The notes beneath the pieces are model-generated. The model did no database searches and was not told the DNA's origin. It saw only the letters and a list, made by a program, of their open reading frames with translations. The translations under genes and the position numbers were made by a program. A DNA stretch of 64,000 nucleotides from Candidatus Omnitrophica bacterium UBA6215 (GTDB lineage: Bacteria; Omnitrophota; Gorgyraeia; Pluralincolimonadales; Pluralincolimonadaceae), in the NCBI GenBank assembly GCA_002421665.1, contig DISH01000006.1, positions 217,784-281,783 on the forward strand, written 5' to 3'. Shown in pieces: positions 1 to 64,000 of this stretch (positions within the stretch are counted from its first letter, which is position 1; each line of letters opens with the position of its first letter).

Positions 1-99
1 GGCGATTTTGGAACCCACAACCTTATATTCACCACTTTAAACCACTTTACTCCACCTAACGCTACAAAGTATACACTCCTCCCCCACCCATGTCAAGAA

Positions 100-143
100 A
101 AAAATGGGAAAAAATATGGGGCTGTCCCGTTAGGAACAGCCCC
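100..143 (-). terminator. Rho-independent terminator downstream of pilT
   Basis: An 8-bp GC-rich inverted repeat GGGGCTGT/ACAGCCCC (about 118-125 and 136-143) with a 10-nt loop. On the minus strand it is followed by a U-rich tract (reverse complement of aaaatgggaaaaaatat). It begins about 35 nt past the pilT stop. Confidence 0.5.
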
Positions 144-180
144 AAAAAATATGTATGATTTTAAAGGAAAACGGCGCTCT

Positions 181-1278
181 TCAGCGCTCGGTGAACGGAG
201 TCCCCCGTTCGGTGCGTTTTATGCCTTTGAGGGCCAATTCGAGGACCGGAATGGAATCGCAGAATCTCTTGGCCTCTTCCGCGGATATCCTGCCGTCAAG
301 ACAGAGTTTCGCAAGGTACTGGTCAAAGGTCTGCATACCGTAGATAGATCCGTCTTCGATGAACTGTATAAGCTCGTTGGTCTTGCCTTCTCTTATAAGC
401 GCGGATATAGTCGGCGTATTCAGCATTATCTCGCAGGCCGGGACCCTTCCCTTGCCTTCCTTGACCGGGATCAGTCTCTGCGATATTATCCCTTTAAGTA
501 AAAGGGAAAGCTGCATCCTGATCTCCTCGTGCTGGTGTGGAGGGTAAAAATTCACTATCCTCTCGACCGTTTGGATGGCATTTATAGAATGTATCGTGCT
601 GACAACAAGCTGCCCGGTCTCGGCCGCGTTCATCGCCGCTGCCATGGTCTGCATATCGCGGATATTCCCTATAAATATTACATCGGGGCTCTGGTACATG
701 ACATGCTTCAAAGCCTCGATATAATCGGGCGTATCGAGGCCTATCTCCCTCTGTTCAATGAGCGACTTCTTGTCGTTGAACACGAACTCTATGGGGTCTT
801 CTATCGTCACAACGTGAGAGGGAAGGTTTTGGTTGATATATTCGATGATGCTGGCTATTGTTGTCGATTTTCCGCTGCCGGTAGCACCGGTTATCAATAT
901 GAGCCCGCGCTTTTCAAGCGAAAGCTTACCCAGAACTTTTGCGGGCAGGTTTAATTCGTTAAATGTCTCTATCTTTCCTTTTATATATCTGAATACCGCC
1001 CCGGGTACGCCGTTTTGGTGGAAGATACTCCCGCGAAACCTGCCGAGTCCTTCTATGTTCATGCCGAAATCTATCTCTCGTTCGGTATCAAAAGCCTTCT
1101 TCTGTGCAGGGTTCAGCATCTCGGCGATCATGCCGGAAATGTCTTTCTCCGTGATCCTTTCCTGGTTCGCCGGTATGAGCGAACCGTCCGTCCGGAAATT
1201 AACAGGGCTTCCGACCTTGAAAAATATATCGGAAGCCCCCGATTCCACCATAGACCTGAAAATAGCTTTTATATCCAT
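181..1278 (-). CDS. pilT: Type IV pilus retraction ATPase PilT/PilU family (twitching motility protein)
   Basis: 365-aa ORF. Walker A GATGSGKST, with PilT-type motifs (IEDPIEF, HLVVSTIHS) and a length typical of PilT rather than PilB. Followed by a hairpin terminator. Confidence 0.9.
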   Translation of the reverse strand: MDIKAIFRSMVESGASDIFFKVGSPVNFRTDGSLIPANQERITEKDISGMIAEMLNPAQKKAFDTEREIDFGMNIEGLGRFRGSIFHQNGVPGAVFRYIKGKIETFNELNLPAKVLGKLSLEKRGLILITGATGSGKSTTIASIIEYINQNLPSHVVTIEDPIEFVFNDKKSLIEQREIGLDTPDYIEALKHVMYQSPDVIFIGNIRDMQTMAAAMNAAETGQLVVSTIHSINAIQTVERIVNFYPPHQHEEIRMQLSLLLKGIISQRLIPVKEGKGRVPACEIMLNTPTISALIREGKTNELIQFIEDGSIYGMQTFDQYLAKLCLDGRISAEEAKRFCDSIPVLELALKGIKRTERGTPFTER

Positions 1279-1302
1279 GCCAGCTCACACTCCTGAAATT
1301 TA

Positions 1303-1653
1303 ATTGGGCAAGCCTGTAAGCCGAGTTCTGTGTGGCCCCGTTAAGGGCCATGGCGGTCATCCATCTGGTCCCCGGATCGCTCCGGGGCTCAAGCAGCCAA
1401 CCCGCACATCCGACCTTAAAGGTCCGGGGCGGACAACCCCGAATGATGCGCCTATTTGGCCTTGCTCCGCGTAGAGATTGCCGCGTTTCACTTCTTCCCG
1501 GCGTTAAGGCCGTCCGGCCTCCCGCATGGGATTGTTCGTCACTGTGGCTCTGATCCTTGCCTTACGGCAGACGGGTATTACCCGCTACGCTGTCCTGTGG
1601 AGCTCGGACTTTCCTCTCCCATTACTGGAAGTAACCGTCCGGCTTGCCCAAAT
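1303..1653 (-). ncRNA. rnpB: RNase P RNA, bacterial type A (rnpB)
   Basis: The reverse complement contains hallmark conserved blocks. These are GAGGAAAGTCCGAGCTCCACAGG (P4 5' strand), GCAAGGCCAAATAGG, and ACAGAACTCGGCTTA (P4 3' strand), with P1 pairing GGGCAAGCC...GGCTTGCCC. Length about 350 nt. It lies in the gap between the pilT start and the rnhA stop. The plus-strand ORFs at 1332-1885 are spurious. Confidence 0.85.
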
Positions 1654-1660
1654 CCTTGTT

Positions 1661-2089
1661 CTAAAAGAGCGATTCCTCACCCACTGCCTTGTCGGCCAAC
1701 CTGTCCGCACCTTTATTGAGCGAACGGTCTATGTGGTTTATCTCATATTTGCTGAAACCCGACAAGAGATGTTCGACCTGCCCGCTAAGCGGTTTCAGAC
1801 CCTTGTCCTTGACCCTATACTCCTTCTTGACCTGCTTCACCATCAGTTCGGAATCACAATTGATTATAACTTCATCAGCCCTTAAAATCAAGGCCTCCTG
1901 CAGACCGTATATGAGCGCCGTATATTCGGCTACGTTATTTGTGGTCTCTCCTATGTATTTGGAGACGTTCCTGACCGTCTCCCCGTTCTCATCGCAGACC
2001 ACAACACCTATACCTGACGGCCCGGGATTTCCGCGTGAACCGCCGTCCGTATAGATAACGAGACGTTTAGGCATCGGCTTCCTTTTCAA
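1661..2089 (-). CDS. rnhA: Ribonuclease HI
   Basis: 142-aa ORF with the RNase H fold motifs TDGGSRGNPGP...NNVAEYTALIYGL...D. The real start may be the internal MPKRL (top about 2074), which overlaps the upstream gene's stop by 8 nt. Confidence 0.85.
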   Translation of the reverse strand: MKRKPMPKRLVIYTDGGSRGNPGPSGIGVVVCDENGETVRNVSKYIGETTNNVAEYTALIYGLQEALILRADEVIINCDSELMVKQVKKEYRVKDKGLKPLSGQVEHLLSGFSKYEINHIDRSLNKGADRLADKAVGEESLF

Positions 2090-2798
2090 TATATAATATA
2101 CGGGCGCAGCTTTCGCAAGTGATTATCTTGTCGCCCATCTTTATCTCATTTATGACCTGCGGGGGGAGGTTCATGAAGCAACCTTGGCATGCCTTGTTCT
2201 TTACTGGAACTATCGCTAAACCGTCCCTGCCCGAAAGGACTTTGTCATAATGCCCGAGGACCTTGTGGTCCACAAGGGCTGCTAACTCCCCGCGTCTAGT
2301 ACTAAGCGCCGCTATTTCATTATCGAGGGAAGTTACCTCCGATTCGATTTTTTTCCTGTCATCGCCAAGGTGCTTGTCTGCCTCGGTAAAAAGGCTTTTC
2401 TCTTTCTCCATCTCTTTGGAAAGGAACTCCGATTCTTCCATGAGGACAAGTATGTCATCCTCTATCCTGGATTTATCGGCCTTCTGCCCTTCTATCTCCT
2501 GCTGCATCGATTGGTATTCCTTGTTAGTCTTGAGCTGATAGAGCTGGGTCTGAAGCTTTTTGATATTTTCTTCTTTCGCCTGGAGGTCGAGTTCCCGCTG
2601 TTTGCGTTTTACCTGGTTGGCCTTGGTTTTCTCCTCGATAGCCTTAACGGCCGCCTGCTCTTCATCCCTCCTGACCTCGAGGTCCTCGATAAGTTTTGGC
2701 TTGGATTCCCGTTCTTTCTTGAGGCGGAAGATATCGCTGTCGACGGCCTGAAGATCGATGAGCCGTCTTATCTGTTCTTCTGCATTTATCTTTTGCAT
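2067..2798 (-). CDS. Coiled-coil protein with C-terminal C4 zinc ribbon (COG1579/DUF164 family)
   Basis: A long coiled-coil region ending in CQGC...CESC. The start is placed at MQKINAEE (ATG top 2798), because the ORF-track N-terminal extension (TTG at 2900) runs through tRNA-Val. Confidence 0.7.
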   Translation of the reverse strand: MQKINAEEQIRRLIDLQAVDSDIFRLKKERESKPKLIEDLEVRRDEEQAAVKAIEEKTKANQVKRKQRELDLQAKEENIKKLQTQLYQLKTNKEYQSMQQEIEGQKADKSRIEDDILVLMEESEFLSKEMEKEKSLFTEADKHLGDDRKKIESEVTSLDNEIAALSTRRGELAALVDHKVLGHYDKVLSGRDGLAIVPVKNKACQGCFMNLPPQVINEIKMGDKIITCESCARILYIEKEADA

Positions 2799-2821
2799 TT
2801 GGCGCTCCCAGAGGTGTGAAA

Positions 2822-2898
2822 TGGTGGGCGATAAAGGATTCGAACCTTTGACCTCCACAATGTGAATGTGGCGCTCTAACCAACTGAGCCAATCGCCC
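2822..2898 (-). tRNA. tRNA-Val (anticodon CAC)
   Basis: A cloverleaf folded by hand from the reverse complement GGGCGATTGGCTCAGTTGGTTAGAGCGCCACATTCACATTGTGGAGGTCAAAGGTTCGAATCCTTTATCGCCCACCA. It has a 7-bp acceptor stem, GCTC/GAGC D stem, CCACA/TGTGG anticodon stem with loop TTCACAT, a TTCGAAT T-loop and an encoded CCA. Confidence 0.85.
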
Positions 2899-2904
2899 AA
2901 AAAA

Positions 2905-2981
2905 TGGTGGGCCCAATAGGACTTGAACCTATGACCCGCTGATTATGAGTCAGCTGCTCTAACCAACTGAGCTATGGGCCC
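2905..2981 (-). tRNA. tRNA-Met (anticodon CAU; elongator Met or possibly Ile2/lysidine type)
   Basis: Reverse complement GGGCCCATAGCTCAGTTGGTTAGAGCAGCTGACTCATAATCAGCGGGTCATAGGTTCAAGTCCTATTGGGCCCACCA. It has a 7-bp acceptor stem, anticodon loop CTCATAA and an encoded CCA. It lacks initiator features (C1:A72 mismatch, three G-C pairs in the anticodon stem). Confidence 0.8.
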
Positions 2982-2997
2982 ATGAAAAGTATTAGAT

Positions 2998-3026
2998 ATG
3001 ATACTATTTCGGGGTATTTTTGGCAA
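2998..3026 (-). promoter_or_regulatory. Putative sigma70 promoter for the tRNA-Met/tRNA-Val transcript
   Basis: On the minus strand, TTGCCA, a 17-nt spacer and TATCAT sit about 16 nt upstream of the tRNA-Met 5' end, in the 67-nt gap between the rpoD stop and the tRNA. Confidence 0.4.
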
Positions 3027-3048
3027 GCCAAAAATTACTGCGGAGGCG

Positions 3049-4644
3049 CTAAGATACGCTCTCCTCTCCCAGTCCCAATCCCATCTCGAGGAAGGTCTTA
3101 AGCTTCTTTGAACGTATGGGATGGCGGAGCTTGCGCAGGGCCTTGGCTTCTATCTGTCTTACCCTCTCCCTGGTAACGTTGAATATCGAGCCGACTTCCT
3201 CGAGCGTCCTGGGACAGCCGTCGCCGATCCCGAAACGCAGCTTAAGGACCTTCTTCTCGCGTTCGGTAAGTGTCGTAAGGACATCTTCGAGTTGTTCCTT
3301 GAGCATTGAATAAGCAGTCGCGTTCGCAGGCGATATGGCCCGTTTATCCTCGATAAAGTCCCCGAAATGGGTGTCGCCTTCATCGCCTACCGGGGTCTGG
3401 AGTGATATAGGTTCCTGCGCTATTTTAAGGATACCGCGGACCTTTTCGGTAGCCATCCTCATCTCGTGCGCTATCTCCTCCGGAAGGGGCTCCCTGCCCG
3501 TCTCCTGTACAAGGTTCCGAGAAACCCTGATAAGCTTGTTTATAGTCTCGGTCATATGGACCGGGATCCTTATAGTGCGCGCTTGGTCGGCTATCGCGCG
3601 CGTTATCGCCTGCCTTATCCACCACGTCGCGTATGTAGAAAATTTATACCCACGCTCGTACTCGAACTTATCGACCGCACGCATGAGACCGATGTTGCCT
3701 TCCTGTATTAAGTCAAGGAACGAAAGCCCCCTGTTAGTGTATTTCTTTGCTATGGATACAACGAGCCTCAGGTTGGCTTCCACCAGTTTCTTCTGCGCAC
3801 TCTCGAACTGCCTCTCCCTTCTCCTGACATAAGCCAGGCGGTCCTTTACCCTGAGGAGGGGCTCGCCAAAATCCACCAAAACCCGGCGTCTCCTATCCTT
3901 GATCTGCTTTACCTGCGCTCTTACGGCCTTGGTGTTCTTCCCTCGCAGCCTGATTATGTCCCTGTCGATCCTCTCAAGCTCCATGACCAGGCGTTTCATC
4001 ATATTGGAGATATCCTCGACCACTGAGGTCGAGAACTTGAAATCCATCAGGAGCGGGACAAGGTTGGTGGTCTTTTTGGCACCGCGAAGCCGCTTGGTAA
4101 GCTTCTGTATCTTCCTTATGACCTTCTCTATCTTATCGGTAGGATCGATATCGATAACCTCGTCGATATTCACCTGCCTGGCAAGGATATCATTGACAAG
4201 TGCAAGTATCTCTTTCCTGCAGAACTTGCATTCAAATACCGATTCCCGGAACCTCAACTCGGCTTCTTTTATTTTCTTTGCCAGTTCAAGCTCCTGCTCG
4301 CGAGTAAGAAGGGATATCTGCCCCATCTGTTTCAGGTACATACGGACGGGATCTTCCATGACCGCCATGCGAGGCATCTCTTCGGCTTCGGCCTCGTGCT
4401 TATGGACCTCTTCTTTCTCTTCCTCAAGAGCTTCCTCCTTGAGGTCCTTCTCTTCTTCTGAATCTACTATCTCTATCTTCTCTTTATCGAGAATGGCAAA
4501 GATCTCATCGATGTCCTCCGAAGAAGTGACTTCCTCGGGCAACAGGTTATTCACCTCTTCGAAGGTAAGGTGCCCCTTCTCTTTCCCGAGAGCTATAAGT
4601 TTCTCGAGGCCTTTTATCTTTTTCCTTATATCGGTCTTCTTCAC
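3049..4644 (-). CDS. rpoD: RNA polymerase sigma factor RpoD/SigA (sigma-70)
   Basis: All sigma70 regions are present, including [37 protein letters not shown] and a region 4 HTH. The start is ambiguous among ATG at 4674 (no SD, 27-nt overlap with dnaG), ATG at 4650 (ATGA overlap with the dnaG stop, SD abutting), and GTG at 4644 (AAGGAG-N6-GTG). GTG is chosen because of the canonical SD spacing. Confidence 0.85.
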
Positions 4645-4646
4645 AG

Positions 4647-6413
4647 TCATCTCCTTACAAACTCTTTCCGGCATTTAACCAACCCGCTATATTCGGCCAC
4701 AAGCTGGCTGACCTTGCCCTCGTCTCCCATCATCTGGGCGGCTTTGATAAGGTTCTGCAATTCGGAGAGCCTCGATTCCGCATGCTTGTACTTCATCCAT
4801 CTTATACAATCCTCGAGGTTCTTCTGTTTATCCTTTATATCATCCACTATACTCGTGGATTCCGCTATAAGTCTGGTAAGCTCCGGCTCGAAAAACCTGT
4901 TTATCATCTGCGAAGGGCTGGCTGACTTTCCGTCCGCCGAGGCGAATATCTCTTCCGCCACTTTCCTGGCAGATGCATCTTCGAAATCCGATGGCTTTAA
5001 ACTGCCCCTGACCTGCTCAACTAACTCATTGTCGTCGAGCATGAGCCCTATTATTATCTTCTCGGCCATGGCCGCCTGCTGCTTCTCTTCGGATACGGTA
5101 TCTTCCGAAAACTCATACCCGCGGTCATGCTTGACCTTCTTGATCTCCGATAGTAATGCCTCTTCCCTTATACGCAGCTTTTCCGATAGCTGCTTTATAT
5201 ATTCGAACTTAAGGACGGCATCGGTAACTTTAGCTATTGTCGGCAGCATCTCCGAACATATCTTCGCTTTCCCCGTAGAGCTGCGGCTGTCATGCCTGGA
5301 TTCGAGTACTCCCAGTTTATATTCAAAAAGGTCCGACGCGGAATTAACCAGCGATTCCAGCGCCGCGGCGCCCTTACTGCGCACGAATGAATCCGGGTCA
5401 AAGCCTTTCGGCAGGACCGCTACCCTGACCGACATACCTTCCTGCAGGAATATGTCAAGCCCCCGCAGGGAGGCCGATTCCCCGGCGGCATCTCCGTCGT
5501 AAAGCATCACTACGTTCTTGGTATACCTTTTTATCAGCCTGGCCTGAGAGTCCGTCAGGCTCGTACCTAGGGAAGCCGAAACATTGGGCAGACCTTCCTG
5601 GTAAGGGATGAGAAAATCGAGGTATCCCTCTACTATGACACAAAGGTCCTTTTCCCTTACGGCCTGCACCGAAAAATTAAATCCGTAAAGATGTCTGCTC
5701 TTTACATATACTTCCGTCTCAGGGGAATTTATGTACTTGGGTAAAGAGTTGTCAAGTACTCTCGCGCCGAAAGCAACTACTTTGCCCTTTATGTCGAAGA
5801 TCGGGAATATGATCTTGTTCCTGAACCTGTCGTAGTGACCGCCTTTTTCACCCGGCAGGACCAGTCCGGCACGTTCCAACAGGTCTGTACCCACGCCTTT
5901 GGTCTTGGCGTAATTTATCAGCTCGCTCCAGCCATCCGGCGCAAACCCGAGACCCGTTTTTTCGGCAGTCTTATCGTTTACACCCCGGCTTTTAAGGTAT
6001 GCCCCGGCACGTTTACCCGCTTCCGTCTTGGAGAGCATGGAGCGGTAAAACTCGGCTGCCAATTCGTTGGCCCTGTATATCTGGACAGCGTAGCTGCTTG
6101 TTTCAAATTGGCCGCGCGTAAAACTCGGCAGCGGCACTCCGGCCCTCTTCGCCAGTATCCTGACCGCCTCCGGGAAATCTATATTTTCCATCTTCATAAC
6201 GAACCCGAAGACGTTACCGCCCGCGCCGCATCCGAAACAATGGTAGATCTGCTTGGAAGGGCTTACCATAAATGAAGGCGTCTTTTCCTTATGGAACGGG
6301 CAGTTGGCCTTGTAGTTCCTGCCGGCACGCCTGAGAGGTATATAGCTCCCGACGACCTCTACTATATCCGACTTACTTTGTACTTCTTCTAACAGCTGCT
6401 CCGAAAACGCCAT
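4647..6413 (-). CDS. dnaG: DNA primase DnaG
   Basis: Zinc-binding [11 protein letters not shown]...[12 protein letters not shown], a TOPRIM domain (EGYLD, YDGDAAG) and a C-terminal helicase-binding region. The start is taken at [10 protein letters not shown], 1 nt past the upstream stop. The ORF-track start at 6449 would overlap nif3 by 37 nt. Confidence 0.9.
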
Positions 6414-7372
6414 TATTTCCTGCGGCTTATCCTTTCGAAACCCGAGCAACCGATGAACTCCACCTTACTTTCCTTCTCAATCTTGTCGAAGAGCAGGTTA
6501 AGGCCGAGGTTATCACTCGAAATATGGCCTGCGATCACTATGTTCATATGCCCTTTTTGGGCGTTCTTGAGATGGTCCTCCCCGAGGTGCATAGCTATTA
6601 TAGTGCCTACGCCCGCGGCCTCGAGTTTTTCGAACATGTTCGTCGGGCCTTCCGTACCGCCGGTCATGTCCACAAAAACCTTGCCGGCCCTGTTCCTGGC
6701 ATCACCGAAGAATACGCGCGGCCCCGCGTTCACCTTCATTGCCTGCTGGTATTCCGGTATACCCTTTAGGATATCTATGACATCCGATACAGTCTCGGGC
6801 TTCTTATCATCCATCATCTTCTGGAGAAACGTGACCACGTGATTATCGGCCGGGGTATGGGCACACATCATGGGAATGTCGAGAAGCCTCGCGGCATCAA
6901 CGGTACGGGTATGGTTCGCGGGCAGGACCCTGCGCTCGACCTCTTTTACCCTGTCCCTCATTATGCCTTCGGCAACATTTATCGGGACCCCGAACTTCGC
7001 CCAGATATCTGGCTGCATATTCATTACTTCGTAGAAGTTCGCCCACGCGCGGCCTTCAGGGTGATGCGCGATCACCAGATCTATCTTCCCGCCTTTATCA
7101 TTGAGCCTGTCCGCGAGCATGATCTCCCCGACTTCCATATCTACACCGACAATCGCGCGCTTGACCTCGGTAGAACCTTCGCCGTACAGTATCCTGGTAT
7201 CCGCATAAGGGTTCGCGAGCCTTTCCTTATCAAAGTATTTCTTGTCGCATTCTTTCAGCGCCTCGAAATCTTTCTTTGCCTTGGTCAATACTTTAGCTAC
7301 GGTCTCTTTGCCGCGCGGATCTGCGGCTATGCCTTCCTCCACCACTTTCTGGTAAATCCTGGATAGCTTCAA
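6413..7372 (-). CDS. Nif3-like dinuclear metal-centre protein (YqfO/YbgI family)
   Basis: 319-aa ORF with metal-ligand motifs VIAHHPE and AGHISSDNLG. It sits in the conserved sigA-dnaG-nif3 neighbourhood. Confidence 0.8.
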   Translation of the reverse strand: MKLSRIYQKVVEEGIAADPRGKETVAKVLTKAKKDFEALKECDKKYFDKERLANPYADTRILYGEGSTEVKRAIVGVDMEVGEIMLADRLNDKGGKIDLVIAHHPEGRAWANFYEVMNMQPDIWAKFGVPINVAEGIMRDRVKEVERRVLPANHTRTVDAARLLDIPMMCAHTPADNHVVTFLQKMMDDKKPETVSDVIDILKGIPEYQQAMKVNAGPRVFFGDARNRAGKVFVDMTGGTEGPTNMFEKLEAAGVGTIIAMHLGEDHLKNAQKGHMNIVIAGHISSDNLGLNLLFDKIEKESKVEFIGCSGFERISRRK

Positions 7373-7394
7373 TTCTTCCTCCTGTTTATTCGGA

Positions 7395-7919
7395 TTATTT
7401 CAATTTGTCTTCCGGAGAGGTCTTCCCGACTACCTTATAAGCATACGGGACCAGCTGCCTGATGTAAGGACCCGACAGTGAGCGTTCGTCAACCGACCTT
7501 ACCAGATAATCCACATTCAAGATATTGAACAGCATAAAGAGAAGGCTTAACAGCAAGGCTCCCCTTAAAAGGCCGGCCAAGAAGCCTCCCCACTTGTCTA
7601 TCTTATCGGCAAAAGAAAGTTTAACGATCTTTGTAAGCCCTAAAGCAACGAGTTTAAGGCTCAACATGGGAAGCAATACCAGCAAAACAAAAGAAAAACC
7701 GTCTACCAGGTCTTGCGGAAGGGAGAGCCCGGCATTTATCCTGCTGCCAAAAGGAGAATAATATTTGGCGGCAACATATAACCCTAATATAACCCCTATT
7801 ATCCTGAAAATCTCTACCGACAGGCCCGTTCTGGCGCCAATATAACATGTTCTTAACAAAAGGATTACGGTTAAGACATCAACCCAATTGACACGCTGGA
7901 AGACTTCCGGCAAGATCAT
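7395..7919 (-). CDS. cvpA: CvpA-family membrane protein (colicin V production protein homologue)
   Basis: Four predicted TM helices with a CvpA-like N-terminus NWVDVLTVILLL. The start is set at MILPE (ATG top 7919), because the ORF-track GTG at 7949 lies inside the gene's own -10 element. Confidence 0.75.
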   Translation of the reverse strand: MILPEVFQRVNWVDVLTVILLLRTCYIGARTGLSVEIFRIIGVILGLYVAAKYYSPFGSRINAGLSLPQDLVDGFSFVLLVLLPMLSLKLVALGLTKIVKLSFADKIDKWGGFLAGLLRGALLLSLLFMLFNILNVDYLVRSVDERSLSGPYIRQLVPYAYKVVGKTSPEDKLK

Positions 7920-7939
7920 TCTCCTGATATTTGGAAGTA

Positions 7940-7968
7940 AGTATACCACATAGGGTTAGAATTGTCAA
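7940..7968 (-). promoter_or_regulatory. Putative sigma70 promoter of cvpA
   Basis: On the minus strand, TTGACA, a 17-nt spacer and TATACT (TGg-extended), 20 nt upstream of the MILPE ATG. Confidence 0.5.
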
Positions 7969-7983
7969 GGTACGGTAAAATAC

Positions 7984-8012
7984 TTGACTTTTTTGGCAAA
8001 AAAGAGTATATT
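7984..8012 (+). promoter_or_regulatory. Putative sigma70 promoter giving a leaderless transcript for the 8020 gene
   Basis: TTGACT (7984-7989), a 17-nt spacer and TATATT (8007-8012). The ATG at 8020 is 7 nt downstream of the -10 and there is no SD, which implies a leaderless mRNA. It is divergent from the cvpA promoter. Confidence 0.5.
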
Positions 8013-8019
8013 TTCCTAA

Positions 8020-9399
8020 ATGGCTAATACGGCTTGCAGCGAAAACCTTAAGGTCAAGAACGAGGTCGCGGACCGCGTTCTTCTTGTATTGAATTCCTAC
8101 GATAAACTTGAATTCTCCCCGGATCTAAGGCAATTCTTCAAAAAGAAATTAAGGGAAAAATACAACAAGGTAATAGAGGTCGAGCTTATAGGCATGGCGG
8201 AGCTCGGGCAGACCAGGGGAAACCTTACCGGTTACCTCAGGACGCACGAGCGTATAAAAAAACTCATGTCAAAGAAAAAACTCGATTCCTTCGATACTAT
8301 CATATACATACATGACGCCGGGTTGGCTACCAGGATCTTCCCCCTCTCTTATGAGTTTGGGACCCCGTCAAAGGCAAGCATAAGGTTCCCCGAAGGCAGG
8401 GCGCCGGACATGCTTCTTCCCTGCATAGCGAAAAGTATCCCGCTTTTAAAGAATACTGTGGTAATATTGCCGATAGACCAGTATTTCGACTATTCGGATA
8501 TAGATATAGGCGGACTCCTCAAGTCCCTCAACAAAAATACCGCTTCCATGCTCTTCACTCCCGTCCAGATAAACAGGGCTCTGGGAAGCCTGGGGACGGC
8601 TAAACTCGGAGAGGACAATTCTATTTCATGTTTCTACGAGAAGACCTTTGACGAAAAATTAATACCCAAATTCGGAAAGAATATGACGCTGGCAAACACT
8701 TTCCAGCTTTTTATGACCAAGGAAGGCATAGACAAGCTCCAAAATGCCCTTGATCTTTTCTGTTCCAAGGAAAAGAACAAGGACTTCATAATCCACTTGA
8801 ACGCAACTGAATGGAGCTTCAATAAACTTGTCTGCGAATCCCTTGTCCTCAACAAAAAAGCCCTCTCAAAGATACAGTTGTCCATGCGTGAATGCCTGCA
8901 GCAATATGAGATAAGCGTAGGCGGCGCGGTAGCCAAGGGATATTGGATAGACTGGGCGTCAAATATAATGACCTACCTGGAACTTTTGAGGAAACTTACG
9001 GCACAAATAGCCAAGCCGGACGAATACGGCAATTATTTCGTCAGGAGCAAGAAGATAAAGCCTTCGAGTAAACTGGAATCGTGCGTATTCATCGATTGCG
9101 ATACCATAGATCTTTTCGGAAGCTATAAGAATTGCATATTCATAGCTTGCGAATGGGTCAGGATAATGAATTGCTTCGAGGGCAACGGCTCCCTGTTCTA
9201 TGCACTCAAAAAGAAGAACTTCCTGCGCAAAGAGATGAATTACAAGCTGTTCGCAAATTTCTTAAGCGGAAGGCGCAATATAGAGTTCGAATGCGACATC
9301 TATGATGACTACAGGAACCTCTATAGCGCAATGAAGAAGGTCAGTGACGACTGGCTCTATTATCACGAAGTCCTGAAGGAAAGCTACAACACTAGGTAA
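8020..9399 (+). CDS. Hypothetical protein with divergent sugar-phosphate nucleotidyltransferase-like (GT-A) segment
   Basis: 459-aa ORF. Residues about 95-160 (HDAGLATRIFPLSYEFGTPSKASIRF...VVILPIDQYFDY) resemble the NTP_transferase signature GxGTRLxPLT...PK...GDhiy, but two of the three signature glycines are replaced. Convergent with the giant gene; the 3' ends overlap by 8 nt. Confidence 0.55.
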   Translation: MANTACSENLKVKNEVADRVLLVLNSYDKLEFSPDLRQFFKKKLREKYNKVIEVELIGMAELGQTRGNLTGYLRTHERIKKLMSKKKLDSFDTIIYIHDAGLATRIFPLSYEFGTPSKASIRFPEGRAPDMLLPCIAKSIPLLKNTVVILPIDQYFDYSDIDIGGLLKSLNKNTASMLFTPVQINRALGSLGTAKLGEDNSISCFYEKTFDEKLIPKFGKNMTLANTFQLFMTKEGIDKLQNALDLFCSKEKNKDFIIHLNATEWSFNKLVCESLVLNKKALSKIQLSMRECLQQYEISVGGAVAKGYWIDWASNIMTYLELLRKLTAQIAKPDEYGNYFVRSKKIKPSSKLESCVFIDCDTIDLFGSYKNCIFIACEWVRIMNCFEGNGSLFYALKKKNFLRKEMNYKLFANFLSGRRNIEFECDIYDDYRNLYSAMKKVSDDWLYYHEVLKESYNTR

Positions 9400-12300
9400 T
9401 CTTCTGGAAGTCTGTCGAGAACGCCTTTATACACCTGGACATATAGATCGTAACAGCTTTCTTGGCCCTTACCTCATCCTCATAAACCCTAACAAGCTTG
9501 GCTTTGTAGGCGCGATCCAGTTTCTTCCAGATATCTTCCATCGCCCTGACGTTCTCGTTAAGCCTGTTAAAATCATTTATGATCACGCTGCTGTAAAACT
9601 TGCCCAGGTAGACCCTGTCATCGGAGGTATGCTCTACGTTCAGGATGAGCATATAGGCCGCCTCCAACACCACAAAAACCCATAGCCAGTGAGAATAGCA
9701 CCTTGCGTTGAACTCTGAGGCAAAATAGAGCAGGAACGTCAACAGGATTGTAAATATGAACACGGCTTTTACCCTGCCCAGCACCCTGTTATACCTTATC
9801 TCTGCCTGCCTGTCGCTCTGTATGAGTTCTTGGTGCGAAAAATACATATCGTCCATAAGATCGGACTTCTGGACCGAAGAAGCAGCCGGGTAACCGGGCA
9901 GGTTATCCTTCAGCCATTTATTCAATCGAGTATAACCGCTGAGCTTCCATTTCAGCAGCGCCCAACCTATCAGGGAAGATATACCCAGAAGTGTATAGAC
10001 CACCGATTCAGGAGACGCGGTAGCCGGCCCCGAAGCTATGGAACTTATACCCAGGACAACACAAACAAACAGCAATGGTATTATCACGAAGTTCCAGAAC
10101 TTCGAGATCGTCAACTCCTTGAAGAGCGCTATAGGCTGTGAATGGGCAAAAAGCGGCATTATTATGAAAGACAACGTCGTGCTTATATACAACGCCGAGA
10201 ATATGAATAATGCTTTGACCGCCAACGACGAGAATATCAGGCCCCACATGACAAAACCCACTCCCGTGAAGACGAGAAGGACTACGGCATATATTATCTG
10301 CAGCTTGATCACGGACATCTTCCCTATATCCCCGTCAGGGACTACCTCGTCACGCCAGTTCTTAAGGTACGGTATGCCTATCTTGTTCCATTTGACCCCG
10401 GCGGTATACATCAGGGCGACTATGGCAAAAGGCAGGAACGGTATGAAGGGGCTAAGCCATAACGGCATCGACTTCGTCGCCACCGCCACATAAGCCAAAG
10501 GCAGGCCTATTATCGTGCTGAACATGGAGGCCTTCAGTATGTCCCTCTTCTCCCCCCAGATGATCTTAAGCGGTAAATGTCCGAGGTTCCACCCCTTCGG
10601 GCTTATTATGAATATAGCCTTGCCTTTAAGTCCGGCGAGGAACCCGAAGGCATACGCCGGTATGACCGACGCGTAGAAGAAATGATTCTTCGCAACCAGT
10701 CTTAAATATGCCGAGAAAGATTTCTTGAACCCAAAATGTTCAAGCAGGTATGCGATACCTGTTGCGGTTATCGATTGGTTGAAAAGCAGCCCTAAGATAC
10801 CGAATACTATAGGATACGGCACGGCCATGAAACCGTTTATACCCCAGCATATCATCAGCCACAAGTAAAGGAAATTGATTATGAACATGAGCGGCGTCTG
10901 GTAGAAGAATGAGAACCCGAACATAAGCATGAACTTCTGGGCTACGTGCAGGTTCTCGGAATTCAATATACCGGGGATGACCCTGCCTATGGCGGCATCG
11001 GAAGAACCCATGGCCCACTTTGTAAGCGGGACTAGGCTGGTAAAATATGAGGTCTCCCTGCCTTTACCGAAGAGCAGGTATTCCTTATGAGCGGTCCTGA
11101 AACCTTTCTTCCAAAGAGATGTCGCCAACAGTATATCTTCTGATATGTAGTCCTGCGGGAAACCTCCCGCAGCTGTTATCATATCGGTCCTTATGATCGC
11201 ACTATGGCCGTAAAAACCGCAGGCCTGGAATATGTTCAGGGTGCGCTGCGTAACGGATACGAACGTCTCCTCGTTGAAACCTATTGCCTGAGATATCCAT
11301 GAGTAATTTTTGTTGAATATATACTCCGCGAAGAGAACTTCGCCGAGAGCAGGGTCACTCCTGAATTCCGATAATGCCACCGGTATCTTGACGGCGTCCT
11401 CTACCCTGACAGAACAGTTGGCATCGAAGAAAAGTACGGTCTCGCCTTTTATGAAAGGCAGGGCCTGGTTAAGGCCGCTCGGCTTGCCTTTCTTAACGGG
11501 CGCTACAAAAGGTGCGGTCTCTATAAGTTCTATCCTGCCGGAAGTCTCATCATACCTGTGCAGGCCGCAGTCACTGCCCTTGGAATAGGTAACGGCCGTT
11601 TCGTTTTCCCCGGATGTGTAATCGGCATCGCTGGCAAACCAATAAACGTTGAGCTTCGGCATCTCTTTCATCAATCTTCTCAGGGCTATCCTGTCCGAAT
11701 CCTTGGTCGCGGGGCTGTGATATCCCTCATAGTTGAGCAATATCTGGACCTTCTCGGAAACCATGCGCTCTATCTCTCCATCGGAAGACCCCGGGTAGCA
11801 GATGCGGGCGTACATAGCGAAAGCGTCCCGTATCTTGTATACTTCTACGGCCGTCTTCTCAACACACTGGACGGTAAGATTAGCCCACTTGCGTATCTTT
11901 TCCCTGAGCTGTTCGGGCAACCCTTCCGGGAGCCTCTTAAGGCCGAATAACAACTTGAGTTGCTCCCGTGTAACAAATTGCCCCAGATCGGAACTGCCAA
12001 GCCTGTTGACGAATTCTTCCCACTGGGGCCTGTAAAAACCTATAAGGTGGTTTAGCCTGGTAACTTCGGCGCCCCTGTCGCAACCGTTGAGCTCGTCGAA
12101 AGTAAAGCTGACAGGTTCGTTAAAAGCGGTTATCATTGCCGTCAGCGAAGGCAGATCTGTCCAGGATTCCGCCTTTGGCATTTCCATGAGCCAGCTGTTA
12201 ATATAGACCCTTATCCTTTCCGAAGCTTCTTCGGCGCGTGGCGGCCTGTCAATTTTCGGAGTGGGATTCCCGGATGAATAGACAAGCGACTCCTTCTCTT

Positions 12301-15300
12301 TCCCGCTTATGACATAGTAATCGTGGAGTTCCTTTATCATTGCATTCCAATAGGATTTCCACGTCTCATCAGCGAGGCCGGAAGCCTTCCCCCCTGACGA
12401 CATCATTACATCCGAGAAACGCTGCCTCGATAACCCGAATTTCCTTCTCAACTGGCCCCAGGATATGACCTGCCCGACCCCCTCCCTCTTGCCCCGGTAA
12501 AAACCTATAAGGGCTATTATTATATAGAACAGGGAGAAGAAACTTGAGAGTATAAAAGTAAACGTAAGCAGCAGCGCGCTTAAGTTAATGAACAAACCCC
12601 AACCAGCGTTCACGAACGTAAGTTTGATTATTATCCTGACCGTCCAGATTATCACGAATATACTGAACAGGCCCCACAGGTACGATGCGGAAAAGAACAT
12701 AACCCAGAACAATCTGGTGGAGCGTCTTATCTCGCCGCTTTCCGCGCTTGCAAGGCAAGCCGGCCTGTAGTTGCCAAGGCTCCGTTTCATTAATAGCACT
12801 GTCAGCATTACACCGGCCAGGATCAAGAGGGTTATCTCTATGAACACGGCCAACACGTTCGGGGACAAACGCACGATCGGAGAAAGAATATCGACAAGGT
12901 GGACGGACAATTGCTCTATCCTCCCGGCGAACGGCAAGAGCTTCAAGGCTATAGCCGCTCCGCCGAGGATGACAACGGAAAATATCGGTACGTGAAACTC
13001 CCAGAACCTGCGCAAGTTATCTACGAATTGCGGTATGCCGGCCTTGTCCGGGAACGTCTTCATCCACGCATAGCTTTTATAAGACTTCGGGTCCGATGAG
13101 GGCTCCTTGCCGCCTTTTGTCTCCAGGAACAAAAGTTTCTGTTCCGCGGAAGCTCCCGTAAGTTTAGAGAAGGAAGGTATGAATCCCGGCCTCCTGCCCT
13201 CGAAAAGGTCGTTCATGTCGTCATAAGTGAATATATACTCCTTTATAAGGCCGAGTTTCTTATCATATCCCGGCCTCAAAACTTCTATGAATACCTGCAC
13301 ATCGCTTCGGATCTCTTTTAATACATCAGGCCCTTTGCCGGAACGCAGTATGCCAAGCGATTTATCAAACAGGTAATTCCTGAAACCCGGTACCGCCGCC
13401 CTGAATTCCACGGATTCGTCAAATATCAGGCGGAACAATACTACAAGCGCGAGTTCATCCGGCTTATTCCCAAAACCCGACAGCTTGATCCCGCTTCCGT
13501 TCTTGCCCGACCACTTCTCGAACTCCCTCGCCTCAACTGCAAACAGGTTCCCGAGAATTATCTCCTCGCGTCCTACCCTGTCGGCTATCCTCTTTACAAT
13601 GACATTTATACCGGCGGAATGCCTTGAAGGATCTGCGCCAAAATCGCGGAAACGTTCTTCCAGCAAAGGACGGAACGTTTCCATGACCGCGGCAAAAAGT
13701 ACGGACGTAGGCTTATTCCCTTCGTATACATCTATGCATGCTTTCTTGACTTCTTCAGGAAGGCTCGACCTTTCCAATAAGGCCCTGCTAAACGGCGCTA
13801 TGGCGCCTTTCGGCGGCACCTGCGCCTTTGCTTCATCCTCGGCGACCTTTATCCTGCGGGCCCTGCCTGCTTTCAGCCTCCGCCTGGATATATACCCGAA
13901 CATGAAGAGTGTGCCGGCAAATAATGCGGCAAAGAGGATAGGTTTCTGCCATCTTATGGTCTTCATGAGGTATACTGAACTGCTTTCTATATGTTCCTTC
14001 TTGTATTTATACACACCGTTGTCATCAAATTCGTAGTCCGACCTTATCCAGTGTTCGATATCGAACGGCCTGCGTTCGAGGAATGTCTGTGTCTGCCATC
14101 CGTTGCGATGGTAAACGCTGGCATCTCCGAGGAAAACCGCTACTATCTGAGTACCCGGTTTTGTGCCTTCCGGCTGGGTACCCGGTTTGAAATATCTTTC
14201 TATCTTTATGGGCCTTAGGTATGAATACGGGACAAGCGGATCATAATACTCCGTCTGCCTTCCCCCCTGTATCGGGAGTATGTTCATAAGCCTCAATATT
14301 ATGAAGCGGCGCTCGAGAACGATCAGCTGCCCGCTCAGGGAATGGACATCGTAAAAAGCGTAATCGGAATTCAAGACACCGTATTTGACGCCCCTTATAG
14401 GAGGTCCGTCAGGCAGCTTGAACGGTTTCACCTCAGGCTCATAAGGAACCCTGATCATCGGGTGGCTAAATACGCTGCGCGGATATTCGAGCGTTCCGGA
14501 GAAATATTTGATCTCTCCGACGCGCCCGCCTGGTTCTATGGTATGGTAACCGGGCAGCGTCCCGAACGGGGCTTTTTCCACATTATTCATCGCTTCATCA
14601 AGCGCCTTGCGTTTGATGAGCTTCCCGTACTCGGTCTTCAGTAACTCCCTGAGCTGGTCGACCTCCAGGCCTTCCTTGTACCATTCATAGATTACCGTAT
14701 CTTCCTTCTTGGCTATGGCACGGGTACGGTCTTCTCCCCGGTCATCCTTCCAGGATTCCAGCAGGGTATCCCTGCCGAATATGTTCTTCTTGAGCTTGAG
14801 CTTGCTTCCTTTATGCAATGTCGTCTCATCGCCGAGCATCACGAACTTGACGTTCACCAATTCCCTTCCAAGCACGTCATCGGGAATCATATAACTGACC
14901 GTTGTTATGGCTACGGTATTAGTGAAATGCGGGAACCCGTCTTCCCCGGTAACCATCCTGAATATCCTCTTCTTCATCTGAGGCAACAGGGTGTCGGCAT
15001 ATATGCCCAGAGGCTCCATTCTCTTTATATATTTGGGAGAAAGCACCGAATCGGCGCGGACAGAGTTATCGACATCGCTTATAGATACAAGTTCTCCCGC
15101 GAGATTGAACGTCAGGGTCTTTGCCGGTATTTCGGTCTCGGCTATCCAATCTACCGGGACCTCTAAGGTACCGCCGCGAACTATTAACCTCTGCCTGCCA
15201 AGGCTGTCTCCCGGTTCATAGAAAACGAAATAAGGTGTCTCTCCGGGGGCATTAGGGTCACCGGTAAGGTTGCTTGTTACCTCGTTCTCTTCCAGAATAA

Positions 15301-18300
15301 GGCTGTCGCTGACTCTTCCTACCTTCTCGGCACCGAGCCTGTTAAGTATAAGGACGGCCTGCCTCTCCCTTTCATCTTCGGGCAAAGACGTAAGCGACTT
15401 GGTCAGCGCTTCCTTGAAATTCATGATCTTCCCGGTTGTCTTGTAACGGCGCACCCACGCGAGGCCTTGGGTCAGATTCTCCAGGTTAGGAACTTCCTCC
15501 GATAAAGCCTTTCCGGGTGATTCAAGAAAGACTTCCTTGGTGACCTCCTGGTCGGGCCCGTATTTTACTATGGTTATTATGTTCTTGACTATCTGAGCGG
15601 ATATATCCCCTTCCGGAGTATAATATTCCATTTTCTTTGTGTACCGGGCCTTGCCATCCTCGAATATTATCCTCCCGTTCTCATCTTTGGCAAATACATG
15701 CACTTCCGAGACAAAATATTTCTTATCCGGCGTGTAACCTTTGAATATGCTCTCGGATAAGTCGGAAAACCACTCACCGCTCTCGTCAGTACGATAAGTA
15801 TGGCTGCCCACAACCTGAAGCGTGTCCTTGTCATACTCGATATCCGTCCTGATATCGGAAGTGACGACTTTTGTGAGCGGGTCTATTTGTATATTCTCGG
15901 AATATATTGTCTCGAGGTTACCGGCAATATCATAGACCTCCACATAAAGGACCCTCCCGGTAGCCTCATTGATCACCTTGAGCCAGACCCTGCCCGAAGC
16001 ATCGCGCAGATCTCGTCCGAATTCGTCCTTGCCCAGTATGGACTCATAGCTCCTTAGGGTGGATTCGGCCCTTTCTTTTGCCACCTCAAATTCGCCTAAC
16101 CTTTTTTCGGCTGCTTTTGCGCCATAATATATTACGTGGATAAACCCGTCGTCGTCATACCAGGCCAATTCGTTGGAAAGGCGGTCATACTGTTCGATCA
16201 GTTCGAGGCGGGTCTGCGCATCCTTCTCTTCCCTGACCCTTTTGAGCAGTTCAAGCAGCCTTTCCTTGAATTCTTTTGTCTCCGAAGCTATTACGTCATC
16301 GCCGAGGTATATCCATAGCGGCTGCGTAGGGGTAGGCCTGCTTCCGGTGAATTCCTCCCTGGGCTTTATTACCATGCCCTCAATAAGGCCCCTCTCGTAT
16401 TTCACGGCATTCAACTTCGAAGTCTCGCTCGTCCTCCAATTCGTGAGGTTGAACTTGGTACCCATGACTATTTCCTGGCCGCTCTTGACCGAGACGCCTC
16501 CCACCCTCAATCGCCTTGTCTCATCAAGCCCAAGAACCCTGGCGTAGTACATGCCGCGTTCCTGGGTAGCAAGCATACCCTTGTCGTCAGGAACCACACC
16601 GGCCGATATCAGGTCCGCTCTTTGCCAGTCCTGAGCGTTTATATACTTCTTGTATTCCTGTTCGGTAATAGGCACTTTAGAGACGAGGCCCGGCAGGTCC
16701 TCCACGGAATCATAATATTGAAGTATATTCATATCCGCGTCCACCTCGAGGGCGGTAAAATACCTGGCTATCAAATGGCCTTCGGGCAGATTTTTTGCGG
16801 ACTGGAACTGCTGTGCCGGGTTCTTAAGGTCTTCCCTGTTGGCCTCAGGCAAATCGTTCTCGGAAGAGAACTGCCTTACTATGTTGTAGTCGCCGTCTAT
16901 CTCAAAAGCATAATAAGGCTTATAATTACCGTCCAGGCGCAGGTTGTACTTCGGCGCTATCCTCCATTTGATGCCGGTCGAATCGTCGAAATAAGCATAT
17001 TCCGACTTGATCGCTTTGCTCAGGGGCTCCGGGAGATCCGAGAACTTCTTGTAGATTATCTTGAAACCACCGTCAACACCTATAACATCATAATCCCGTT
17101 TTTGCGTATCCAACACCCCGTCAAACCAGCAATTATAGCTCGTCATAAGGACCGCTATGGCCTTCTTCCTGGCTATCGTAGAATCCTTGAGGACCTGATC
17201 GTAAAGGACCTTATAATAAACTATGGGTTTCTTGAGGGCGGCATCCCTGATGGCTTCCTGCTGCGCGATAAGCTCCGCTTCGGATATCACTCTTTCCTGT
17301 TCCGGGATAACTATCGCCTTGGAGGGTTTTGTCACCTTGCCAGGTTCGTTCATCCATTTAGCGATATCCTTGAGCGAGTCGCGTAACGCGAATCCGTTGA
17401 GGTCAAACGGGTTAAACCCAGAAAGAGGGAATGACGCCCATGTGGCCGAGATGTCGGCATCCGCCTGCGGAGTAAGCCAGTTATCGAATGGGTAGCGCCT
17501 TATACCTTTTTCGGAAGCGTAAGGAAGCGACGCGGAAACATCCATCCTTGCGGCCATACGCCCCAGGTTATCGAGGTATAACTTTGCCGCATCGACAAAC
17601 TTTACTGCGGTTTCATTATCCCCCTTATCCCTTGCATGCTTGGCCATGACAAGATAAGCTAACGCAACCTGAGAAGAGAACTCCGGAGACAGCACAGGCT
17701 TTCTGCCCGGCCTGCCGAATTTATCGGTAAAGTCGAATCCTTCTACGCCTTTGACCTTTACCCCGCTAGGATGCAAATAATCTACTTTTACCCTTGCCCT
17801 TTCCAGGCTCTCAAGCAGCCTGCGGCTCGTGTGGATACCGCCGAATTTCACTCCAAACTCCGAATCCAGGACCTCGGGCCCCAGGATTATAATGGCAAGC
17901 GCGTTCGCATCGGTCGCATAAACATCATTTATCTCGTCCTTAGAAGTACCGGCTGTAAAATATCCTCCTCTTACGTTGTACACGCCGCTCGATACCATCC
18001 ATTTAAGGATATTGTCCATCGCATTCTTGTAAATACCCTTCCCGGTGATATCATAAAGCATGCCGAACAGGACGTAACAGTCCAGGTTCTCTTCTGTTGA
18101 CTTAGCATAATATTCCGCATTGCCCTGGAATGGATATTTCCTTATTCCCCCGTTATCCGCCTGGAGATTGATAAGGAACTCGGCACGGCGTTCAGCCGCG
18201 GAAAGCCATTTTTCATCGCCGTTCAATTGATATTCCCTTACGAAGCTTATTCCCCACCAGGCGTTGGGTCCTGCCGTTATGAGGGGATCTTCGCTCAAGC

Positions 18301-18757
18301 CGGTCCTTACGTCAAGGCCGTTGGGGATGTCCCTGGTCTCCCCTCTTTCCATCAACAACCCGGCAACTTTGGAAGAAAATTCGTACTGGCCGGCCATAAC
18401 CATATTCTGGTGGGCAAGAGCCTGCGGATACACATAAGACATCTCCGCAAAGGGGTTCTTCTCGCCTGACTTGGCTATCATTGTAGGCACAAGGCCCGTA
18501 TCGGGATTAGACCATTCGAGTATGAAAGTTGCCAGCTCGCCGGCATTTATTGGGCCATCCTTTTGCTTTGCATTATCCAGGGGATTCGCCGCGGTAACCG
18601 GTATCGCCTTTTTAGACCCATCCGGAGAAGATTCCCTGACGGACACCTTGAAGGCAGGCCTGTGGCATGAACGCATGGCAAGCAGTACCGCCAGCGCCGC
18701 TATCAATACTATAACTATAATTACCTTTTTGCCGTTTTTGGCCATCTCCGGTCTCAT
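9392..18757 (-). CDS. Giant 3121-aa multidomain envelope protein with a glycosidase-like ectodomain and a GT2-like processive glycosyltransferase core
   Basis: An uninterrupted 9.37 kb ORF. N-terminal signal anchor (KKVIIVIVLIAALAVLLA), then about 1650 aa predicted extracytoplasmic, including a six-hairpin glycosidase-like region (aa about 60-470). A TM helix follows at about aa 1695 and TM clusters at about 2050-2250 and about 2700-3121. Between the clusters is a GT-A region with DxD-like LFFDANCSV, a TED-like ISEDILLATSLW and QxxRW-like LVPLTKWAMG. Its ATG overlaps the stop of the upstream OEP gene (ATGA). Confidence 0.8.
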   Translation of the reverse strand: MRPEMAKNGKKVIIVIVLIAALAVLLAMRSCHRPAFKVSVRESSPDGSKKAIPVTAANPLDNAKQKDGPINAGELATFILEWSNPDTGLVPTMIAKSGEKNPFAEMSYVYPQALAHQNMVMAGQYEFSSKVAGLLMERGETRDIPNGLDVRTGLSEDPLITAGPNAWWGISFVREYQLNGDEKWLSAAERRAEFLINLQADNGGIRKYPFQGNAEYYAKSTEENLDCYVLFGMLYDITGKGIYKNAMDNILKWMVSSGVYNVRGGYFTAGTSKDEINDVYATDANALAIIILGPEVLDSEFGVKFGGIHTSRRLLESLERARVKVDYLHPSGVKVKGVEGFDFTDKFGRPGRKPVLSPEFSSQVALAYLVMAKHARDKGDNETAVKFVDAAKLYLDNLGRMAARMDVSASLPYASEKGIRRYPFDNWLTPQADADISATWASFPLSGFNPFDLNGFALRDSLKDIAKWMNEPGKVTKPSKAIVIPEQERVISEAELIAQQEAIRDAALKKPIVYYKVLYDQVLKDSTIARKKAIAVLMTSYNCWFDGVLDTQKRDYDVIGVDGGFKIIYKKFSDLPEPLSKAIKSEYAYFDDSTGIKWRIAPKYNLRLDGNYKPYYAFEIDGDYNIVRQFSSENDLPEANREDLKNPAQQFQSAKNLPEGHLIARYFTALEVDADMNILQYYDSVEDLPGLVSKVPITEQEYKKYINAQDWQRADLISAGVVPDDKGMLATQERGMYYARVLGLDETRRLRVGGVSVKSGQEIVMGTKFNLTNWRTSETSKLNAVKYERGLIEGMVIKPREEFTGSRPTPTQPLWIYLGDDVIASETKEFKERLLELLKRVREEKDAQTRLELIEQYDRLSNELAWYDDDGFIHVIYYGAKAAEKRLGEFEVAKERAESTLRSYESILGKDEFGRDLRDASGRVWLKVINEATGRVLYVEVYDIAGNLETIYSENIQIDPLTKVVTSDIRTDIEYDKDTLQVVGSHTYRTDESGEWFSDLSESIFKGYTPDKKYFVSEVHVFAKDENGRIIFEDGKARYTKKMEYYTPEGDISAQIVKNIITIVKYGPDQEVTKEVFLESPGKALSEEVPNLENLTQGLAWVRRYKTTGKIMNFKEALTKSLTSLPEDERERQAVLILNRLGAEKVGRVSDSLILEENEVTSNLTGDPNAPGETPYFVFYEPGDSLGRQRLIVRGGTLEVPVDWIAETEIPAKTLTFNLAGELVSISDVDNSVRADSVLSPKYIKRMEPLGIYADTLLPQMKKRIFRMVTGEDGFPHFTNTVAITTVSYMIPDDVLGRELVNVKFVMLGDETTLHKGSKLKLKKNIFGRDTLLESWKDDRGEDRTRAIAKKEDTVIYEWYKEGLEVDQLRELLKTEYGKLIKRKALDEAMNNVEKAPFGTLPGYHTIEPGGRVGEIKYFSGTLEYPRSVFSHPMIRVPYEPEVKPFKLPDGPPIRGVKYGVLNSDYAFYDVHSLSGQLIVLERRFIILRLMNILPIQGGRQTEYYDPLVPYSYLRPIKIERYFKPGTQPEGTKPGTQIVAVFLGDASVYHRNGWQTQTFLERRPFDIEHWIRSDYEFDDNGVYKYKKEHIESSSVYLMKTIRWQKPILFAALFAGTLFMFGYISRRRLKAGRARRIKVAEDEAKAQVPPKGAIAPFSRALLERSSLPEEVKKACIDVYEGNKPTSVLFAAVMETFRPLLEERFRDFGADPSRHSAGINVIVKRIADRVGREEIILGNLFAVEAREFEKWSGKNGSGIKLSGFGNKPDELALVVLFRLIFDESVEFRAAVPGFRNYLFDKSLGILRSGKGPDVLKEIRSDVQVFIEVLRPGYDKKLGLIKEYIFTYDDMNDLFEGRRPGFIPSFSKLTGASAEQKLLFLETKGGKEPSSDPKSYKSYAWMKTFPDKAGIPQFVDNLRRFWEFHVPIFSVVILGGAAIALKLLPFAGRIEQLSVHLVDILSPIVRLSPNVLAVFIEITLLILAGVMLTVLLMKRSLGNYRPACLASAESGEIRRSTRLFWVMFFSASYLWGLFSIFVIIWTVRIIIKLTFVNAGWGLFINLSALLLTFTFILSSFFSLFYIIIALIGFYRGKREGVGQVISWGQLRRKFGLSRQRFSDVMMSSGGKASGLADETWKSYWNAMIKELHDYYVISGKEKESLVYSSGNPTPKIDRPPRAEEASERIRVYINSWLMEMPKAESWTDLPSLTAMITAFNEPVSFTFDELNGCDRGAEVTRLNHLIGFYRPQWEEFVNRLGSSDLGQFVTREQLKLLFGLKRLPEGLPEQLREKIRKWANLTVQCVEKTAVEVYKIRDAFAMYARICYPGSSDGEIERMVSEKVQILLNYEGYHSPATKDSDRIALRRLMKEMPKLNVYWFASDADYTSGENETAVTYSKGSDCGLHRYDETSGRIELIETAPFVAPVKKGKPSGLNQALPFIKGETVLFFDANCSVRVEDAVKIPVALSEFRSDPALGEVLFAEYIFNKNYSWISQAIGFNEETFVSVTQRTLNIFQACGFYGHSAIIRTDMITAAGGFPQDYISEDILLATSLWKKGFRTAHKEYLLFGKGRETSYFTSLVPLTKWAMGSSDAAIGRVIPGILNSENLHVAQKFMLMFGFSFFYQTPLMFIINFLYLWLMICWGINGFMAVPYPIVFGILGLLFNQSITATGIAYLLEHFGFKKSFSAYLRLVAKNHFFYASVIPAYAFGFLAGLKGKAIFIISPKGWNLGHLPLKIIWGEKRDILKASMFSTIIGLPLAYVAVATKSMPLWLSPFIPFLPFAIVALMYTAGVKWNKIGIPYLKNWRDEVVPDGDIGKMSVIKLQIIYAVVLLVFTGVGFVMWGLIFSSLAVKALFIFSALYISTTLSFIIMPLFAHSQPIALFKELTISKFWNFVIIPLLFVCVVLGISSIASGPATASPESVVYTLLGISSLIGWALLKWKLSGYTRLNKWLKDNLPGYPAASSVQKSDLMDDMYFSHQELIQSDRQAEIRYNRVLGRVKAVFIFTILLTFLLYFASEFNARCYSHWLWVFVVLEAAYMLILNVEHTSDDRVYLGKFYSSVIINDFNRLNENVRAMEDIWKKLDRAYKAKLVRVYEDEVRAKKAVTIYMSRCIKAFSTDFQKIT

Positions 18758-21700
18758 TTTGACACGTAAGTTATATATGAATCAATACCCTTGGCTGTAT
18801 ACCTCATAAGGTACCGGTCAAGCTCGTTCATAAGGCTGACCATGTGGTAATAAGCCTGTATATTCTTTATTTTGTTGTTCAACAGGGTCTCTTTTATCTC
18901 CCTGATCCTTACGACGGACATGTCCCCGGTTGCTTCTTCAGCGCGCATGAGTTCGTTCATCCGTTCCTCGAGTACGGATACGTTCTTTTTAAAATTCTCG
19001 TAGTCCAAAACGGCCATCTTATAATCGGTGAAAATCCTTAAAGCATTCTGGAGTACCTCAGACATGTACGACTTCGACTTGAGGGCCGTTATCTTCTCCT
19101 GTAACGCTGCCACTCTCGCCTTGGTGGCCGTGGTAGGGTCGAATATCTTATCCATGGAATTAAGGGATATGAACTCCGAGAGAGAATTATAGCGGGAGAA
19201 TATGGCTTCATTCCTTGTTACTGATCCCATGAAGTCGGTAAGATAAGTATACTCGAGATTGAAAGTCAGGGACTTGATCTGCTTTGATATGGCCTCGGTA
19301 TCAAGCCTGGTCATCTTTATATTGTATTCGATCCGTTTCAGCAGGTCTTCGCGCAGCGGCACCTCCAGATCCTTCTTCGCCAGCCCAAGTTCTGCAGCAA
19401 GCCTTTCTTTTATATCACAGTCATCGGCCAACGTCACTCTCTTGGACAATTCGTCATAGACCTCGATATTCATTATGGAGAACCTGGGGTCAAGCCCTCC
19501 GACTACTATACCGAGATTGCTCCTGTAGCCCTCGCAATATTTACGGGCATCTATTGTTTTTTGCAGAAGGCTTTCTACGAATTCCTTTTGTTTGAGATAA
19601 TCGACATGGGCTACCGCTCCCGCCGTGTAAAGCTCCTCGACCCCTGCAAGAACCGCTTTCTGTTTCTCGCATTCATCGTTTACCTGCGAATATTCCGCGA
19701 GCGAAGCCAGGTAATCGCAATACGCATCCACCACTTTTACGCTGAGGTCGAACTTGGCCTGCTCGAGGTCTTTCCTGGCAAGTTCAACCCTCAATTCCTG
19801 TTTCTTTACCATAAGCTTGTTCACAAGATCCACTTCCGCGGAAACGACCGCCCCGGTCGTCTGGACGGTCTTTTTCTTCTGGGAACCCCTGTTATCCATC
19901 ACATAATAACCTTTGCTTACGTTGCCGTTGACCCTTATCATCTTATAATAGTTCAGGGACTCTTCCTCAAGTAAGAGGGCTTCCTCGTATTTTTTGACCT
20001 CGCGGCTGTTACGCAAAGCGATATCCAGGGCCTCCTGAAGACCCGACAGAAGTATCTTATCGCTTCCTTCCTGCCGGGCGTCTTTCTCCACAAAGAGGAT
20101 CTCCCTTGCGCTTGCGTAGTAATTATCGAACACTGACTCTTCATAGGTCAGCTGGGAGACAAGGTAATCAAGGCGGGCATCCGCCCATTGACGTTTTGTC
20201 CTTCCCCCGAACTTGTAAAGTTCATCCGTTATCTTGAACTGGTTCCCGGAATTCTCCATCTTGTTACGCAGATCATTGAGAAGGTCGTTCGAGGCGTCGT
20301 ATGCGGATTTTACGGCAAACTTCTCTTTCTCGTAAGAATCCATGCTCTTCGCGTACTCTATCTCCGATTTTATACGGTCCCTGGCGGCTTCAGACATCGC
20401 TATCTTCTCGGCATGGTCTCCCCAAGGTATAGAGACGCTGAAGGAAAGCTGCTTGTCCGGGTCTTCCCAGCCGTCATAATCTGAACCTTTGGTCTCATAC
20501 CTGACCTGCCATATTGCCCCTTCATAGGCCAAGGCCTTGGCCTCGCCCGCCCTCTTCCTCTCAACGGTATTGAGCGCCTGCTTTACGGAAGCCATGCCGT
20601 CATAATAAGGCTCTACCTTCTCTTTCAGCATCATCTTGAAATCGGACAACCCCTCTTCGCTTCCGAACAGGGCAGGTTCCTTGACCGTTATGGTCTCATT
20701 AAGCGGTATCCCCGTCCATCTCTTGAGATTATACTCGGCTACCGCCAGGGAAAATTCGACATTCGAGATCTCCTTGTCCACTTCAAGCCGCTGGAGGACA
20801 AGAGGAAGTATGTCAGAGTTGGTATACTTGGGGTTTTTCCCCTTCATATCCTCGAGCATATCGTTTATAAGGTCGTTTTTGAGTCGTTTTATCTCGTCAA
20901 GCTTTTTAAGGGTATTACCGAAACGCAGGACGAGGAGATAGTTCCTTATTACCTCATCGGCAACTACGCTCTGTAGGGCCCTGCCCCCGCATTCGGCCTC
21001 CTTGAGCCCTGCTCTGGCGGCTTTTACCGCCGCTCCGACCTTATTGTCGAGTATGCGGCCTTCCAGGGCAAGGAATGCCCTTGTATTCTTAGAAGGAGTC
21101 CCGTTTATGTTCACGTTCTCCAGGACCGCCGCTCCGTAAAGTTTCGGAAGATAACCGGCCTTCTCCGCGCCAATGCGCACCTTTTCTATTTTTATCCTCT
21201 TCTCTGCTATCTGCCTTGCCGTAAGAAGGTCCGCCCTCTCTCCCCTTGAGATCAGGTCCTCGAGCCCCATATCCTGGTAGGTCGGGCTGGTATTCTCCGG
21301 CTTGAGCTCTATCCCGTTGAGATTCGATAAAGTTACCGTATAATCGCTCAGGGCCTGCTGCAAAGCGTATTTGGCCTTGTATAGGTTATCGCTCATCCTT
21401 ATTATCTCGATGACCGGGAGCGAAAGCTTCTCTCTTAGCATCCTCAGGGTGTCTTCCGTCTTCGCTATGTACTCCCTATAGTTATCTATCTTATCCCTGA
21501 GGTCGGTTATTTTCGCGTTCCCTTTGAGGTCGTCGCACTCGAGGTCCTCCGAAGCCTTCAATACCTCAAGCCTGGCTATTTGAGATTCCAGGCTCTTCGT
21601 ATGGTTCAGGCCTTCGGAATGGCCGAAATCCGTAACGAATAACTCCAACTGGGTATCGGTTATTACCTTCCTTTCGAACCTTGTGCCTTTGCCTTCCGCC

Positions 21701-22602
21701 AGGCCGAGTATAGTCGTTGAGGTCAGTTTCAGGCGGGGATTATTGCCTATATGGGCCGCTACGGAAGCTTCCTCGCTCCTCTTCTTGATTATATCAAGCG
21801 TATAGCTTTTGGGTCTTATCTCCGCCTTTTCGGCGAAGACCGGGTCCCTGTTCACGTTACCGGGAAGCTCCTGGACAACTATATCAAGGTCATCGTTGTC
21901 CTCCAACCCCAGCAATCCCCTGAGATCCCGCCTTGTATTAATGAGGGTGTTCAGAGCCCCTATCTTCCTCTCGTTGACTATGCCCAGATAATTCTTCAAT
22001 TCGAGTTTTTCCGTCTCCGTATATTCAGGACTGTCTTTTATAATGCCTATTACCTTCTCGACGGTCTCGACGTTATCGCAACTCATGCGATAATTCTCCT
22101 GCGCCGCGGCAACCGCATAATAAACCGATATAAGTTTCCTTGTTTTCCATGTGACAGCCTGTTTGACCTCAAGCAGGCTTGCCTCATAGTTCTTCCTGTC
22201 TTTGGAGATATAATTAAGGCTGTCGGAAGTGATAGACATCTCTATCACCAATTGCTGTTCCGAGAAAAGGTCTGTCTGCTGGTCGAGGTCACTGAAGAGG
22301 TCGAACGGTTTTACCACGCTTCCCGCTACGCTGATCTTAGGAAGGAAGGTGTCCATCTTCCTTGCCTTTATCCCAAGCACGGCGGCATCGGAGGAAAGTT
22401 TGGCTATCTGGATATCCCTGTCAACTTCATAAAGCTTGTTAAGGGCTGACTCAAGCGAAAGATTACTGCAATCTATTCCTGCCTGTAATTCCTCAGCAGA
22501 ATAAGGTTCTTCCGCACCGCCCGGACAGGATACGAGCATTACCGATACTGTCAACGCGGTAAAAACTACTGCTATAATTTTGATCGATCTTCGGCTAAGC
22601 AT
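18754..22602 (-). CDS. Outer-membrane efflux protein (TolC/OprM/NodT family) lipoprotein, 1282 aa, about three OEP units long
   Basis: Lipobox LVSC in the signal peptide and an OEP-family N-terminal signature LSLESALNKLYEVDRDIQIAKLSSDAAVLGIKARKMDTFLPKISVAG. OEP-like half-repeat starts recur at about aa 245, 445, 640, 830 and 1030. Highly coiled-coil. SD AAAGGGG upstream. Confidence 0.75.
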   Translation of the reverse strand: MLSRRSIKIIAVVFTALTVSVMLVSCPGGAEEPYSAEELQAGIDCSNLSLESALNKLYEVDRDIQIAKLSSDAAVLGIKARKMDTFLPKISVAGSVVKPFDLFSDLDQQTDLFSEQQLVIEMSITSDSLNYISKDRKNYEASLLEVKQAVTWKTRKLISVYYAVAAAQENYRMSCDNVETVEKVIGIIKDSPEYTETEKLELKNYLGIVNERKIGALNTLINTRRDLRGLLGLEDNDDLDIVVQELPGNVNRDPVFAEKAEIRPKSYTLDIIKKRSEEASVAAHIGNNPRLKLTSTTILGLAEGKGTRFERKVITDTQLELFVTDFGHSEGLNHTKSLESQIARLEVLKASEDLECDDLKGNAKITDLRDKIDNYREYIAKTEDTLRMLREKLSLPVIEIIRMSDNLYKAKYALQQALSDYTVTLSNLNGIELKPENTSPTYQDMGLEDLISRGERADLLTARQIAEKRIKIEKVRIGAEKAGYLPKLYGAAVLENVNINGTPSKNTRAFLALEGRILDNKVGAAVKAARAGLKEAECGGRALQSVVADEVIRNYLLVLRFGNTLKKLDEIKRLKNDLINDMLEDMKGKNPKYTNSDILPLVLQRLEVDKEISNVEFSLAVAEYNLKRWTGIPLNETITVKEPALFGSEEGLSDFKMMLKEKVEPYYDGMASVKQALNTVERKRAGEAKALAYEGAIWQVRYETKGSDYDGWEDPDKQLSFSVSIPWGDHAEKIAMSEAARDRIKSEIEYAKSMDSYEKEKFAVKSAYDASNDLLNDLRNKMENSGNQFKITDELYKFGGRTKRQWADARLDYLVSQLTYEESVFDNYYASAREILFVEKDARQEGSDKILLSGLQEALDIALRNSREVKKYEEALLLEEESLNYYKMIRVNGNVSKGYYVMDNRGSQKKKTVQTTGAVVSAEVDLVNKLMVKKQELRVELARKDLEQAKFDLSVKVVDAYCDYLASLAEYSQVNDECEKQKAVLAGVEELYTAGAVAHVDYLKQKEFVESLLQKTIDARKYCEGYRSNLGIVVGGLDPRFSIMNIEVYDELSKRVTLADDCDIKERLAAELGLAKKDLEVPLREDLLKRIEYNIKMTRLDTEAISKQIKSLTFNLEYTYLTDFMGSVTRNEAIFSRYNSLSEFISLNSMDKIFDPTTATKARVAALQEKITALKSKSYMSEVLQNALRIFTDYKMAVLDYENFKKNVSVLEERMNELMRAEEATGDMSVVRIREIKETLLNNKIKNIQAYYHMVSLMNELDRYLMRYTAKGIDSYITYVSK

Positions 22603-22629
22603 GACCCCTTTAGATAAGTTAAGGTAATG

Positions 22630-22824
22630 CTATTTTTTTGCCTTAAGGCCCTGAGAATGCATCTTAAGCCACTCATCTATATCCTGCTTATTGAACAGGT
22701 ATTTCCTCAAAACTTTAACATGCGGGAAACTCTGTTCTTTAATAAGCTTACGGATACTTCCTTCGCTGAGGCTTAGATATCTCGAGACCTCATCCATTGT
22801 TATATATTTCGTGCTTGTATCCAT
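22630..22824 (-). CDS. Small helix-turn-helix DNA-binding protein (excisionase/MerR-like HTH family)
   Basis: 64-aa ORF with the pattern ITMDEVSRYLSLSEGSIRKLIKEQSFPHVKV...DIDEWL typical of excisionase-family HTH proteins. Strong SD (AAGGAG-N8-ATG). Only 27 nt upstream of the OEP gene. Confidence 0.7.
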   Translation of the reverse strand: MDTSTKYITMDEVSRYLSLSEGSIRKLIKEQSFPHVKVLRKYLFNKQDIDEWLKMHSQGLKAKK

Positions 22825-22856
22825 TTAGCCTCTCCTTCCCTCATATTTCGTATATA

Positions 22857-22885
22857 ATTGTATTACACGTATTAAGGCTCGTCAA
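22857..22885 (-). promoter_or_regulatory. Putative sigma70 promoter for the HTH-OEP-giant gene operon
   Basis: On the minus strand, TTGACG, a 17-nt spacer and TACAAT, about 30 nt upstream of the SD AAGGAG and the ATG of the HTH gene. Confidence 0.5.
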
Positions 22886-22924
22886 GGATTTTATTGTTAC
22901 AGGAAGAATTGAAGGATAGTGGTT

Positions 22925-24217
22925 CTATTCTGCGGGTTTTTCGGTTTCCCTAAGCTTGCCGTTCTCGTCAAAACTTATCTTTGAACCTTTCGGGTAAAAG
23001 CGCCCCTGCACGTCTTGGTCTCGGCCCAAGATCACATAGCGCAATTTCCCGGATTCCCCAAGGCCCACTATAGTGTCCCTCATAAAAAGGGTCTCTCCTA
23101 TCTTATGGTCTTTGGCCAAGGAAGCATATTGCAGGCTGCCCGATTCATAAAGATCGACCTTTGTGTTCGCTGCACAAGGTATACCGCTTATCTCATTTTC
23201 TTCGCCGAGCGTCGCATATTGCAGTTTCCCGGATTCGTAGAGTCCCGCGACCGTACACTTAGCGCAGGGAATACCGTTTATTTTTTGCCTGGATACAAGC
23301 GTTCCGAATTGCAATTTTCCTGAAAGATAAAAACCGGCTTTACTACCCTTGGCATAATATATGCCGTTTATGTTCTGGTCGTCCGCCAACGTGGCATACT
23401 GCAGGTTCCCAGACTGGTAAAAACCTATGGTGGAACCTTTCGCGCACATGATACCCTGGACCTTGCTGATCTCATTGAGAACCGCCCAATCTACTTTCCC
23501 GTTCTCGTAAAAACTAACACTTGGACCGCTTGCGCAGGTGATACCCATCACCTCGGTAGGCGAAACCAGATACGCGTTCTTTATGCTGCCGGATTCATAA
23601 AAGACGAAGTAAGTCCCCTGCCTGAACTTTACTCCGCCCATGTCGACATCCGCCGGGATCGTAACGTACTGCAGTCTTCCGGATTCATAAAAACCGGCGG
23701 GAAAACCTTTGGCACAAACGATACCCTGTATATCCTGGTCTTTGGCCAATGTGGCATACTGCAATTTCCCGGATTCATAAAAACCGGCTTTTGTGCCTTT
23801 CGCGCAATATATCCTTTGGACCTCTTCATCGGCAGCAAAGACGGCATGTAAAAGCTTTCCGGCCCTACTGAAATACAATGAGGTGCCCTTGGCAAATGGT
23901 ATCCCATAGACCTGCTGGTCCGCGCCAAGGTAGGCGTAATCGAGCTTTCCCGCTTCGTTGAAATATACCGAAGTACCTTTTGTAAAAAAAATACCCGATA
24001 CATGCTGGTCCGCGCCAAGGTAGGCGTACTGTAATCTTCCGGCTTCCGTAAAATAAACAAGCGTTCCCTTAGGGAAATCTATACCCTGTATAGTCTCGGC
24101 TTTTTTCAGGACTTTATCGCGTATGATGACATCGGCGGAAGCGGGAAAACCCGCGGATAGGGCAGCCGCAATGAAGACGGCCGACAGTAAAAACCGGGTC
24201 AGATCTGGACGACGCAA
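22925..24217 (-). CDS. Secreted protein composed of 13 tandem 30-residue repeats (MORN-like/YwqK-like motif)
   Basis: 430-aa ORF. N-terminal signal peptide (FLLSAVFIAAALSAGFPASA), then 13 imperfect repeats of 30 aa with consensus GIxCAKGTxxGFYESGKLQYATLAxDQxIx. No other domain. Confidence 0.75.
   Translation of the reverse strand: MRRPDLTRFLLSAVFIAAALSAGFPASADVIIRDKVLKKAETIQGIDFPKGTLVYFTEAGRLQYAYLGADQHVSGIFFTKGTSVYFNEAGKLDYAYLGADQQVYGIPFAKGTSLYFSRAGKLLHAVFAADEEVQRIYCAKGTKAGFYESGKLQYATLAKDQDIQGIVCAKGFPAGFYESGRLQYVTIPADVDMGGVKFRQGTYFVFYESGSIKNAYLVSPTEVMGITCASGPSVSFYENGKVDWAVLNEISKVQGIMCAKGSTIGFYQSGNLQYATLADDQNINGIYYAKGSKAGFYLSGKLQFGTLVSRQKINGIPCAKCTVAGLYESGKLQYATLGEENEISGIPCAANTKVDLYESGSLQYASLAKDHKIGETLFMRDTIVGLGESGKLRYVILGRDQDVQGRFYPKGSKISFDENGKLRETEKPAE
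22928..24085 (-). repeat. 90-nt periodic tandem coding repeat (13 copies) within the repeat-protein gene
   Basis: The recurring plus-strand element ttcccggattcataaaaaccgg and its variants are spaced 90 nt apart. This corresponds to the 30-aa protein repeat. Confidence 0.7.
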
Positions 24218-25776
24218 TTTCTTCCTTTGTCCTTAGCTTGATAAAGGGCGACGTCCACCCGTTTCAGGAAATCATGGGGAAATATGTCTTTCTTTATGTC
24301 GTCTTCCGAGAGCGTCGTCACTCCGATACTTACGGTAACTTTCAATTTCTTGTCCTCATATTCGACTATAACATCCTCGGCTATCTTCTTGCGTATTCTC
24401 TCCGCCAATATATATATGCCTTCCCTGTCTGTCTCGGTGGCAAGCACTACAAGCTCCTCGCCGCCATACCTTGAAGCAACATCGGACTCCCTAAGGCTGG
24501 CCTTAAGCATATCGGAGATCTTGATCAGGACCTCATCGCCTACCTGGTGGCCGTAGTTGTCGTTGAATGACTTGAAATGGTCGATATCGAGCATCATGAG
24601 CGACAACCTGGTCCTGTACCTCTTAGCCCTGTAAACTTCGGCTTTCAACGTCTCCAGGAAGTAGGAATGTGTATAAAGGTGAGTCAATTCATCCGTTATG
24701 GCTCTCTCCCTCTGTTTCTTCAATTCAATGGTCATCATGTTGAACGACCTGGCGAGCTCGCCTATCTCGTCATCAGTCTTTATGTCTATCTTGTGGTTAA
24801 GGTCGCCTTCACCGACTATCTTAGTACCTATAAGCAGCTTCCTGACCGATACAAGCATGCTGTTTGAAAGCACCAGCCCTATTGCTATAGCCACCATTAT
24901 GCTCAGGATAAGCAGGATGAGGGATTGGCTTCTCATCTTCGCCACGCCGTAAAGAGCTTCCTGGGCAGGCTGCTTTACCACGACCGTACCTTTGATATTC
25001 CCTGACAACGGAAGGTATGATACCAGCATGTCGCCTATATTAGCGCTCCCGGTCTTACCCTCAAGGGCAAGTTTCACCGTATTGTCGTTATACAGGTTTC
25101 CGGTATCCGCATCTCCCGTCTTGTATATAAGGTTACCTTTTTTGTCTGTCACGATTATCGTTCCCCTCTCGCCTATCTTGGTCTGGTCCAGCATAGGCCA
25201 AAGGCTGCGAAGCTTGACCGCGGTCACAAGTACGCCTATCCTCCTGCCGTAGCTGTCATAATCAAATATCGGGGAAGCTATCGTAACAAAAGGCTGGCCG
25301 CCCGAAGAAAAATATATATCCGATATATAACTCTTCTTCTTGGATTTCAGGAAGATGTCGCTTAAGGACATGTCTTTGTTCTGGTCACCCGGGTTCCGGG
25401 AAGCTATCTCTATGCCCTGCTCGTTAAGCACGGCCACGGGGTCCAGCATCTCGTGTTCCGAGATGATCTCATACATCATCTTGTCTATCTGGAAGAGGTC
25501 GAAATCCTTTATGCTGGGCATGAGGGTCATGAGTTCGACTGAAGATTTGGCCTGTTGCAGGAAGTTATCTATCTTGCTGCGTACGTTCTCGCACGCGGTG
25601 AGGTTCCTCTTGAGGACGGCATCTTCCAAGGAACTCTGCCCCTGGTAGATGAGGATCATCCCGCTCAGGAATGTGGTAAATGTCACGAGCAGGATAAATA
25701 TCAGGATAAACCTGAAATTAATGCTGGAAGTAAAAGGGATCTTCTCTCTTGTACTGGTAAGCGGAACTTCTGCCAA
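24199..25776 (-). CDS. Sensor diguanylate cyclase (N-terminal TM, periplasmic dCache-like sensor, HAMP, GGDEF domain)
   Basis: 525-aa ORF with two TM segments flanking an approximately 250-aa periplasmic region. A HAMP-like linker is followed by a GGDEF domain with the active-site variant RYGGEEL and an I-site-like RESD. Overlaps the downstream gene by 19 nt. Confidence 0.85.
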   Translation of the reverse strand: MAEVPLTSTREKIPFTSSINFRFILIFILLVTFTTFLSGMILIYQGQSSLEDAVLKRNLTACENVRSKIDNFLQQAKSSVELMTLMPSIKDFDLFQIDKMMYEIISEHEMLDPVAVLNEQGIEIASRNPGDQNKDMSLSDIFLKSKKKSYISDIYFSSGGQPFVTIASPIFDYDSYGRRIGVLVTAVKLRSLWPMLDQTKIGERGTIIVTDKKGNLIYKTGDADTGNLYNDNTVKLALEGKTGSANIGDMLVSYLPLSGNIKGTVVVKQPAQEALYGVAKMRSQSLILLILSIMVAIAIGLVLSNSMLVSVRKLLIGTKIVGEGDLNHKIDIKTDDEIGELARSFNMMTIELKKQRERAITDELTHLYTHSYFLETLKAEVYRAKRYRTRLSLMMLDIDHFKSFNDNYGHQVGDEVLIKISDMLKASLRESDVASRYGGEELVVLATETDREGIYILAERIRKKIAEDVIVEYEDKKLKVTVSIGVTTLSEDDIKKDIFPHDFLKRVDVALYQAKDKGRNCVVQI

Positions 25777-25804
25777 AGCGATCCCCCCTCTTTTAAAGGA
25801 GAAA

Positions 25805-27046
25805 TTACTTCTTGAGTATCTCCTTGAACTTCTGGGTCAGGGCCGGGACTACCTCGTAAAGGTCACCGACTATCCCATACGTAGCTACTGAGAATATGGG
25901 CGCCTGAGAGTCTTTGTTTATCGCAATTATTATCTCGGACGAGGACATGCCTGCCAAATGCTGTATCTGGCCGGATATACCGCAGGCTATATATATTTTC
26001 GGGCAAACGGTCTTTCCCGTCTGGCCGACCTGATGCGAATACGGTATCCACTCCGCGTCAACCGCGGACCTGGAAGCGCCTACCGCGCCTCCAAGCACCT
26101 TAGCCAGTTCCTCGATGACCTTGAACCCCTCGGCCTTGCCTAATCCCCTTCCGCCCGAGACTATGATGTCCGCCTCGGTAAGGTTCACTGTTGAGGAGAT
26201 CTCCTCAACTACGTCGGATATCCTGGTACGGGAAGCCAAAAGGTTGTCAGGATAGGACTTTTTCACGACCTGCCCTTTCCTGGACTTATCGACCTGCGCT
26301 TCCTTGAATACTTTATGGCGGACAGTCGCCATCTGGGGCCGGTAGTTCTCGCAAAGGATCGTAGCCATTATGTTACCGCCGAACGCCGGGCGCGTCTGCA
26401 GGAGGATCTTCTTCTCCTTGTCGATATCAAGCGCGGTACAATCTGCGGTCAGGCCGGTATAAAGTTTTACCGCTATGCGGGAAGCCAGCGATCTGCCGAT
26501 CGATGTCGCCCCGTAAAGAAGGATCTCCGGCTTGAACTCTTTGACAAGCTCTACTATTATATTTGTATAAGGCTCGTCTTGGTAACTCTTGAGCCCGGCA
26601 TTCTCAACCAAGTACACTTTATCCGCCCCGCGCCAGAAAAGCTCTTCCGCCTGGGCTTCTACAGCATCTCCTATAAGGACAGCGGCGAGTTCCGTACCCA
26701 GGGCGTCGGCAAGCTCCCTGCCCTTCCCGAGCAGCTCATATACCACGCTCTGGACTTTGCCTTTCTTCTGCTCCGCGAATACCCATACTCCCTTGTAATC
26801 ACCGAGGGCGACCTTCGGGGCGACTTTGCATACGGTCATCTCTATGGCCTTGAACTTACATGATTCCACGCAGGCCCCGCAAAGCGTGCACTTCATATAA
26901 TCTATCACCGCAAGCTTGCCCTTCTTCGCCTCGGCCGAGTCGACCATCGATATAGCGCCGAACGGACAGGTCTTTACGCACATGGTGCAGCCGGTGCAAT
27001 TACCGGTTATTATTTGTATTGAACAATCCTTTGGTTTATCTGTCAT
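25805..27046 (-). CDS. etfA: Electron transfer flavoprotein alpha subunit fused to an N-terminal 2x[4Fe-4S] ferredoxin domain
   Basis: N-terminal CTGCTMCVKTCP and CTLCGACVESC cluster motifs, followed by the EtfA FAD-binding domain (VSGGRGLG...YIACGISGQIQHLAG). Confidence 0.9.
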   Translation of the reverse strand: MTDKPKDCSIQIITGNCTGCTMCVKTCPFGAISMVDSAEAKKGKLAVIDYMKCTLCGACVESCKFKAIEMTVCKVAPKVALGDYKGVWVFAEQKKGKVQSVVYELLGKGRELADALGTELAAVLIGDAVEAQAEELFWRGADKVYLVENAGLKSYQDEPYTNIIVELVKEFKPEILLYGATSIGRSLASRIAVKLYTGLTADCTALDIDKEKKILLQTRPAFGGNIMATILCENYRPQMATVRHKVFKEAQVDKSRKGQVVKKSYPDNLLASRTRISDVVEEISSTVNLTEADIIVSGGRGLGKAEGFKVIEELAKVLGGAVGASRSAVDAEWIPYSHQVGQTGKTVCPKIYIACGISGQIQHLAGMSSSEIIIAINKDSQAPIFSVATYGIVGDLYEVVPALTQKFKEILKK

Positions 27047-27047
27047 T

Positions 27048-27854
27048 TTATGTCTTGCTCACCGATATGACTACGTCTTTTATGGAATCCGCTAATTTAT
27101 TCACGATATCCGGAACCTCTCCCTGTAATACCTGTCCTCCGGTTCTCTTTGGGGGCGTAAAGATCTTTTTCACGGCTGTCGGGGAACCCTGAAGGCCGAG
27201 CCTGTCCGGGTCAACCTCTAGATCTTTCGCGCCCAGGACCGTCGCCTTCGACTGCTTGGCCTTTATCTTTCCTTTAAGTGACGGCAAGCGCGGTATGTTT
27301 ATCTCTTTTACAACGGTTATCAGGCAAGGCAACGGGGTCTCTATGACTTCATAACCTTCCTCGGTCATCCTCTCGAACTTAGCCAAACCCTCTTTTATGT
27401 CTTCGGTCTTCTTTACATACGTGACCTGCGGTATATCCAATGTGGCCGCGATTCCGGGTCCAACCTGTGCGGTGTCCCCGTCTATGGCCTGCTTGCCGCA
27501 GATTATCAGGTCGAACTTCCCGAGTTTCTGTATACCCTTTGCAAGTGTATAACTCGTGGCCCAGGTATCCGAACCCGCAAAAGCGCGATCACTCATAAGG
27601 ACCATCTCGTCGGCGCCCATGGATACGGCTTCGCGCAGCGCCTCTTCAGCCTGGGACGGGCCCATGCTCAAAACCGTCACTTTCGTTGACGCGGCACCCA
27701 GCCTCTCTTTTATCCTCAGGGCTTCCTCGATGGCGTACATATCGAACGGATTGACTATCGACTGCACCCCCTCGCGCATCAGGGTGTTCGTTTCGGGATT
27801 TATCCTTATGTCCTGGGTATCCGGAACCTGTTTGATACAGACTATTATGTTCAT
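27048..27854 (-). CDS. etfB: Electron transfer flavoprotein beta subunit
   Basis: 268-aa ORF. EtfB signature [12 protein letters not shown]...[19 protein letters not shown]. Adjacent to etfA with a 1-nt gap. Confidence 0.9.
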
Positions 27855-29005
27855 CCTCTTAACTGCTCTTTCAGTAATTCCAACGCTATGACATTGCGCT
27901 GGATCTGGTTAGTACCCTCGTATATCTGGGTTATCTTCGCATCACGCATGTATTTTTCCACGGGATAATCACGCATGTAACCGTAACCGCCCAGGACCTG
28001 TATGGCATCGGTCGTCACTTTCATCGCCACGTCGGAGGCAAAGAGCTTGGCCATAGCGGATTCCTTGGAAACATCTTTCGCGCCGGTATCGACCATCTTG
28101 GCCACTGAATACGTAAGAGCACGGGCAGCCTCAACTTCTGTGGCCATATCGGCCAGCATGAACTGCAACCCCTGGAACGACGATATAGTCTTGCCGAATT
28201 GTTTACGTTCGCGGGAATATTTGACTGCGTGGTCTAAAGCACCCTGCGCAATACCAACGGCCTGCGCGGCTACACCCGGACGGGACTTATCAAAGGTCTT
28301 CATCGCAACTATAAAACCCATACCTTCGCGTCCCAGTAAATTCGCCTTGGGTATCTTGCATTCGTTAAATACAAGCTCGCGGGTAGCGGAGGCGCGTATA
28401 CCAAGCTTCTTCTCTTTCTTGCCGAAATCAAAACCCGGGGTGCCTTTCTCAATGATAAAAGCGCTGGCGCCGCGCGCGCCCTTTTCCCTGTCGGTCATCG
28501 CTATGACCGTGTAGACTTCCGCTTCACCGCCGTTGGTTATCCATTGCTTGACGCCGTTAAGCACATAATGATCGCCCTCTTTCCTGGCTGTTGTAGCTAT
28601 TGCGCCCGCATCCGAACCTGCGCCGGCTTCGGTCAAAGCAAAAGCGGCAAGTTTCTTGCCGCTTGCTATATCCGGGAGATATTTCTGCTTCTGTTCATCG
28701 TTACCGAACAATATTATGGGGTACGTCCCGAGAGCCGTGGCAGCAAAACATATGGCAATACCGCCGCACGCGCGCGAAAGTTCTTCGGTCACGAGGCAAA
28801 GCTCCATAGCACCACCGCCTAAGCCTCCGTACTTTTCCTCGATGTAGACACCGCAAAGGTCGGATTCTGCCATAACCTTCATGATCTCCCAAGGAAAAGT
28901 CTCTTTTTCGTCATGCTCGGCCGCGACGGGCGTAATCTTTTCTTTCGCAATCTTGCGCGCCAGATCGCGCACCATAATCTGCTGCTCTGTAAGTAAATAA
29001 TCCAT
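27851..29005 (-). CDS. Acyl-CoA dehydrogenase (butyryl-CoA dehydrogenase-like, short-chain)
   Basis: 384-aa ORF with ACAD motifs ([23 protein letters not shown]). 4-nt overlap with etfB, giving a bcd-etfBA arrangement. Confidence 0.9.
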
Positions 29006-29034
29006 AATCTCACCCCTTTTGCGAATTATTCGGG

Positions 29035-30282
29035 TTACGGAAGGAACTTTTTAACAGCGATGCAGGCGTTGTGCCCGCCGAAACCGAAGGCATTTGATAT
29101 CGCAACATCTACCTTGGCCTTCCTTGCTTTATTTGGTACATAATCGAGATCGCAATCGGGATCCTGCGTCTCGTAATTTATGGTAGGAGGTATTATATCC
29201 TCTTTCACGGACATGGTGCAGGCGATAAATTCTATCCCGCCTGCGGCGCCAAGGCAATGGCCTGTCATAGATTTGGTTGAACTGACTGGTATCTTATATG
29301 CCATCTCGCCGAATACCTTCTTTATGGCCAGGGACTCTATCTTATCGTTCAATTCGGTGGAGGTCCCGTGCGCGTTTATATATGATACACCGCCGGCCGT
29401 CAACCCTCCATCCTGCAAAGCAAGCTTCATGCACATCGCGGCCCCTTCCCCTTTAGGGTCGGGCGCAGTCATGTGATAGGCGTCGCCGGACATCCCGTAA
29501 CCGGCCAACTCGGCGTATATCTTGGCTCCGCGCTTTTGAGCGTGATCCAGAGATTCTATGACGGCGATGCCGCAACCTTCCCCGATAACAAAACCGTCCC
29601 TGTTCTTATCGAACGGCCTGCTTGCTTTTTCGGGTTCGTCATTCCTCTTCGAAAGCGCCGTAAGAGCACAAAAACCTCCGACACCTGTCGGTACAACCGC
29701 CGCTTCGGTCCCTCCGGTTATCATGACATCGGCGTAACCATGCTGTATGAGCCTCAGGGCTTCCCCTATCGAATGGTTGCCGGTAGCGCAGGCAGTAGCA
29801 ACACAGGAGTTCGGACCTTTGAGCCCGAACTGTATGGATATCTGGCCCGGCGCCATATTTACTATAAGCATCGGTATGAGCAACGGGGCCAGCCTGGAAG
29901 GACCTTTTTCCTTCCAGATAAGGGTCTGGTCCTGTATAACCTTTAATCCCCCTATACCCGAACCCACGAGGACCCCTATCCTGTAAGGGTCCTCTTTTGA
30001 GATATCAAGTCCGGAATCCTCGATGGCCATCTTGGAGCAACAGACCGCGAATTGGACGAACCGGTCCATTCTCCTGATATCCTTCGGATTGCTTATATGA
30101 AGGGAGGGATCGAATCCCTTGACCTCGCAGGCTATCTGGCTGTCAAAACCGGTGGGATCGAACTGCGTAATCTTTCCGGCGCCGCTTTTGCCCGCAAGCA
30201 GGGATGCCCAAAACTCATCCTTGGTATTGCCTACGGGTGTAACGGCTCCAAGGCCCGTTACTACTACTCTTCTTCTCTCCAT
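29035..30282 (-). CDS. fabF: 3-oxoacyl-ACP synthase II
   Basis: 415-aa ORF with the KAS II catalytic triad context (CATG...HGTST...GHNACIAV). Confidence 0.9.
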
Positions 30283-30291
30283 TAAGCTCTA

Positions 30292-30537
30292 TTAAGCCTT
30301 GTTTCCGGTCTTTTCTTCTATATACTTGATGGCTTCGCCTACCGTCTTCATCTTCTCGGCGTCCTCATCGGGTATCTCTGCCTTGAACTCTTCCTCAAGC
30401 GCCATAACGATCTCAACCGTATCCAGGGAATCCGCGCCAAGGTCATCTATGAACGTCGCCTGGGGGGTAACTTCTTCCAGTTTTACACCTAACTGCTTCG
30501 CTATTATCTCCCTAACTTTATCTGCAACAGCCGACAT
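30292..30537 (-). CDS. acpP: Acyl carrier protein
   Basis: 81 aa with the phosphopantetheine attachment motif LGADSLD. Confidence 0.9.
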
Positions 30538-30561
30538 GTACTCTCCTCCTTGTTGGGTTGA

Positions 30562-31302
30562 CTACATGACCATCCCGCCGTCAATCTTTATTACCTGTCC
30601 GGTTATGTATGACGACGCGTCAGATGCCAGGAACATCGCCAGTTCAGCTACGTCGCTTGCTTTTCCGAATCTATTTAATGGGATCATCGACAACATCTGG
30701 GCTTTCACGTTTTCAGGAAGCTTTGCGGTCATGTCTGTAGCTATGAAGCCCGGAGCAATAGCGTTCACGTTAACGTTCCTTGATGCCAGTTCTTTTGCTA
30801 CGCTCTTTGTGATCCCTATTATCCCCGCCTTGGAGGCCGCGTAATTGGCCTGTCCGGCATTACCCATTATACCGATTATTGAGGCTATGGAAACTATCTT
30901 GCCGTAACGCTGCTTCATCATAACCTTTGAGGCCGCCTTTGTGCAATTAAATGTCCCTTTTAGGTTTACGGCGATTACGGAATCGAATTCCTGCTCGCTC
31001 ATCCGGACGATCAAAGCGTCTCTGGTTATGCCTGCATTGTTAATCAGTATATCGATTTTCTGGAATTTGTCAAGCGTCTTATTGACCATATCCTCGACCT
31101 GGGAGAAGTTGGTCACGTCTACAACGAAAGTGGCGCTTTTGCGCCCCAGGGACTCTATCTCCTTGCTCGTAGAGTCCAGGGCATCCTGGTTCACATCGCA
31201 AAGGACTATGTCGCAGCCTTCCTTCGCGAAAGCCAGGGCTATCTCCCTGCCTATACCCCTCGCCCCTCCGGTTATTAAGCATACCCTGTCCTTAAATATC
31301 AT
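30562..31302 (-). CDS. fabG: 3-oxoacyl-ACP reductase
   Basis: 246-aa SDR with TGGARGIG NAD(P)-binding motif and YAASKAG catalytic motif. Confidence 0.9.
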   Translation of the reverse strand: MIFKDRVCLITGGARGIGREIALAFAKEGCDIVLCDVNQDALDSTSKEIESLGRKSATFVVDVTNFSQVEDMVNKTLDKFQKIDILINNAGITRDALIVRMSEQEFDSVIAVNLKGTFNCTKAASKVMMKQRYGKIVSIASIIGIMGNAGQANYAASKAGIIGITKSVAKELASRNVNVNAIAPGFIATDMTAKLPENVKAQMLSMIPLNRFGKASDVAELAMFLASDASSYITGQVIKIDGGMVM

Positions 31303-31317
31303 TGCCGTCTCCTCTCT

Positions 31318-32253
31318 TTACTCGCGCAATAAAGCATCTTTCACGGACAAAACATCGGAAGATGCCTCTACGTTAAGGCATTCAAGCGCCGGATCTATCC
31401 TCCTTAACAAACCGGCCAGGACCTTGCCCGGGCCGACTTCTATATACCTTTTTATCCCGCGTCCGGAAAGGAACTTTATAGAATCCTCCCAAAGCACGGA
31501 CGATTTCACTTGGATTACTAGATTGGACTTGATCTCGTCCGGGGATTCCTCGAAACCGGCATTTACATTAGTCACGACCGGTATCCTGGGAGGCTTTATC
31601 GCCACTTTATCCGCTTCCACGGCAAGCTTTGAAGCCGCCGGTTCCATAAGGCTGGAATGGAAAGCACCGCTTACATCAAGGGGGATGACCTTCCGCGCGC
31701 CCTTTTGCCTGGCCGAATTGGAAGCCGCCTCCACGTTCGCCTTGGTCCCGGATATCACGATCTGTCCGGGAGAGTTCAGGTTAGCTATCTCCGCACCCGT
31801 CTCCAAACAGGCCTTTCTGGTCTCTTCAAGGGAAAGCCCTATTACCGAAGCCATAGTGCCGGGATTCTGCTTGGATGCTTCTTCCATGAATTGACCGCGT
31901 TTTCTTACAAGCATTACCGCATCGTCAAAAGAGATCGAACCTGCCGCAACGAGCGCAGTATACTCGCCGAGACTGAGCCCCAGCACAGCCTTCGGCACAA
32001 GCGGAGCCTCTAGAGCCGACTCAAGGGCCCTCAATGCGGCTATCGAGGCCGTTAATATAGCCGGCTGGCAGATATCCGTCCTTGTCAACTCTTCCTTGGG
32101 CCCGTCAAAACATAACTTTGCTATGTCAAAACCAAGGATGTTATTGGCTTTTTCGAATATGACTTTTGAAGCGGGGAATTGCCCGTATAATTCCTTGCCC
32201 ATTCCTACGTACTGGGCACCCTGTCCCGGGAATATTATGGCAGCATCTACCAT
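31318..32253 (-). CDS. fabD: Malonyl-CoA:ACP transacylase
   Basis: GQGAQ, GLSLGE and catalytic Ser/His motifs. The start is taken at MVDAAIIFPGQG, just after the fabH stop. The ORF-track start at 32274 would overlap fabH. Confidence 0.9.
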   Translation of the reverse strand: MVDAAIIFPGQGAQYVGMGKELYGQFPASKVIFEKANNILGFDIAKLCFDGPKEELTRTDICQPAILTASIAALRALESALEAPLVPKAVLGLSLGEYTALVAAGSISFDDAVMLVRKRGQFMEEASKQNPGTMASVIGLSLEETRKACLETGAEIANLNSPGQIVISGTKANVEAASNSARQKGARKVIPLDVSGAFHSSLMEPAASKLAVEADKVAIKPPRIPVVTNVNAGFEESPDEIKSNLVIQVKSSVLWEDSIKFLSGRGIKRYIEVGPGKVLAGLLRRIDPALECLNVEASSDVLSVKDALLRE

Positions 32254-33230
32254 TCTATTACGCATGACCCCCATACAAAACCGCTTCCGAAAGCAACCAT
32301 GAGCACCTTGTCGCCCTTCTTTACCCTGCCTTCTTTTACAGCTTCATACAGGGCAACTATAGCGGAAGCCGCCGACATATTGCCGTATCTTTCCACGTTC
32401 ACGAACGCCCTATCGGAAGGTATGCCTACGCGTTCGATAACGGCTTCTATTATCCTCCTGTTGGCTTGGTGGGGTATTATGCAATCGATATCCTTCGTAG
32501 TAAGTCCGGCTTTCTCAATGGCCCTGTTCACCGCATCGGTCATTACCCTTACTGCGTTTTTGAAGACTTCGTTGCCTTCCATCTTAAGGAAATGCAACCC
32601 TTGGGTTACGGTCTCGTGTGAGGCCGGATTGACTGAACCTCCTGCCGGGAACATCAGCAGCCTGCTCTTTGTCCCGTCCGCACCGAGATACGATGACAAT
32701 AGCCCTCCCGATTTGACGGGCGCTATGACGGCAGCGCCTGCCCCGTCACCGAACAAAACGCACGTCGAACGGTCATTCCAATCTATAAAACGCGACAACA
32801 GTTCAACGCCAATGACGAGTATCCTTTTGTACATGCCCGTCTCGATGAACTGCTGGGCTATCGTAAGCTCGTGGATAAAACCCGAACAGGCTGCGTTGAT
32901 GTCAAAACAGGCCGCGTTCTTAGCCCCAAGCTTGGCCTGCACGAAACAGCTTGTCGCCGGAAAAGGCATATCGGGTGTTATGGTGGCAAGTATGATAAGT
33001 TCTATGTCCTCGGGCATAAGGTTGGCATCCTTAAGGGCCATGCGGGCGGCGTGGACAGCCAGGTCCGAAGTAGTCTCTTCCTTATGGGCTATCCTCCTCT
33101 CGGATATTCCCGTCCTTGTACGTATCCACTCGTCCGAAGTCTCGACAAGTTTTTCGAGATCGGCATTGGTCATTACCTTCTCGGGCAGATATGCCCCCAG
33201 ACCTATAATTCCGGCTTTTGTCTTCATCAT
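32247..33230 (-). CDS. fabH: 3-oxoacyl-ACP synthase III
   Basis: FabH motifs (ACSGF, HQANRRI, GNMSAASA). The start is set at MMKTKAGIIG, whose ATG overlaps the plsX stop (ATGA). The ORF-track start at 33350 is an upstream in-frame ATG inside plsX. Confidence 0.9.
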   Translation of the reverse strand: MMKTKAGIIGLGAYLPEKVMTNADLEKLVETSDEWIRTRTGISERRIAHKEETTSDLAVHAARMALKDANLMPEDIELIILATITPDMPFPATSCFVQAKLGAKNAACFDINAACSGFIHELTIAQQFIETGMYKRILVIGVELLSRFIDWNDRSTCVLFGDGAGAAVIAPVKSGGLLSSYLGADGTKSRLLMFPAGGSVNPASHETVTQGLHFLKMEGNEVFKNAVRVMTDAVNRAIEKAGLTTKDIDCIIPHQANRRIIEAVIERVGIPSDRAFVNVERYGNMSAASAIVALYEAVKEGRVKKGDKVLMVAFGSGFVWGSCVIEW

Positions 33231-34219
33231 TTGGGGTTGTTTATTGAATCGAGGATGTGATTGTTTACCTTGTGGTCTACAAATTCCCCGGCGACCCTTA
33301 TGGCGTTCTTTATGGCTTTCGCGGAAGAGCGTCCGTGACTTATTATGCATATCCCGTTGACGCCCAGCAGGGGCGCACCGCCGTATTCCGCATAGTCTAT
33401 TTGCTTCTTCACGGCTTCCAGCGCCGGCTTGGTCAATAATCCGCCTATTATCCTTAACGGGTCTTTCTTTATCTGGTCTTTTATGAAGGATGCTATGGTA
33501 GAAGCTATGGATTCCGAGACCTTCAGGACCACATTACCGGTATAACCGTCGCATATTACAACATCAAAAACACCGGTAAATATATCTTTGCCTTCGGCAT
33601 TCCCTTTGAAATTAAGCTTGCTTGATTCCAGCAGCTGGTGGGTTTTTTTGAGGTAATCAGGCCCCTTGGAAGATTCTTCTCCTATATTAAGAAGGCCTAT
33701 GGAAGGGTTCTTTCTCCCGAATATATGTTTTGCGTATACGTCACCCATCAAGCCGAATCCCATAAGATGCTCGGGTTCGGGGTTTATAGTGGCGCCCACA
33801 TCTATAAGTAATACCGGACCCTTAATAGAAGGTAACGGTATCGCTATGCCGGGGCGCTCCACTCCCGGAAGCCTCCTGAGCGACAGCATGGCCGCGCTTA
33901 CGAAAGCCGCCGTATTACCGGCCGATACAACCGCGTCGGCTTTACCTTCTTTGGCAAGCTCGGTTGCAACGCATATAGAAGAATCCTTTTTGGCCCTGGC
34001 GCTGGCGGCGCCGGGCTCATGCATATCTATTATCTCGGAAGCATGATGTATTTTTACGTTGGAAGGGACATGGCCTGTTTTTTTGAGCTCAGCCTCAAGC
34101 CTGGCCTTGTCTCCAACCAAAATTATCTCGGAACCGTACTCTAACGCGGCTTGGACCGCCCCCTCGACAACTACCTTCGGGGCATAATCACCGCCCATGC
34201 CATCGACGGCTATCCTCAT
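33227..34219 (-). CDS. plsX: Phosphate acyltransferase PlsX
   Basis: 330-aa ORF with an MRIAVDGMGGDYAP N-terminus typical of PlsX. Confidence 0.9.
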   Translation of the reverse strand: MRIAVDGMGGDYAPKVVVEGAVQAALEYGSEIILVGDKARLEAELKKTGHVPSNVKIHHASEIIDMHEPGAASARAKKDSSICVATELAKEGKADAVVSAGNTAAFVSAAMLSLRRLPGVERPGIAIPLPSIKGPVLLIDVGATINPEPEHLMGFGLMGDVYAKHIFGRKNPSIGLLNIGEESSKGPDYLKKTHQLLESSKLNFKGNAEGKDIFTGVFDVVICDGYTGNVVLKVSESIASTIASFIKDQIKKDPLRIIGGLLTKPALEAVKKQIDYAEYGGAPLLGVNGICIISHGRSSAKAIKNAIRVAGEFVDHKVNNHILDSINNPK

Positions 34220-34413
34220 TTCTTCTTCTCTTCCTTGACCTTAACGTCAAGGACTTTGCGTCCTTTGTAATAACCGCAGCTGGGGCATGCGTGGTGTGAT
34301 TTTACATACGCAAAACACTGGGGACATTTAGATACGGCCGGCGCTGAAAGTACCTGATGGGTACGCGATTTATCACGCCTTGCTTTTGAATGTTTTCTTT
34401 TTGGCAGTGCCAT
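34216..34413 (-). CDS. rpmF: 50S ribosomal protein L32
   Basis: 65 aa, MALPKRKHSKARRDKSR...CPQC...CPSCG. Confidence 0.9.
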   Translation of the reverse strand: MALPKRKHSKARRDKSRTHQVLSAPAVSKCPQCFAYVKSHHACPSCGYYKGRKVLDVKVKEEKKK

Positions 34414-34430
34414 TTATCTCTTCTCCTTCG

Positions 34431-34877
34431 TTAATTGCCGCTTTTCTTGGCTTCGCTCCACCTGTCTGCATCCGGCTTGTGCCCGCAATCGCCTTCGTTA
34501 AGGTTCTTGCCGCAAACCTGGCAGAGCCCTTTGCAGTTCTCACTGCAAAGAGGTTTTACCGGATACTCCAATATTATTTCCTGCCTTATATCATCGGTCA
34601 GGTCCAGGACGGTCTTCCCTTTGACGTCGTAGCTGAAATCGAATTCCTTGTTGAAATTTATAATGTATGCCGCGAGGCAACGTCCGCATACCGCCTCGAT
34701 CCTGCCTTCCGCCGACACATGGGCGTAGACATCATCTGTGTCGCGCGTTATGAACGCCTTCAATGTTATAGGTGTTACGAACTTGAGGTCATCCCTAGCC
34801 AGGTCAAGGGCCGCGGCATCATGCTGTTCCTCAAGCGTCAACCCTTCCTGCGGTATGTCATTGACCTTTATCTTCAT
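34431..34877 (-). CDS. yceD: YceD/DUF177 family protein (large-subunit rRNA accumulation protein)
   Basis: 148 aa with C-terminal CxxC...CxxC. Sits in the conserved position upstream of rpmF-plsX. Confidence 0.8.
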   Translation of the reverse strand: MKIKVNDIPQEGLTLEEQHDAAALDLARDDLKFVTPITLKAFITRDTDDVYAHVSAEGRIEAVCGRCLAAYIINFNKEFDFSYDVKGKTVLDLTDDIRQEIILEYPVKPLCSENCKGLCQVCGKNLNEGDCGHKPDADRWSEAKKSGN

Positions 34878-35353
34878 CTTAGTTTGCGTGTCAGGGCCTT
34901 GGCGACAAAAGGCGGGACAAAATCCCTTACATCTGCGCCAAAGGCGAACGCTTCCTTTATAAGTTTCGATGAAATATACGAGTATGATTCCGAAGGCATC
35001 ATGAATATCGTCTCTATGTCCTGGGCAAGTTTCCTGTTCGTAAGGGCCATCTGAAATTCATATTCGAAATCCGAGAGCATCCTGAGCCCGCGCACCATGA
35101 CAACGGAGCCCTTCTCCCTGACATAGTCTACGGCAAGGTTGTCAAAACTTTCTATCTCAACCCCCCTCATGCCCTTGGTCGCCTGCCTGAGCAAGGCCAG
35201 CCTTTCTTCCACACTGAACAAGGGTTTTTTTTCGGCGTTACGCGCCACGGCTATCACGACCGTATCAAAGATCTTCAGGGCCCTTTTAATCAGGTCTATG
35301 TGGCCGTATGTAACCGGATCGAAAGTCCCTGGATAGACCGCTTTTTTCTTCAT
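34874..35353 (-). CDS. coaD: Phosphopantetheine adenylyltransferase
   Basis: 159 aa with motifs YPGTFDPVTYGHID and RGLRMLSDFEYE. Confidence 0.9.
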   Translation of the reverse strand: MKKKAVYPGTFDPVTYGHIDLIKRALKIFDTVVIAVARNAEKKPLFSVEERLALLRQATKGMRGVEIESFDNLAVDYVREKGSVVMVRGLRMLSDFEYEFQMALTNRKLAQDIETIFMMPSESYSYISSKLIKEAFAFGADVRDFVPPFVAKALTRKLR

Positions 35354-35363
35354 GGTTAGCCTT

Positions 35364-35927
35364 TTAATCCTTGCGGTAAAATGAAACCAGCGTATCGCCG
35401 TACCTGGCAGTACGCAAGAGCTTTAAACTCCCGCTTGAATCGGGCATCTTATCATGCTTGGAATGCTCTATGACCGCTACGCCAGTCGCAGACAATATAT
35501 CATAATCACCAAGCAAAAACAAGGTTTTTTTGGCCAAATCCTTGTAATAAGGCGGGTCCATCAACACTATATCGAAGGCCGCGGCATCCCTGGAGAGTCT
35601 TTCGATGGCTGCGGAAGAATCCGCATATATAACGGCCGCCGGATACGGGGCTTGCGCCGCCGAAACAAGCCCAAGCAAGCCGAGATTGTCTTTTATCGCC
35701 TTTATAGAGGCCCTGCTGTTATCCACGAACGTGCACGAAGCCGCCCCCCTGCTTATGGCCTCTATGCCGAGAGCACCGGAACCGGCAAAGAGATCCAGCA
35801 CTTTTGAGCCCTTCACGGACTCCCCGAGTATATCGAATATAGCCTTCCTAACGTTATCAAGGGTAGGCCTTATACTGGAGGGGGCCTTTATTATCCTGCT
35901 TTTATGTGTTCCGCTTGTTATCCGCAT
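35364..35927 (-). CDS. rsmD: 16S rRNA (guanine966-N2)-methyltransferase RsmD
   Basis: 187 aa with SAM-binding VLDLFAGSGALGIEA and a DPPY catalytic motif. Confidence 0.85.
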   Translation of the reverse strand: MRITSGTHKSRIIKAPSSIRPTLDNVRKAIFDILGESVKGSKVLDLFAGSGALGIEAISRGAASCTFVDNSRASIKAIKDNLGLLGLVSAAQAPYPAAVIYADSSAAIERLSRDAAAFDIVLMDPPYYKDLAKKTLFLLGDYDILSATGVAVIEHSKHDKMPDSSGSLKLLRTARYGDTLVSFYRKD

Positions 35928-37995
35928 CCGGGAATTTCCTCCTCAAAATCTCCCTTAACCCTGAGTTTTCCGGCTTTTTGAGGCCGGTATCATACTGCAT
36001 TAGGCCGAAAGCCTCTTTCCTGGCCGACTCAAGCTGCTTAACATTCGAGACAAGATTGGCATACTTGAGTTCCGGAAGCCCATGCTGCCTTGTACCGAAG
36101 AACTGTCCCGGACCTCTCAAATTGAGGTCCTCCTCCGCTATATTAAACCCGCTTGTCGTCCCTATAAGCGCTCTTAAGCGCTTCTTCGCTTCTTCCGACT
36201 CCGTGTCGGAAATAAGGATACAGTAAGAACGCTGGCTGCCCCTGCCTATCCTGCCGCGCAACTGGTGCAGCTGGCTCAACCCGAACCTTTCGGGATTCTC
36301 GATAAGCATGACCGATACATTAGGGTTGTCTATTCCTACTTCGATAACGGTAGTTGAAACAAGTATACGGACCTTGCCTGACCCGAAATCCGACATCACC
36401 TTCTCCCTTTGCGCGTTATCCAGCCTGCCGTGTACCAGGCCTATACCAAAACCGGGAAATACCGAGTCCCTGAACCTGGCGTACATCTCGGCGGCAGACT
36501 TAAGCTCTTCGTTCTTTGATCTGCTTATAATGGGGCACACTATGAAGGCCTGCTTACCGGCAGATACTTCCTGATATATGAATTTGTATACCCCCCGGCG
36601 CTTGTCTTCCCCGACCAGGTACGATCTTGAAGGTATCCGGCCCCGGGGCATTTCATCCAATACGGACAGGTCCAGGTCACCGTACAACGTCATGGCAAGC
36701 GTCCTCGGAATAGGGGTCGCTGTCATAAAAAGCATATCCGGGTTCAAACCTTTGCGGCCCAATTGCGCTCTCTGGTCGACCCCGAATTTATGCTGTTCGT
36801 CAATAACGGCAAGACCCAGGTCATTGAAGACCACTCCCTCCTGGACGAGGGCATGCGTGCCAATCACTATATCGGCCCGGCCTTCTTTTATCATGCGAAG
36901 CGCCTCTTCACGGTCCTCTCCAGTAACGCTATTGGTAAGAAGGACTATATTAACCCCCAGAGGGCTGAGCAGCCTGTTGAGGTTATTGAAATGCTGCTGC
37001 GCTAAAATTTCGGTAGGGGCCATCAAGGCCCCCTGGTGGGCATTGGAAACCGTAAGTACCAACGCATATGCGGCCACTATTGTCTTGCCGGAACCCACAT
37101 CCCCTTCAAGCAGGCGGCTCATCGGCTTGCTGCTGGCCATATCTTCCTCTATGTCAGATATAGCGCGCTTCTGTGCATCTGTAAATCTGAAGGGGAGCAG
37201 CTGGCTGAACGAAGCCGTCAAGTCCCCCCCTACTTTATGGATTATGCCGTTGCCCGAAGACAAGGAGCTCGTTTTTCTGCGCGCAAGCGCCAGCTGCAGG
37301 ATAAAAAACTCGTCAAAAACTATCCTGTCATATGCAGCCTTGCGGGAGGTTTCGTCGGGAGGGAAATGAATGTCCGAAAGTGCCTGCCTTAGCCCCGGCA
37401 GATCGTTCCTATCCATTATAGCCGTGGGTATGAACTCCTCCACATCGTCAATATATCTGTCGAGAAGGTTTTTTATCACCGACCTCATCCCCCTCTGGCT
37501 TATACCTTCGGTTAACGGGTAAATAGGCACTATCCTTCCCGTATGGATGGTCTCGCCGTCCTGATCGTTGATGATCTCGAAATCGGGGTTCGCCATCTGT
37601 TGAAAATCCTTGTATCTCTCCACCTTGCCATATAGGATGACTTTATCACCGACCTTGAAAACGTTCTGCATATACGGCTGGTTGAACCAAAGCGCGTAGA
37701 TAACGCCTGTTTCGTCCCCGAAGGCCATCTTATATACGGCCATCTTCCCTCCCCGGCGCACCCCTGAGGTTAATACCTCGCCCTTTACGGCAATATGCAA
37801 ACCGGGCTTAAGCTTATTTATCGGCTCAAAATGGCTGCGGTCCTCATAGCGGCGGGGAAAGTGATAAAGAAGGTCCTCGACCGTCTCTATATCCAGTTTA
37901 CGGAGTATTTCGGACCTGGCGGGACCTACTCCCTTGACAAAACGCACCGGGATATCGCATATGGCTTGTTTTTTAGTATTGATGTTTTGGGTCAT
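35902..37995 (-). CDS. recG: ATP-dependent DNA helicase RecG
   Basis: 697 aa with an N-terminal wedge domain and helicase motifs (GDVGSGKT, DEQHKFG, QLRGRIGRG). Confidence 0.9.
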   Translation of the reverse strand: MTQNINTKKQAICDIPVRFVKGVGPARSEILRKLDIETVEDLLYHFPRRYEDRSHFEPINKLKPGLHIAVKGEVLTSGVRRGGKMAVYKMAFGDETGVIYALWFNQPYMQNVFKVGDKVILYGKVERYKDFQQMANPDFEIINDQDGETIHTGRIVPIYPLTEGISQRGMRSVIKNLLDRYIDDVEEFIPTAIMDRNDLPGLRQALSDIHFPPDETSRKAAYDRIVFDEFFILQLALARRKTSSLSSGNGIIHKVGGDLTASFSQLLPFRFTDAQKRAISDIEEDMASSKPMSRLLEGDVGSGKTIVAAYALVLTVSNAHQGALMAPTEILAQQHFNNLNRLLSPLGVNIVLLTNSVTGEDREEALRMIKEGRADIVIGTHALVQEGVVFNDLGLAVIDEQHKFGVDQRAQLGRKGLNPDMLFMTATPIPRTLAMTLYGDLDLSVLDEMPRGRIPSRSYLVGEDKRRGVYKFIYQEVSAGKQAFIVCPIISRSKNEELKSAAEMYARFRDSVFPGFGIGLVHGRLDNAQREKVMSDFGSGKVRILVSTTVIEVGIDNPNVSVMLIENPERFGLSQLHQLRGRIGRGSQRSYCILISDTESEEAKKRLRALIGTTSGFNIAEEDLNLRGPGQFFGTRQHGLPELKYANLVSNVKQLESARKEAFGLMQYDTGLKKPENSGLREILRRKFPDADNKRNT

Positions 37996-38034
37996 CTGTG
38001 TTATTATTATACTCCAATAAATAAGGAGAAAACA

Positions 38035-38262
38035 ATGTCAAAGGTATGTGATATATGCGGAAAAGGCAAACTTGCCGGCATGTCTATAAAGCGCCGCGGT
38101 ATGGCTAAAAAGGACGGCGGTGTAGGCCGTAAGATAACCGGAAGGAGCATAAGGCGTTTTTCACCCAACCTTCAGAAGGTCAAGGTGAACATGAAGGGCG
38201 TAATAAAGACGATTAAGGTCTGCACTTCCTGCATAAGGTCGGGTAAGATAGTAAAGGCCTAA
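38035..38262 (+). CDS. rpmB: 50S ribosomal protein L28
   Basis: 75-aa MSKVCDICGKG...RRFSPNLQKVKV. AAGGAG SD sits 5 nt upstream of ATG 38035. The ORF-track N-terminal extension from 37795 has no support. The 3' end overlaps the recJ stop by 4 nt (convergent). Confidence 0.85.
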   Translation: MSKVCDICGKGKLAGMSIKRRGMAKKDGGVGRKITGRSIRRFSPNLQKVKVNMKGVIKTIKVCTSCIRSGKIVKA

Positions 38263-39983
38263 CTCAATTTCAAGTCCTTCAATTGTAACTGCACCATCTC
38301 CTGCCCCTGCCACACATTAATAGAAGGCGTAAAAGCAAGGTCGAATATTGAAGAGGCGGCATCAAGTTTATAATCAAGGGCTTTCCTGAAGCCAACCGCC
38401 TCGTAGGTCGTCTGTCCGTCAGTCACCCATATCTTTAGGGTGTTTGACCCCATTACCTTTGGCGGGGTTTTAAGCTTAAGACCTTTGACGGCAAATACCG
38501 GCTTCCTGTTACCTACCCCATAAGGCTCCAGGAGGGCAAGCTCCTTCATGAGTTTATCGGTTATATCCTTAAGTAAAACCCAGGCGTCTATATCCAACGT
38601 GGGGACCAGGTCAAGCGGTTGGAGAACATCATGCGCTACGGCATTCAAAGCATCGCGGAAATTACCCATGTTTTCCCTGGTAATGCTTATTCCCGCGGCA
38701 TGCTCATGGCCGCCGAACTCGATAAGATGCTCTTTGCATTTCGACAGGGCATCAAAAAGGTGAAAATTCTTTATTGACCTTCCGGAGCCTTTACCGTGAA
38801 GACGACCGTCCTCATCGAACGCCACCAGGACAGTAGGTCTATAGTACCTTTCTACGATACGCGAAGCCACGATCCCTATGACACCGGGATGCCACCTGTC
38901 CCCGTGCAATACTATTACCTTGTGCTCCTTAAAATTCACTTCGCGCTCTACTTTGGAAACGGCGTCCCTTAGGATCGCTTCCTCCATCTTCTGGCGTTCC
39001 CTGTTACTCCTGTCCAACTCGGCCGCAAGGTTAACCGCTTCCTCTTTATCTTCGGTAAGAAGCAGTTTAAGCGAATGCGCGGAAGTCCCCATCCTGCCCG
39101 AAGCATTTATGCGCGGACCCAGGATAAAAGCCACTGTTTCTGAATAAAATTCCTTCTTCCTTCCTATGCCGGCCGCTTCCATAAGTGCCCTCAAGCCGGC
39201 GCGCTTGGTCTTCGCAAGATACTTCAACCCGTGCTTGACCAATATCCTGTTCTCTCCGGTAAGCGGGGCCACATCGGCTATAGTCCCCAATGCCACGAGA
39301 TCCAGGTCCTCCTCCAACGGCCGGATCTCGCTCCCTTTCGGGCGTTCCAAAACCTTTCTTAACGCCTGTGCGAGTTTATATACAAGCCCGACACCGGCAA
39401 GATGTTTATACGGATACCCGGAACCCGCCACAAGGGGATTGAGTATGCCGTAAGAACGGGGTATCTTGCTTTCGAGAGGCTCATGGTGGTCGATTATAAC
39501 GGAATCTATGCCGTTACCGTTAAGAAGGTCTATCTCTTCCGCTGCGGTTATACCGCAATCGACGGATATGGCAAGGTCCATGCCGGTTTTACGTTCCTTC
39601 TCCAAAGCTTGCCGGCTTAAGCCGTAGCCTTCCCTTACGCGATCGGGTATATAAGTCCGGACAACGGCGCCATAATCTTTTAAAGTATTATATAAAAGTG
39701 CCGTAGCCGTAAGGCCGTCTACATCATAGTCGCCGAAGATAACGATCTTCTGCCTGTTCTTGACGGCCAGACCTATCCTTCCGACAACCTTCTGCATGTC
39801 CTTGAAAAGAAACGGATCGTGGAGGGAGGAAAGTTCGCAGGCCAGGAAAGCGCGCGCCTCTGCGGCTGTCTTTACGCCTCTCTTCAGCAACAGGTGCGCA
39901 ACAAGCGGCGATATGCCCGTATCTTCACAAACAGCCCTTGTCTTTTCGGTATCCGGAGAATCTATTTCCCAGGCCTTCTGCAT
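38259..39983 (-). CDS. recJ: Single-stranded-DNA-specific exonuclease RecJ
   Basis: 574 aa with DHH (DYDVDG, DHH) and DHHA1 motifs. Confidence 0.9.
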   Translation of the reverse strand: MQKAWEIDSPDTEKTRAVCEDTGISPLVAHLLLKRGVKTAAEARAFLACELSSLHDPFLFKDMQKVVGRIGLAVKNRQKIVIFGDYDVDGLTATALLYNTLKDYGAVVRTYIPDRVREGYGLSRQALEKERKTGMDLAISVDCGITAAEEIDLLNGNGIDSVIIDHHEPLESKIPRSYGILNPLVAGSGYPYKHLAGVGLVYKLAQALRKVLERPKGSEIRPLEEDLDLVALGTIADVAPLTGENRILVKHGLKYLAKTKRAGLRALMEAAGIGRKKEFYSETVAFILGPRINASGRMGTSAHSLKLLLTEDKEEAVNLAAELDRSNRERQKMEEAILRDAVSKVEREVNFKEHKVIVLHGDRWHPGVIGIVASRIVERYYRPTVLVAFDEDGRLHGKGSGRSIKNFHLFDALSKCKEHLIEFGGHEHAAGISITRENMGNFRDALNAVAHDVLQPLDLVPTLDIDAWVLLKDITDKLMKELALLEPYGVGNRKPVFAVKGLKLKTPPKVMGSNTLKIWVTDGQTTYEAVGFRKALDYKLDAASSIFDLAFTPSINVWQGQEMVQLQLKDLKLS

Positions 39984-39984
39984 G

Positions 39985-40851
39985 TCAGGCGGGCTCTATA
40001 TGGACCATGACATCCGTAACGCCCTGGAATTTTTCGCGTATGCGTTTCTCGATCACGGTAGCAAGGTCATGGGACTTGCCTACTGTCATGTTCCTGTCAA
40101 CGGTTATATGCAGGTCTACATGTATGTCATCCGCCCTTCCGCGCGTACGTATCCTGTGGCAACCGACCACATCCTTCAGGTCGGAAAGAGCTTCGTTAAT
40201 GTCCTGGCTGTTGATGACGGCATAATCGGTAAGGACCCTGGAGGTGTCCCTTAGTATCCCGACCCCGACATAGCCGATAAGTAAAGCTATTATCATCCCG
40301 GCTATGACATCTATGATGGGCAGGCCGAGCCTGACGCTTATCAAGCTGACCACTACCATTACGGAAGCGAGTATGTCCGATCCGGTATGGAGGGAATCCG
40401 CTATCAGGAAGTCGCTGTTTAGCTCCCTGCCCTTCTTCATCTCGTACCTGACAACCCAGACATTGACCAAAAGGGTTATACCCATTACGACAAAACTCAG
40501 GACCGTAGCTTCCGGAACTATAAGCTCTTGGTGAATAAGCTTGTGTACGGAATTACTCAACAGCCTGAATGCCACAAGGAAGAGCGCAACCGCTATAGCC
40601 ATGGAAGCCAGGGTCTCGTACTTCCTGTGTCCGTAAGGATGGCCTACGTCACGGGGGCGTGCCGCCACTCCTATACCGATAAGCCCTATGATATTCGATG
40701 ACCCGTCGGAAAGCGAGTGCACGCCGTCCGCGAACATCGAGACCGAGTTCGTAATGTGGCCGTAGACCATCTTCGCGACAGCCACGCCCCAGTTAAGGAG
40801 CAATATCGCTATGAGAAGACGGCGTATCTGCGAAAACTTGTTTTCGCTCAT
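39985..40851 (-). CDS. Cation diffusion facilitator family metal efflux transporter
   Basis: 288 aa. Six TM helices with conserved HSLSD/HTGSD metal-site motifs and a C-terminal cytoplasmic domain. Confidence 0.85.
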   Translation of the reverse strand: MSENKFSQIRRLLIAILLLNWGVAVAKMVYGHITNSVSMFADGVHSLSDGSSNIIGLIGIGVAARPRDVGHPYGHRKYETLASMAIAVALFLVAFRLLSNSVHKLIHQELIVPEATVLSFVVMGITLLVNVWVVRYEMKKGRELNSDFLIADSLHTGSDILASVMVVVSLISVRLGLPIIDVIAGMIIALLIGYVGVGILRDTSRVLTDYAVINSQDINEALSDLKDVVGCHRIRTRGRADDIHVDLHITVDRNMTVGKSHDLATVIEKRIREKFQGVTDVMVHIEPA

Positions 40852-43067
40852 AACCCTTTCTTTTTATTCCCGTGGAACAGAAGCATGAGCGGGCTGGCTA
40901 TGAAGACCGTCGAATAGACGCCCGATATAAAACCTACGAGCAGGCAGAAAGCGAAATCATTGAGCACCTCTCCGCCGTAGAAATAGAGTATCGCAACAAC
41001 AACCAGCACGGTAAAAGAAGTAAGAAGCGTCCTGGACATCGTCTGGTTGACGCTCAGGTTTATCAGGTCCTTAAGCGACATCTTGGGATTGATCCTGGCG
41101 TTCTCCCTTATCCTGTCATAGATAACTATCGTGTCGTTTATGGAAAAACCCGCGATAGTAAGAAGACCGGAGACTATAAGCAGCGACATCTCGCGTCCGG
41201 TCAGCGCCATGAAGCCCATGGCTACGAATACATCGTGGAAAAGCGCGAGTACGCCCGCCAAGGCAAAATACCAGTGCTTGAACCTGAAAGCCACATAAGC
41301 CATAATGCCTATCATGGAGAATACGATGGCATACGTCGCCTTTGTTCGCAGCTGGTTTCCTACCGAAGGACCGACTTTTTCTATCCTTATGACCTCTGCC
41401 TTGTTATCCTTGAAGGCCGATTCGAATTTCTTCGTTATCTCGTTCGTTACTTCCCCTGAAGTGCGTACTATGAACTCCTTTGGATCGTCTCTCAGCTGTT
41501 GGACGGAAGCATCTCCCAATCCGATCTCTGCCAGGGCGCTGCGCACATCCTTGACATCCACGAGTTTCTGGAACCTGAATTCCTGGACCTGGCCTCCTTT
41601 AAAATCGACACCGTAGACATCCGAACCCCTCATGAAGAAAGTGCCCATCCCTACGATGAGGACAGCGGCGGACAGCGCATAGCATATCCAGCGTATTTTG
41701 ATGTAATTTATCTTGGGCGTACCGATTATCTTGAGCATCGGAAGGCCCTTGATAAGTTTCATGCCCATAAGAAGCTCGAATATAACCCTCGTTACGAATA
41801 CAGATGTGAACATGCTGATAAGAAGACCTATGATAAGGGTAAGGGCAAAACCGCGGATCGGGCCGGTACCGAACTGGAACAAGAAGATCGCCGCCACTAC
41901 GGTAGTAAGGTTGGAGTCTATGATTGCGCTCATCGCCCTGTCGTAACCGAGCCTTATGGCTTGCCCCAGTGTTTTCCCCGATTCAAGCTCTTCCCTCATT
42001 CTCTCCTGTATAAGGACATTTGCGTCAACGGCCATACCCAGGGTAAGTACTATACCCGCTATACCGGGCAGGGTAAGCGTTACATGAAAATACGCCATGG
42101 ACCCGAGCAGTAACACAAGGTTCAGGACAAGCGCTATGTCCGCGACAAAACCCGCAAGCAGGTAATAGACAAGCATGAAAGCACCGACAAAAGCAGCGCC
42201 AAGGAGAGTGGCCCTTATACCAGCGTTTATGGAATCCTGCCCGAGCAGCGGTCCTATGGTCCTCTCCTCTTCGATATATACCGGCGCGGGAAGCGCACCG
42301 ACCTTAAGGACTATAGCAAGGTCTCCTGCCTCTTCTTTCGAGAACCTGCCGGTGATCTGAGCCTGGCCCGAAGGTATCGCTTCGCGTATCTGCGGAGCAG
42401 ACTTGACCTTTCCGTCAAGGACGATAGCAAGCCTGCGACCCACGTTCTCCTGGGTTATCTTGGCGAATTTCTTTGCGCCTTCGGCATTGAACTGTATGGA
42501 GACATAGGGTTCGTTGAAATGCGATTGGTCAAAACTCATGAATGCAGCCGTAAGGGCATCGCCGGTAAGGACCGCGGTCTTTTCAAGCAGCAACGGGTTT
42601 TCATCTTCATCTTTTGTCAGTTCATATCCCGCCGGGACTTCACCTTGAAGAGCCTTATTCAATCTTTCGGCATCGCTTGATACCAGCTTGAACTCGAGTT
42701 GCGCGGTCTTGCCTATAAGCTGGAGAGCGCGCTCTCTGTCCGTTATACCCGGCAGCTGGACGACTATCTCATCCTTGCCCTGCGGGGATATCTGCGGCTC
42801 CTTAACGCCGAACTCGTCTATCCTGTTGCGGATTACTTCCAGGGCCCTCTCCGCCGCGTCCTTCCTGGCTTCTTCGGGTATCTTGGAAGTATCAACCTTC
42901 AGTACAAGATGCATACCTCCCTGCAGGTCGAGGCCGAGATTTATCCTGCCCTCCCGCGTAACATTCCCGTCCTTGTCCTTTACATCAAACGGAGGGTATA
43001 TAAAGTACAGTGAGGCTCCTACGAGAGCGACTACCAGCAATAATTTCCACAGAAGCCCCTTTTTCAT
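40848..43067 (-). CDS. secDF: Protein translocase subunit SecDF (fused SecD-SecF)
   Basis: 739 aa. A SecD periplasmic domain plus a 6-TM bundle, followed by a SecF-like second half beginning around KIIGTPKINYIKIRW. Confidence 0.9.
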   Translation of the reverse strand: MKKGLLWKLLLVVALVGASLYFIYPPFDVKDKDGNVTREGRINLGLDLQGGMHLVLKVDTSKIPEEARKDAAERALEVIRNRIDEFGVKEPQISPQGKDEIVVQLPGITDRERALQLIGKTAQLEFKLVSSDAERLNKALQGEVPAGYELTKDEDENPLLLEKTAVLTGDALTAAFMSFDQSHFNEPYVSIQFNAEGAKKFAKITQENVGRRLAIVLDGKVKSAPQIREAIPSGQAQITGRFSKEEAGDLAIVLKVGALPAPVYIEEERTIGPLLGQDSINAGIRATLLGAAFVGAFMLVYYLLAGFVADIALVLNLVLLLGSMAYFHVTLTLPGIAGIVLTLGMAVDANVLIQERMREELESGKTLGQAIRLGYDRAMSAIIDSNLTTVVAAIFLFQFGTGPIRGFALTLIIGLLISMFTSVFVTRVIFELLMGMKLIKGLPMLKIIGTPKINYIKIRWICYALSAAVLIVGMGTFFMRGSDVYGVDFKGGQVQEFRFQKLVDVKDVRSALAEIGLGDASVQQLRDDPKEFIVRTSGEVTNEITKKFESAFKDNKAEVIRIEKVGPSVGNQLRTKATYAIVFSMIGIMAYVAFRFKHWYFALAGVLALFHDVFVAMGFMALTGREMSLLIVSGLLTIAGFSINDTIVIYDRIRENARINPKMSLKDLINLSVNQTMSRTLLTSFTVLVVVAILYFYGGEVLNDFAFCLLVGFISGVYSTVFIASPLMLLFHGNKKKGL

Positions 43068-43357
43068 TTCTCCTCTCCCGACCTCTTCTTTACCATATAA
43101 GAGATAGCGTATTTATCGACTTCCATCTTCGCATTATCGTCTATTCGCAATACCACGGAGGTCTCTTTTACGTTGACTATCGTCCCGTGTATCCCCCCGG
43201 ACGTAACGACCTCGTCGTTCTTGGCAAGACTCTTTACCATCTCCTGATGGCGCTTGCGTTCCTTCTGTTGGGGCCTGATCAAAAGGAAATAGAATATGAC
43301 AAAAACCAGTATAAGCGGTATGAAACTGCCTATCGATCCTGCAGCCTGTGGGTCCAT
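43064..43357 (-). CDS. yajC: Preprotein translocase subunit YajC
   Basis: 97 aa with a single TM and the conserved FLLIRPQQKR motif. Confidence 0.85.
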   Translation of the reverse strand: MDPQAAGSIGSFIPLILVFVIFYFLLIRPQQKERKRHQEMVKSLAKNDEVVTSGGIHGTIVNVKETSVVLRIDDNAKMEVDKYAISYMVKKRSGEEK

Positions 43358-44466
43358 TTTTCCATCCTTTCGTTTTTGTATTCCGTGAACTTGCCTTCCT
43401 TTATCGCCTGCCTTATCCCGCGCATAAGTCTCTGGTAAAAATAAATGTTATGCAAAGAGACGAGCTTGAGCCCGAGAATCTCATCCGTGTTGAACAGGTG
43501 CCTGATGTAGCTGCGCGTATGGTTCCTGCATGCGTAACAACCACACCCCTCCTCTATCGGGGAGAGGTCGGACGAGTTAACGGCTGTCCTTACGGAAAAC
43601 CTGCCTTCAGACGTGAACGCCGTCCCGTTGCGCCCGTTCCTGGTCGGAACTACGCAATCGAACATGTCTATGCCGTGCGAAACCGCTTCCAGTATATCAC
43701 GGGGTTCGCCTACCCCCATAAGGTATCTCGGCTTGTCTTCCGGCAGCAGCGACACGGTAAAATCCGTAATCTCGCTGGTTATCTCCCTGGGTTCGCCTAC
43801 CGCAAGACCGCCTAAAGCATAACCGTCGAAATCCATTCCTACAAGCTCTTCGGCGCATTCCTTCCTGAGGTCCTCATACGAGGCACCCTGCACTATCCCG
43901 AATAGATGCTGTTCCCGGTTGGGGCCGGGACCGGTATCGGCAAAAGCGGTTTTCGAAAGACGGGCCCATTCAAGGGTCCTCTTAACTGCCCGTTTGGCCA
44001 TCCCGTGCTCGCATGGGTAATGTACGCACTCATCAAGGACCATCATTATATCACTTCCGAGCGCGGTTTGGAACTCTAACATGCTCCTTGGGGTGAGGAA
44101 ATGCTTAGAGCCGTCTATGTGTGATTGGAACTCAACTCCCTCATCCGTCACTTTTCGCAGGACTGCAAGGCTAAAAACCTGGAAACCGCCCGAGTCGGTC
44201 AGTATGGGCCTGTCCCAATTCATGAACCTATGCAGACCGCCCGCATTCCTTATTATATCCGCACCCGGCCTGAGATACAAGTGGTACGCGTTTGACAGCA
44301 GTATCTGGACGCCGCAACCCTTTAATTCATCGTTGGAAAGGGTCTTTACGGTGGCCTGCGTACCCACCGGCATGAACGCGGGGGTCTCGAACTCCCCGTG
44401 GGAAGTTTTTACTTTGCCTGACCTGGCACGCGTCGATATGTCTTTTGCGGTTATCTCTATTTTCAT
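43330..44466 (-). CDS. tgt: Queuine tRNA-ribosyltransferase
   Basis: 378 aa. Motifs GEFETPAFMPVGTQATVK, a DSGGFQ catalytic Asp and a zinc site CxCxxC...H. Confidence 0.9.
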   Translation of the reverse strand: MKIEITAKDISTRARSGKVKTSHGEFETPAFMPVGTQATVKTLSNDELKGCGVQILLSNAYHLYLRPGADIIRNAGGLHRFMNWDRPILTDSGGFQVFSLAVLRKVTDEGVEFQSHIDGSKHFLTPRSMLEFQTALGSDIMMVLDECVHYPCEHGMAKRAVKRTLEWARLSKTAFADTGPGPNREQHLFGIVQGASYEDLRKECAEELVGMDFDGYALGGLAVGEPREITSEITDFTVSLLPEDKPRYLMGVGEPRDILEAVSHGIDMFDCVVPTRNGRNGTAFTSEGRFSVRTAVNSSDLSPIEEGCGCYACRNHTRSYIRHLFNTDEILGLKLVSLHNIYFYQRLMRGIRQAIKEGKFTEYKNERMEKWTHRLQDR

Positions 44467-45506
44467 ATTATGAGCATGGAATCGCCGTAGCTGTAAAACC
44501 TGTATTTCTCCTTTACGGCCTCTTCATAAGCCTGAAACATTATCTCTTTCCCGCAAAAAGCCGCGACAAGCATAAGCAGCGTGGTCTTGGGCAAATGGAA
44601 ATTCGTAATAAGTGCATCGACGAACTTGAAATTATACGGCGGATAGATGAAAAGATTGGTCCAGCCCTTCCCCTGTTCCACCTTGTTCCTGGTCCCCTTT
44701 ACAAGCCGTGCCTGGTTCTCTATAACCCGGCACGTGGTAGTCCCCACGGCGAATATCTTACCGCCGCGCTCCTTTACCGAATTGAGCTTTTGGGTCGTCT
44801 CCGGTTTCAGCTCGAACAATTCGGGTTCCATCTTGTGCCTCAAGACTTCGTCTACCATGACCGGCTTGAAGGTCCCGTAACCGACGTGGAGGGTCAACGA
44901 CTCCACCGAAGCGCCCCTGGATTCGATATTCCTTATAAGGTCATCCGTAAAATGTAAACCTGCTGTAGGGGCTGCCACTGCCCCTGGTGCCCTGGCGTAT
45001 ACTGTCTGGTACCTCTCCTCATCGGATTTCTCCGGGACCCTTTTGATATAAGGAGGCAGCGGAACTATGCCTATATTTTCCAGGACGGAATTGAAATCGC
45101 TTCCGTTAACGTTAAACTCAATGAGCCTTATCCCGTCGCTTTCGCCGCGGATGGTCCCCGTAACATCCCCCTCGCCGAATGCCAGCTTCGTCCCCACCCT
45201 GATCTTGGTGGAAGTATCGATGAGGCATTTATACAGGCGATCGCTCATCTTCTCGATAAGCATAACTTCCGCCTTACCGCCGGTATCTGCACGCTTTCCT
45301 GGGAGGCGGGCCTTTATGACCTTCGTGTCATTGACCACCAGGCAATCGCCCGGGTTTATATAACCCGCGATATCGCAAAAGTTCCTGTGCTCGATCTTCT
45401 TCGATATCTTATGCACTACCATGAGACGCGAAGCATCACGCGCCTGCGCGGGATACTGCGCTATCAGTTCTTCGGGAAGCTTATAATTAAACTCGCTGAC
45501 TTTCAT
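44463..45506 (-). CDS. queA: S-adenosylmethionine:tRNA ribosyltransferase-isomerase QueA
   Basis: The start is set at MKVSEFNYKLPEELIAQYP, directly after the spoIID-like stop. The ORF-track start at 45641 extends 45 codons into the upstream gene. Confidence 0.9.
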   Translation of the reverse strand: MKVSEFNYKLPEELIAQYPAQARDASRLMVVHKISKKIEHRNFCDIAGYINPGDCLVVNDTKVIKARLPGKRADTGGKAEVMLIEKMSDRLYKCLIDTSTKIRVGTKLAFGEGDVTGTIRGESDGIRLIEFNVNGSDFNSVLENIGIVPLPPYIKRVPEKSDEERYQTVYARAPGAVAAPTAGLHFTDDLIRNIESRGASVESLTLHVGYGTFKPVMVDEVLRHKMEPELFELKPETTQKLNSVKERGGKIFAVGTTTCRVIENQARLVKGTRNKVEQGKGWTNLFIYPPYNFKFVDALITNFHLPKTTLLMLVAAFCGKEIMFQAYEEAVKEKYRFYSYGDSMLII

Positions 45507-46672
45507 TTTGCGTTTTTTTCTCCATAGTTGTCCATGATCTTGGAACCGGGATAATAGAAATACAATATCTCGTCGGCTTTCTTCCCTGCGCGCGACATGT
45601 AATACGCGCCCCACTGGCATAGCCCTACGCCGTGGCCCCATCCAAGTCCTTCGAACGCTACATATTCGCCTATCACAGTGACCTTGAAGTTCGTGCTCCT
45701 GACCGTATCCGAACCCATTATCCTCCTGAAATCCTTCGCGAGCAGCACGGAATCGCCTTTCGTCCCCTTTACTCGCAACTCCGATATCCTGCCGGAATGG
45801 TCCCTTCGTATGACATCAAAACCCAGGATATCGCCGACGGGGTAACCTGCTTCATCTAACCTTTGTTCGGCCTCGTTTACGGGCATCCAGCGCTCCCAAT
45901 AATAATGCGGCGACTTCCTGCACCAGTTGCATTTAACGCCTTTCAACGGCGGCAGGTCTATATTCCAGAGGTTTGCGGCATCGAACGTGCTGCCCCCGCA
46001 CGTCGCATGGAAGAACGCGGGGAATACCGCCCCCTTATAGGTAAGGACCTGTCCTCGCGTCTGTTCGACCGCCCTGTTCGTCCTCCATTTTTCGGAGAAT
46101 ATTCCTCCGTATACCTGTGAATTCACGTCGGCGTATACGTCATAATCCTTGCCCTTCGATTCGTTGATCTGGTTAAGGGCATATGTCCTGGCGGCTATAG
46201 CCTGGGCCTTCAGCGCTTCCATCGGCCACCATGTCGATACCTCATTCCGTATTACGCCATACAAATACTCCTCTAGGTCAACGGTATTTATCACCATGAC
46301 CTTGCCCGATATGTTATATATCTTTATCTCGCCCCGGAATACCCTCTCGTTTATATAGGCCCGAGCACCGCCTAAAGGCTCTATCTCGACTGCCGGAGAG
46401 TCGATCGCGGAACCGCCTATATCGAAACCCGCCCCGGAAGGTTTGAGAAACGAGTCTCCCAGGTACTTGCCTTCAAGCAGTGGTTTTTTGGAGACTAGGT
46501 CCGATATCCTGTAATTACCCGCTATGCGTAACCTTACGGCATCCGCGTCTTTTACAACAGATACGCGGACAAGCGGGGTCTTGCAGGTATCCTGCGCAGA
46601 TGCGGCAACCGGCAAAGACGCCAAAAAGACAAGAACGGCGATATCTATTATCGGGCGCAGGCGTCTTATCAT
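45503..46672 (-). CDS. SpoIID/LytB-domain protein (peptidoglycan amidase enhancer family)
   Basis: 389 aa with a signal peptide and the SpoIID signature EEYLYGVIRNEVSTWWPMEALKAQAIAARTYAL. Confidence 0.85.
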   Translation of the reverse strand: MIRRLRPIIDIAVLVFLASLPVAASAQDTCKTPLVRVSVVKDADAVRLRIAGNYRISDLVSKKPLLEGKYLGDSFLKPSGAGFDIGGSAIDSPAVEIEPLGGARAYINERVFRGEIKIYNISGKVMVINTVDLEEYLYGVIRNEVSTWWPMEALKAQAIAARTYALNQINESKGKDYDVYADVNSQVYGGIFSEKWRTNRAVEQTRGQVLTYKGAVFPAFFHATCGGSTFDAANLWNIDLPPLKGVKCNWCRKSPHYYWERWMPVNEAEQRLDEAGYPVGDILGFDVIRRDHSGRISELRVKGTKGDSVLLAKDFRRIMGSDTVRSTNFKVTVIGEYVAFEGLGWGHGVGLCQWGAYYMSRAGKKADEILYFYYPGSKIMDNYGEKNAK

Positions 46673-46678
46673 GACCGG

Positions 46679-47731
46679 CTAAAATAACTCCTTCTGCGAT
46701 TCTCTTTTGGGCGGGATTTTGAGGTGGACGCGGGCGGCATCAGTAACTTCCCTGCCCCTTGGCGTCCTCTTAAGAAAACCTATCTTGAGAAGGAAGGGTT
46801 CTACTACATCGGATATCGTGTCCGGCTCCTCGTTTAGGGTCGCTGAGATCGAGTCTATACCGACCGGACCGCCTTTATAGGTATCGATTATCGCTTTTAG
46901 AACTTTTCTATCGAGGCCGTCCAGGCCCATCTGGTCTATTCCAAGCATGGACAACGACCTATCAACGGTAGCGGCATCGACCTTACCCGAGTTCTTGACC
47001 TCTGCATAATCCCTTACCCTGCGGAGGAGCCTGTTGGCTATTCGAGGGGTGCCGCGGGACCTGCGGGATATCTCGCCGGCGCTTTCCTTGTCCAGGCTTA
47101 TCTTGAGGATCTTTGCCGACCTCTTGACTATCTGGACAAGTTCCTCCGGAGAATAGAAATCTAATGTATAGAGCATGCCAAACCTTCCCCTCATGGGAGC
47201 GCTCAACAAGCCCGAACGGGTCGTAGCTCCGACAAGGGTAAAATGCTTTAAATTGAACTTGATTGTCTTTGCGTAAGGCCCCTTGTCTATGGTGAAATCT
47301 ATCTGGTAGTTCTCCATGGCCGGGTAAAGGAACTCCTCGACAACCTTGGAGAGACGATGTATCTCATCGATAAAAAGTATATCCCCTTCGCCGAGATTCG
47401 TAAGTATCCCTATCAGGTCGCCGGCGCGTTCGATGGCCGGGCCTGAGGTGGCCGTTATCTTGGTACCCATCTCGCCGGCTATTATATGGGCAAGAGTGGT
47501 CTTGCCGAGGCCCGGAGGACCGGAAAAAAGCACATGCTCAAGGGGCTCATCCCTCTTTTTCGCCGCCGCAATGGCGATTAGGACATTATCGACCACGGAC
47601 TTTTGCCCGACAAAATCGCCTATACTCCCCGGACGCAGTGACAGGTTAAGTATAGCATCTTCCTCGGTCTCCTGCGCAAAGACCAGCTTCTCGCGCAATG
47701 ATGCCTGCCTGTTCTCTTTTTCGGGGCTCAT
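46679..47731 (-). CDS. ruvB: Holliday junction branch migration helicase RuvB
   Basis: 350-aa AAA+ protein with GPPGLGKTT and a winged-helix C-terminus. Confidence 0.9.
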   Translation of the reverse strand: MSPEKENRQASLREKLVFAQETEEDAILNLSLRPGSIGDFVGQKSVVDNVLIAIAAAKKRDEPLEHVLFSGPPGLGKTTLAHIIAGEMGTKITATSGPAIERAGDLIGILTNLGEGDILFIDEIHRLSKVVEEFLYPAMENYQIDFTIDKGPYAKTIKFNLKHFTLVGATTRSGLLSAPMRGRFGMLYTLDFYSPEELVQIVKRSAKILKISLDKESAGEISRRSRGTPRIANRLLRRVRDYAEVKNSGKVDAATVDRSLSMLGIDQMGLDGLDRKVLKAIIDTYKGGPVGIDSISATLNEEPDTISDVVEPFLLKIGFLKRTPRGREVTDAARVHLKIPPKRESQKELF

Positions 47732-48396
47732 CCCTTATCTTTCCTGTTCTTATAGACTTCGTTGAGCAGGTCTTCGGCGGTATTGCACTTTGGCGAACGC
47801 TGTAAGGCTTTTCCTACCATCTCCTTCGCTTCCTGTTTTGTATACTGTAATTGCAGGAGCACATCGACCGCTTCTTCCGCGAAATCCTGCGCACCCGTCG
47901 CCGCAACTTCAATACCATACTCCTGTATAAGCCCAAACTTGCCAAGCTTGTTCTGGAGCTTTGCGACTATCTCTTTGGCCCTTTGTTCCCCTATACCCGG
48001 GAGGGACCTGAGGGTGGAAAGATCCCCGTCGGCTATGGCCTTTACTACCTGCGGGATGGAAGCATTCAATGCCTTGACCGCGGCTTTAGGCCCTATACCG
48101 GAGACCGTTATGAACTTTTCAAAAAATTCCTTTTCTATCTCGTTCAGGAAACCGATCAGAACGGGAATGCTGCGAGCAGGATCGGTATGGTAATAATGGT
48201 AAGTTATAAGCTGTATTGTGCCGTCAGGGGAAATGTTGGAGTCTATGGCCTTCATCACGCAGCCGGGTATCAGGACTTCATAGGAAAGCCCTCCGCCAAC
48301 ATCGATTATAAGCGACGAAATTTTACGTTTGGCTATCTTTCCGTGGATATGGGATATGATCCTATTGCCCTCCTGATTTCCGAGCAATGTACGCAT
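47728..48396 (-). CDS. ruvA: Holliday junction DNA helicase RuvA
   Basis: An OB domain (IIDVGGGLSYEV) plus paired HhH motifs. The start is uncertain; MRTLLG at top 48396 is chosen over the ORF-track 48420, and both overlap ruvC. Confidence 0.8.
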   Translation of the reverse strand: MRTLLGNQEGNRIISHIHGKIAKRKISSLIIDVGGGLSYEVLIPGCVMKAIDSNISPDGTIQLITYHYYHTDPARSIPVLIGFLNEIEKEFFEKFITVSGIGPKAAVKALNASIPQVVKAIADGDLSTLRSLPGIGEQRAKEIVAKLQNKLGKFGLIQEYGIEVAATGAQDFAEEAVDVLLQLQYTKQEAKEMVGKALQRSPKCNTAEDLLNEVYKNRKDKG

Positions 48397-48850
48397 GCGC
48401 GACCGCAAGCGCCAGAGCATCCGAGATGTCCGGCGGCTCAGGCGCCGCTTCCATGCCGAAAAGGTTCTGGATCATGCGCTGCATCTGGTATTTACTGGCA
48501 TGCCCGGCTCCAGTAACGGCTTTCTTTACGCGGGTAGCCGGGTAACCTACAAGTTCGGCTCCCGACTTCTTTGCGAGAAGGCACACGACCCCTCTCGCGT
48601 GACCCATAAGTATCGCCGTCATCGGGTGTTTGTAATGCGAATAAAGTTGCTCGAGTACCAGGACTTCCGGCTTGTGCTCTTTTACAAGCCCTTCCAAGCC
48701 GTCATATATCTTCCCAAGCCTTGCTTCCAGGTTTTCATTTGTACGGGTCCTGACGACGCCCGCTTCTATCAATCTCAGGTTACGGGGCCCCGCTTCTATG
48801 AGGCCGTAGCCCGTAATGCACAGACCTGGGTCAATACCCAGAATCTTCAT
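48362..48850 (-). CDS. ruvC: Crossover junction endodeoxyribonuclease RuvC
   Basis: 162 aa, MKILGIDPGL..., with the catalytic acidic residues conserved. Confidence 0.9.
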   Translation of the reverse strand: MKILGIDPGLCITGYGLIEAGPRNLRLIEAGVVRTRTNENLEARLGKIYDGLEGLVKEHKPEVLVLEQLYSHYKHPMTAILMGHARGVVCLLAKKSGAELVGYPATRVKKAVTGAGHASKYQMQRMIQNLFGMEAAPEPPDISDALALAVAHAYIARKSGGQ

Positions 48851-48852
48851 TA

Positions 48853-49602
48853 TCAGTCCTTATCCTGCTCCAGCATCTCATCGGGAATATCAAAATTCGC
48901 ATACACGTTCTGGACATCCTCATAATCTTCCAGCGCGTCTACCAGAGACAGGACCTGCTTGGCCTGGTCACCGGCAACTTTTATGGTCATCGTCGGGACC
49001 ATCGTCACCTCGGCAACCTGGCATTCCACCTTACTGTCATCGAGCGCCTTCTTTACCTTCTCGAACTCCTTCGGGTCGGTGGTAACCTCGTATGTATTCC
49101 CTTCGGTCTTCATGTCCTCAGCGCCGGCGTTCAATACTATGCCCATCAAATTGTCTTCTTCTATCTTCGACTTATCGATGACAACAAGCCCTTTCTTATG
49201 GAAAAAACGTGATACGGCGCCGGGGCCTGCCATATTCCCGCCCTTGCGCGAAAGGATGTTCTTGATCTCCGCCGCCGCCCTGTTCTTGTTGTCGGTAAGG
49301 GCCTCGACCATTATAGCTACGCCGCCCGGTCCGTATACCTCATAGACTATCGTTTCATATACTACTCCGGGAAGCTCCCCCGTGCCCTTCTTTATCGCCT
49401 TTTCGACGTTGTCCTTCGGCATATTGACTTCCTTCGCCTTCGCTAACGCAAGGCGCAGCCTCGGGTTCATGTCTGGATTGCCGCCCCCGTCCCTGGCGGC
49501 AACGGTTATTTCTTTAGTGACCTTGGTAAAAAGCTTACCTTTGACGGCATCAGCGGCAGCCTTTTTATGCTTTGTAGTGGCCCATTTCGAATGTCCGGAC
49601 AT
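48853..49602 (-). CDS. yebC: YebC/PmpR family DNA-binding transcriptional regulator
   Basis: 249-aa MSGHSKWATTKHKK... with full-length YebC family similarity. Confidence 0.9.
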   Translation of the reverse strand: MSGHSKWATTKHKKAAADAVKGKLFTKVTKEITVAARDGGGNPDMNPRLRLALAKAKEVNMPKDNVEKAIKKGTGELPGVVYETIVYEVYGPGGVAIMVEALTDNKNRAAAEIKNILSRKGGNMAGPGAVSRFFHKKGLVVIDKSKIEEDNLMGIVLNAGAEDMKTEGNTYEVTTDPKEFEKVKKALDDSKVECQVAEVTMVPTMTIKVAGDQAKQVLSLVDALEDYEDVQNVYANFDIPDEMLEQDKD

Positions 49603-49650
49603 CTCAGGAAATACCTCCGATTAGGATTATTTTGTGGATTTGAATACAAG

Positions 49651-49680
49651 ATTATACCACTCCCGGCGACGGGCTGTAAA
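49651..49680 (-). promoter_or_regulatory. Putative sigma70 promoter for the yebC-ruvCAB transcription unit
   Basis: On the minus strand, TTTACA, an 18-nt spacer and an extended -10 TGgTATAAT. Transcription would start about 40 nt before the SD GGAGG and the yebC ATG. Confidence 0.5.
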
Positions 49681-49702
49681 GTTAATTCTGGCGGGTTTAA
49701 AG

Positions 49703-51745
49703 CTATTTGTGGTGTTCGTGGCCGTGGTTTGCCCCGGCTTCCTCGGTTGCCTTTTTGGCGCCGGCAACGATCCCCTGGGTGATCTTAGCGGGGACTTCCT
49801 CATAATGGTCGAATTTCATGGAGTAAGAACCGCGGCCGCCTGTCATCGAACGCAACTCCGTGGCATATTTGAACATCTCGGCCAAAGGTATCAGGGCTTT
49901 GACGTACTCCTGCTTGCCCCGGCCCTCTATTCCCATTATCCTGCCGCGGCGCGAATTAATGTCACCCGTTATCTGCCCGAGGTAATCGTTAGGGACTATG
50001 ATCTCCACGCTCATGACAGGCTCAAGGAGAACCGGGCTCGCCTGCTCTTGTCCGTTCTTGAAGGCCATAGACCCGGCTATCTGGAAAGCCATGTCGGAAG
50101 AATCGACTTCGTGGAACGAGCCGTCATATACGGTTACCCTTACGTCGACCACCGGGTACCCGGCAAGGAAACCTTTTGTCATGGCATCCTTAACCCCTTT
50201 CTCAACAGAAGGGATATACTGCCTGGGGATGGCGCCTCCAACGACTTTATCGACGAATTCAAAGGCTTTTCCATGGGGCAGCGGTTCAAGCTCCAGCCAG
50301 CAATCGCCGTATTGGCCTCGGCCGCCGGACTGCCTCTTGAACTTACCCTGTACCTTGACGGTCTTCTTTATGGTCTCTTTATACGGGACTTTCGGGACGC
50401 CTACTTCCACTTCCACCCCAAAACGTTTCTTCATCCTGTCAAGCATGACATCCAGATGCAGGTCCCCCATGCCGGAAATTACCAATTCATGGGTCTGTTC
50501 GTCACGACTTATACGGAAGGTCGGGTCTTCTGAAACAAGCCGCGTAAGCGCAGCCATGATCTTTTCTTCATCCTGGCGTGTCTTGGGCTTTACCGAGTTC
50601 GATATGCACGGTTCCGGGAAACCGGTAGGAGTAAAAACAACCGGATTTTTATCGTCACAAACGGTGTCGTTATTATGGGTATCCTTAAGTTTGGCTACGG
50701 CGGCAATATCCCCTGCGGCGGCTTTTTGCACAGGTATCTGTTCCTTACCCTGAAGGATATATATCTGTCCTATCCTCTCCTTCAAGTCCCTTGAAGAATT
50801 ATAGAAACCCGAGTTGGACTCGACTGCCCCGGAATATACCCTGAAAAGCGTAAGATGGCCTACGTATGGATCGAAGATATCCTTGAATATAAAAGCTGAA
50901 AAGGGCCCGTCTTCGACGGGGCTTCTCGAGACGGCTTCTTTTGTCTTAGGGTTGACCCCTTCGACCGCTTGCCTATCCGCAGGAGAAGGCAGGAGGTCGA
51001 CTATGCCGTCCAATAGCTCCTGGACGCCAATGTTCTGCACCGCGGACCCGCAAAAAACCGGTACTATTTTTCCCGATATGCAGGCGGCTTTAAGGGCTTT
51101 CGTGATCTCGTCAGGGGACAACTCCTTCCCTTCAAGATATTTTTCCGTGAGCGAATCATCGGTCTCCACAACAGCGTCAAGGAGGTCTTCTTTAAGCTTC
51201 CCTCCTTTTGCCAAAACGTTCTCGACCGATTTAAAGGAAAGCTGTTCCCCCACCGGGCAGTTCAATGCCACGCACTGCCGCCCGAAGCGCTCACGTATCG
51301 CCTCCAGAGTATTTTCAAAACTGGCGTTCTCCTTATCCAGTTTGTTCAGGAATATGATGCGGGGGATCGCGCTATCCTCCAGTAACCCCCATACGCGTTC
51401 CGTACCCACTTCTATCCCGTGAACAGTCTCAACGATGAGAACGGCCGCGTCCGCGGCGCGCATCGGAGCTATGACATCTCCTACAAAATCGGCATAACCG
51501 GGCGTGTCCAGGATATGTACACGCGTATTCTTCCATATAAGATGCAGGAACTTTGAGCTAATGGATATCTTCCGCTCTATCTCATCGGAGTTGTAATCGG
51601 AATGGGTATTGCCCTCGGATATCTTACCGAGGCGTGTCGTCATCTTGGAATCGAACAAAAGCGCTTCAATCAATGATGTCTTCCCCGAACCGGAGTGCGA
51701 AACGAAGATCACGTTGCGGATGTCTTTTGAGGGATATCTTTCCAT
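49703..51745 (-). CDS. Elongation factor G paralogue (EF-G2-like translational GTPase)
   Basis: 680 aa with the five-domain EF-G architecture. G motifs are DTPGYADF and NKLD. G1 is divergent: SHSGSGKTS instead of AHIDAGKTT. SD AAGGAAGGA. Confidence 0.85.
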   Translation of the reverse strand: MERYPSKDIRNVIFVSHSGSGKTSLIEALLFDSKMTTRLGKISEGNTHSDYNSDEIERKISISSKFLHLIWKNTRVHILDTPGYADFVGDVIAPMRAADAAVLIVETVHGIEVGTERVWGLLEDSAIPRIIFLNKLDKENASFENTLEAIRERFGRQCVALNCPVGEQLSFKSVENVLAKGGKLKEDLLDAVVETDDSLTEKYLEGKELSPDEITKALKAACISGKIVPVFCGSAVQNIGVQELLDGIVDLLPSPADRQAVEGVNPKTKEAVSRSPVEDGPFSAFIFKDIFDPYVGHLTLFRVYSGAVESNSGFYNSSRDLKERIGQIYILQGKEQIPVQKAAAGDIAAVAKLKDTHNNDTVCDDKNPVVFTPTGFPEPCISNSVKPKTRQDEEKIMAALTRLVSEDPTFRISRDEQTHELVISGMGDLHLDVMLDRMKKRFGVEVEVGVPKVPYKETIKKTVKVQGKFKRQSGGRGQYGDCWLELEPLPHGKAFEFVDKVVGGAIPRQYIPSVEKGVKDAMTKGFLAGYPVVDVRVTVYDGSFHEVDSSDMAFQIAGSMAFKNGQEQASPVLLEPVMSVEIIVPNDYLGQITGDINSRRGRIMGIEGRGKQEYVKALIPLAEMFKYATELRSMTGGRGSYSMKFDHYEEVPAKITQGIVAGAKKATEEAGANHGHEHHK

Positions 51746-51817
51746 AAGGTCCTTCCTTTAAATTAGATTTATTGGTGAGGTCTGCCTTTTTGGACACTAC
51801 AGATATGTATATGGTAA

Positions 51818-51846
51818 AATATAACTCGCCCGTGAAATGTTGTCAA
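51818..51846 (-). promoter_or_regulatory. Putative strong sigma70 promoter for the EF-G paralogue
   Basis: On the minus strand, a perfect TTGACA, a 17-nt spacer and TATATT, about 70 nt upstream of the ATG. It lies in the 113-nt gap downstream of the pilin-like array. Confidence 0.55.
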
Positions 51847-51858
51847 GCAAAAATCAGG

Positions 51859-54800
51859 TCAAAACTCCTTGAAATACAAGATATCCGTCTTCGGAAGATA
51901 TGTAACGGTAATGTCCTCCAAGACGGGGGTCTCAAGCGCCGGGGTCCCGGTCGTCGAGATCGCCGACTGCTGCAGGACAAAACCGTCCCAGTAATTATCC
52001 GTAGGTATCCACTTACCCCAAACACCTATCCCGGCGCGCACTTTCGTCGCGGATGTCGGGGCCGCAACCCAGCCCATATCCATAAATATATAATCACTAC
52101 CAACGTTAGTGCCCGATGAGACCGGCGTCGAACCTGAGTAAACAATGTTGCCTGCACTATCATAAAATTTCAGTTCAAGATCTCCGTGCCAACTGCCGCA
52201 GTCTGCGGACCATGAATACCATCCGCTGAATCTGTATTTGGCGCCTTTAACGCACGGCACCTCCTGATATATTTCGGTATCCAATTTACTGCTGTTGCTG
52301 CCGGAGCGCCTGCCGTGTCGCAGGCTATATGCTCCTTCATGCGGCTTGAGAGTGCTTGCAGTAGCGCCATTTGCCAATGCAACCGTCCAGTTGCTCAAAC
52401 TCCCGCTTTCGAAGCCGCCGTTCACTAAGACATTATCAACCTCTTGGACAGTTTCAGTCCCCGTAGCAATTAATTCCGCTTTAACCGCCAATTTGTCACT
52501 AACCGTATTTATAGCCCGCCCCGCGGAGGGATCGGTCCACTCCCCTGTCCATGAGGTCTTTGCACCTGTCGTATCCACGGATACCGTAATTCCGCCGCCT
52601 TCATCGGCTATTTCGTCCGGCACGGCTTGCGTCCATGTTATGGTCCCAAGCAGGACATTTTTCCCGAAGTCGATCTCCGGGGACTCATAACTACCGTTCA
52701 TGACATAAATACCGTTGTTCATATCCGCGACGATCTCGTAATCAGACCGTTGGGTATCCCACATCCAGACCGAACCTATCACCGAGTTGGAAAACTCGTA
52801 GCTGCCTTCACTTACATTCCACTTGCTGTATTCGTTTCCGCACATGAAATCATAATCTATATCGGATTTATCCTCGTAATCGGGATGATAATAATAAACG
52901 TTTATATCGTTAGATCCGTCCGAACCGCAATTATAAAAGAGCTTCAGTTCCCCGTTCAAATATACGTACATAGGGCATACGGAGGAATTGTACGTCCCCT
53001 CCGGGTTTCCTTCTATCGGAGAAGGATTAGTCCACGTAACCGCCAGATGATTCCACTTACCCGCATCCCAATGGCCCCAACTCCTGCTGCCATAAGGCCA
53101 TCCAAAGCCGGTATCCCCCCATTTGAACAACCCTTCGGAAAACCCCCATTTTGAAGTCGACGGGCTCCATCGCCCTCCTCCCCACTTAGCCTCAGCGTAA
53201 GTCCCCCCTCCGTCGGACCACATGAATAACGCCATAAATGGCATTCCGGCGGGATCGTCATAGCCGTCTATGGCGCTTCCGCTCGTAAGTCTTAGCATCT
53301 TCCTGTCCACATCGCTGTCCCCATACATCATGGAATCGATACTGTTCCATTGGGTCTTGAACCATATCTCAAGCGTCCCCTTACTGGCGGAAACATTCCC
53401 GGGGCATTTATATGCGGCGTTTACCTTATCGAACATGTCGGAAAGCATTCCGTCGGGCATAAGGTCCCCGCGGGTCAGGTAATCCGCAATACTTCCAATA
53501 TTTGGCTTTGTCCCGCTCCCGCTCGCCTTGACATCGGAAAGGGATTTATTGCCGCCCGCACTCTGGGCATCCAACGACTTCCTGTAATTAGCGTTGAACC
53601 AGGAGGTGCAGCTCGTCCCATCCGGGCCGCCAACGGTCTTCTTGGCGAGCATTATCTGTCCGTCGTATGCCGCCGCGGACGGACGCAGGTCCGTATCTTC
53701 CACCTCGACCGGCTCGGGATAAGTCGTGATATCCGTCTTGGAAGAGCCCGTCGCCTCAAACTGCTGCTGGCTCGTTAACCTGTACTGGTCAAATATCTTG
53801 GCAATACATATCACGTTCTTCTTCGCAACGGTTATCGGAGGTCTGCTTACCGTGCCCACAGAGGTTATCTCGTAGTAACCGCCGGAATTAAAACTGAACT
53901 CCGTAGTGTTGACACTAAAACCTCTGTCGTCCGAGTCCGCCGCACCGTTCTTGTTCCAATCCATGAGATATTTCCCGATATACCCCATCTTTGACGCCCA
54001 GCCGTAATTACGTATCCATGAAAACCCGGTATTCGGATTCGCGTTAGCCATAACCAAATCGGCGTCCCTGGAGCCTATCGAACTGCATCCTGCTATTGAC
54101 TCATAAAACTGCGGCCATCCTGAATAAGGCCTATGGTCTATTATATACTGGGCCAAAACATTCGCTTCATCAGCCGTTATCTCAAGAGTACCGGTCCCGG
54201 AACATGCATCGCATGCAACGGGCCCGATCAATGATGTCCCGGCCAGTGAACCGTCTCCCCCGCATTTCGGGCAGGCGTGTATCGCTTTTATCCCCCTGAG
54301 GACGGCCCTAAGGACTTCTTTTGAAGCGGTATTCACGTTGATCGGAGCCCTCGGCTGCAACGCATAAGGCGTAACCAAATCTGTAGGGTTTACCACGGAA
54401 GTATCGATAAAACCGTAGATGGTAAGGTAATCGGCGACCCCGGCGTACTTTTCCTCGATCTCGGCTTTTGTGGAACCGCTTATATATAACTTTATCTCTT
54501 CTTTCGCGGAATAAGGCGCATGCGAAGCTATGTTATCGCAATCGGCATCGGTAAGCAGCGCGGGACTTGAGGTAGCGCTCAAGTTCTTTAATATCTGGGC
54601 AAGGTTTGGATTGCCGTCATTAAGGTTTATCCGGCTGGCGCAATCTACCGCGGTAACGCTATATGAACCGGCAAGGCCCCTGTCGAAGGTAAACGTTCCG
54701 TCATACGATACTTCGGACGTATCAACGGCATCCGCAGTCGCCCCGTTGTCCCCCGTCCTCAATTCGGCTATCGCTTTCGCTATACCGGCATCCGCCATCA

Positions 54801-54942
54801 TCGACGCCTTTTTCGCGTAATAATAATTAAACGCCGATTTGAGACCTAATATAGAATTTATGGTAAAACTTACGCCAATAAAGGACATAAAGGTCAACGC
54901 GCCCAAGGCTATAAGTATAGCGACGCCTTTTCTTTTCCGCAT
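51859..54942 (-). CDS. Giant (1027 aa) PilX/GspK-like minor-pseudopilin protein with DnaJ-type zinc knuckle, LamG/ConA-like and CBM4/9-like modules (paralogue 1)
   Basis: N-terminus MRKRKGVAILIALGALTFMSF...AKAIAEL resembles PilX_N/GspK. GspK-like NLN (SYSVTAVDCASRINLND) and NVNTAS (INVNTASKEVLRAVL) motifs are present. Zinc knuckle CPKCGGDG...CDACSGTG. LamG-like GKWNHLAVTW...YVYLNGEL. CBM4/9-like VNGGFESGSLSNWT...YRFSGW. The C-terminus PVLEDITVTYLPKTDILYFKEF is shared with the paralogues. Confidence 0.75.
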   Translation of the reverse strand: MRKRKGVAILIALGALTFMSFIGVSFTINSILGLKSAFNYYYAKKASMMADAGIAKAIAELRTGDNGATADAVDTSEVSYDGTFTFDRGLAGSYSVTAVDCASRINLNDGNPNLAQILKNLSATSSPALLTDADCDNIASHAPYSAKEEIKLYISGSTKAEIEEKYAGVADYLTIYGFIDTSVVNPTDLVTPYALQPRAPINVNTASKEVLRAVLRGIKAIHACPKCGGDGSLAGTSLIGPVACDACSGTGTLEITADEANVLAQYIIDHRPYSGWPQFYESIAGCSSIGSRDADLVMANANPNTGFSWIRNYGWASKMGYIGKYLMDWNKNGAADSDDRGFSVNTTEFSFNSGGYYEITSVGTVSRPPITVAKKNVICIAKIFDQYRLTSQQQFEATGSSKTDITTYPEPVEVEDTDLRPSAAAYDGQIMLAKKTVGGPDGTSCTSWFNANYRKSLDAQSAGGNKSLSDVKASGSGTKPNIGSIADYLTRGDLMPDGMLSDMFDKVNAAYKCPGNVSASKGTLEIWFKTQWNSIDSMMYGDSDVDRKMLRLTSGSAIDGYDDPAGMPFMALFMWSDGGGTYAEAKWGGGRWSPSTSKWGFSEGLFKWGDTGFGWPYGSRSWGHWDAGKWNHLAVTWTNPSPIEGNPEGTYNSSVCPMYVYLNGELKLFYNCGSDGSNDINVYYYHPDYEDKSDIDYDFMCGNEYSKWNVSEGSYEFSNSVIGSVWMWDTQRSDYEIVADMNNGIYVMNGSYESPEIDFGKNVLLGTITWTQAVPDEIADEGGGITVSVDTTGAKTSWTGEWTDPSAGRAINTVSDKLAVKAELIATGTETVQEVDNVLVNGGFESGSLSNWTVALANGATASTLKPHEGAYSLRHGRRSGSNSSKLDTEIYQEVPCVKGAKYRFSGWYSWSADCGSWHGDLELKFYDSAGNIVYSGSTPVSSGTNVGSDYIFMDMGWVAAPTSATKVRAGIGVWGKWIPTDNYWDGFVLQQSAISTTGTPALETPVLEDITVTYLPKTDILYFKEF

Positions 54943-56010
54943 CTAATAACCTGTCCCTGTTGTTATCGAAGCTTCTTTTCTGATATAACTCGTCAATTCC
55001 TCAAATCCGTCCTCGTCGAGAAGCTTTTTCATTACCTCAGGATTTATCCTCGTATTCGGGTCGTTCTTCACCTTATTATAGACGGATGGATTTTTAAACT
55101 CAAGGTCGCAGTATTGCTGTAATTTTAAAAGTGAGTTAGCGGCAACTGTCACTGCATCTTCCGCACCCGGATGGAGAACATTTCTGGCATCGCTCTTCTT
55201 CTGCAACCCCCTTAAATAAAGCGCCCATGAGTTTGCCCATTTATTCCACTCTTTCGCGTTGAATTTCCTCTTCGAAGACTCATACATCCTGCATAGTTCC
55301 GAACGCGACGCCTCAAGCTTGGAGATCGAGGAACAAACCCTGCCCTTAAACTCCGCCTCCGTGCAGAGTATCTCCTTCATCCCGCCAGCATAAAGCAGGC
55401 AGCGCGACTCTGCCGTTCTTGCCTTGGTGCCTGAGGCAAAATTGGTCAACAACAGTTTTTTGATATCCTCTGTTTGTCTCTCCGGGGTAAAGATCGCCGT
55501 GACCGTATACACGGAAGGAAGCAGCCTTCTTTTTGAAAATTTGAAATCCATGAAGAACTTGTTTCCGAATACGCTTGTCCTGCCCGAAGCCATGACCACT
55601 CCGCGTCTTGCTATTAGAAGTTCTATAGAGGCGCCGTCGGGAAAAACGGCATCACCTTCAACGTCAACGATCACGGTATCTCCCTGACGGTCATAAAAAG
55701 CCCTTACCGACAGATCATAGGGCATGGCCTTGTCTTTATCTTCCTGGGGGTTAACCGGGGAGGGGGCCGATTCGGTCTTGGAGAAAAAATCTTCCGGCAG
55801 GGGCTTCTTTTCTATGGATCCTACATCACTCAAGCTGAATTTTACCTTACCTGCCTTCATCCTGAAGATCAGGCAGTTGCTATCCTCTTCCGTGATCTCG
55901 CCTTCAAACACTTTGCCGTTCTTAAGCCTGATCTCGTCCGCGAACGAACCCTGCAGGACAAAAAAAAGACTGGCGCAGATAACAATTATCCGGCCGGCCT
56001 TTGATAGCAT
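54943..56010 (-). CDS. Secreted hypothetical protein, paralogue family member 1 (355 aa)
   Basis: Sec signal peptide (cleavage near SFA/DE). N-terminal IRLKNGKVFEGEITEE beta-hairpin motif, a beta-sandwich-like middle and a W-rich helical C-terminus EWNKWANSWALYLRGL. Paralogous to the 343-aa and 403-aa genes. No gap from the upstream pilin-like gene. Confidence 0.7.
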   Translation of the reverse strand: MLSKAGRIIVICASLFFVLQGSFADEIRLKNGKVFEGEITEEDSNCLIFRMKAGKVKFSLSDVGSIEKKPLPEDFFSKTESAPSPVNPQEDKDKAMPYDLSVRAFYDRQGDTVIVDVEGDAVFPDGASIELLIARRGVVMASGRTSVFGNKFFMDFKFSKRRLLPSVYTVTAIFTPERQTEDIKKLLLTNFASGTKARTAESRCLLYAGGMKEILCTEAEFKGRVCSSISKLEASRSELCRMYESSKRKFNAKEWNKWANSWALYLRGLQKKSDARNVLHPGAEDAVTVAANSLLKLQQYCDLEFKNPSVYNKVKNDPNTRINPEVMKKLLDEDGFEELTSYIRKEASITTGTGY

Positions 56011-56013
56011 GTA

Positions 56014-59000
56014 TCAAAACTCTCTGGTGTAGAGCACCTGTGTCTTCGGCAGGTACGTAAAAGTCACGTCCTCGATAACAGGCGTATCAGTAAGAGGGAC
56101 AAGCGTCGTCGCTCCCTGCTCGATGAGCTTAAGGTCGTCAAAACTGGCGGGAATATACGCCCCGGAAGCCCAGCTGCATAGAGATATAGTGCAAAGGGTC
56201 GCGTCAGCGGGAGCCGTTACCCAGCTGCCGTTGGTAGGTATGCGCGTGTAAAGCCACGCGTCGCGAGTCCCCATGATAGATACTTCACCGCTGTTATAAC
56301 CGCCCGTCCCGTTGAACCACATCGTATAATAACAATTAATTGTTCCATACCCGCTCGGAAGGTAGGAATATCCTTCGAACTTGTATGCCTTTCCTCCGGT
56401 TATCGGCACGTCTATAGATACCCTGGCACTGCCGAAATTACCTGCGGACCAGGTCCCGCCGTGGACCGGACGGGCTTTAGTGCTAAGGAAAGTCCCCCAA
56501 CTCGGCGAGGCGCCCCAGCCTGAAGGAAGCGGGGCTTCGCTGCCGCCCAAGCCGGGATCATGCGTTTCAAAAGTCGGATCGGTGCAATCTTGCATGACAT
56601 CCGCGTCGGGCTGCGCAGCCGTACCCTTGGTCGAATTGAATACGCTTCTGAAGCGTATGGAACTGCTCCTTACGCGGTTATTGGAATTATTGACTATCGC
56701 CTCTCCTGATGATGAGCCGGTAGACTCCCAATCCCCGTAATAGGTCCCGGATATCGCCGGGTCAACAGCCATAGTTATCGTCTCTTCCGTACTCGGAGTT
56801 ATGGCGGTCCAGCTTGCCGTAGCCCACGTAACCGGGGTCCCGGTATCCGGAGAAGGCAGCGTTAATGTCGGAGATACATACGTCCCGGTCTTCCGGAACA
56901 GGCCGTTGCCGTATTCGGTCAGTATCTGGGCATTCGAAAGCTGCTGGTCCCATATCCTTACCGACGCCACAACCCCGTTCAACTGGCTGCGCTGGAAATG
57001 TGAAACCGTGCCGCTGCCCGCCCACCACTCGTTCCCAAGCATGAGGTATTGGGCGGAAGTGCTATCAAGATATTCCAAGTGGTGGAAATTCTGGTCCGTA
57101 CTCCTCTGTTTCCCGTCAAAATAGACTTTAAGGTCCTTCGGATAAATGCCCGGCCATGTAGACGTACTGTTAGCCGGATTACATTTGCCGTCATTAGCCG
57201 GTTCTTTCCAGCTGATCACATACTGGTGCCATTTACCGGAATTCCACGTACCCAAGGCCTCGGACCCTACATAGTTCCTGCAAAATTCTATGGCGTATTC
57301 GTTGCTTCCTTCTCCCTTGGAAGGATAATATTGCCAACTGGTACCGTTCCAGTACCCGTATCCCTGGGCGCCTATGGAACAGCCTTTCTGTGTCCCGCTG
57401 AAATTCTGCGAATAAAAAACATACGTGGAGAACGGCCATGTCTTGGTTCCGCTGCCGGTTATCTCGTCTTTGCTCATCAGTCGGTATATCTTGCGGTCCT
57501 TACAATCATCGTTATAAAGCATCGTATCGTTGCTGTTCCACATCGACTTGAACCATATCTCCATAGTACCGGCGCTGTAAGTGATATTATTGTTAGCCAG
57601 GTAGTCCGGGCAGACCACGTCATATGTATCGATAAGCATGCCGTCGGGCATCAATTCACCCCTTGAGCCCGCGGAAGCCACGCTGCCGATATTGGGCTTG
57701 GTCGCCAAAGTTCCGGAACCCGGGTTCGGCGGGTTTTGCAAAGCCGAGCTCCCCCCCGCGGCATTGGCATTCAACGAGGTGGTATAAGTAGCCCTGAAAA
57801 ATTTTCCGGAATTAGGCGTAGTACGGCTGACCCTGTCCATCATTATTTGCCCGTCATACGCCGCAGCTGTCACGCCTACCCCGGCAGGTTCCGGGTAAGT
57901 AGTCGTATTGGTTTTTACGTTCCCCGCCGAATCGAACTGCTGCTGATTGGCGGCTTTAACTATACCGAAAAGCCTGGCTGTCTCAGATATACCTCGCTGG
58001 GCGAGCAACACACCCGCAACCGTCCTGTAAGTACCGGTGGACCTTATCTCGTAATAGCCGCCCGAGTTAAAACTGAATTCCGTCGTGCTCTTCCTGAGCC
58101 CTTTATCGGTCGCCTCAACGGTCCCGTTCTTGTCGATATCTATCATATACTTACCCACATAACCCAGTCGCAATGCCCACGCATCATTACGGGCCCACGA
58201 AAAACCCGTATTGGGGTTAGCGTTAGCCATCACCACTTCCTGGTCGGACGAATATGTCCCGTTATTAAAGAACGCCTTTATCGAAGAATAGAAAGACTCC
58301 CAGCTTATATAGGGCCTGTGCGCCACTATGTAATTGGCCAGGTCCTGGGCTTCGGTCGAGTTTATTATCAGGTTACCCGTAATATTTGAAGGAGAGCCCC
58401 CTCCGTCGCAATACGGACAATCCAGGTGGGTACCTAACACGTCAAAATAATAACCGTCCCCTCCGCATTTCGGGCATGAATGGTCGGCCTCTATATTCAT
58501 CAGCAGGGCTCGAAGGACCTCAGCCGAAGCCGTATTGACGTTCACCGGGGAACGCGGCTGCAGCGCGTATGGAGTAGTTATATCCTGCGGATCGATCGTC
58601 GTAGGATCGACATAGCCGTATATTGTTATATAATCGGCTATCTTCGCGTACTTCGCTTCCGATATTCCCGCTTTTACCTTGATCTCTTCTTTCGTGGTAT
58701 AAGGCCTGTTGGCGGCTATGTTGTCGCACTCGGCGGTTGTCAGGCCCGCTGAGACAACGGTATTGAGGTTTTGCAATATCTGGGAAAGGCGCGCGTTGCT
58801 GTTGCTGTCGCTGAGGTTTATGCGGCTGGCACAGTCGATAACCGTAACGCTGTAACTGCCGCGGTTGCCAAGAAGGGAATTATCGGAAAACCCGCTTGAA
58901 AAAGCCGTTTCCGCAAGACTGTCTATGGCGTCATTAAAGGCGCCCTGATTGCCGTACCTGAGTTCGGCTATGGCCTTAGCTACACCGGCTTCCGCAAGCA

Positions 59001-59139
59001 TCCTGGCTTTGACATTAGCATTAAAATTATGCGCCGCTTTCTGCTCCATTATAACCGAAAGCACCATGGTCGAGCCTATAAGCGAGAGCATGGCCAGAAC
59101 ACCAAGAGCGAAGACTATAGCGAGTCCTTTTCTCATCAT
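56014..59139 (-). CDS. Giant (1041 aa) PilX/GspK-like minor-pseudopilin protein with zinc knuckle, LamG-like and CBM-like modules (paralogue 2)
   Basis: The N-terminal ~430 aa are co-linear with paralogue 1 (AKAIAELRYG, SYSVTVIDCASRINLSD, VNVNTASAEVLRALL, CPKCGGDG...CPYCDGGG, ANANPNTGFSW, TEFSFNSGGYYEI). LamG-like GKWHQYVISW...LKVYFDGKQ. C-terminus PVIEDVTFTYLPKTQVLYTREF. Confidence 0.75.
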   Translation of the reverse strand: MMRKGLAIVFALGVLAMLSLIGSTMVLSVIMEQKAAHNFNANVKARMLAEAGVAKAIAELRYGNQGAFNDAIDSLAETAFSSGFSDNSLLGNRGSYSVTVIDCASRINLSDSNSNARLSQILQNLNTVVSAGLTTAECDNIAANRPYTTKEEIKVKAGISEAKYAKIADYITIYGYVDPTTIDPQDITTPYALQPRSPVNVNTASAEVLRALLMNIEADHSCPKCGGDGYYFDVLGTHLDCPYCDGGGSPSNITGNLIINSTEAQDLANYIVAHRPYISWESFYSSIKAFFNNGTYSSDQEVVMANANPNTGFSWARNDAWALRLGYVGKYMIDIDKNGTVEATDKGLRKSTTEFSFNSGGYYEIRSTGTYRTVAGVLLAQRGISETARLFGIVKAANQQQFDSAGNVKTNTTTYPEPAGVGVTAAAYDGQIMMDRVSRTTPNSGKFFRATYTTSLNANAAGGSSALQNPPNPGSGTLATKPNIGSVASAGSRGELMPDGMLIDTYDVVCPDYLANNNITYSAGTMEIWFKSMWNSNDTMLYNDDCKDRKIYRLMSKDEITGSGTKTWPFSTYVFYSQNFSGTQKGCSIGAQGYGYWNGTSWQYYPSKGEGSNEYAIEFCRNYVGSEALGTWNSGKWHQYVISWKEPANDGKCNPANSTSTWPGIYPKDLKVYFDGKQRSTDQNFHHLEYLDSTSAQYLMLGNEWWAGSGTVSHFQRSQLNGVVASVRIWDQQLSNAQILTEYGNGLFRKTGTYVSPTLTLPSPDTGTPVTWATASWTAITPSTEETITMAVDPAISGTYYGDWESTGSSSGEAIVNNSNNRVRSSSIRFRSVFNSTKGTAAQPDADVMQDCTDPTFETHDPGLGGSEAPLPSGWGASPSWGTFLSTKARPVHGGTWSAGNFGSARVSIDVPITGGKAYKFEGYSYLPSGYGTINCYYTMWFNGTGGYNSGEVSIMGTRDAWLYTRIPTNGSWVTAPADATLCTISLCSWASGAYIPASFDDLKLIEQGATTLVPLTDTPVIEDVTFTYLPKTQVLYTREF

Positions 59140-60350
59140 CAGTTTATCTCCCTGGGGGCGGATGACAGCTCGGAATTCATGATGCCCACCAGTTTCTGCA
59201 ACTCCATCTCCAAAGCGTAACGTTTCTTCTCCATATCGGCTTTCTTTGCGGCACCTGCCTCGGAAGACCGGGTCTTAAGGCTATCGGTCATTATAACATA
59301 TATATCGGAAAGATACTTTACCGCAATAGGCAGGCCCTTCTCGCACTCCGGATACAGGGCCGCCGCGTCTTTCCTTCCGTTCTTTAGGCTGTTACTCAAC
59401 TTTTTAAGGCGGAAACGCCACCTATCGGACCATTCATCCCACGTCACGGCGTTAAAATCGTTAAGGGACAAAGCATAGACATCTTTGAGTTCTTTATATA
59501 ATTCTTCTACGGAAGACACCTCGAGCGCAGTGTCGCTCTTCTCGTTCTTTTCGTTCTTCGCGGCTTCGGAAGCCCTTCCTATAACTACGTCGGCACTCGA
59601 AGCCGTGTAAGGTATCTTACCGTTTAAAGCTGCCTTCTTGAACTCCGGCCTCTGCATGTCAGGGATGAACACTGCTTCCACTTTATATTTGCCCGCGGCC
59701 AATTCCGTCCCGAAAGGTCCGAACGATATACTGAAGGAGTTACCCATAACGACCGACTCCCCCATGGTGATCACATTATCTATGCGTTTCAAGAATATCT
59801 TCAGGACGGCCCAATCAGGCAGCCCCGTCTTGCCGTCTACATGCAGTATTATCTTGTTCCCGTATTGTTCGATGGAATTCGATATCTCTATCCCGTAAGG
59901 GGATATCTCTGCCTCTTCTTCCCCGGCATCAAGAGGAATAGAGGCCTCCACGCCTTTTAATTGTCCGCCGGGACCTCCTGTTTTCATAGAACTGATCACG
60001 CTATCAACCTGTTTCTCTGGAAAGAACAGTACCTGCACTTCATATTTCCCGGACAGCGGTTTATCTAAAGGCCCGAGCGTAACATAATATTTGCCGGGAG
60101 AGACTTTTATGTCTTTAAAAGCGACCGGACTGCCGTTCTTCTTAACAAAAACCGATACTACGGCATCCCTCGGAAGAGTAGTCTCCCCTGAAACACTTAC
60201 TTTCGGGCCTTCCTTGGTCCTCAGGTAAAGCGCCTTATCAATGGTTATCTCGAATACAGTGTCACCGTCCGCCGCGGGGGCCAAAAAACAAAAAAAGCCG
60301 GCAACAAGTATAATTATATTAACGGCTTTTGGAAGTAACTCTCTTTTCAC
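59139..60350 (-). CDS. Secreted hypothetical protein, paralogue family member 2 (403 aa, two beta-sandwich-like repeats)
   Basis: GTG start with SD GGGAGGG at N7. Signal peptide (APAA/DG). Two repeats of a ...GKYxVxxxFxPxxQ module. W-rich C-terminal motif TWDEWSDRWRFRLKKL. 1-nt overlap with the downstream giant gene. Confidence 0.7.
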   Translation of the reverse strand: MKRELLPKAVNIIILVAGFFCFLAPAADGDTVFEITIDKALYLRTKEGPKVSVSGETTLPRDAVVSVFVKKNGSPVAFKDIKVSPGKYYVTLGPLDKPLSGKYEVQVLFFPEKQVDSVISSMKTGGPGGQLKGVEASIPLDAGEEEAEISPYGIEISNSIEQYGNKIILHVDGKTGLPDWAVLKIFLKRIDNVITMGESVVMGNSFSISFGPFGTELAAGKYKVEAVFIPDMQRPEFKKAALNGKIPYTASSADVVIGRASEAAKNEKNEKSDTALEVSSVEELYKELKDVYALSLNDFNAVTWDEWSDRWRFRLKKLSNSLKNGRKDAAALYPECEKGLPIAVKYLSDIYVIMTDSLKTRSSEAGAAKKADMEKKRYALEMELQKLVGIMNSELSSAPREIN

Positions 60351-60406
60351 GGTTTATCCCTCCCACCCGGCTATTTGACCACGCTGTTCAATTAAAATAT
60401 ATCATA

Positions 60407-61438
60407 TTATTGCCTGTTCTTCAAGTCGGCGGCTACAGCGGAAACATCCTGCTTTGTCTCTTCCAGCGCCTGTTCAAACGACCTCTTAAGAAGCGCGACG
60501 TCCTGCACAGGGAACCCCGTTTTCGCAGGTTTTGAATCCAGGGAGTTCAGCTTGATCGTATATGCCCTTAAAAGCAACGGCAGCTGGTTAAAACAGAACC
60601 GGATCCTCCTCTGGGACAGGGCATGGGTAGACACAACATAGGCCTTGGCTTCTTCTTCAAATTTCTGCCTGGCGGCACTGACCTTAGAGAACCACCTCCC
60701 CGACCAGTCTTCCCATTTCTGCGCGCTATACGAGGACCTGCTCTTCTCATATTCCGCATTAAGCTCTTTGTAAAGGGCTTCCGCCCCTGAAGCCGTCCGG
60801 TTGAGGTATTCCCTGGTCTTAGTCTCGTCGGTTTCCGCGCGTTCCCGGCTGCCTATCATCAATTCGTAAGGCTTCGAATATAACCTGTTATTGGTGCCGG
60901 TCATCGCCTCCGCCTGAACGGTATACACTCCTGATATCATGCGATTTTCGAACGGACCGAATACCACGTAGAACTCCCCTCTCTTTACGCGGGATTCTTT
61001 CATGTTTATTACCCCTCCCGCCTGCATGAAATATACCCTCAAAGGTGTGTTGTTGGCAAGTTCGCTCGTTCCGCTGACGTATATCTTGCCTCTCTTGTAT
61101 TCCGCCTTCACTTTTATGCTCGCGGAAAATACCTGCGGGGCTTCTTCCGTTTTCGGTTCCGGCTCGGGTTCGGTATTTATCTCGGGGAGCGCCGCGGTCG
61201 AATATCCCTCGGCCGGCTCCCTGGCTTCGAAAGAGCTTACATCCTTCCTGGCTATCCTCATCTTGCCTGAGCCCAATTTGATCTCGATATAATCTATTGT
61301 CTTATCGGTTATCTTCCCCTCTATAGTCCTCCCGTTCCGCAGGAAGATTATATCGGCACGTGACGAAGCCGCCATAAATAACCATATTAGCGAGATCGAT
61401 ATTATCTTAGCCGGCCTTATCATTGTCCTTCTCTCCAA
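60407..61438 (-). CDS. Secreted hypothetical protein, paralogue family member 3 (343 aa)
   Basis: Signal peptide (SSRA/D). IIFLRNGRTIEGKITDK N-terminal motif as in the 355-aa paralogue, and a W-rich KWEDWSGRWFSKV motif. The start may be the internal MIRPAK (top about 61423), which overlaps the upstream stop in ATGA fashion. Confidence 0.7.
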   Translation of the reverse strand: MERRTMIRPAKIISISLIWLFMAASSRADIIFLRNGRTIEGKITDKTIDYIEIKLGSGKMRIARKDVSSFEAREPAEGYSTAALPEINTEPEPEPKTEEAPQVFSASIKVKAEYKRGKIYVSGTSELANNTPLRVYFMQAGGVINMKESRVKRGEFYVVFGPFENRMISGVYTVQAEAMTGTNNRLYSKPYELMIGSRERAETDETKTREYLNRTASGAEALYKELNAEYEKSRSSYSAQKWEDWSGRWFSKVSAARQKFEEEAKAYVVSTHALSQRRIRFCFNQLPLLLRAYTIKLNSLDSKPAKTGFPVQDVALLKRSFEQALEETKQDVSAVAADLKNRQ

Positions 61439-64000
61439 TACTCAACCTCAACCTTAGGCAGGAAAGTTACGGTTATATCCTCAAGAACGGGAGTCCTGGA
61501 ACTCGCTGAATACTGGTCCCTGCTTATACTCGACGATGAAAGTACCGCCTTATACTGAATAAAGGGATCCGTCCCTGAAAGCTGCGCCCCATTGGTAAGC
61601 GATGACCCCCACGATGTATCCCCGGTAGGCAGACCTGAAGCGGTAGACGCTATCCTGGCATACATAGTGACGTTTGTGCTGGACATGGGTTGGGTCTGGG
61701 GGGACCACGAAACGGTTCCCCATATTACCGATGAGCCCGCGCAGAACGGCGTCGACACTAAATAACCGTTCTCGGGTATTCCCCGGATATCATCCCAATG
61801 CGTCTGCAGGACTGTTACCGCGCCGGCCTTATCAAAATCCGCCGGCCCTATGGTACACTGTCCCCTGTTGAAATCCGACCAGTCCCAACCGAGGTATTGG
61901 TTATTGGCTATATATTTGAAGATCTGGGTATTAGCCCCAAGCGTGCCCGGCGACCAGGTAGACAGGGCTCCTGAAGTACCGTTTACGAAGGACCTGTACG
62001 ATACGCTCGTCCCGGAATTCGCGCCGGCCATCCCGATGGTCTTCTCCGGCAGGTAATTGAACTGAGTATAGAACATCTTTGTATACATCCTTATCTCGTT
62101 GGTATCGCCGAAACAATAAAGAGGTTTGGGCTCAGTGGTAACGTTGGTATTGCCATGGCTGTCGTTGAGCAGGCATTTGTAGCCTCTTGCCGTCATCGTT
62201 TGCCCGCCGTATCCGGTAGGCCATGTATCATCCTGCACGCCCTTGGCGAATATCCAGCATCCGCAGAACGGCGCTTCAGGCTGCCAGTAAGTATAGCTTC
62301 CAGGAGAAGGTATCGTCTCAAGTTCCCAACTTGCCGGCCGCGTCGGGTTGTATATGTAAGTCGGGTTTCCGCTCGCGTCATAAACCGGATACACCTCCGG
62401 CTCCCCGTAACGGCCCTCAAGGCTCCCGTCAAAGACACCGTTACCGTTCTGGTCATAATAATAGACATACCTGCTGCTGCCTGAATACAGGCGCGTCGTG
62501 GGAGGCGGGAAAGACAGCGGATATACCGTTCCGTTGCCGCGCCATGCTATCCTGGTAGAAGGCGCGGGTTCTTTTACGTATGCCCTTACAAAAACGGAAT
62601 TCGTGTTAGGTCTGAAATAGTTCCTGTTGACCTCGAAATGTTTGCTTTCAAAAGTGTTGACCTCTATATATACCTCCCTGTCGCCGTCAGTATCATTATC
62701 CTGGAAATCCTGGTAACTAACGTTAAATTCGCTAGTCCCCCACCACGACCTGTTCGCGACATAACCTTTCATCATGACGGCCGAGAACGCCGGATCCTCG
62801 TCAAAATTATCCCAATACCCGAGCTTAAGAGAATCCGGAGTTGTCGCGTAACCCGGGACCTCCCATTGCATCTTGCCCGCCCCGGAATTCCAACTGTCTT
62901 CTACAGTAGGACACTCGTCAAGCCAATTAACATTGAAGACCTCCCCGTCCTGGAAGTTGCCGTATCTGCCGAACCAGGCGGCATAAAACTCTTCTTTGGT
63001 GGTCTGCGTCCACGTACCGAATACCTTGACGACCGCGGAAAGCTGTTTTACGGAAGCCGTCTGCGTGCCATTAAGCTCCCTGGCGGTAACGCCTATCGTA
63101 TAGATCCCCGCGTGGTTATATCCGCTCGTAAGTTCTGTCCTCGGGTCATACCCGAGCCTCTCAGCAGGTATAGGCGCGGCCGAAGCGAAGGAGGCCGATT
63201 TCCACTTCAACTGCACCGAATTATGGAACAATTGGTCATAGTATTCCAGGCGTATCCTGTGCCAACCGGGATTCGCGAATGTATAAGTCCCCGACGCGGT
63301 CCTGTCCCACGGATAATTTTCCGAACTTTGCTTATCCGTCCAACGGGAACAGACTAAAGTATCATTTATATAGAACCTTGCACCGTCATCGCAGGCTATC
63401 CAGAAGGTTATCGGAGTATTGACCTCGGAATCCGTTATCTCTATATAACCGGTCCAGATGACCCCGAATGTGGTAAGCCCGTAATCGCCTACCGTGGCGA
63501 TGGTCCCTCCTCCGGCAAATTCAGCGTCATGCGTCTCCGCCCAAGTATCGCCTCCGTCACCGTCGGTCCCGGGCATTACCGCGTCATCAGGAGTCTGGTA
63601 TATCTGTCCGATCTCCACTATCTTTTCGCAAAAACTTGACTTGTCAATAGCTACGTTAGGAGTTGAACCTGTCAGGTTGCTGTAATACTTGCCCAGGAGG
63701 CCGCCCCTGATTATAGGCTTATTCACCGTCAATTTGTTCTTATTAGCTTCGAAAACCGCCTGGGTAATACCGGTTGCCATCCTGATCTCGGAAATGGCGT
63801 CAAAAGGCGCGTTCTTGCATTGCGCGGACCCCTCGATATTACCGGAAACGCCTCCTACTGCGGTATTGACCGCGTCGGAGTCCCTGTAGTCTATTATGTT
63901 GGCGATCTGCTGGTTAGAAAGGAAGGTTTGGAGTATAGTTATCTGGCTTGAGTCGGTTTCATCAAAGGTATTTATATTTACCTTATCCTCCTCTGAGGAT
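61420..64000 (-). CDS. Giant PilX/GspK-like minor-pseudopilin protein with PA14 domain (paralogue 3; 5'-partial, N-terminus beyond window end)
   Basis: The reading frame stays open from the track's M at 63780 to the window edge. In that upstream part it encodes a GspK-like ANIIDYRDSD motif. It contains a PA14-like segment (GTYTFANPGWHRIRLEYYDQLFHNSVQLKWKS) and ends with PVLEDITVTFLPKVEVEYWREGQ, like paralogues 1 and 2. Confidence 0.7.
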   Translation of the reverse strand, partial: SSEEDKVNINTFDETDSSQITILQTFLSNQQIANIIDYRDSDAVNTAVGGVSGNIEGSAQCKNAPFDAISEIRMATGITQAVFEANKNKLTVNKPIIRGGLLGKYYSNLTGSTPNVAIDKSSFCEKIVEIGQIYQTPDDAVMPGTDGDGGDTWAETHDAEFAGGGTIATVGDYGLTTFGVIWTGYIEITDSEVNTPITFWIACDDGARFYINDTLVCSRWTDKQSSENYPWDRTASGTYTFANPGWHRIRLEYYDQLFHNSVQLKWKSASFASAAPIPAERLGYDPRTELTSGYNHAGIYTIGVTARELNGTQTASVKQLSAVVKVFGTWTQTTKEEFYAAWFGRYGNFQDGEVFNVNWLDECPTVEDSWNSGAGKMQWEVPGYATTPDSLKLGYWDNFDEDPAFSAVMMKGYVANRSWWGTSEFNVSYQDFQDNDTDGDREVYIEVNTFESKHFEVNRNYFRPNTNSVFVRAYVKEPAPSTRIAWRGNGTVYPLSFPPPTTRLYSGSSRYVYYYDQNGNGVFDGSLEGRYGEPEVYPVYDASGNPTYIYNPTRPASWELETIPSPGSYTYWQPEAPFCGCWIFAKGVQDDTWPTGYGGQTMTARGYKCLLNDSHGNTNVTTEPKPLYCFGDTNEIRMYTKMFYTQFNYLPEKTIGMAGANSGTSVSYRSFVNGTSGALSTWSPGTLGANTQIFKYIANNQYLGWDWSDFNRGQCTIGPADFDKAGAVTVLQTHWDDIRGIPENGYLVSTPFCAGSSVIWGTVSWSPQTQPMSSTNVTMYARIASTASGLPTGDTSWGSSLTNGAQLSGTDPFIQYKAVLSSSSISRDQYSASSRTPVLEDITVTFLPKVEVEYWREGQ

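Follow-up and report, generated by a model that had tools for sequence, protein, structure and literature searches.

A family of predicted secreted proteins encoded beside giant, GspK-like pilins in Candidatus Omnitrophota and Planctomycetota

Three proteins encoded in a 64,000-nucleotide stretch of DNA from Candidatus Omnitrophota (the window) are members of an undescribed, putatively Sec-exported protein family, here called S1, S2, and S3. Their genes are interleaved with those of three giant pilin-like proteins, K1, K2, and K3, and the K-S pair is conserved from Omnitrophota to Planctomycetota. As the S genes adjoin the genes of three giants here and do so again in a second phylum, the S proteins are probably partners dedicated to giant sugar-binding tip pilins. 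The fullest account that we favor, for and against which we find the case about evenly balanced, is a conserved K-S module in which S would be the cognate periplasmic partner (stabilizer or co-subunit) of a giant tip pilin.

The region is best explained as the distal part of a minor-pilin operon with gspH-like, gspI/pilV-like, and gspJ-like genes followed by K1-S1-S2-K2-S3-K3. In the public contig, the first three genes precede K1 just outside the window. Their products (151, 123, and 237 aa) all score above the cut-off of TIGR02532, the prepilin N-terminal domain, and have sub-threshold matches to GspH/ComGD, PilV/GspI, and GspJ/cassette-C. A PilT-family ATPase, also above cut-off, is encoded at 181-1278. 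The order of transcription is K1-S1-(56 nt)-S2-K2-S3-K3, and terminator-like sites are not in excess (10 found versus 14.9 expected). S1 lies downstream of K1 with a 4-nt overlap (ATGA), the S2 stop codon and the K2 start share 1 nt, S3 lies downstream of K2 after a 3-nt spacer, and 0 nt separate S3 from K3. The earlier note placed each S gene directly downstream of a giant gene; this holds for S1 (after K1) and S3 (after K2), but not for S2, which follows S1 and precedes K2. The features are as follows.

61420..64000, minus strand: K1, partial, running past the window end; 963 aa in the public contig; PA14
61453-61491, minus strand: K1 C-terminal motif PVLEDITVTFLPK
60407..61423, minus strand: S1, 338 aa from ATG 61423 (338 aa also in gene calls); family profile E 1.5e-99; signal peptide, SH3-like N-module, Pro/Glu linker, Ig-like sandwich, helical bundle
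61307-61348, minus strand: S1 N-terminal motif
60692-60715, minus strand: S1 WEDWSGRW
59139..60350, minus strand: S2, 403 aa, GTG start with the ribosome-binding site GGGAGGG 8 nt 5' of it; signal peptide, two Ig-like sandwiches, helical bundle, and no SH3-like module
59418-59441, minus strand: S2 WDEWSDRW
56014..59139, minus strand: K2, 1041 aa; zinc-ribbon insert, LamG-like lectin region, conserved C-terminal strand
58528-58548, minus strand: K2 PVNVNTA
58453-58476 and 58396-58419, minus strand: K2 CxxCxGxG motifs
56044-56082, minus strand: K2 C-terminal motif PVIEDVTFTYLPK
54943..56010, minus strand: S3, 355 aa, with 3 nt between it and the K2 stop and 0 nt between it and the K3 start
55939-56010, minus strand: S3 signal peptide
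55801-55938, minus strand: S3 SH3-like module, followed by a disordered linker
55387-55722, minus strand: S3 Ig-like sandwich (AF2 model)
54967-55380, minus strand: S3 helical bundle, with WNKWANSW at 55225-55248
51859..54942, minus strand: K3, 1027 aa; zinc-ribbon insert, lectin region, CBM_4_9, conserved C-terminal strand
51889-51927, minus strand: K3 C-terminal motif PVLEDITVTYLPK

What the earlier note had seen in the three S proteins is largely real, with some corrections. The open reading frames at 54943-56010 (355 aa), 59139-60350 (403 aa), and 60407-61438 (343 aa) are present on the minus strand. For the last of these, the most likely start of S1 is ATG 61423 (338 aa) rather than TTG 61438 (343 aa). 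This ATG overlaps the upstream K1 stop as ATGA and is preceded by GGAGAGAAGG as a ribosome-binding site, and the 338-aa start also appears in the public gene calls and in orthologues. The three proteins are paralogous, as had been proposed, with BLASTP E values of 3e-15, 1e-20, and 9e-17 at 23-27 % identity, well above chance. The signal peptides were likewise read correctly: each has a K/R n-region, a 12-residue hydrophobic core (mean Kyte-Doolittle 2.5-3.2 in all three), and an A-x-A-like site before Asp, which points to Sec-type export.

The mature S protein is predicted to be built around a rigid Ig-like sandwich packed against a helical bundle; an SH3-like module, which is optional, would precede these on a flexible linker. 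In the AF2 model of S3 (mean pLDDT 80, core 10-residue blocks mostly >90), a seven-strand Ig-like sandwich is accompanied by helices. In S2, the beta-domain is matched twice (residues 40-147 and 144-402), and a second copy of the sandwich replaces the SH3-like module. The Trp-rich C-terminal helix described earlier is found in all three proteins (WNKWANSW, WDEWSDRW, and WEDWSGRW). It belongs to a near-invariant WxxWxxxW on the helical bundle, each Trp being kept in at least 90 % of 30 family members. The N-terminal motif, in the forms IRLKNGKVFEGEIT and IFLRNGRTIEGKIT, is present in two of the three, also as reported, and absent from S2. The extreme C-termini of the same 30 members are variable, both in length and in sequence, and the AF2 model ends in disordered residues.

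The earlier statement that neither motif belongs to a nameable family stands for the S core, which has no match in Pfam, NCBIfam, or a PDB profile search, but not for the N-terminal motif. The N-modules of S1 and S3 match NCBIfam NF047433 (Lepto_7_Nterm) over ~50 of 63 model positions at 35.8 and 34.2 bits (E 5e-9 and 1.5e-8), below the cut-off of 43 bits; relatives are likewise sub-cut-off. This SH3-like module is widespread and also follows signal peptides in PDZ, TPR, HEAT, or OMP barrel proteins. Foldseek comparison of the AF2 model with the PDB returned weak, generic Ig-like matches (E 2e-3 or worse, query-normalized TM ~0.2), and these matches to the modeled fold give no clue to function. 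Thus, homology to a housekeeping periplasmic family, which the earlier note named as a refuting outcome, was absent from the Pfam, NCBIfam, PDB profile, and Foldseek searches. None of 30 family members (0/30) has a direct Pfam match to Big_13 (PF19077). The S profile does match 14 stretches of P0036, a giant surface protein with 15 Pfam Big_13 repeats, and this indirect link suggests that the S Ig-like domain is distantly related to such repeats. A TfcP-type cytochrome c accessory factor was also considered and rejected for S, as none of the three sequences contains CxxCH and the AF2 fold differs.

K1, K2, and K3 appear to be GspK/PilX-like tip minor pilins with lectin modules (PA14, LamG-like, and CBM), on matches to GspK models that are below cut-off (NF037980, 27-36 bits against 130; PF03934, 17-21 bits against 24.2). 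Their N-termini are prepilin-like, with a short basic leader, Gly at -1, a long hydrophobic alpha-1 helix, and no Glu at +5; the predicted cleavage sites, each marked by a slash, read RKG/VAILI, RKG/LAIVF, and RRG/IALLM. The K1 frame extends without a stop to the edge of the window and includes a GspK-like 'KVNINT' segment, with matches to Pfam PA14 (E 3.5e-8) and, below cut-off, NCBIfam T2SS_GspK (E 2e-6). K2 has two sub-threshold matches in NCBIfam, to T2SS_GspK (E 6e-9) and to Verru_Chthon cassette protein A (E 1e-4), and weakly matches T2SSK, HHH_3, Laminin_G_3, and PilX_N in Pfam. K3 matches T2SS_GspK (E 3e-8, below cut-off) and CBM_4_9 (E 3.8e-5). Its AF2 model (pLDDT 83, pTM 0.76) has an N-terminal helix of ~60 residues (3-63) and terminal strands at 1007-1016 and 1020-1026, and its best Foldseek PDB matches are CBM16/22/61 (target-normalized TM 0.7-0.8). 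Matches to PF03934 or PF14341 are recorded for 19 among the 61 homologues listed, and the best PDB sequence match is XcpX, at E 0.38. The C-terminal motif PV(L/I)ED(I/V)T(V/F)T(Y/F)LPK is conserved in K and predicted to form strands (pLDDT ~88-91).

Adjacency of S and K is conserved well beyond the window. In a survey covering S-family members down to E ~1e-13, the S gene adjoins a K gene in 17/17 distinct loci, which comprise all S-family genes with enough flanking sequence; the start and stop codons of the neighbors mostly touch or overlap. Loss of the pairing in relatives, the other refuting outcome foreseen, was not seen at any of these loci, which include Planctomycetota and a lineage of 68 % G+C. 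Close relatives retain the whole K1-S1-S2-K2-S3-K3 order, and deeper Omnitrophota have K1-S1 only. Isolated pairs occur at other sites: between EF-G and YebC, after gspJ, and after an apparently non-coding stretch. The distant members P0048 and P0050 come after a K gene. On the 68 % G+C contig, K is followed by S with a 1-nt overlap, and in a Brocadiia (Planctomycetota) MAG the overlap is 14 nt, and within 10 kb the gene calls include no further pilin gene. The order inside pairs varies (K then S, or S then K), and copy number is 1:1 at every complete locus, with one pair or three. For P0080, a distant S-like protein, the upstream fragment lies 300 nt away.

Most loci fall in one phylum with strong local synteny (EF-G, YebC, and RuvCAB downstream), as would be expected if S-K adjacency were an inherited gene order without functional coupling. 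We consider this highly improbable: the pair is kept where all other neighbors differ (loci L020, L025, and L026) and in lineages of 54 % and 68 % G+C, and S-K pairs have duplicated jointly. The two families also co-diversify. The S and K distance matrices correlate at r = 0.77, a value reached by 0/5000 permutations; part of this correlation is due to shared species history. In the trees, S1 groups with single-copy S and K1 with single-copy K. Within genomes, S1-K1/S2-K2/S3-K3 is the best of six assignments, the choice of S2/S3 to K2/K3 being barely resolved (r 0.746 vs 0.709). These observations also bear on whether S is exported cargo or a free periplasmic or surface protein, such as an Ig-like adhesin or a binding protein, that does not bind K. 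The signal peptide, the distant relationship to the Big_13-called repeats of giant surface proteins, and the SH3-like N-module, a promiscuous periplasmic module, would all suit such a protein. However, a 1:1 number and codon-touching adjacency with one pilin gene across phyla is not normal for cargo genes, S and K relocate together to unrelated genomic sites, and S1 co-diversifies with K1, which makes this reading improbable. The earlier proposal that S is a co-expressed partner of the pilin-like giants is thus supported by adjacency at 17/17 loci and by the co-varying distances; that it is a partner is what we infer from gene order and co-diversification.

In the favored account of S as cognate partner, K1-K3 would be alternative giant GspK/PilX-type tip pilins, and the synthesis of each S would be tied to that of its cognate K by stop and start codons that touch or overlap. 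S would bind the large periplasmic head of that K, one-to-one, and stabilize or mask it until assembly of the H-I-J-K tip complex on the type IV pilus machine, after which S may or may not remain on K. One H-I-J base would be common to the three K-S pairs, an arrangement that would give interchangeable glycan-binding tips. There is precedent for both roles: non-pilin proteins encoded after a pilK/pilX homologue enter the tip complex (PMC13533445, PMC7541494), and a tip adhesin is stabilized by a periplasmic accessory protein (PMC8833165).

Alternatively, S could be a non-pilin tip subunit with a PilY1/PilC/MshQ-like role, leaving the cell atop K for adhesion or sensing rather than acting in the periplasm only. 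The minimal locus H-I-J-K-S puts S at the pilY1/mshQ position, right after the pilX/gspK homologue, which is the gene order highlighted in PMC13533445. S shares with PilY1/PilC a Sec signal peptide and a gene adjoining that homologue, its copy number is 1:1 with K, and Ellison et al. allow that unidentified tip subunits may exist. However, K has its own conserved C-terminal strand, so that a strand donated in trans would be unnecessary; the S extreme C-termini are variable and disordered in the model; and S lacks a beta-propeller, and K rather than S carries the adhesin modules. This reading is possible but on the doubtful side. Identification of S as a PilY1/PilC tip adhesin was itself rejected: the C-terminal beta-propeller is absent (no Pfam/NCBIfam match; an Ig-like sandwich plus helices in AF2), as is a conserved extreme C-terminal strand of ~10 residues (30 members).

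The mounting of large adhesins on the tips of type IV filaments is under active study, and tip subunits still to be discovered are explicitly expected (PMC13533445). If the lectin head needs S to be folded, masked, or displayed, S would be a new accessory component of type IV filaments. The K-S pair would then be a simple genomic marker of adhesive tips in uncultured, possibly host-dependent bacteria, and a pair open to direct testing by structure prediction and co-expression. A bolder version, which we think rather unlikely, is that S represents a new class of non-pilin on type IV tips with a non-PilY1 binding mode and one S per lectin-bearing giant K, the mobile K-S pair being a 'tip cartridge' by which PVC-group bacteria retarget pili to host or prey glycans.

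Among known systems, the Verru_Chthon cassette proteins A-D (TIGR02600, TIGR02598, TIGR02599, and TIGR02596) likewise form a set of four pseudopilins, one of them giant; H, I, J, and K2 match proteins D, B, C, and A, respectively, all far below cut-off. That cassette is defined as four genes and is not known to have an S-like fifth gene. In the Kil Tad pilus of Myxococcus, the interchangeable KilLMN 'Tips' are paralogous tip pilins whose variable distal domains customize one filament (PMC12075869), as proposed for K1-K3, and the modular lectin pilins of Streptococcus sanguinis carry grafted lectin modules (PMC9934059), as K does; both are described without a secreted non-pilin partner dedicated to each tip pilin. 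TfcP of Myxococcus xanthus is a periplasmic non-pilin needed for the cluster_1-based type IVa pilus, where it stabilizes a large tip protein (PMC8833165). However, TfcP is a c-type cytochrome that acts via PilY1 calcium binding, whereas S lacks CxxCH, has no detectable kinship to it, and has a pilin as its presumed client.

PilY1, PilC, and MshQ resemble S in being Sec-exported non-pilins whose genes come right after a PilX/PilK/GspK homologue, and that pilin is their partner (PMC13533445, PMC7541494), as K probably is for S. Unlike S (300-400 aa, with the adhesin modules on K), they are ~1000-1200 aa and carry adhesin modules themselves; PilY1 and PilC have a beta-propeller where S has an Ig-like sandwich and helical bundle. 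They also donate a conserved C-terminal strand to PilK, whereas the S C-terminus is variable and the terminal strand is on K. K itself resembles GspK/XcpX and CpaL/TadG, as a probable tip minor pilin without Glu5, with an 'APxNVNTAS' signature and a gene after H-I-J. As in GspK/CpaL, a large insertion separates the pilin domain from a C-terminal strand in cis (PMC13533445), the sheet pairing being putative for K. However, K has three to four times the length of GspK, and it bears lectin modules (PA14, LamG, or CBM) and an insert with two CxxCxGxG motifs. The PilK terminal strand comes in trans from PilY1 or, in GspK/CpaL, in cis (PMC13533445); the loci described here suggest a third arrangement, in which cis-type giant tip pilins each have their own small secreted partner from an uncharacterized family.

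The three secreted proteins (S1, S2 and S3) and the three giant pilin-like proteins beside them (K1, K2 and K3, GspK/PilX-like tip minor pilins with lectin modules) are all encoded on the minus strand of the window.

K and S genes of the window, listed 5' to 3' on the coding strand
61420 to beyond 64000, minus strand: K1, 963 aa in the full contig; ATGA overlap with S1
61423-60407, minus strand: S1, 338 aa; 56-nt gap to S2
60350-59139, minus strand: S2, 403 aa; 1-nt overlap with K2
59139-56014, minus strand: K2, 1041 aa; 3-nt spacer to S3
56010-54943, minus strand: S3, 355 aa; 0-nt spacer to K3
54942-51859, minus strand: K3, 1027 aa; 113-nt gap, then an EF-G paralogue

At four of the five K/S junctions the genes overlap or are 0-3 nt apart; the fifth is the 56-nt gap between S1 and S2. 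RBS-like sequences precede S1 and S2, and no enrichment of terminator-like or promoter-like sites was seen. The simplest reading, by inference, is that the K/S genes form a single operon with translational coupling. Two details of the earlier note change with this map. S1 had been started at TTG 61438 (343 aa), but ATG 61423 is the more likely start based on the ATGA overlap, the RBS, gene callers and orthologues. Each S gene had also been placed just downstream of a giant gene, which holds for S1 and S3 but not for S2, which lies upstream of K2.

The K1 reading frame is open at the window edge. Public assemblies contain the same DNA, and a 64.7-kb contig extends upstream to complete K1 and to include three small prepilin-type genes. 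Their products exceed the cut-off of a prepilin N-terminal domain model, and their best sub-threshold matches are GspH/ComGD, PilV/GspI and GspJ/Verru_Chthon cassette protein C (hereafter H-I-J). In a related genome, the gspH-like gene is immediately preceded by a complete rRNA operon (16S, two tRNAs, 23S, 5S; L010 39-5283), which is probably why the window's contig ends ~150 nt before gspH. On the other side of the operon, the 680-aa EF-G paralogue (49703-51745, minus strand) follows the pilin genes in most fetched Omnitrophota loci. The remainder of the window is housekeeping, with a PilT-family ATPase above its model cut-off among the genes. This PilT/PilU-family retraction ATPase (181-1278, minus strand; 429.6 bits versus a cut-off of 319) is a sign that the genome encodes a retractile type IVa pilus. 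Elsewhere in the window, a 3121-aa protein (9392-18757, minus strand) matches eukaryote-type 1,3-beta-glucan synthase (PF02364, E = 8e-27), GT2 and GH76-like families. It is followed by a protein of 1282 aa (18754-22602, minus strand) that has two OEP repeats of the TolC-like type, and the two may constitute a giant pair for polysaccharide synthesis and export.

The paralogy of the three secreted proteins proposed earlier is borne out by BLASTP (E = 3e-15, 1e-20 and 9e-17). Each also has a predicted signal peptide, made up of a basic n-region, a 12-residue strongly hydrophobic core and an Ala-x-Ala-like site before an Asp. The N-terminal and tryptophan-rich motifs quoted in that note are also found in the S sequences. 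Across 30 aligned family members, conservation is ≥90 % for all three Trp residues of WxxWxxxW, for the Pro of an LPDGA loop and for the Asp that follows the predicted cleavage site, and the Tyr of GxYxVEA is invariant. The N-terminal motif had been said to match no nameable family, but it does match NCBIfam NF047433 (Lepto_7_Nterm), below that model's cut-off. The corresponding SH3-like module (N-module) is present in S1 and S3; S2 lacks it and has a duplicated beta domain instead. Assignment of S as a lipoprotein was rejected, as there is no lipobox and the 'GFFC' of S2 does not fit. A TfcP-like cytochrome was likewise rejected, as the CxxCH motif is absent.

An AlphaFold2 model of S3 (19 input sequences; mean pLDDT 80) begins with the signal-peptide helix, followed by a small five-stranded barrel (residues 23-70) and a disordered Pro/Glu linker (78-95). 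The core consists of a seven-strand sandwich (100-208) and a helical bundle (211-348), both with pLDDT mostly >90. The small barrel is the promiscuous SH3-like module, which elsewhere follows the signal peptides of PDZ, TPR, HEAT and outer-membrane barrel proteins, and it is optional among S family members. The sandwich-plus-bundle core has no Pfam or NCBIfam match in the three proteins, 30 family members and 10 distant members scanned. The single match from a profile search of the PDB (E = 2) aligned the N-module with an Sm/SH3-like protein, and the core had none. Foldseek, which the earlier note had suggested as a check, returned only weak generic Ig-like matches to the predicted S structure from the PDB. 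The sandwich has distant relatives among the repeats of giant surface proteins annotated as Big_13 in Pfam. The S Ig-like domain matches 14-15 tandem repeats in giants of 2300-5300 aa (P0036, P0045, P0054 and others), and Pfam annotates the Ig-like repeats of P0036, the one giant scanned, as Big_13. An incomplete Ig fold of the donor-strand, chaperone-usher-like type was rejected for S, as the modelled sandwich is complete with seven strands at pLDDT >90.

At their N-termini, K1-K3 resemble prepilins, with Gly at -1 and without Glu5, and they carry the GspK signature P(V/I)NVNTA. Curated GspK models match them only below cut-off, and the best PDB match by sequence is XcpX at E = 0.38 only. Several K homologues are annotated as GspK or PilX, or contain PF03934 or PF14341. 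Pfam modules include a PA14 domain in K1, a weak Laminin_G_3 in K2 and a weak CBM_4_9 in K3. The model of K3 (pLDDT 83) shows an N-terminal helix of 60 residues as well as terminal strands; CBM16/22/61 modules (target-normalised TM 0.7-0.8) dominate its Foldseek list, which leaves GspK out of the top 50. K2 and K3 contain a double CxxCxGxG insert that is not found in the part of K1 inside the window. These zinc-ribbon-like pairs (CPKCGGDG ... CDACSGTG / CPYCDGGG; minus strand, K2 58396-58476, K3 54190-54273) weakly match DnaJ_CXXCXGXG and anti-TRAP, immediately follow the GspK signature within an exported pilin, and are kept in the consensus of 34 homologues. A cytoplasmic-type zinc finger within a periplasmic or extracellular K protein is unusual.

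A conserved C-terminal motif, PV(L/I)ED(I/V)T(V/F)T(Y/F)LPK, is common to all three K proteins. Ellison et al. (PMC13533445) showed that the PilK sheet receives its last strand either in trans, from PilY1/PilC/MshQ, or in cis, as in GspK and CpaL; the conserved K C-terminus would fit a cis-type strand. A role for S as a PilY1-like strand donor was rejected, as S C-termini are unconserved and a terminal strand is already part of K. The same two features weaken the main rival to a periplasmic partner, in which S would remain a PilY1-like subunit of the tip.

An exhaustive S profile search of 1.84 billion representatives gave 28 matches at E ≤1e-30, 109 at ≤1e-10 and 2437 at ≤0.001; among the 150 best, many near E 1e-10 span the N-module alone or Ig-like repeats alone. 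Named homologues belong to Candidatus Omnitrophota MAGs. S and K profiles were built and run over every fetched locus. The pairing of S and K holds in related genomes: across 17 distinct loci, each S gene whose flank is long enough lies directly next to a K gene, a count that leaves out one distant S-like protein lacking a DNA record. Close relatives (45-52 % identity) keep the order H-I-J-K1-S1-S2-K2-S3-K3, and deeper Omnitrophota have H-I-J-K1-S1 only. Other arrangements are gspJ-S-K, an S-K pair inserted between EF-G and yebC (L020), and S-K after a stretch without a convincing gene. The distant S members P0048 and P0050 each follow a K gene. K precedes S with a 1-nt overlap on a contig of 68 % G+C and with a 14-nt overlap in a Candidatus Brocadiia MAG (Planctomycetota), where no other pilin genes are called within 10 kb of the pair. 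The S:K copy number is 1:1 in every complete locus. Readings of S as cargo, or of its adjacency to K as chance synteny, fit poorly with a pair that crosses phyla, relocates and co-duplicates. One contig labelled 'uncultured Planctomycetia bacterium' (CAZYUB010000006.1; L013/L006) has the operon and downstream synteny of Omnitrophota MAGs, with 51-52 % identity in S1 and S3, the two S proteins compared; its label may be a taxonomic error.

The neighbour-joining tree of S mirrors that of K. S1 clusters with single-copy S and K1 with single-copy K, the S2/S3 clade corresponds to the K2/K3 clade, and Planctomycetota-type pairs are outgroups in both trees. Across 20 pairs, the S and K distance matrices correlate with r = 0.77, a value reached in 0 of 5000 permutations but inflated by shared species history. 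The within-genome comparison is free of that effect. Among its six possible assignments, S1-K1/S2-K2/S3-K3 scores best (0.746); swapping S2 and S3 scores barely lower (0.709), and assignments separating S1 from K1 reach ≤0.52. The earlier proposal that S is a partner of the pilin-like giants has good support from comparative genomics.

In the mechanism proposed here, a giant GspK-type tip pilin has its cognate periplasmic partner in S. S would bind one-to-one to the large lectin-bearing head of K, stabilising or masking that head until H, I, J and K have assembled into the tip complex. One H-I-J base and three K-S pairs could then yield interchangeable glycan-binding tips. Type IVa pili are near universal in Omnitrophota, for which an attachment-dependent lifestyle has been proposed (PMC10066038), and the tip model fits this lifestyle. 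No curated family or description of the S family or the K-S module was found in the open-access literature. TfcP, a periplasmic factor that stabilises PilY1 (PMC8833165), offers a precedent for an accessory protein of the S type. On this reading, S would be an accessory, non-pilin partner for tip minor pilins, and the proposed tip exchange is like that of the Myxococcus Kil pilus, whose tips are interchangeable (PMC12075869).
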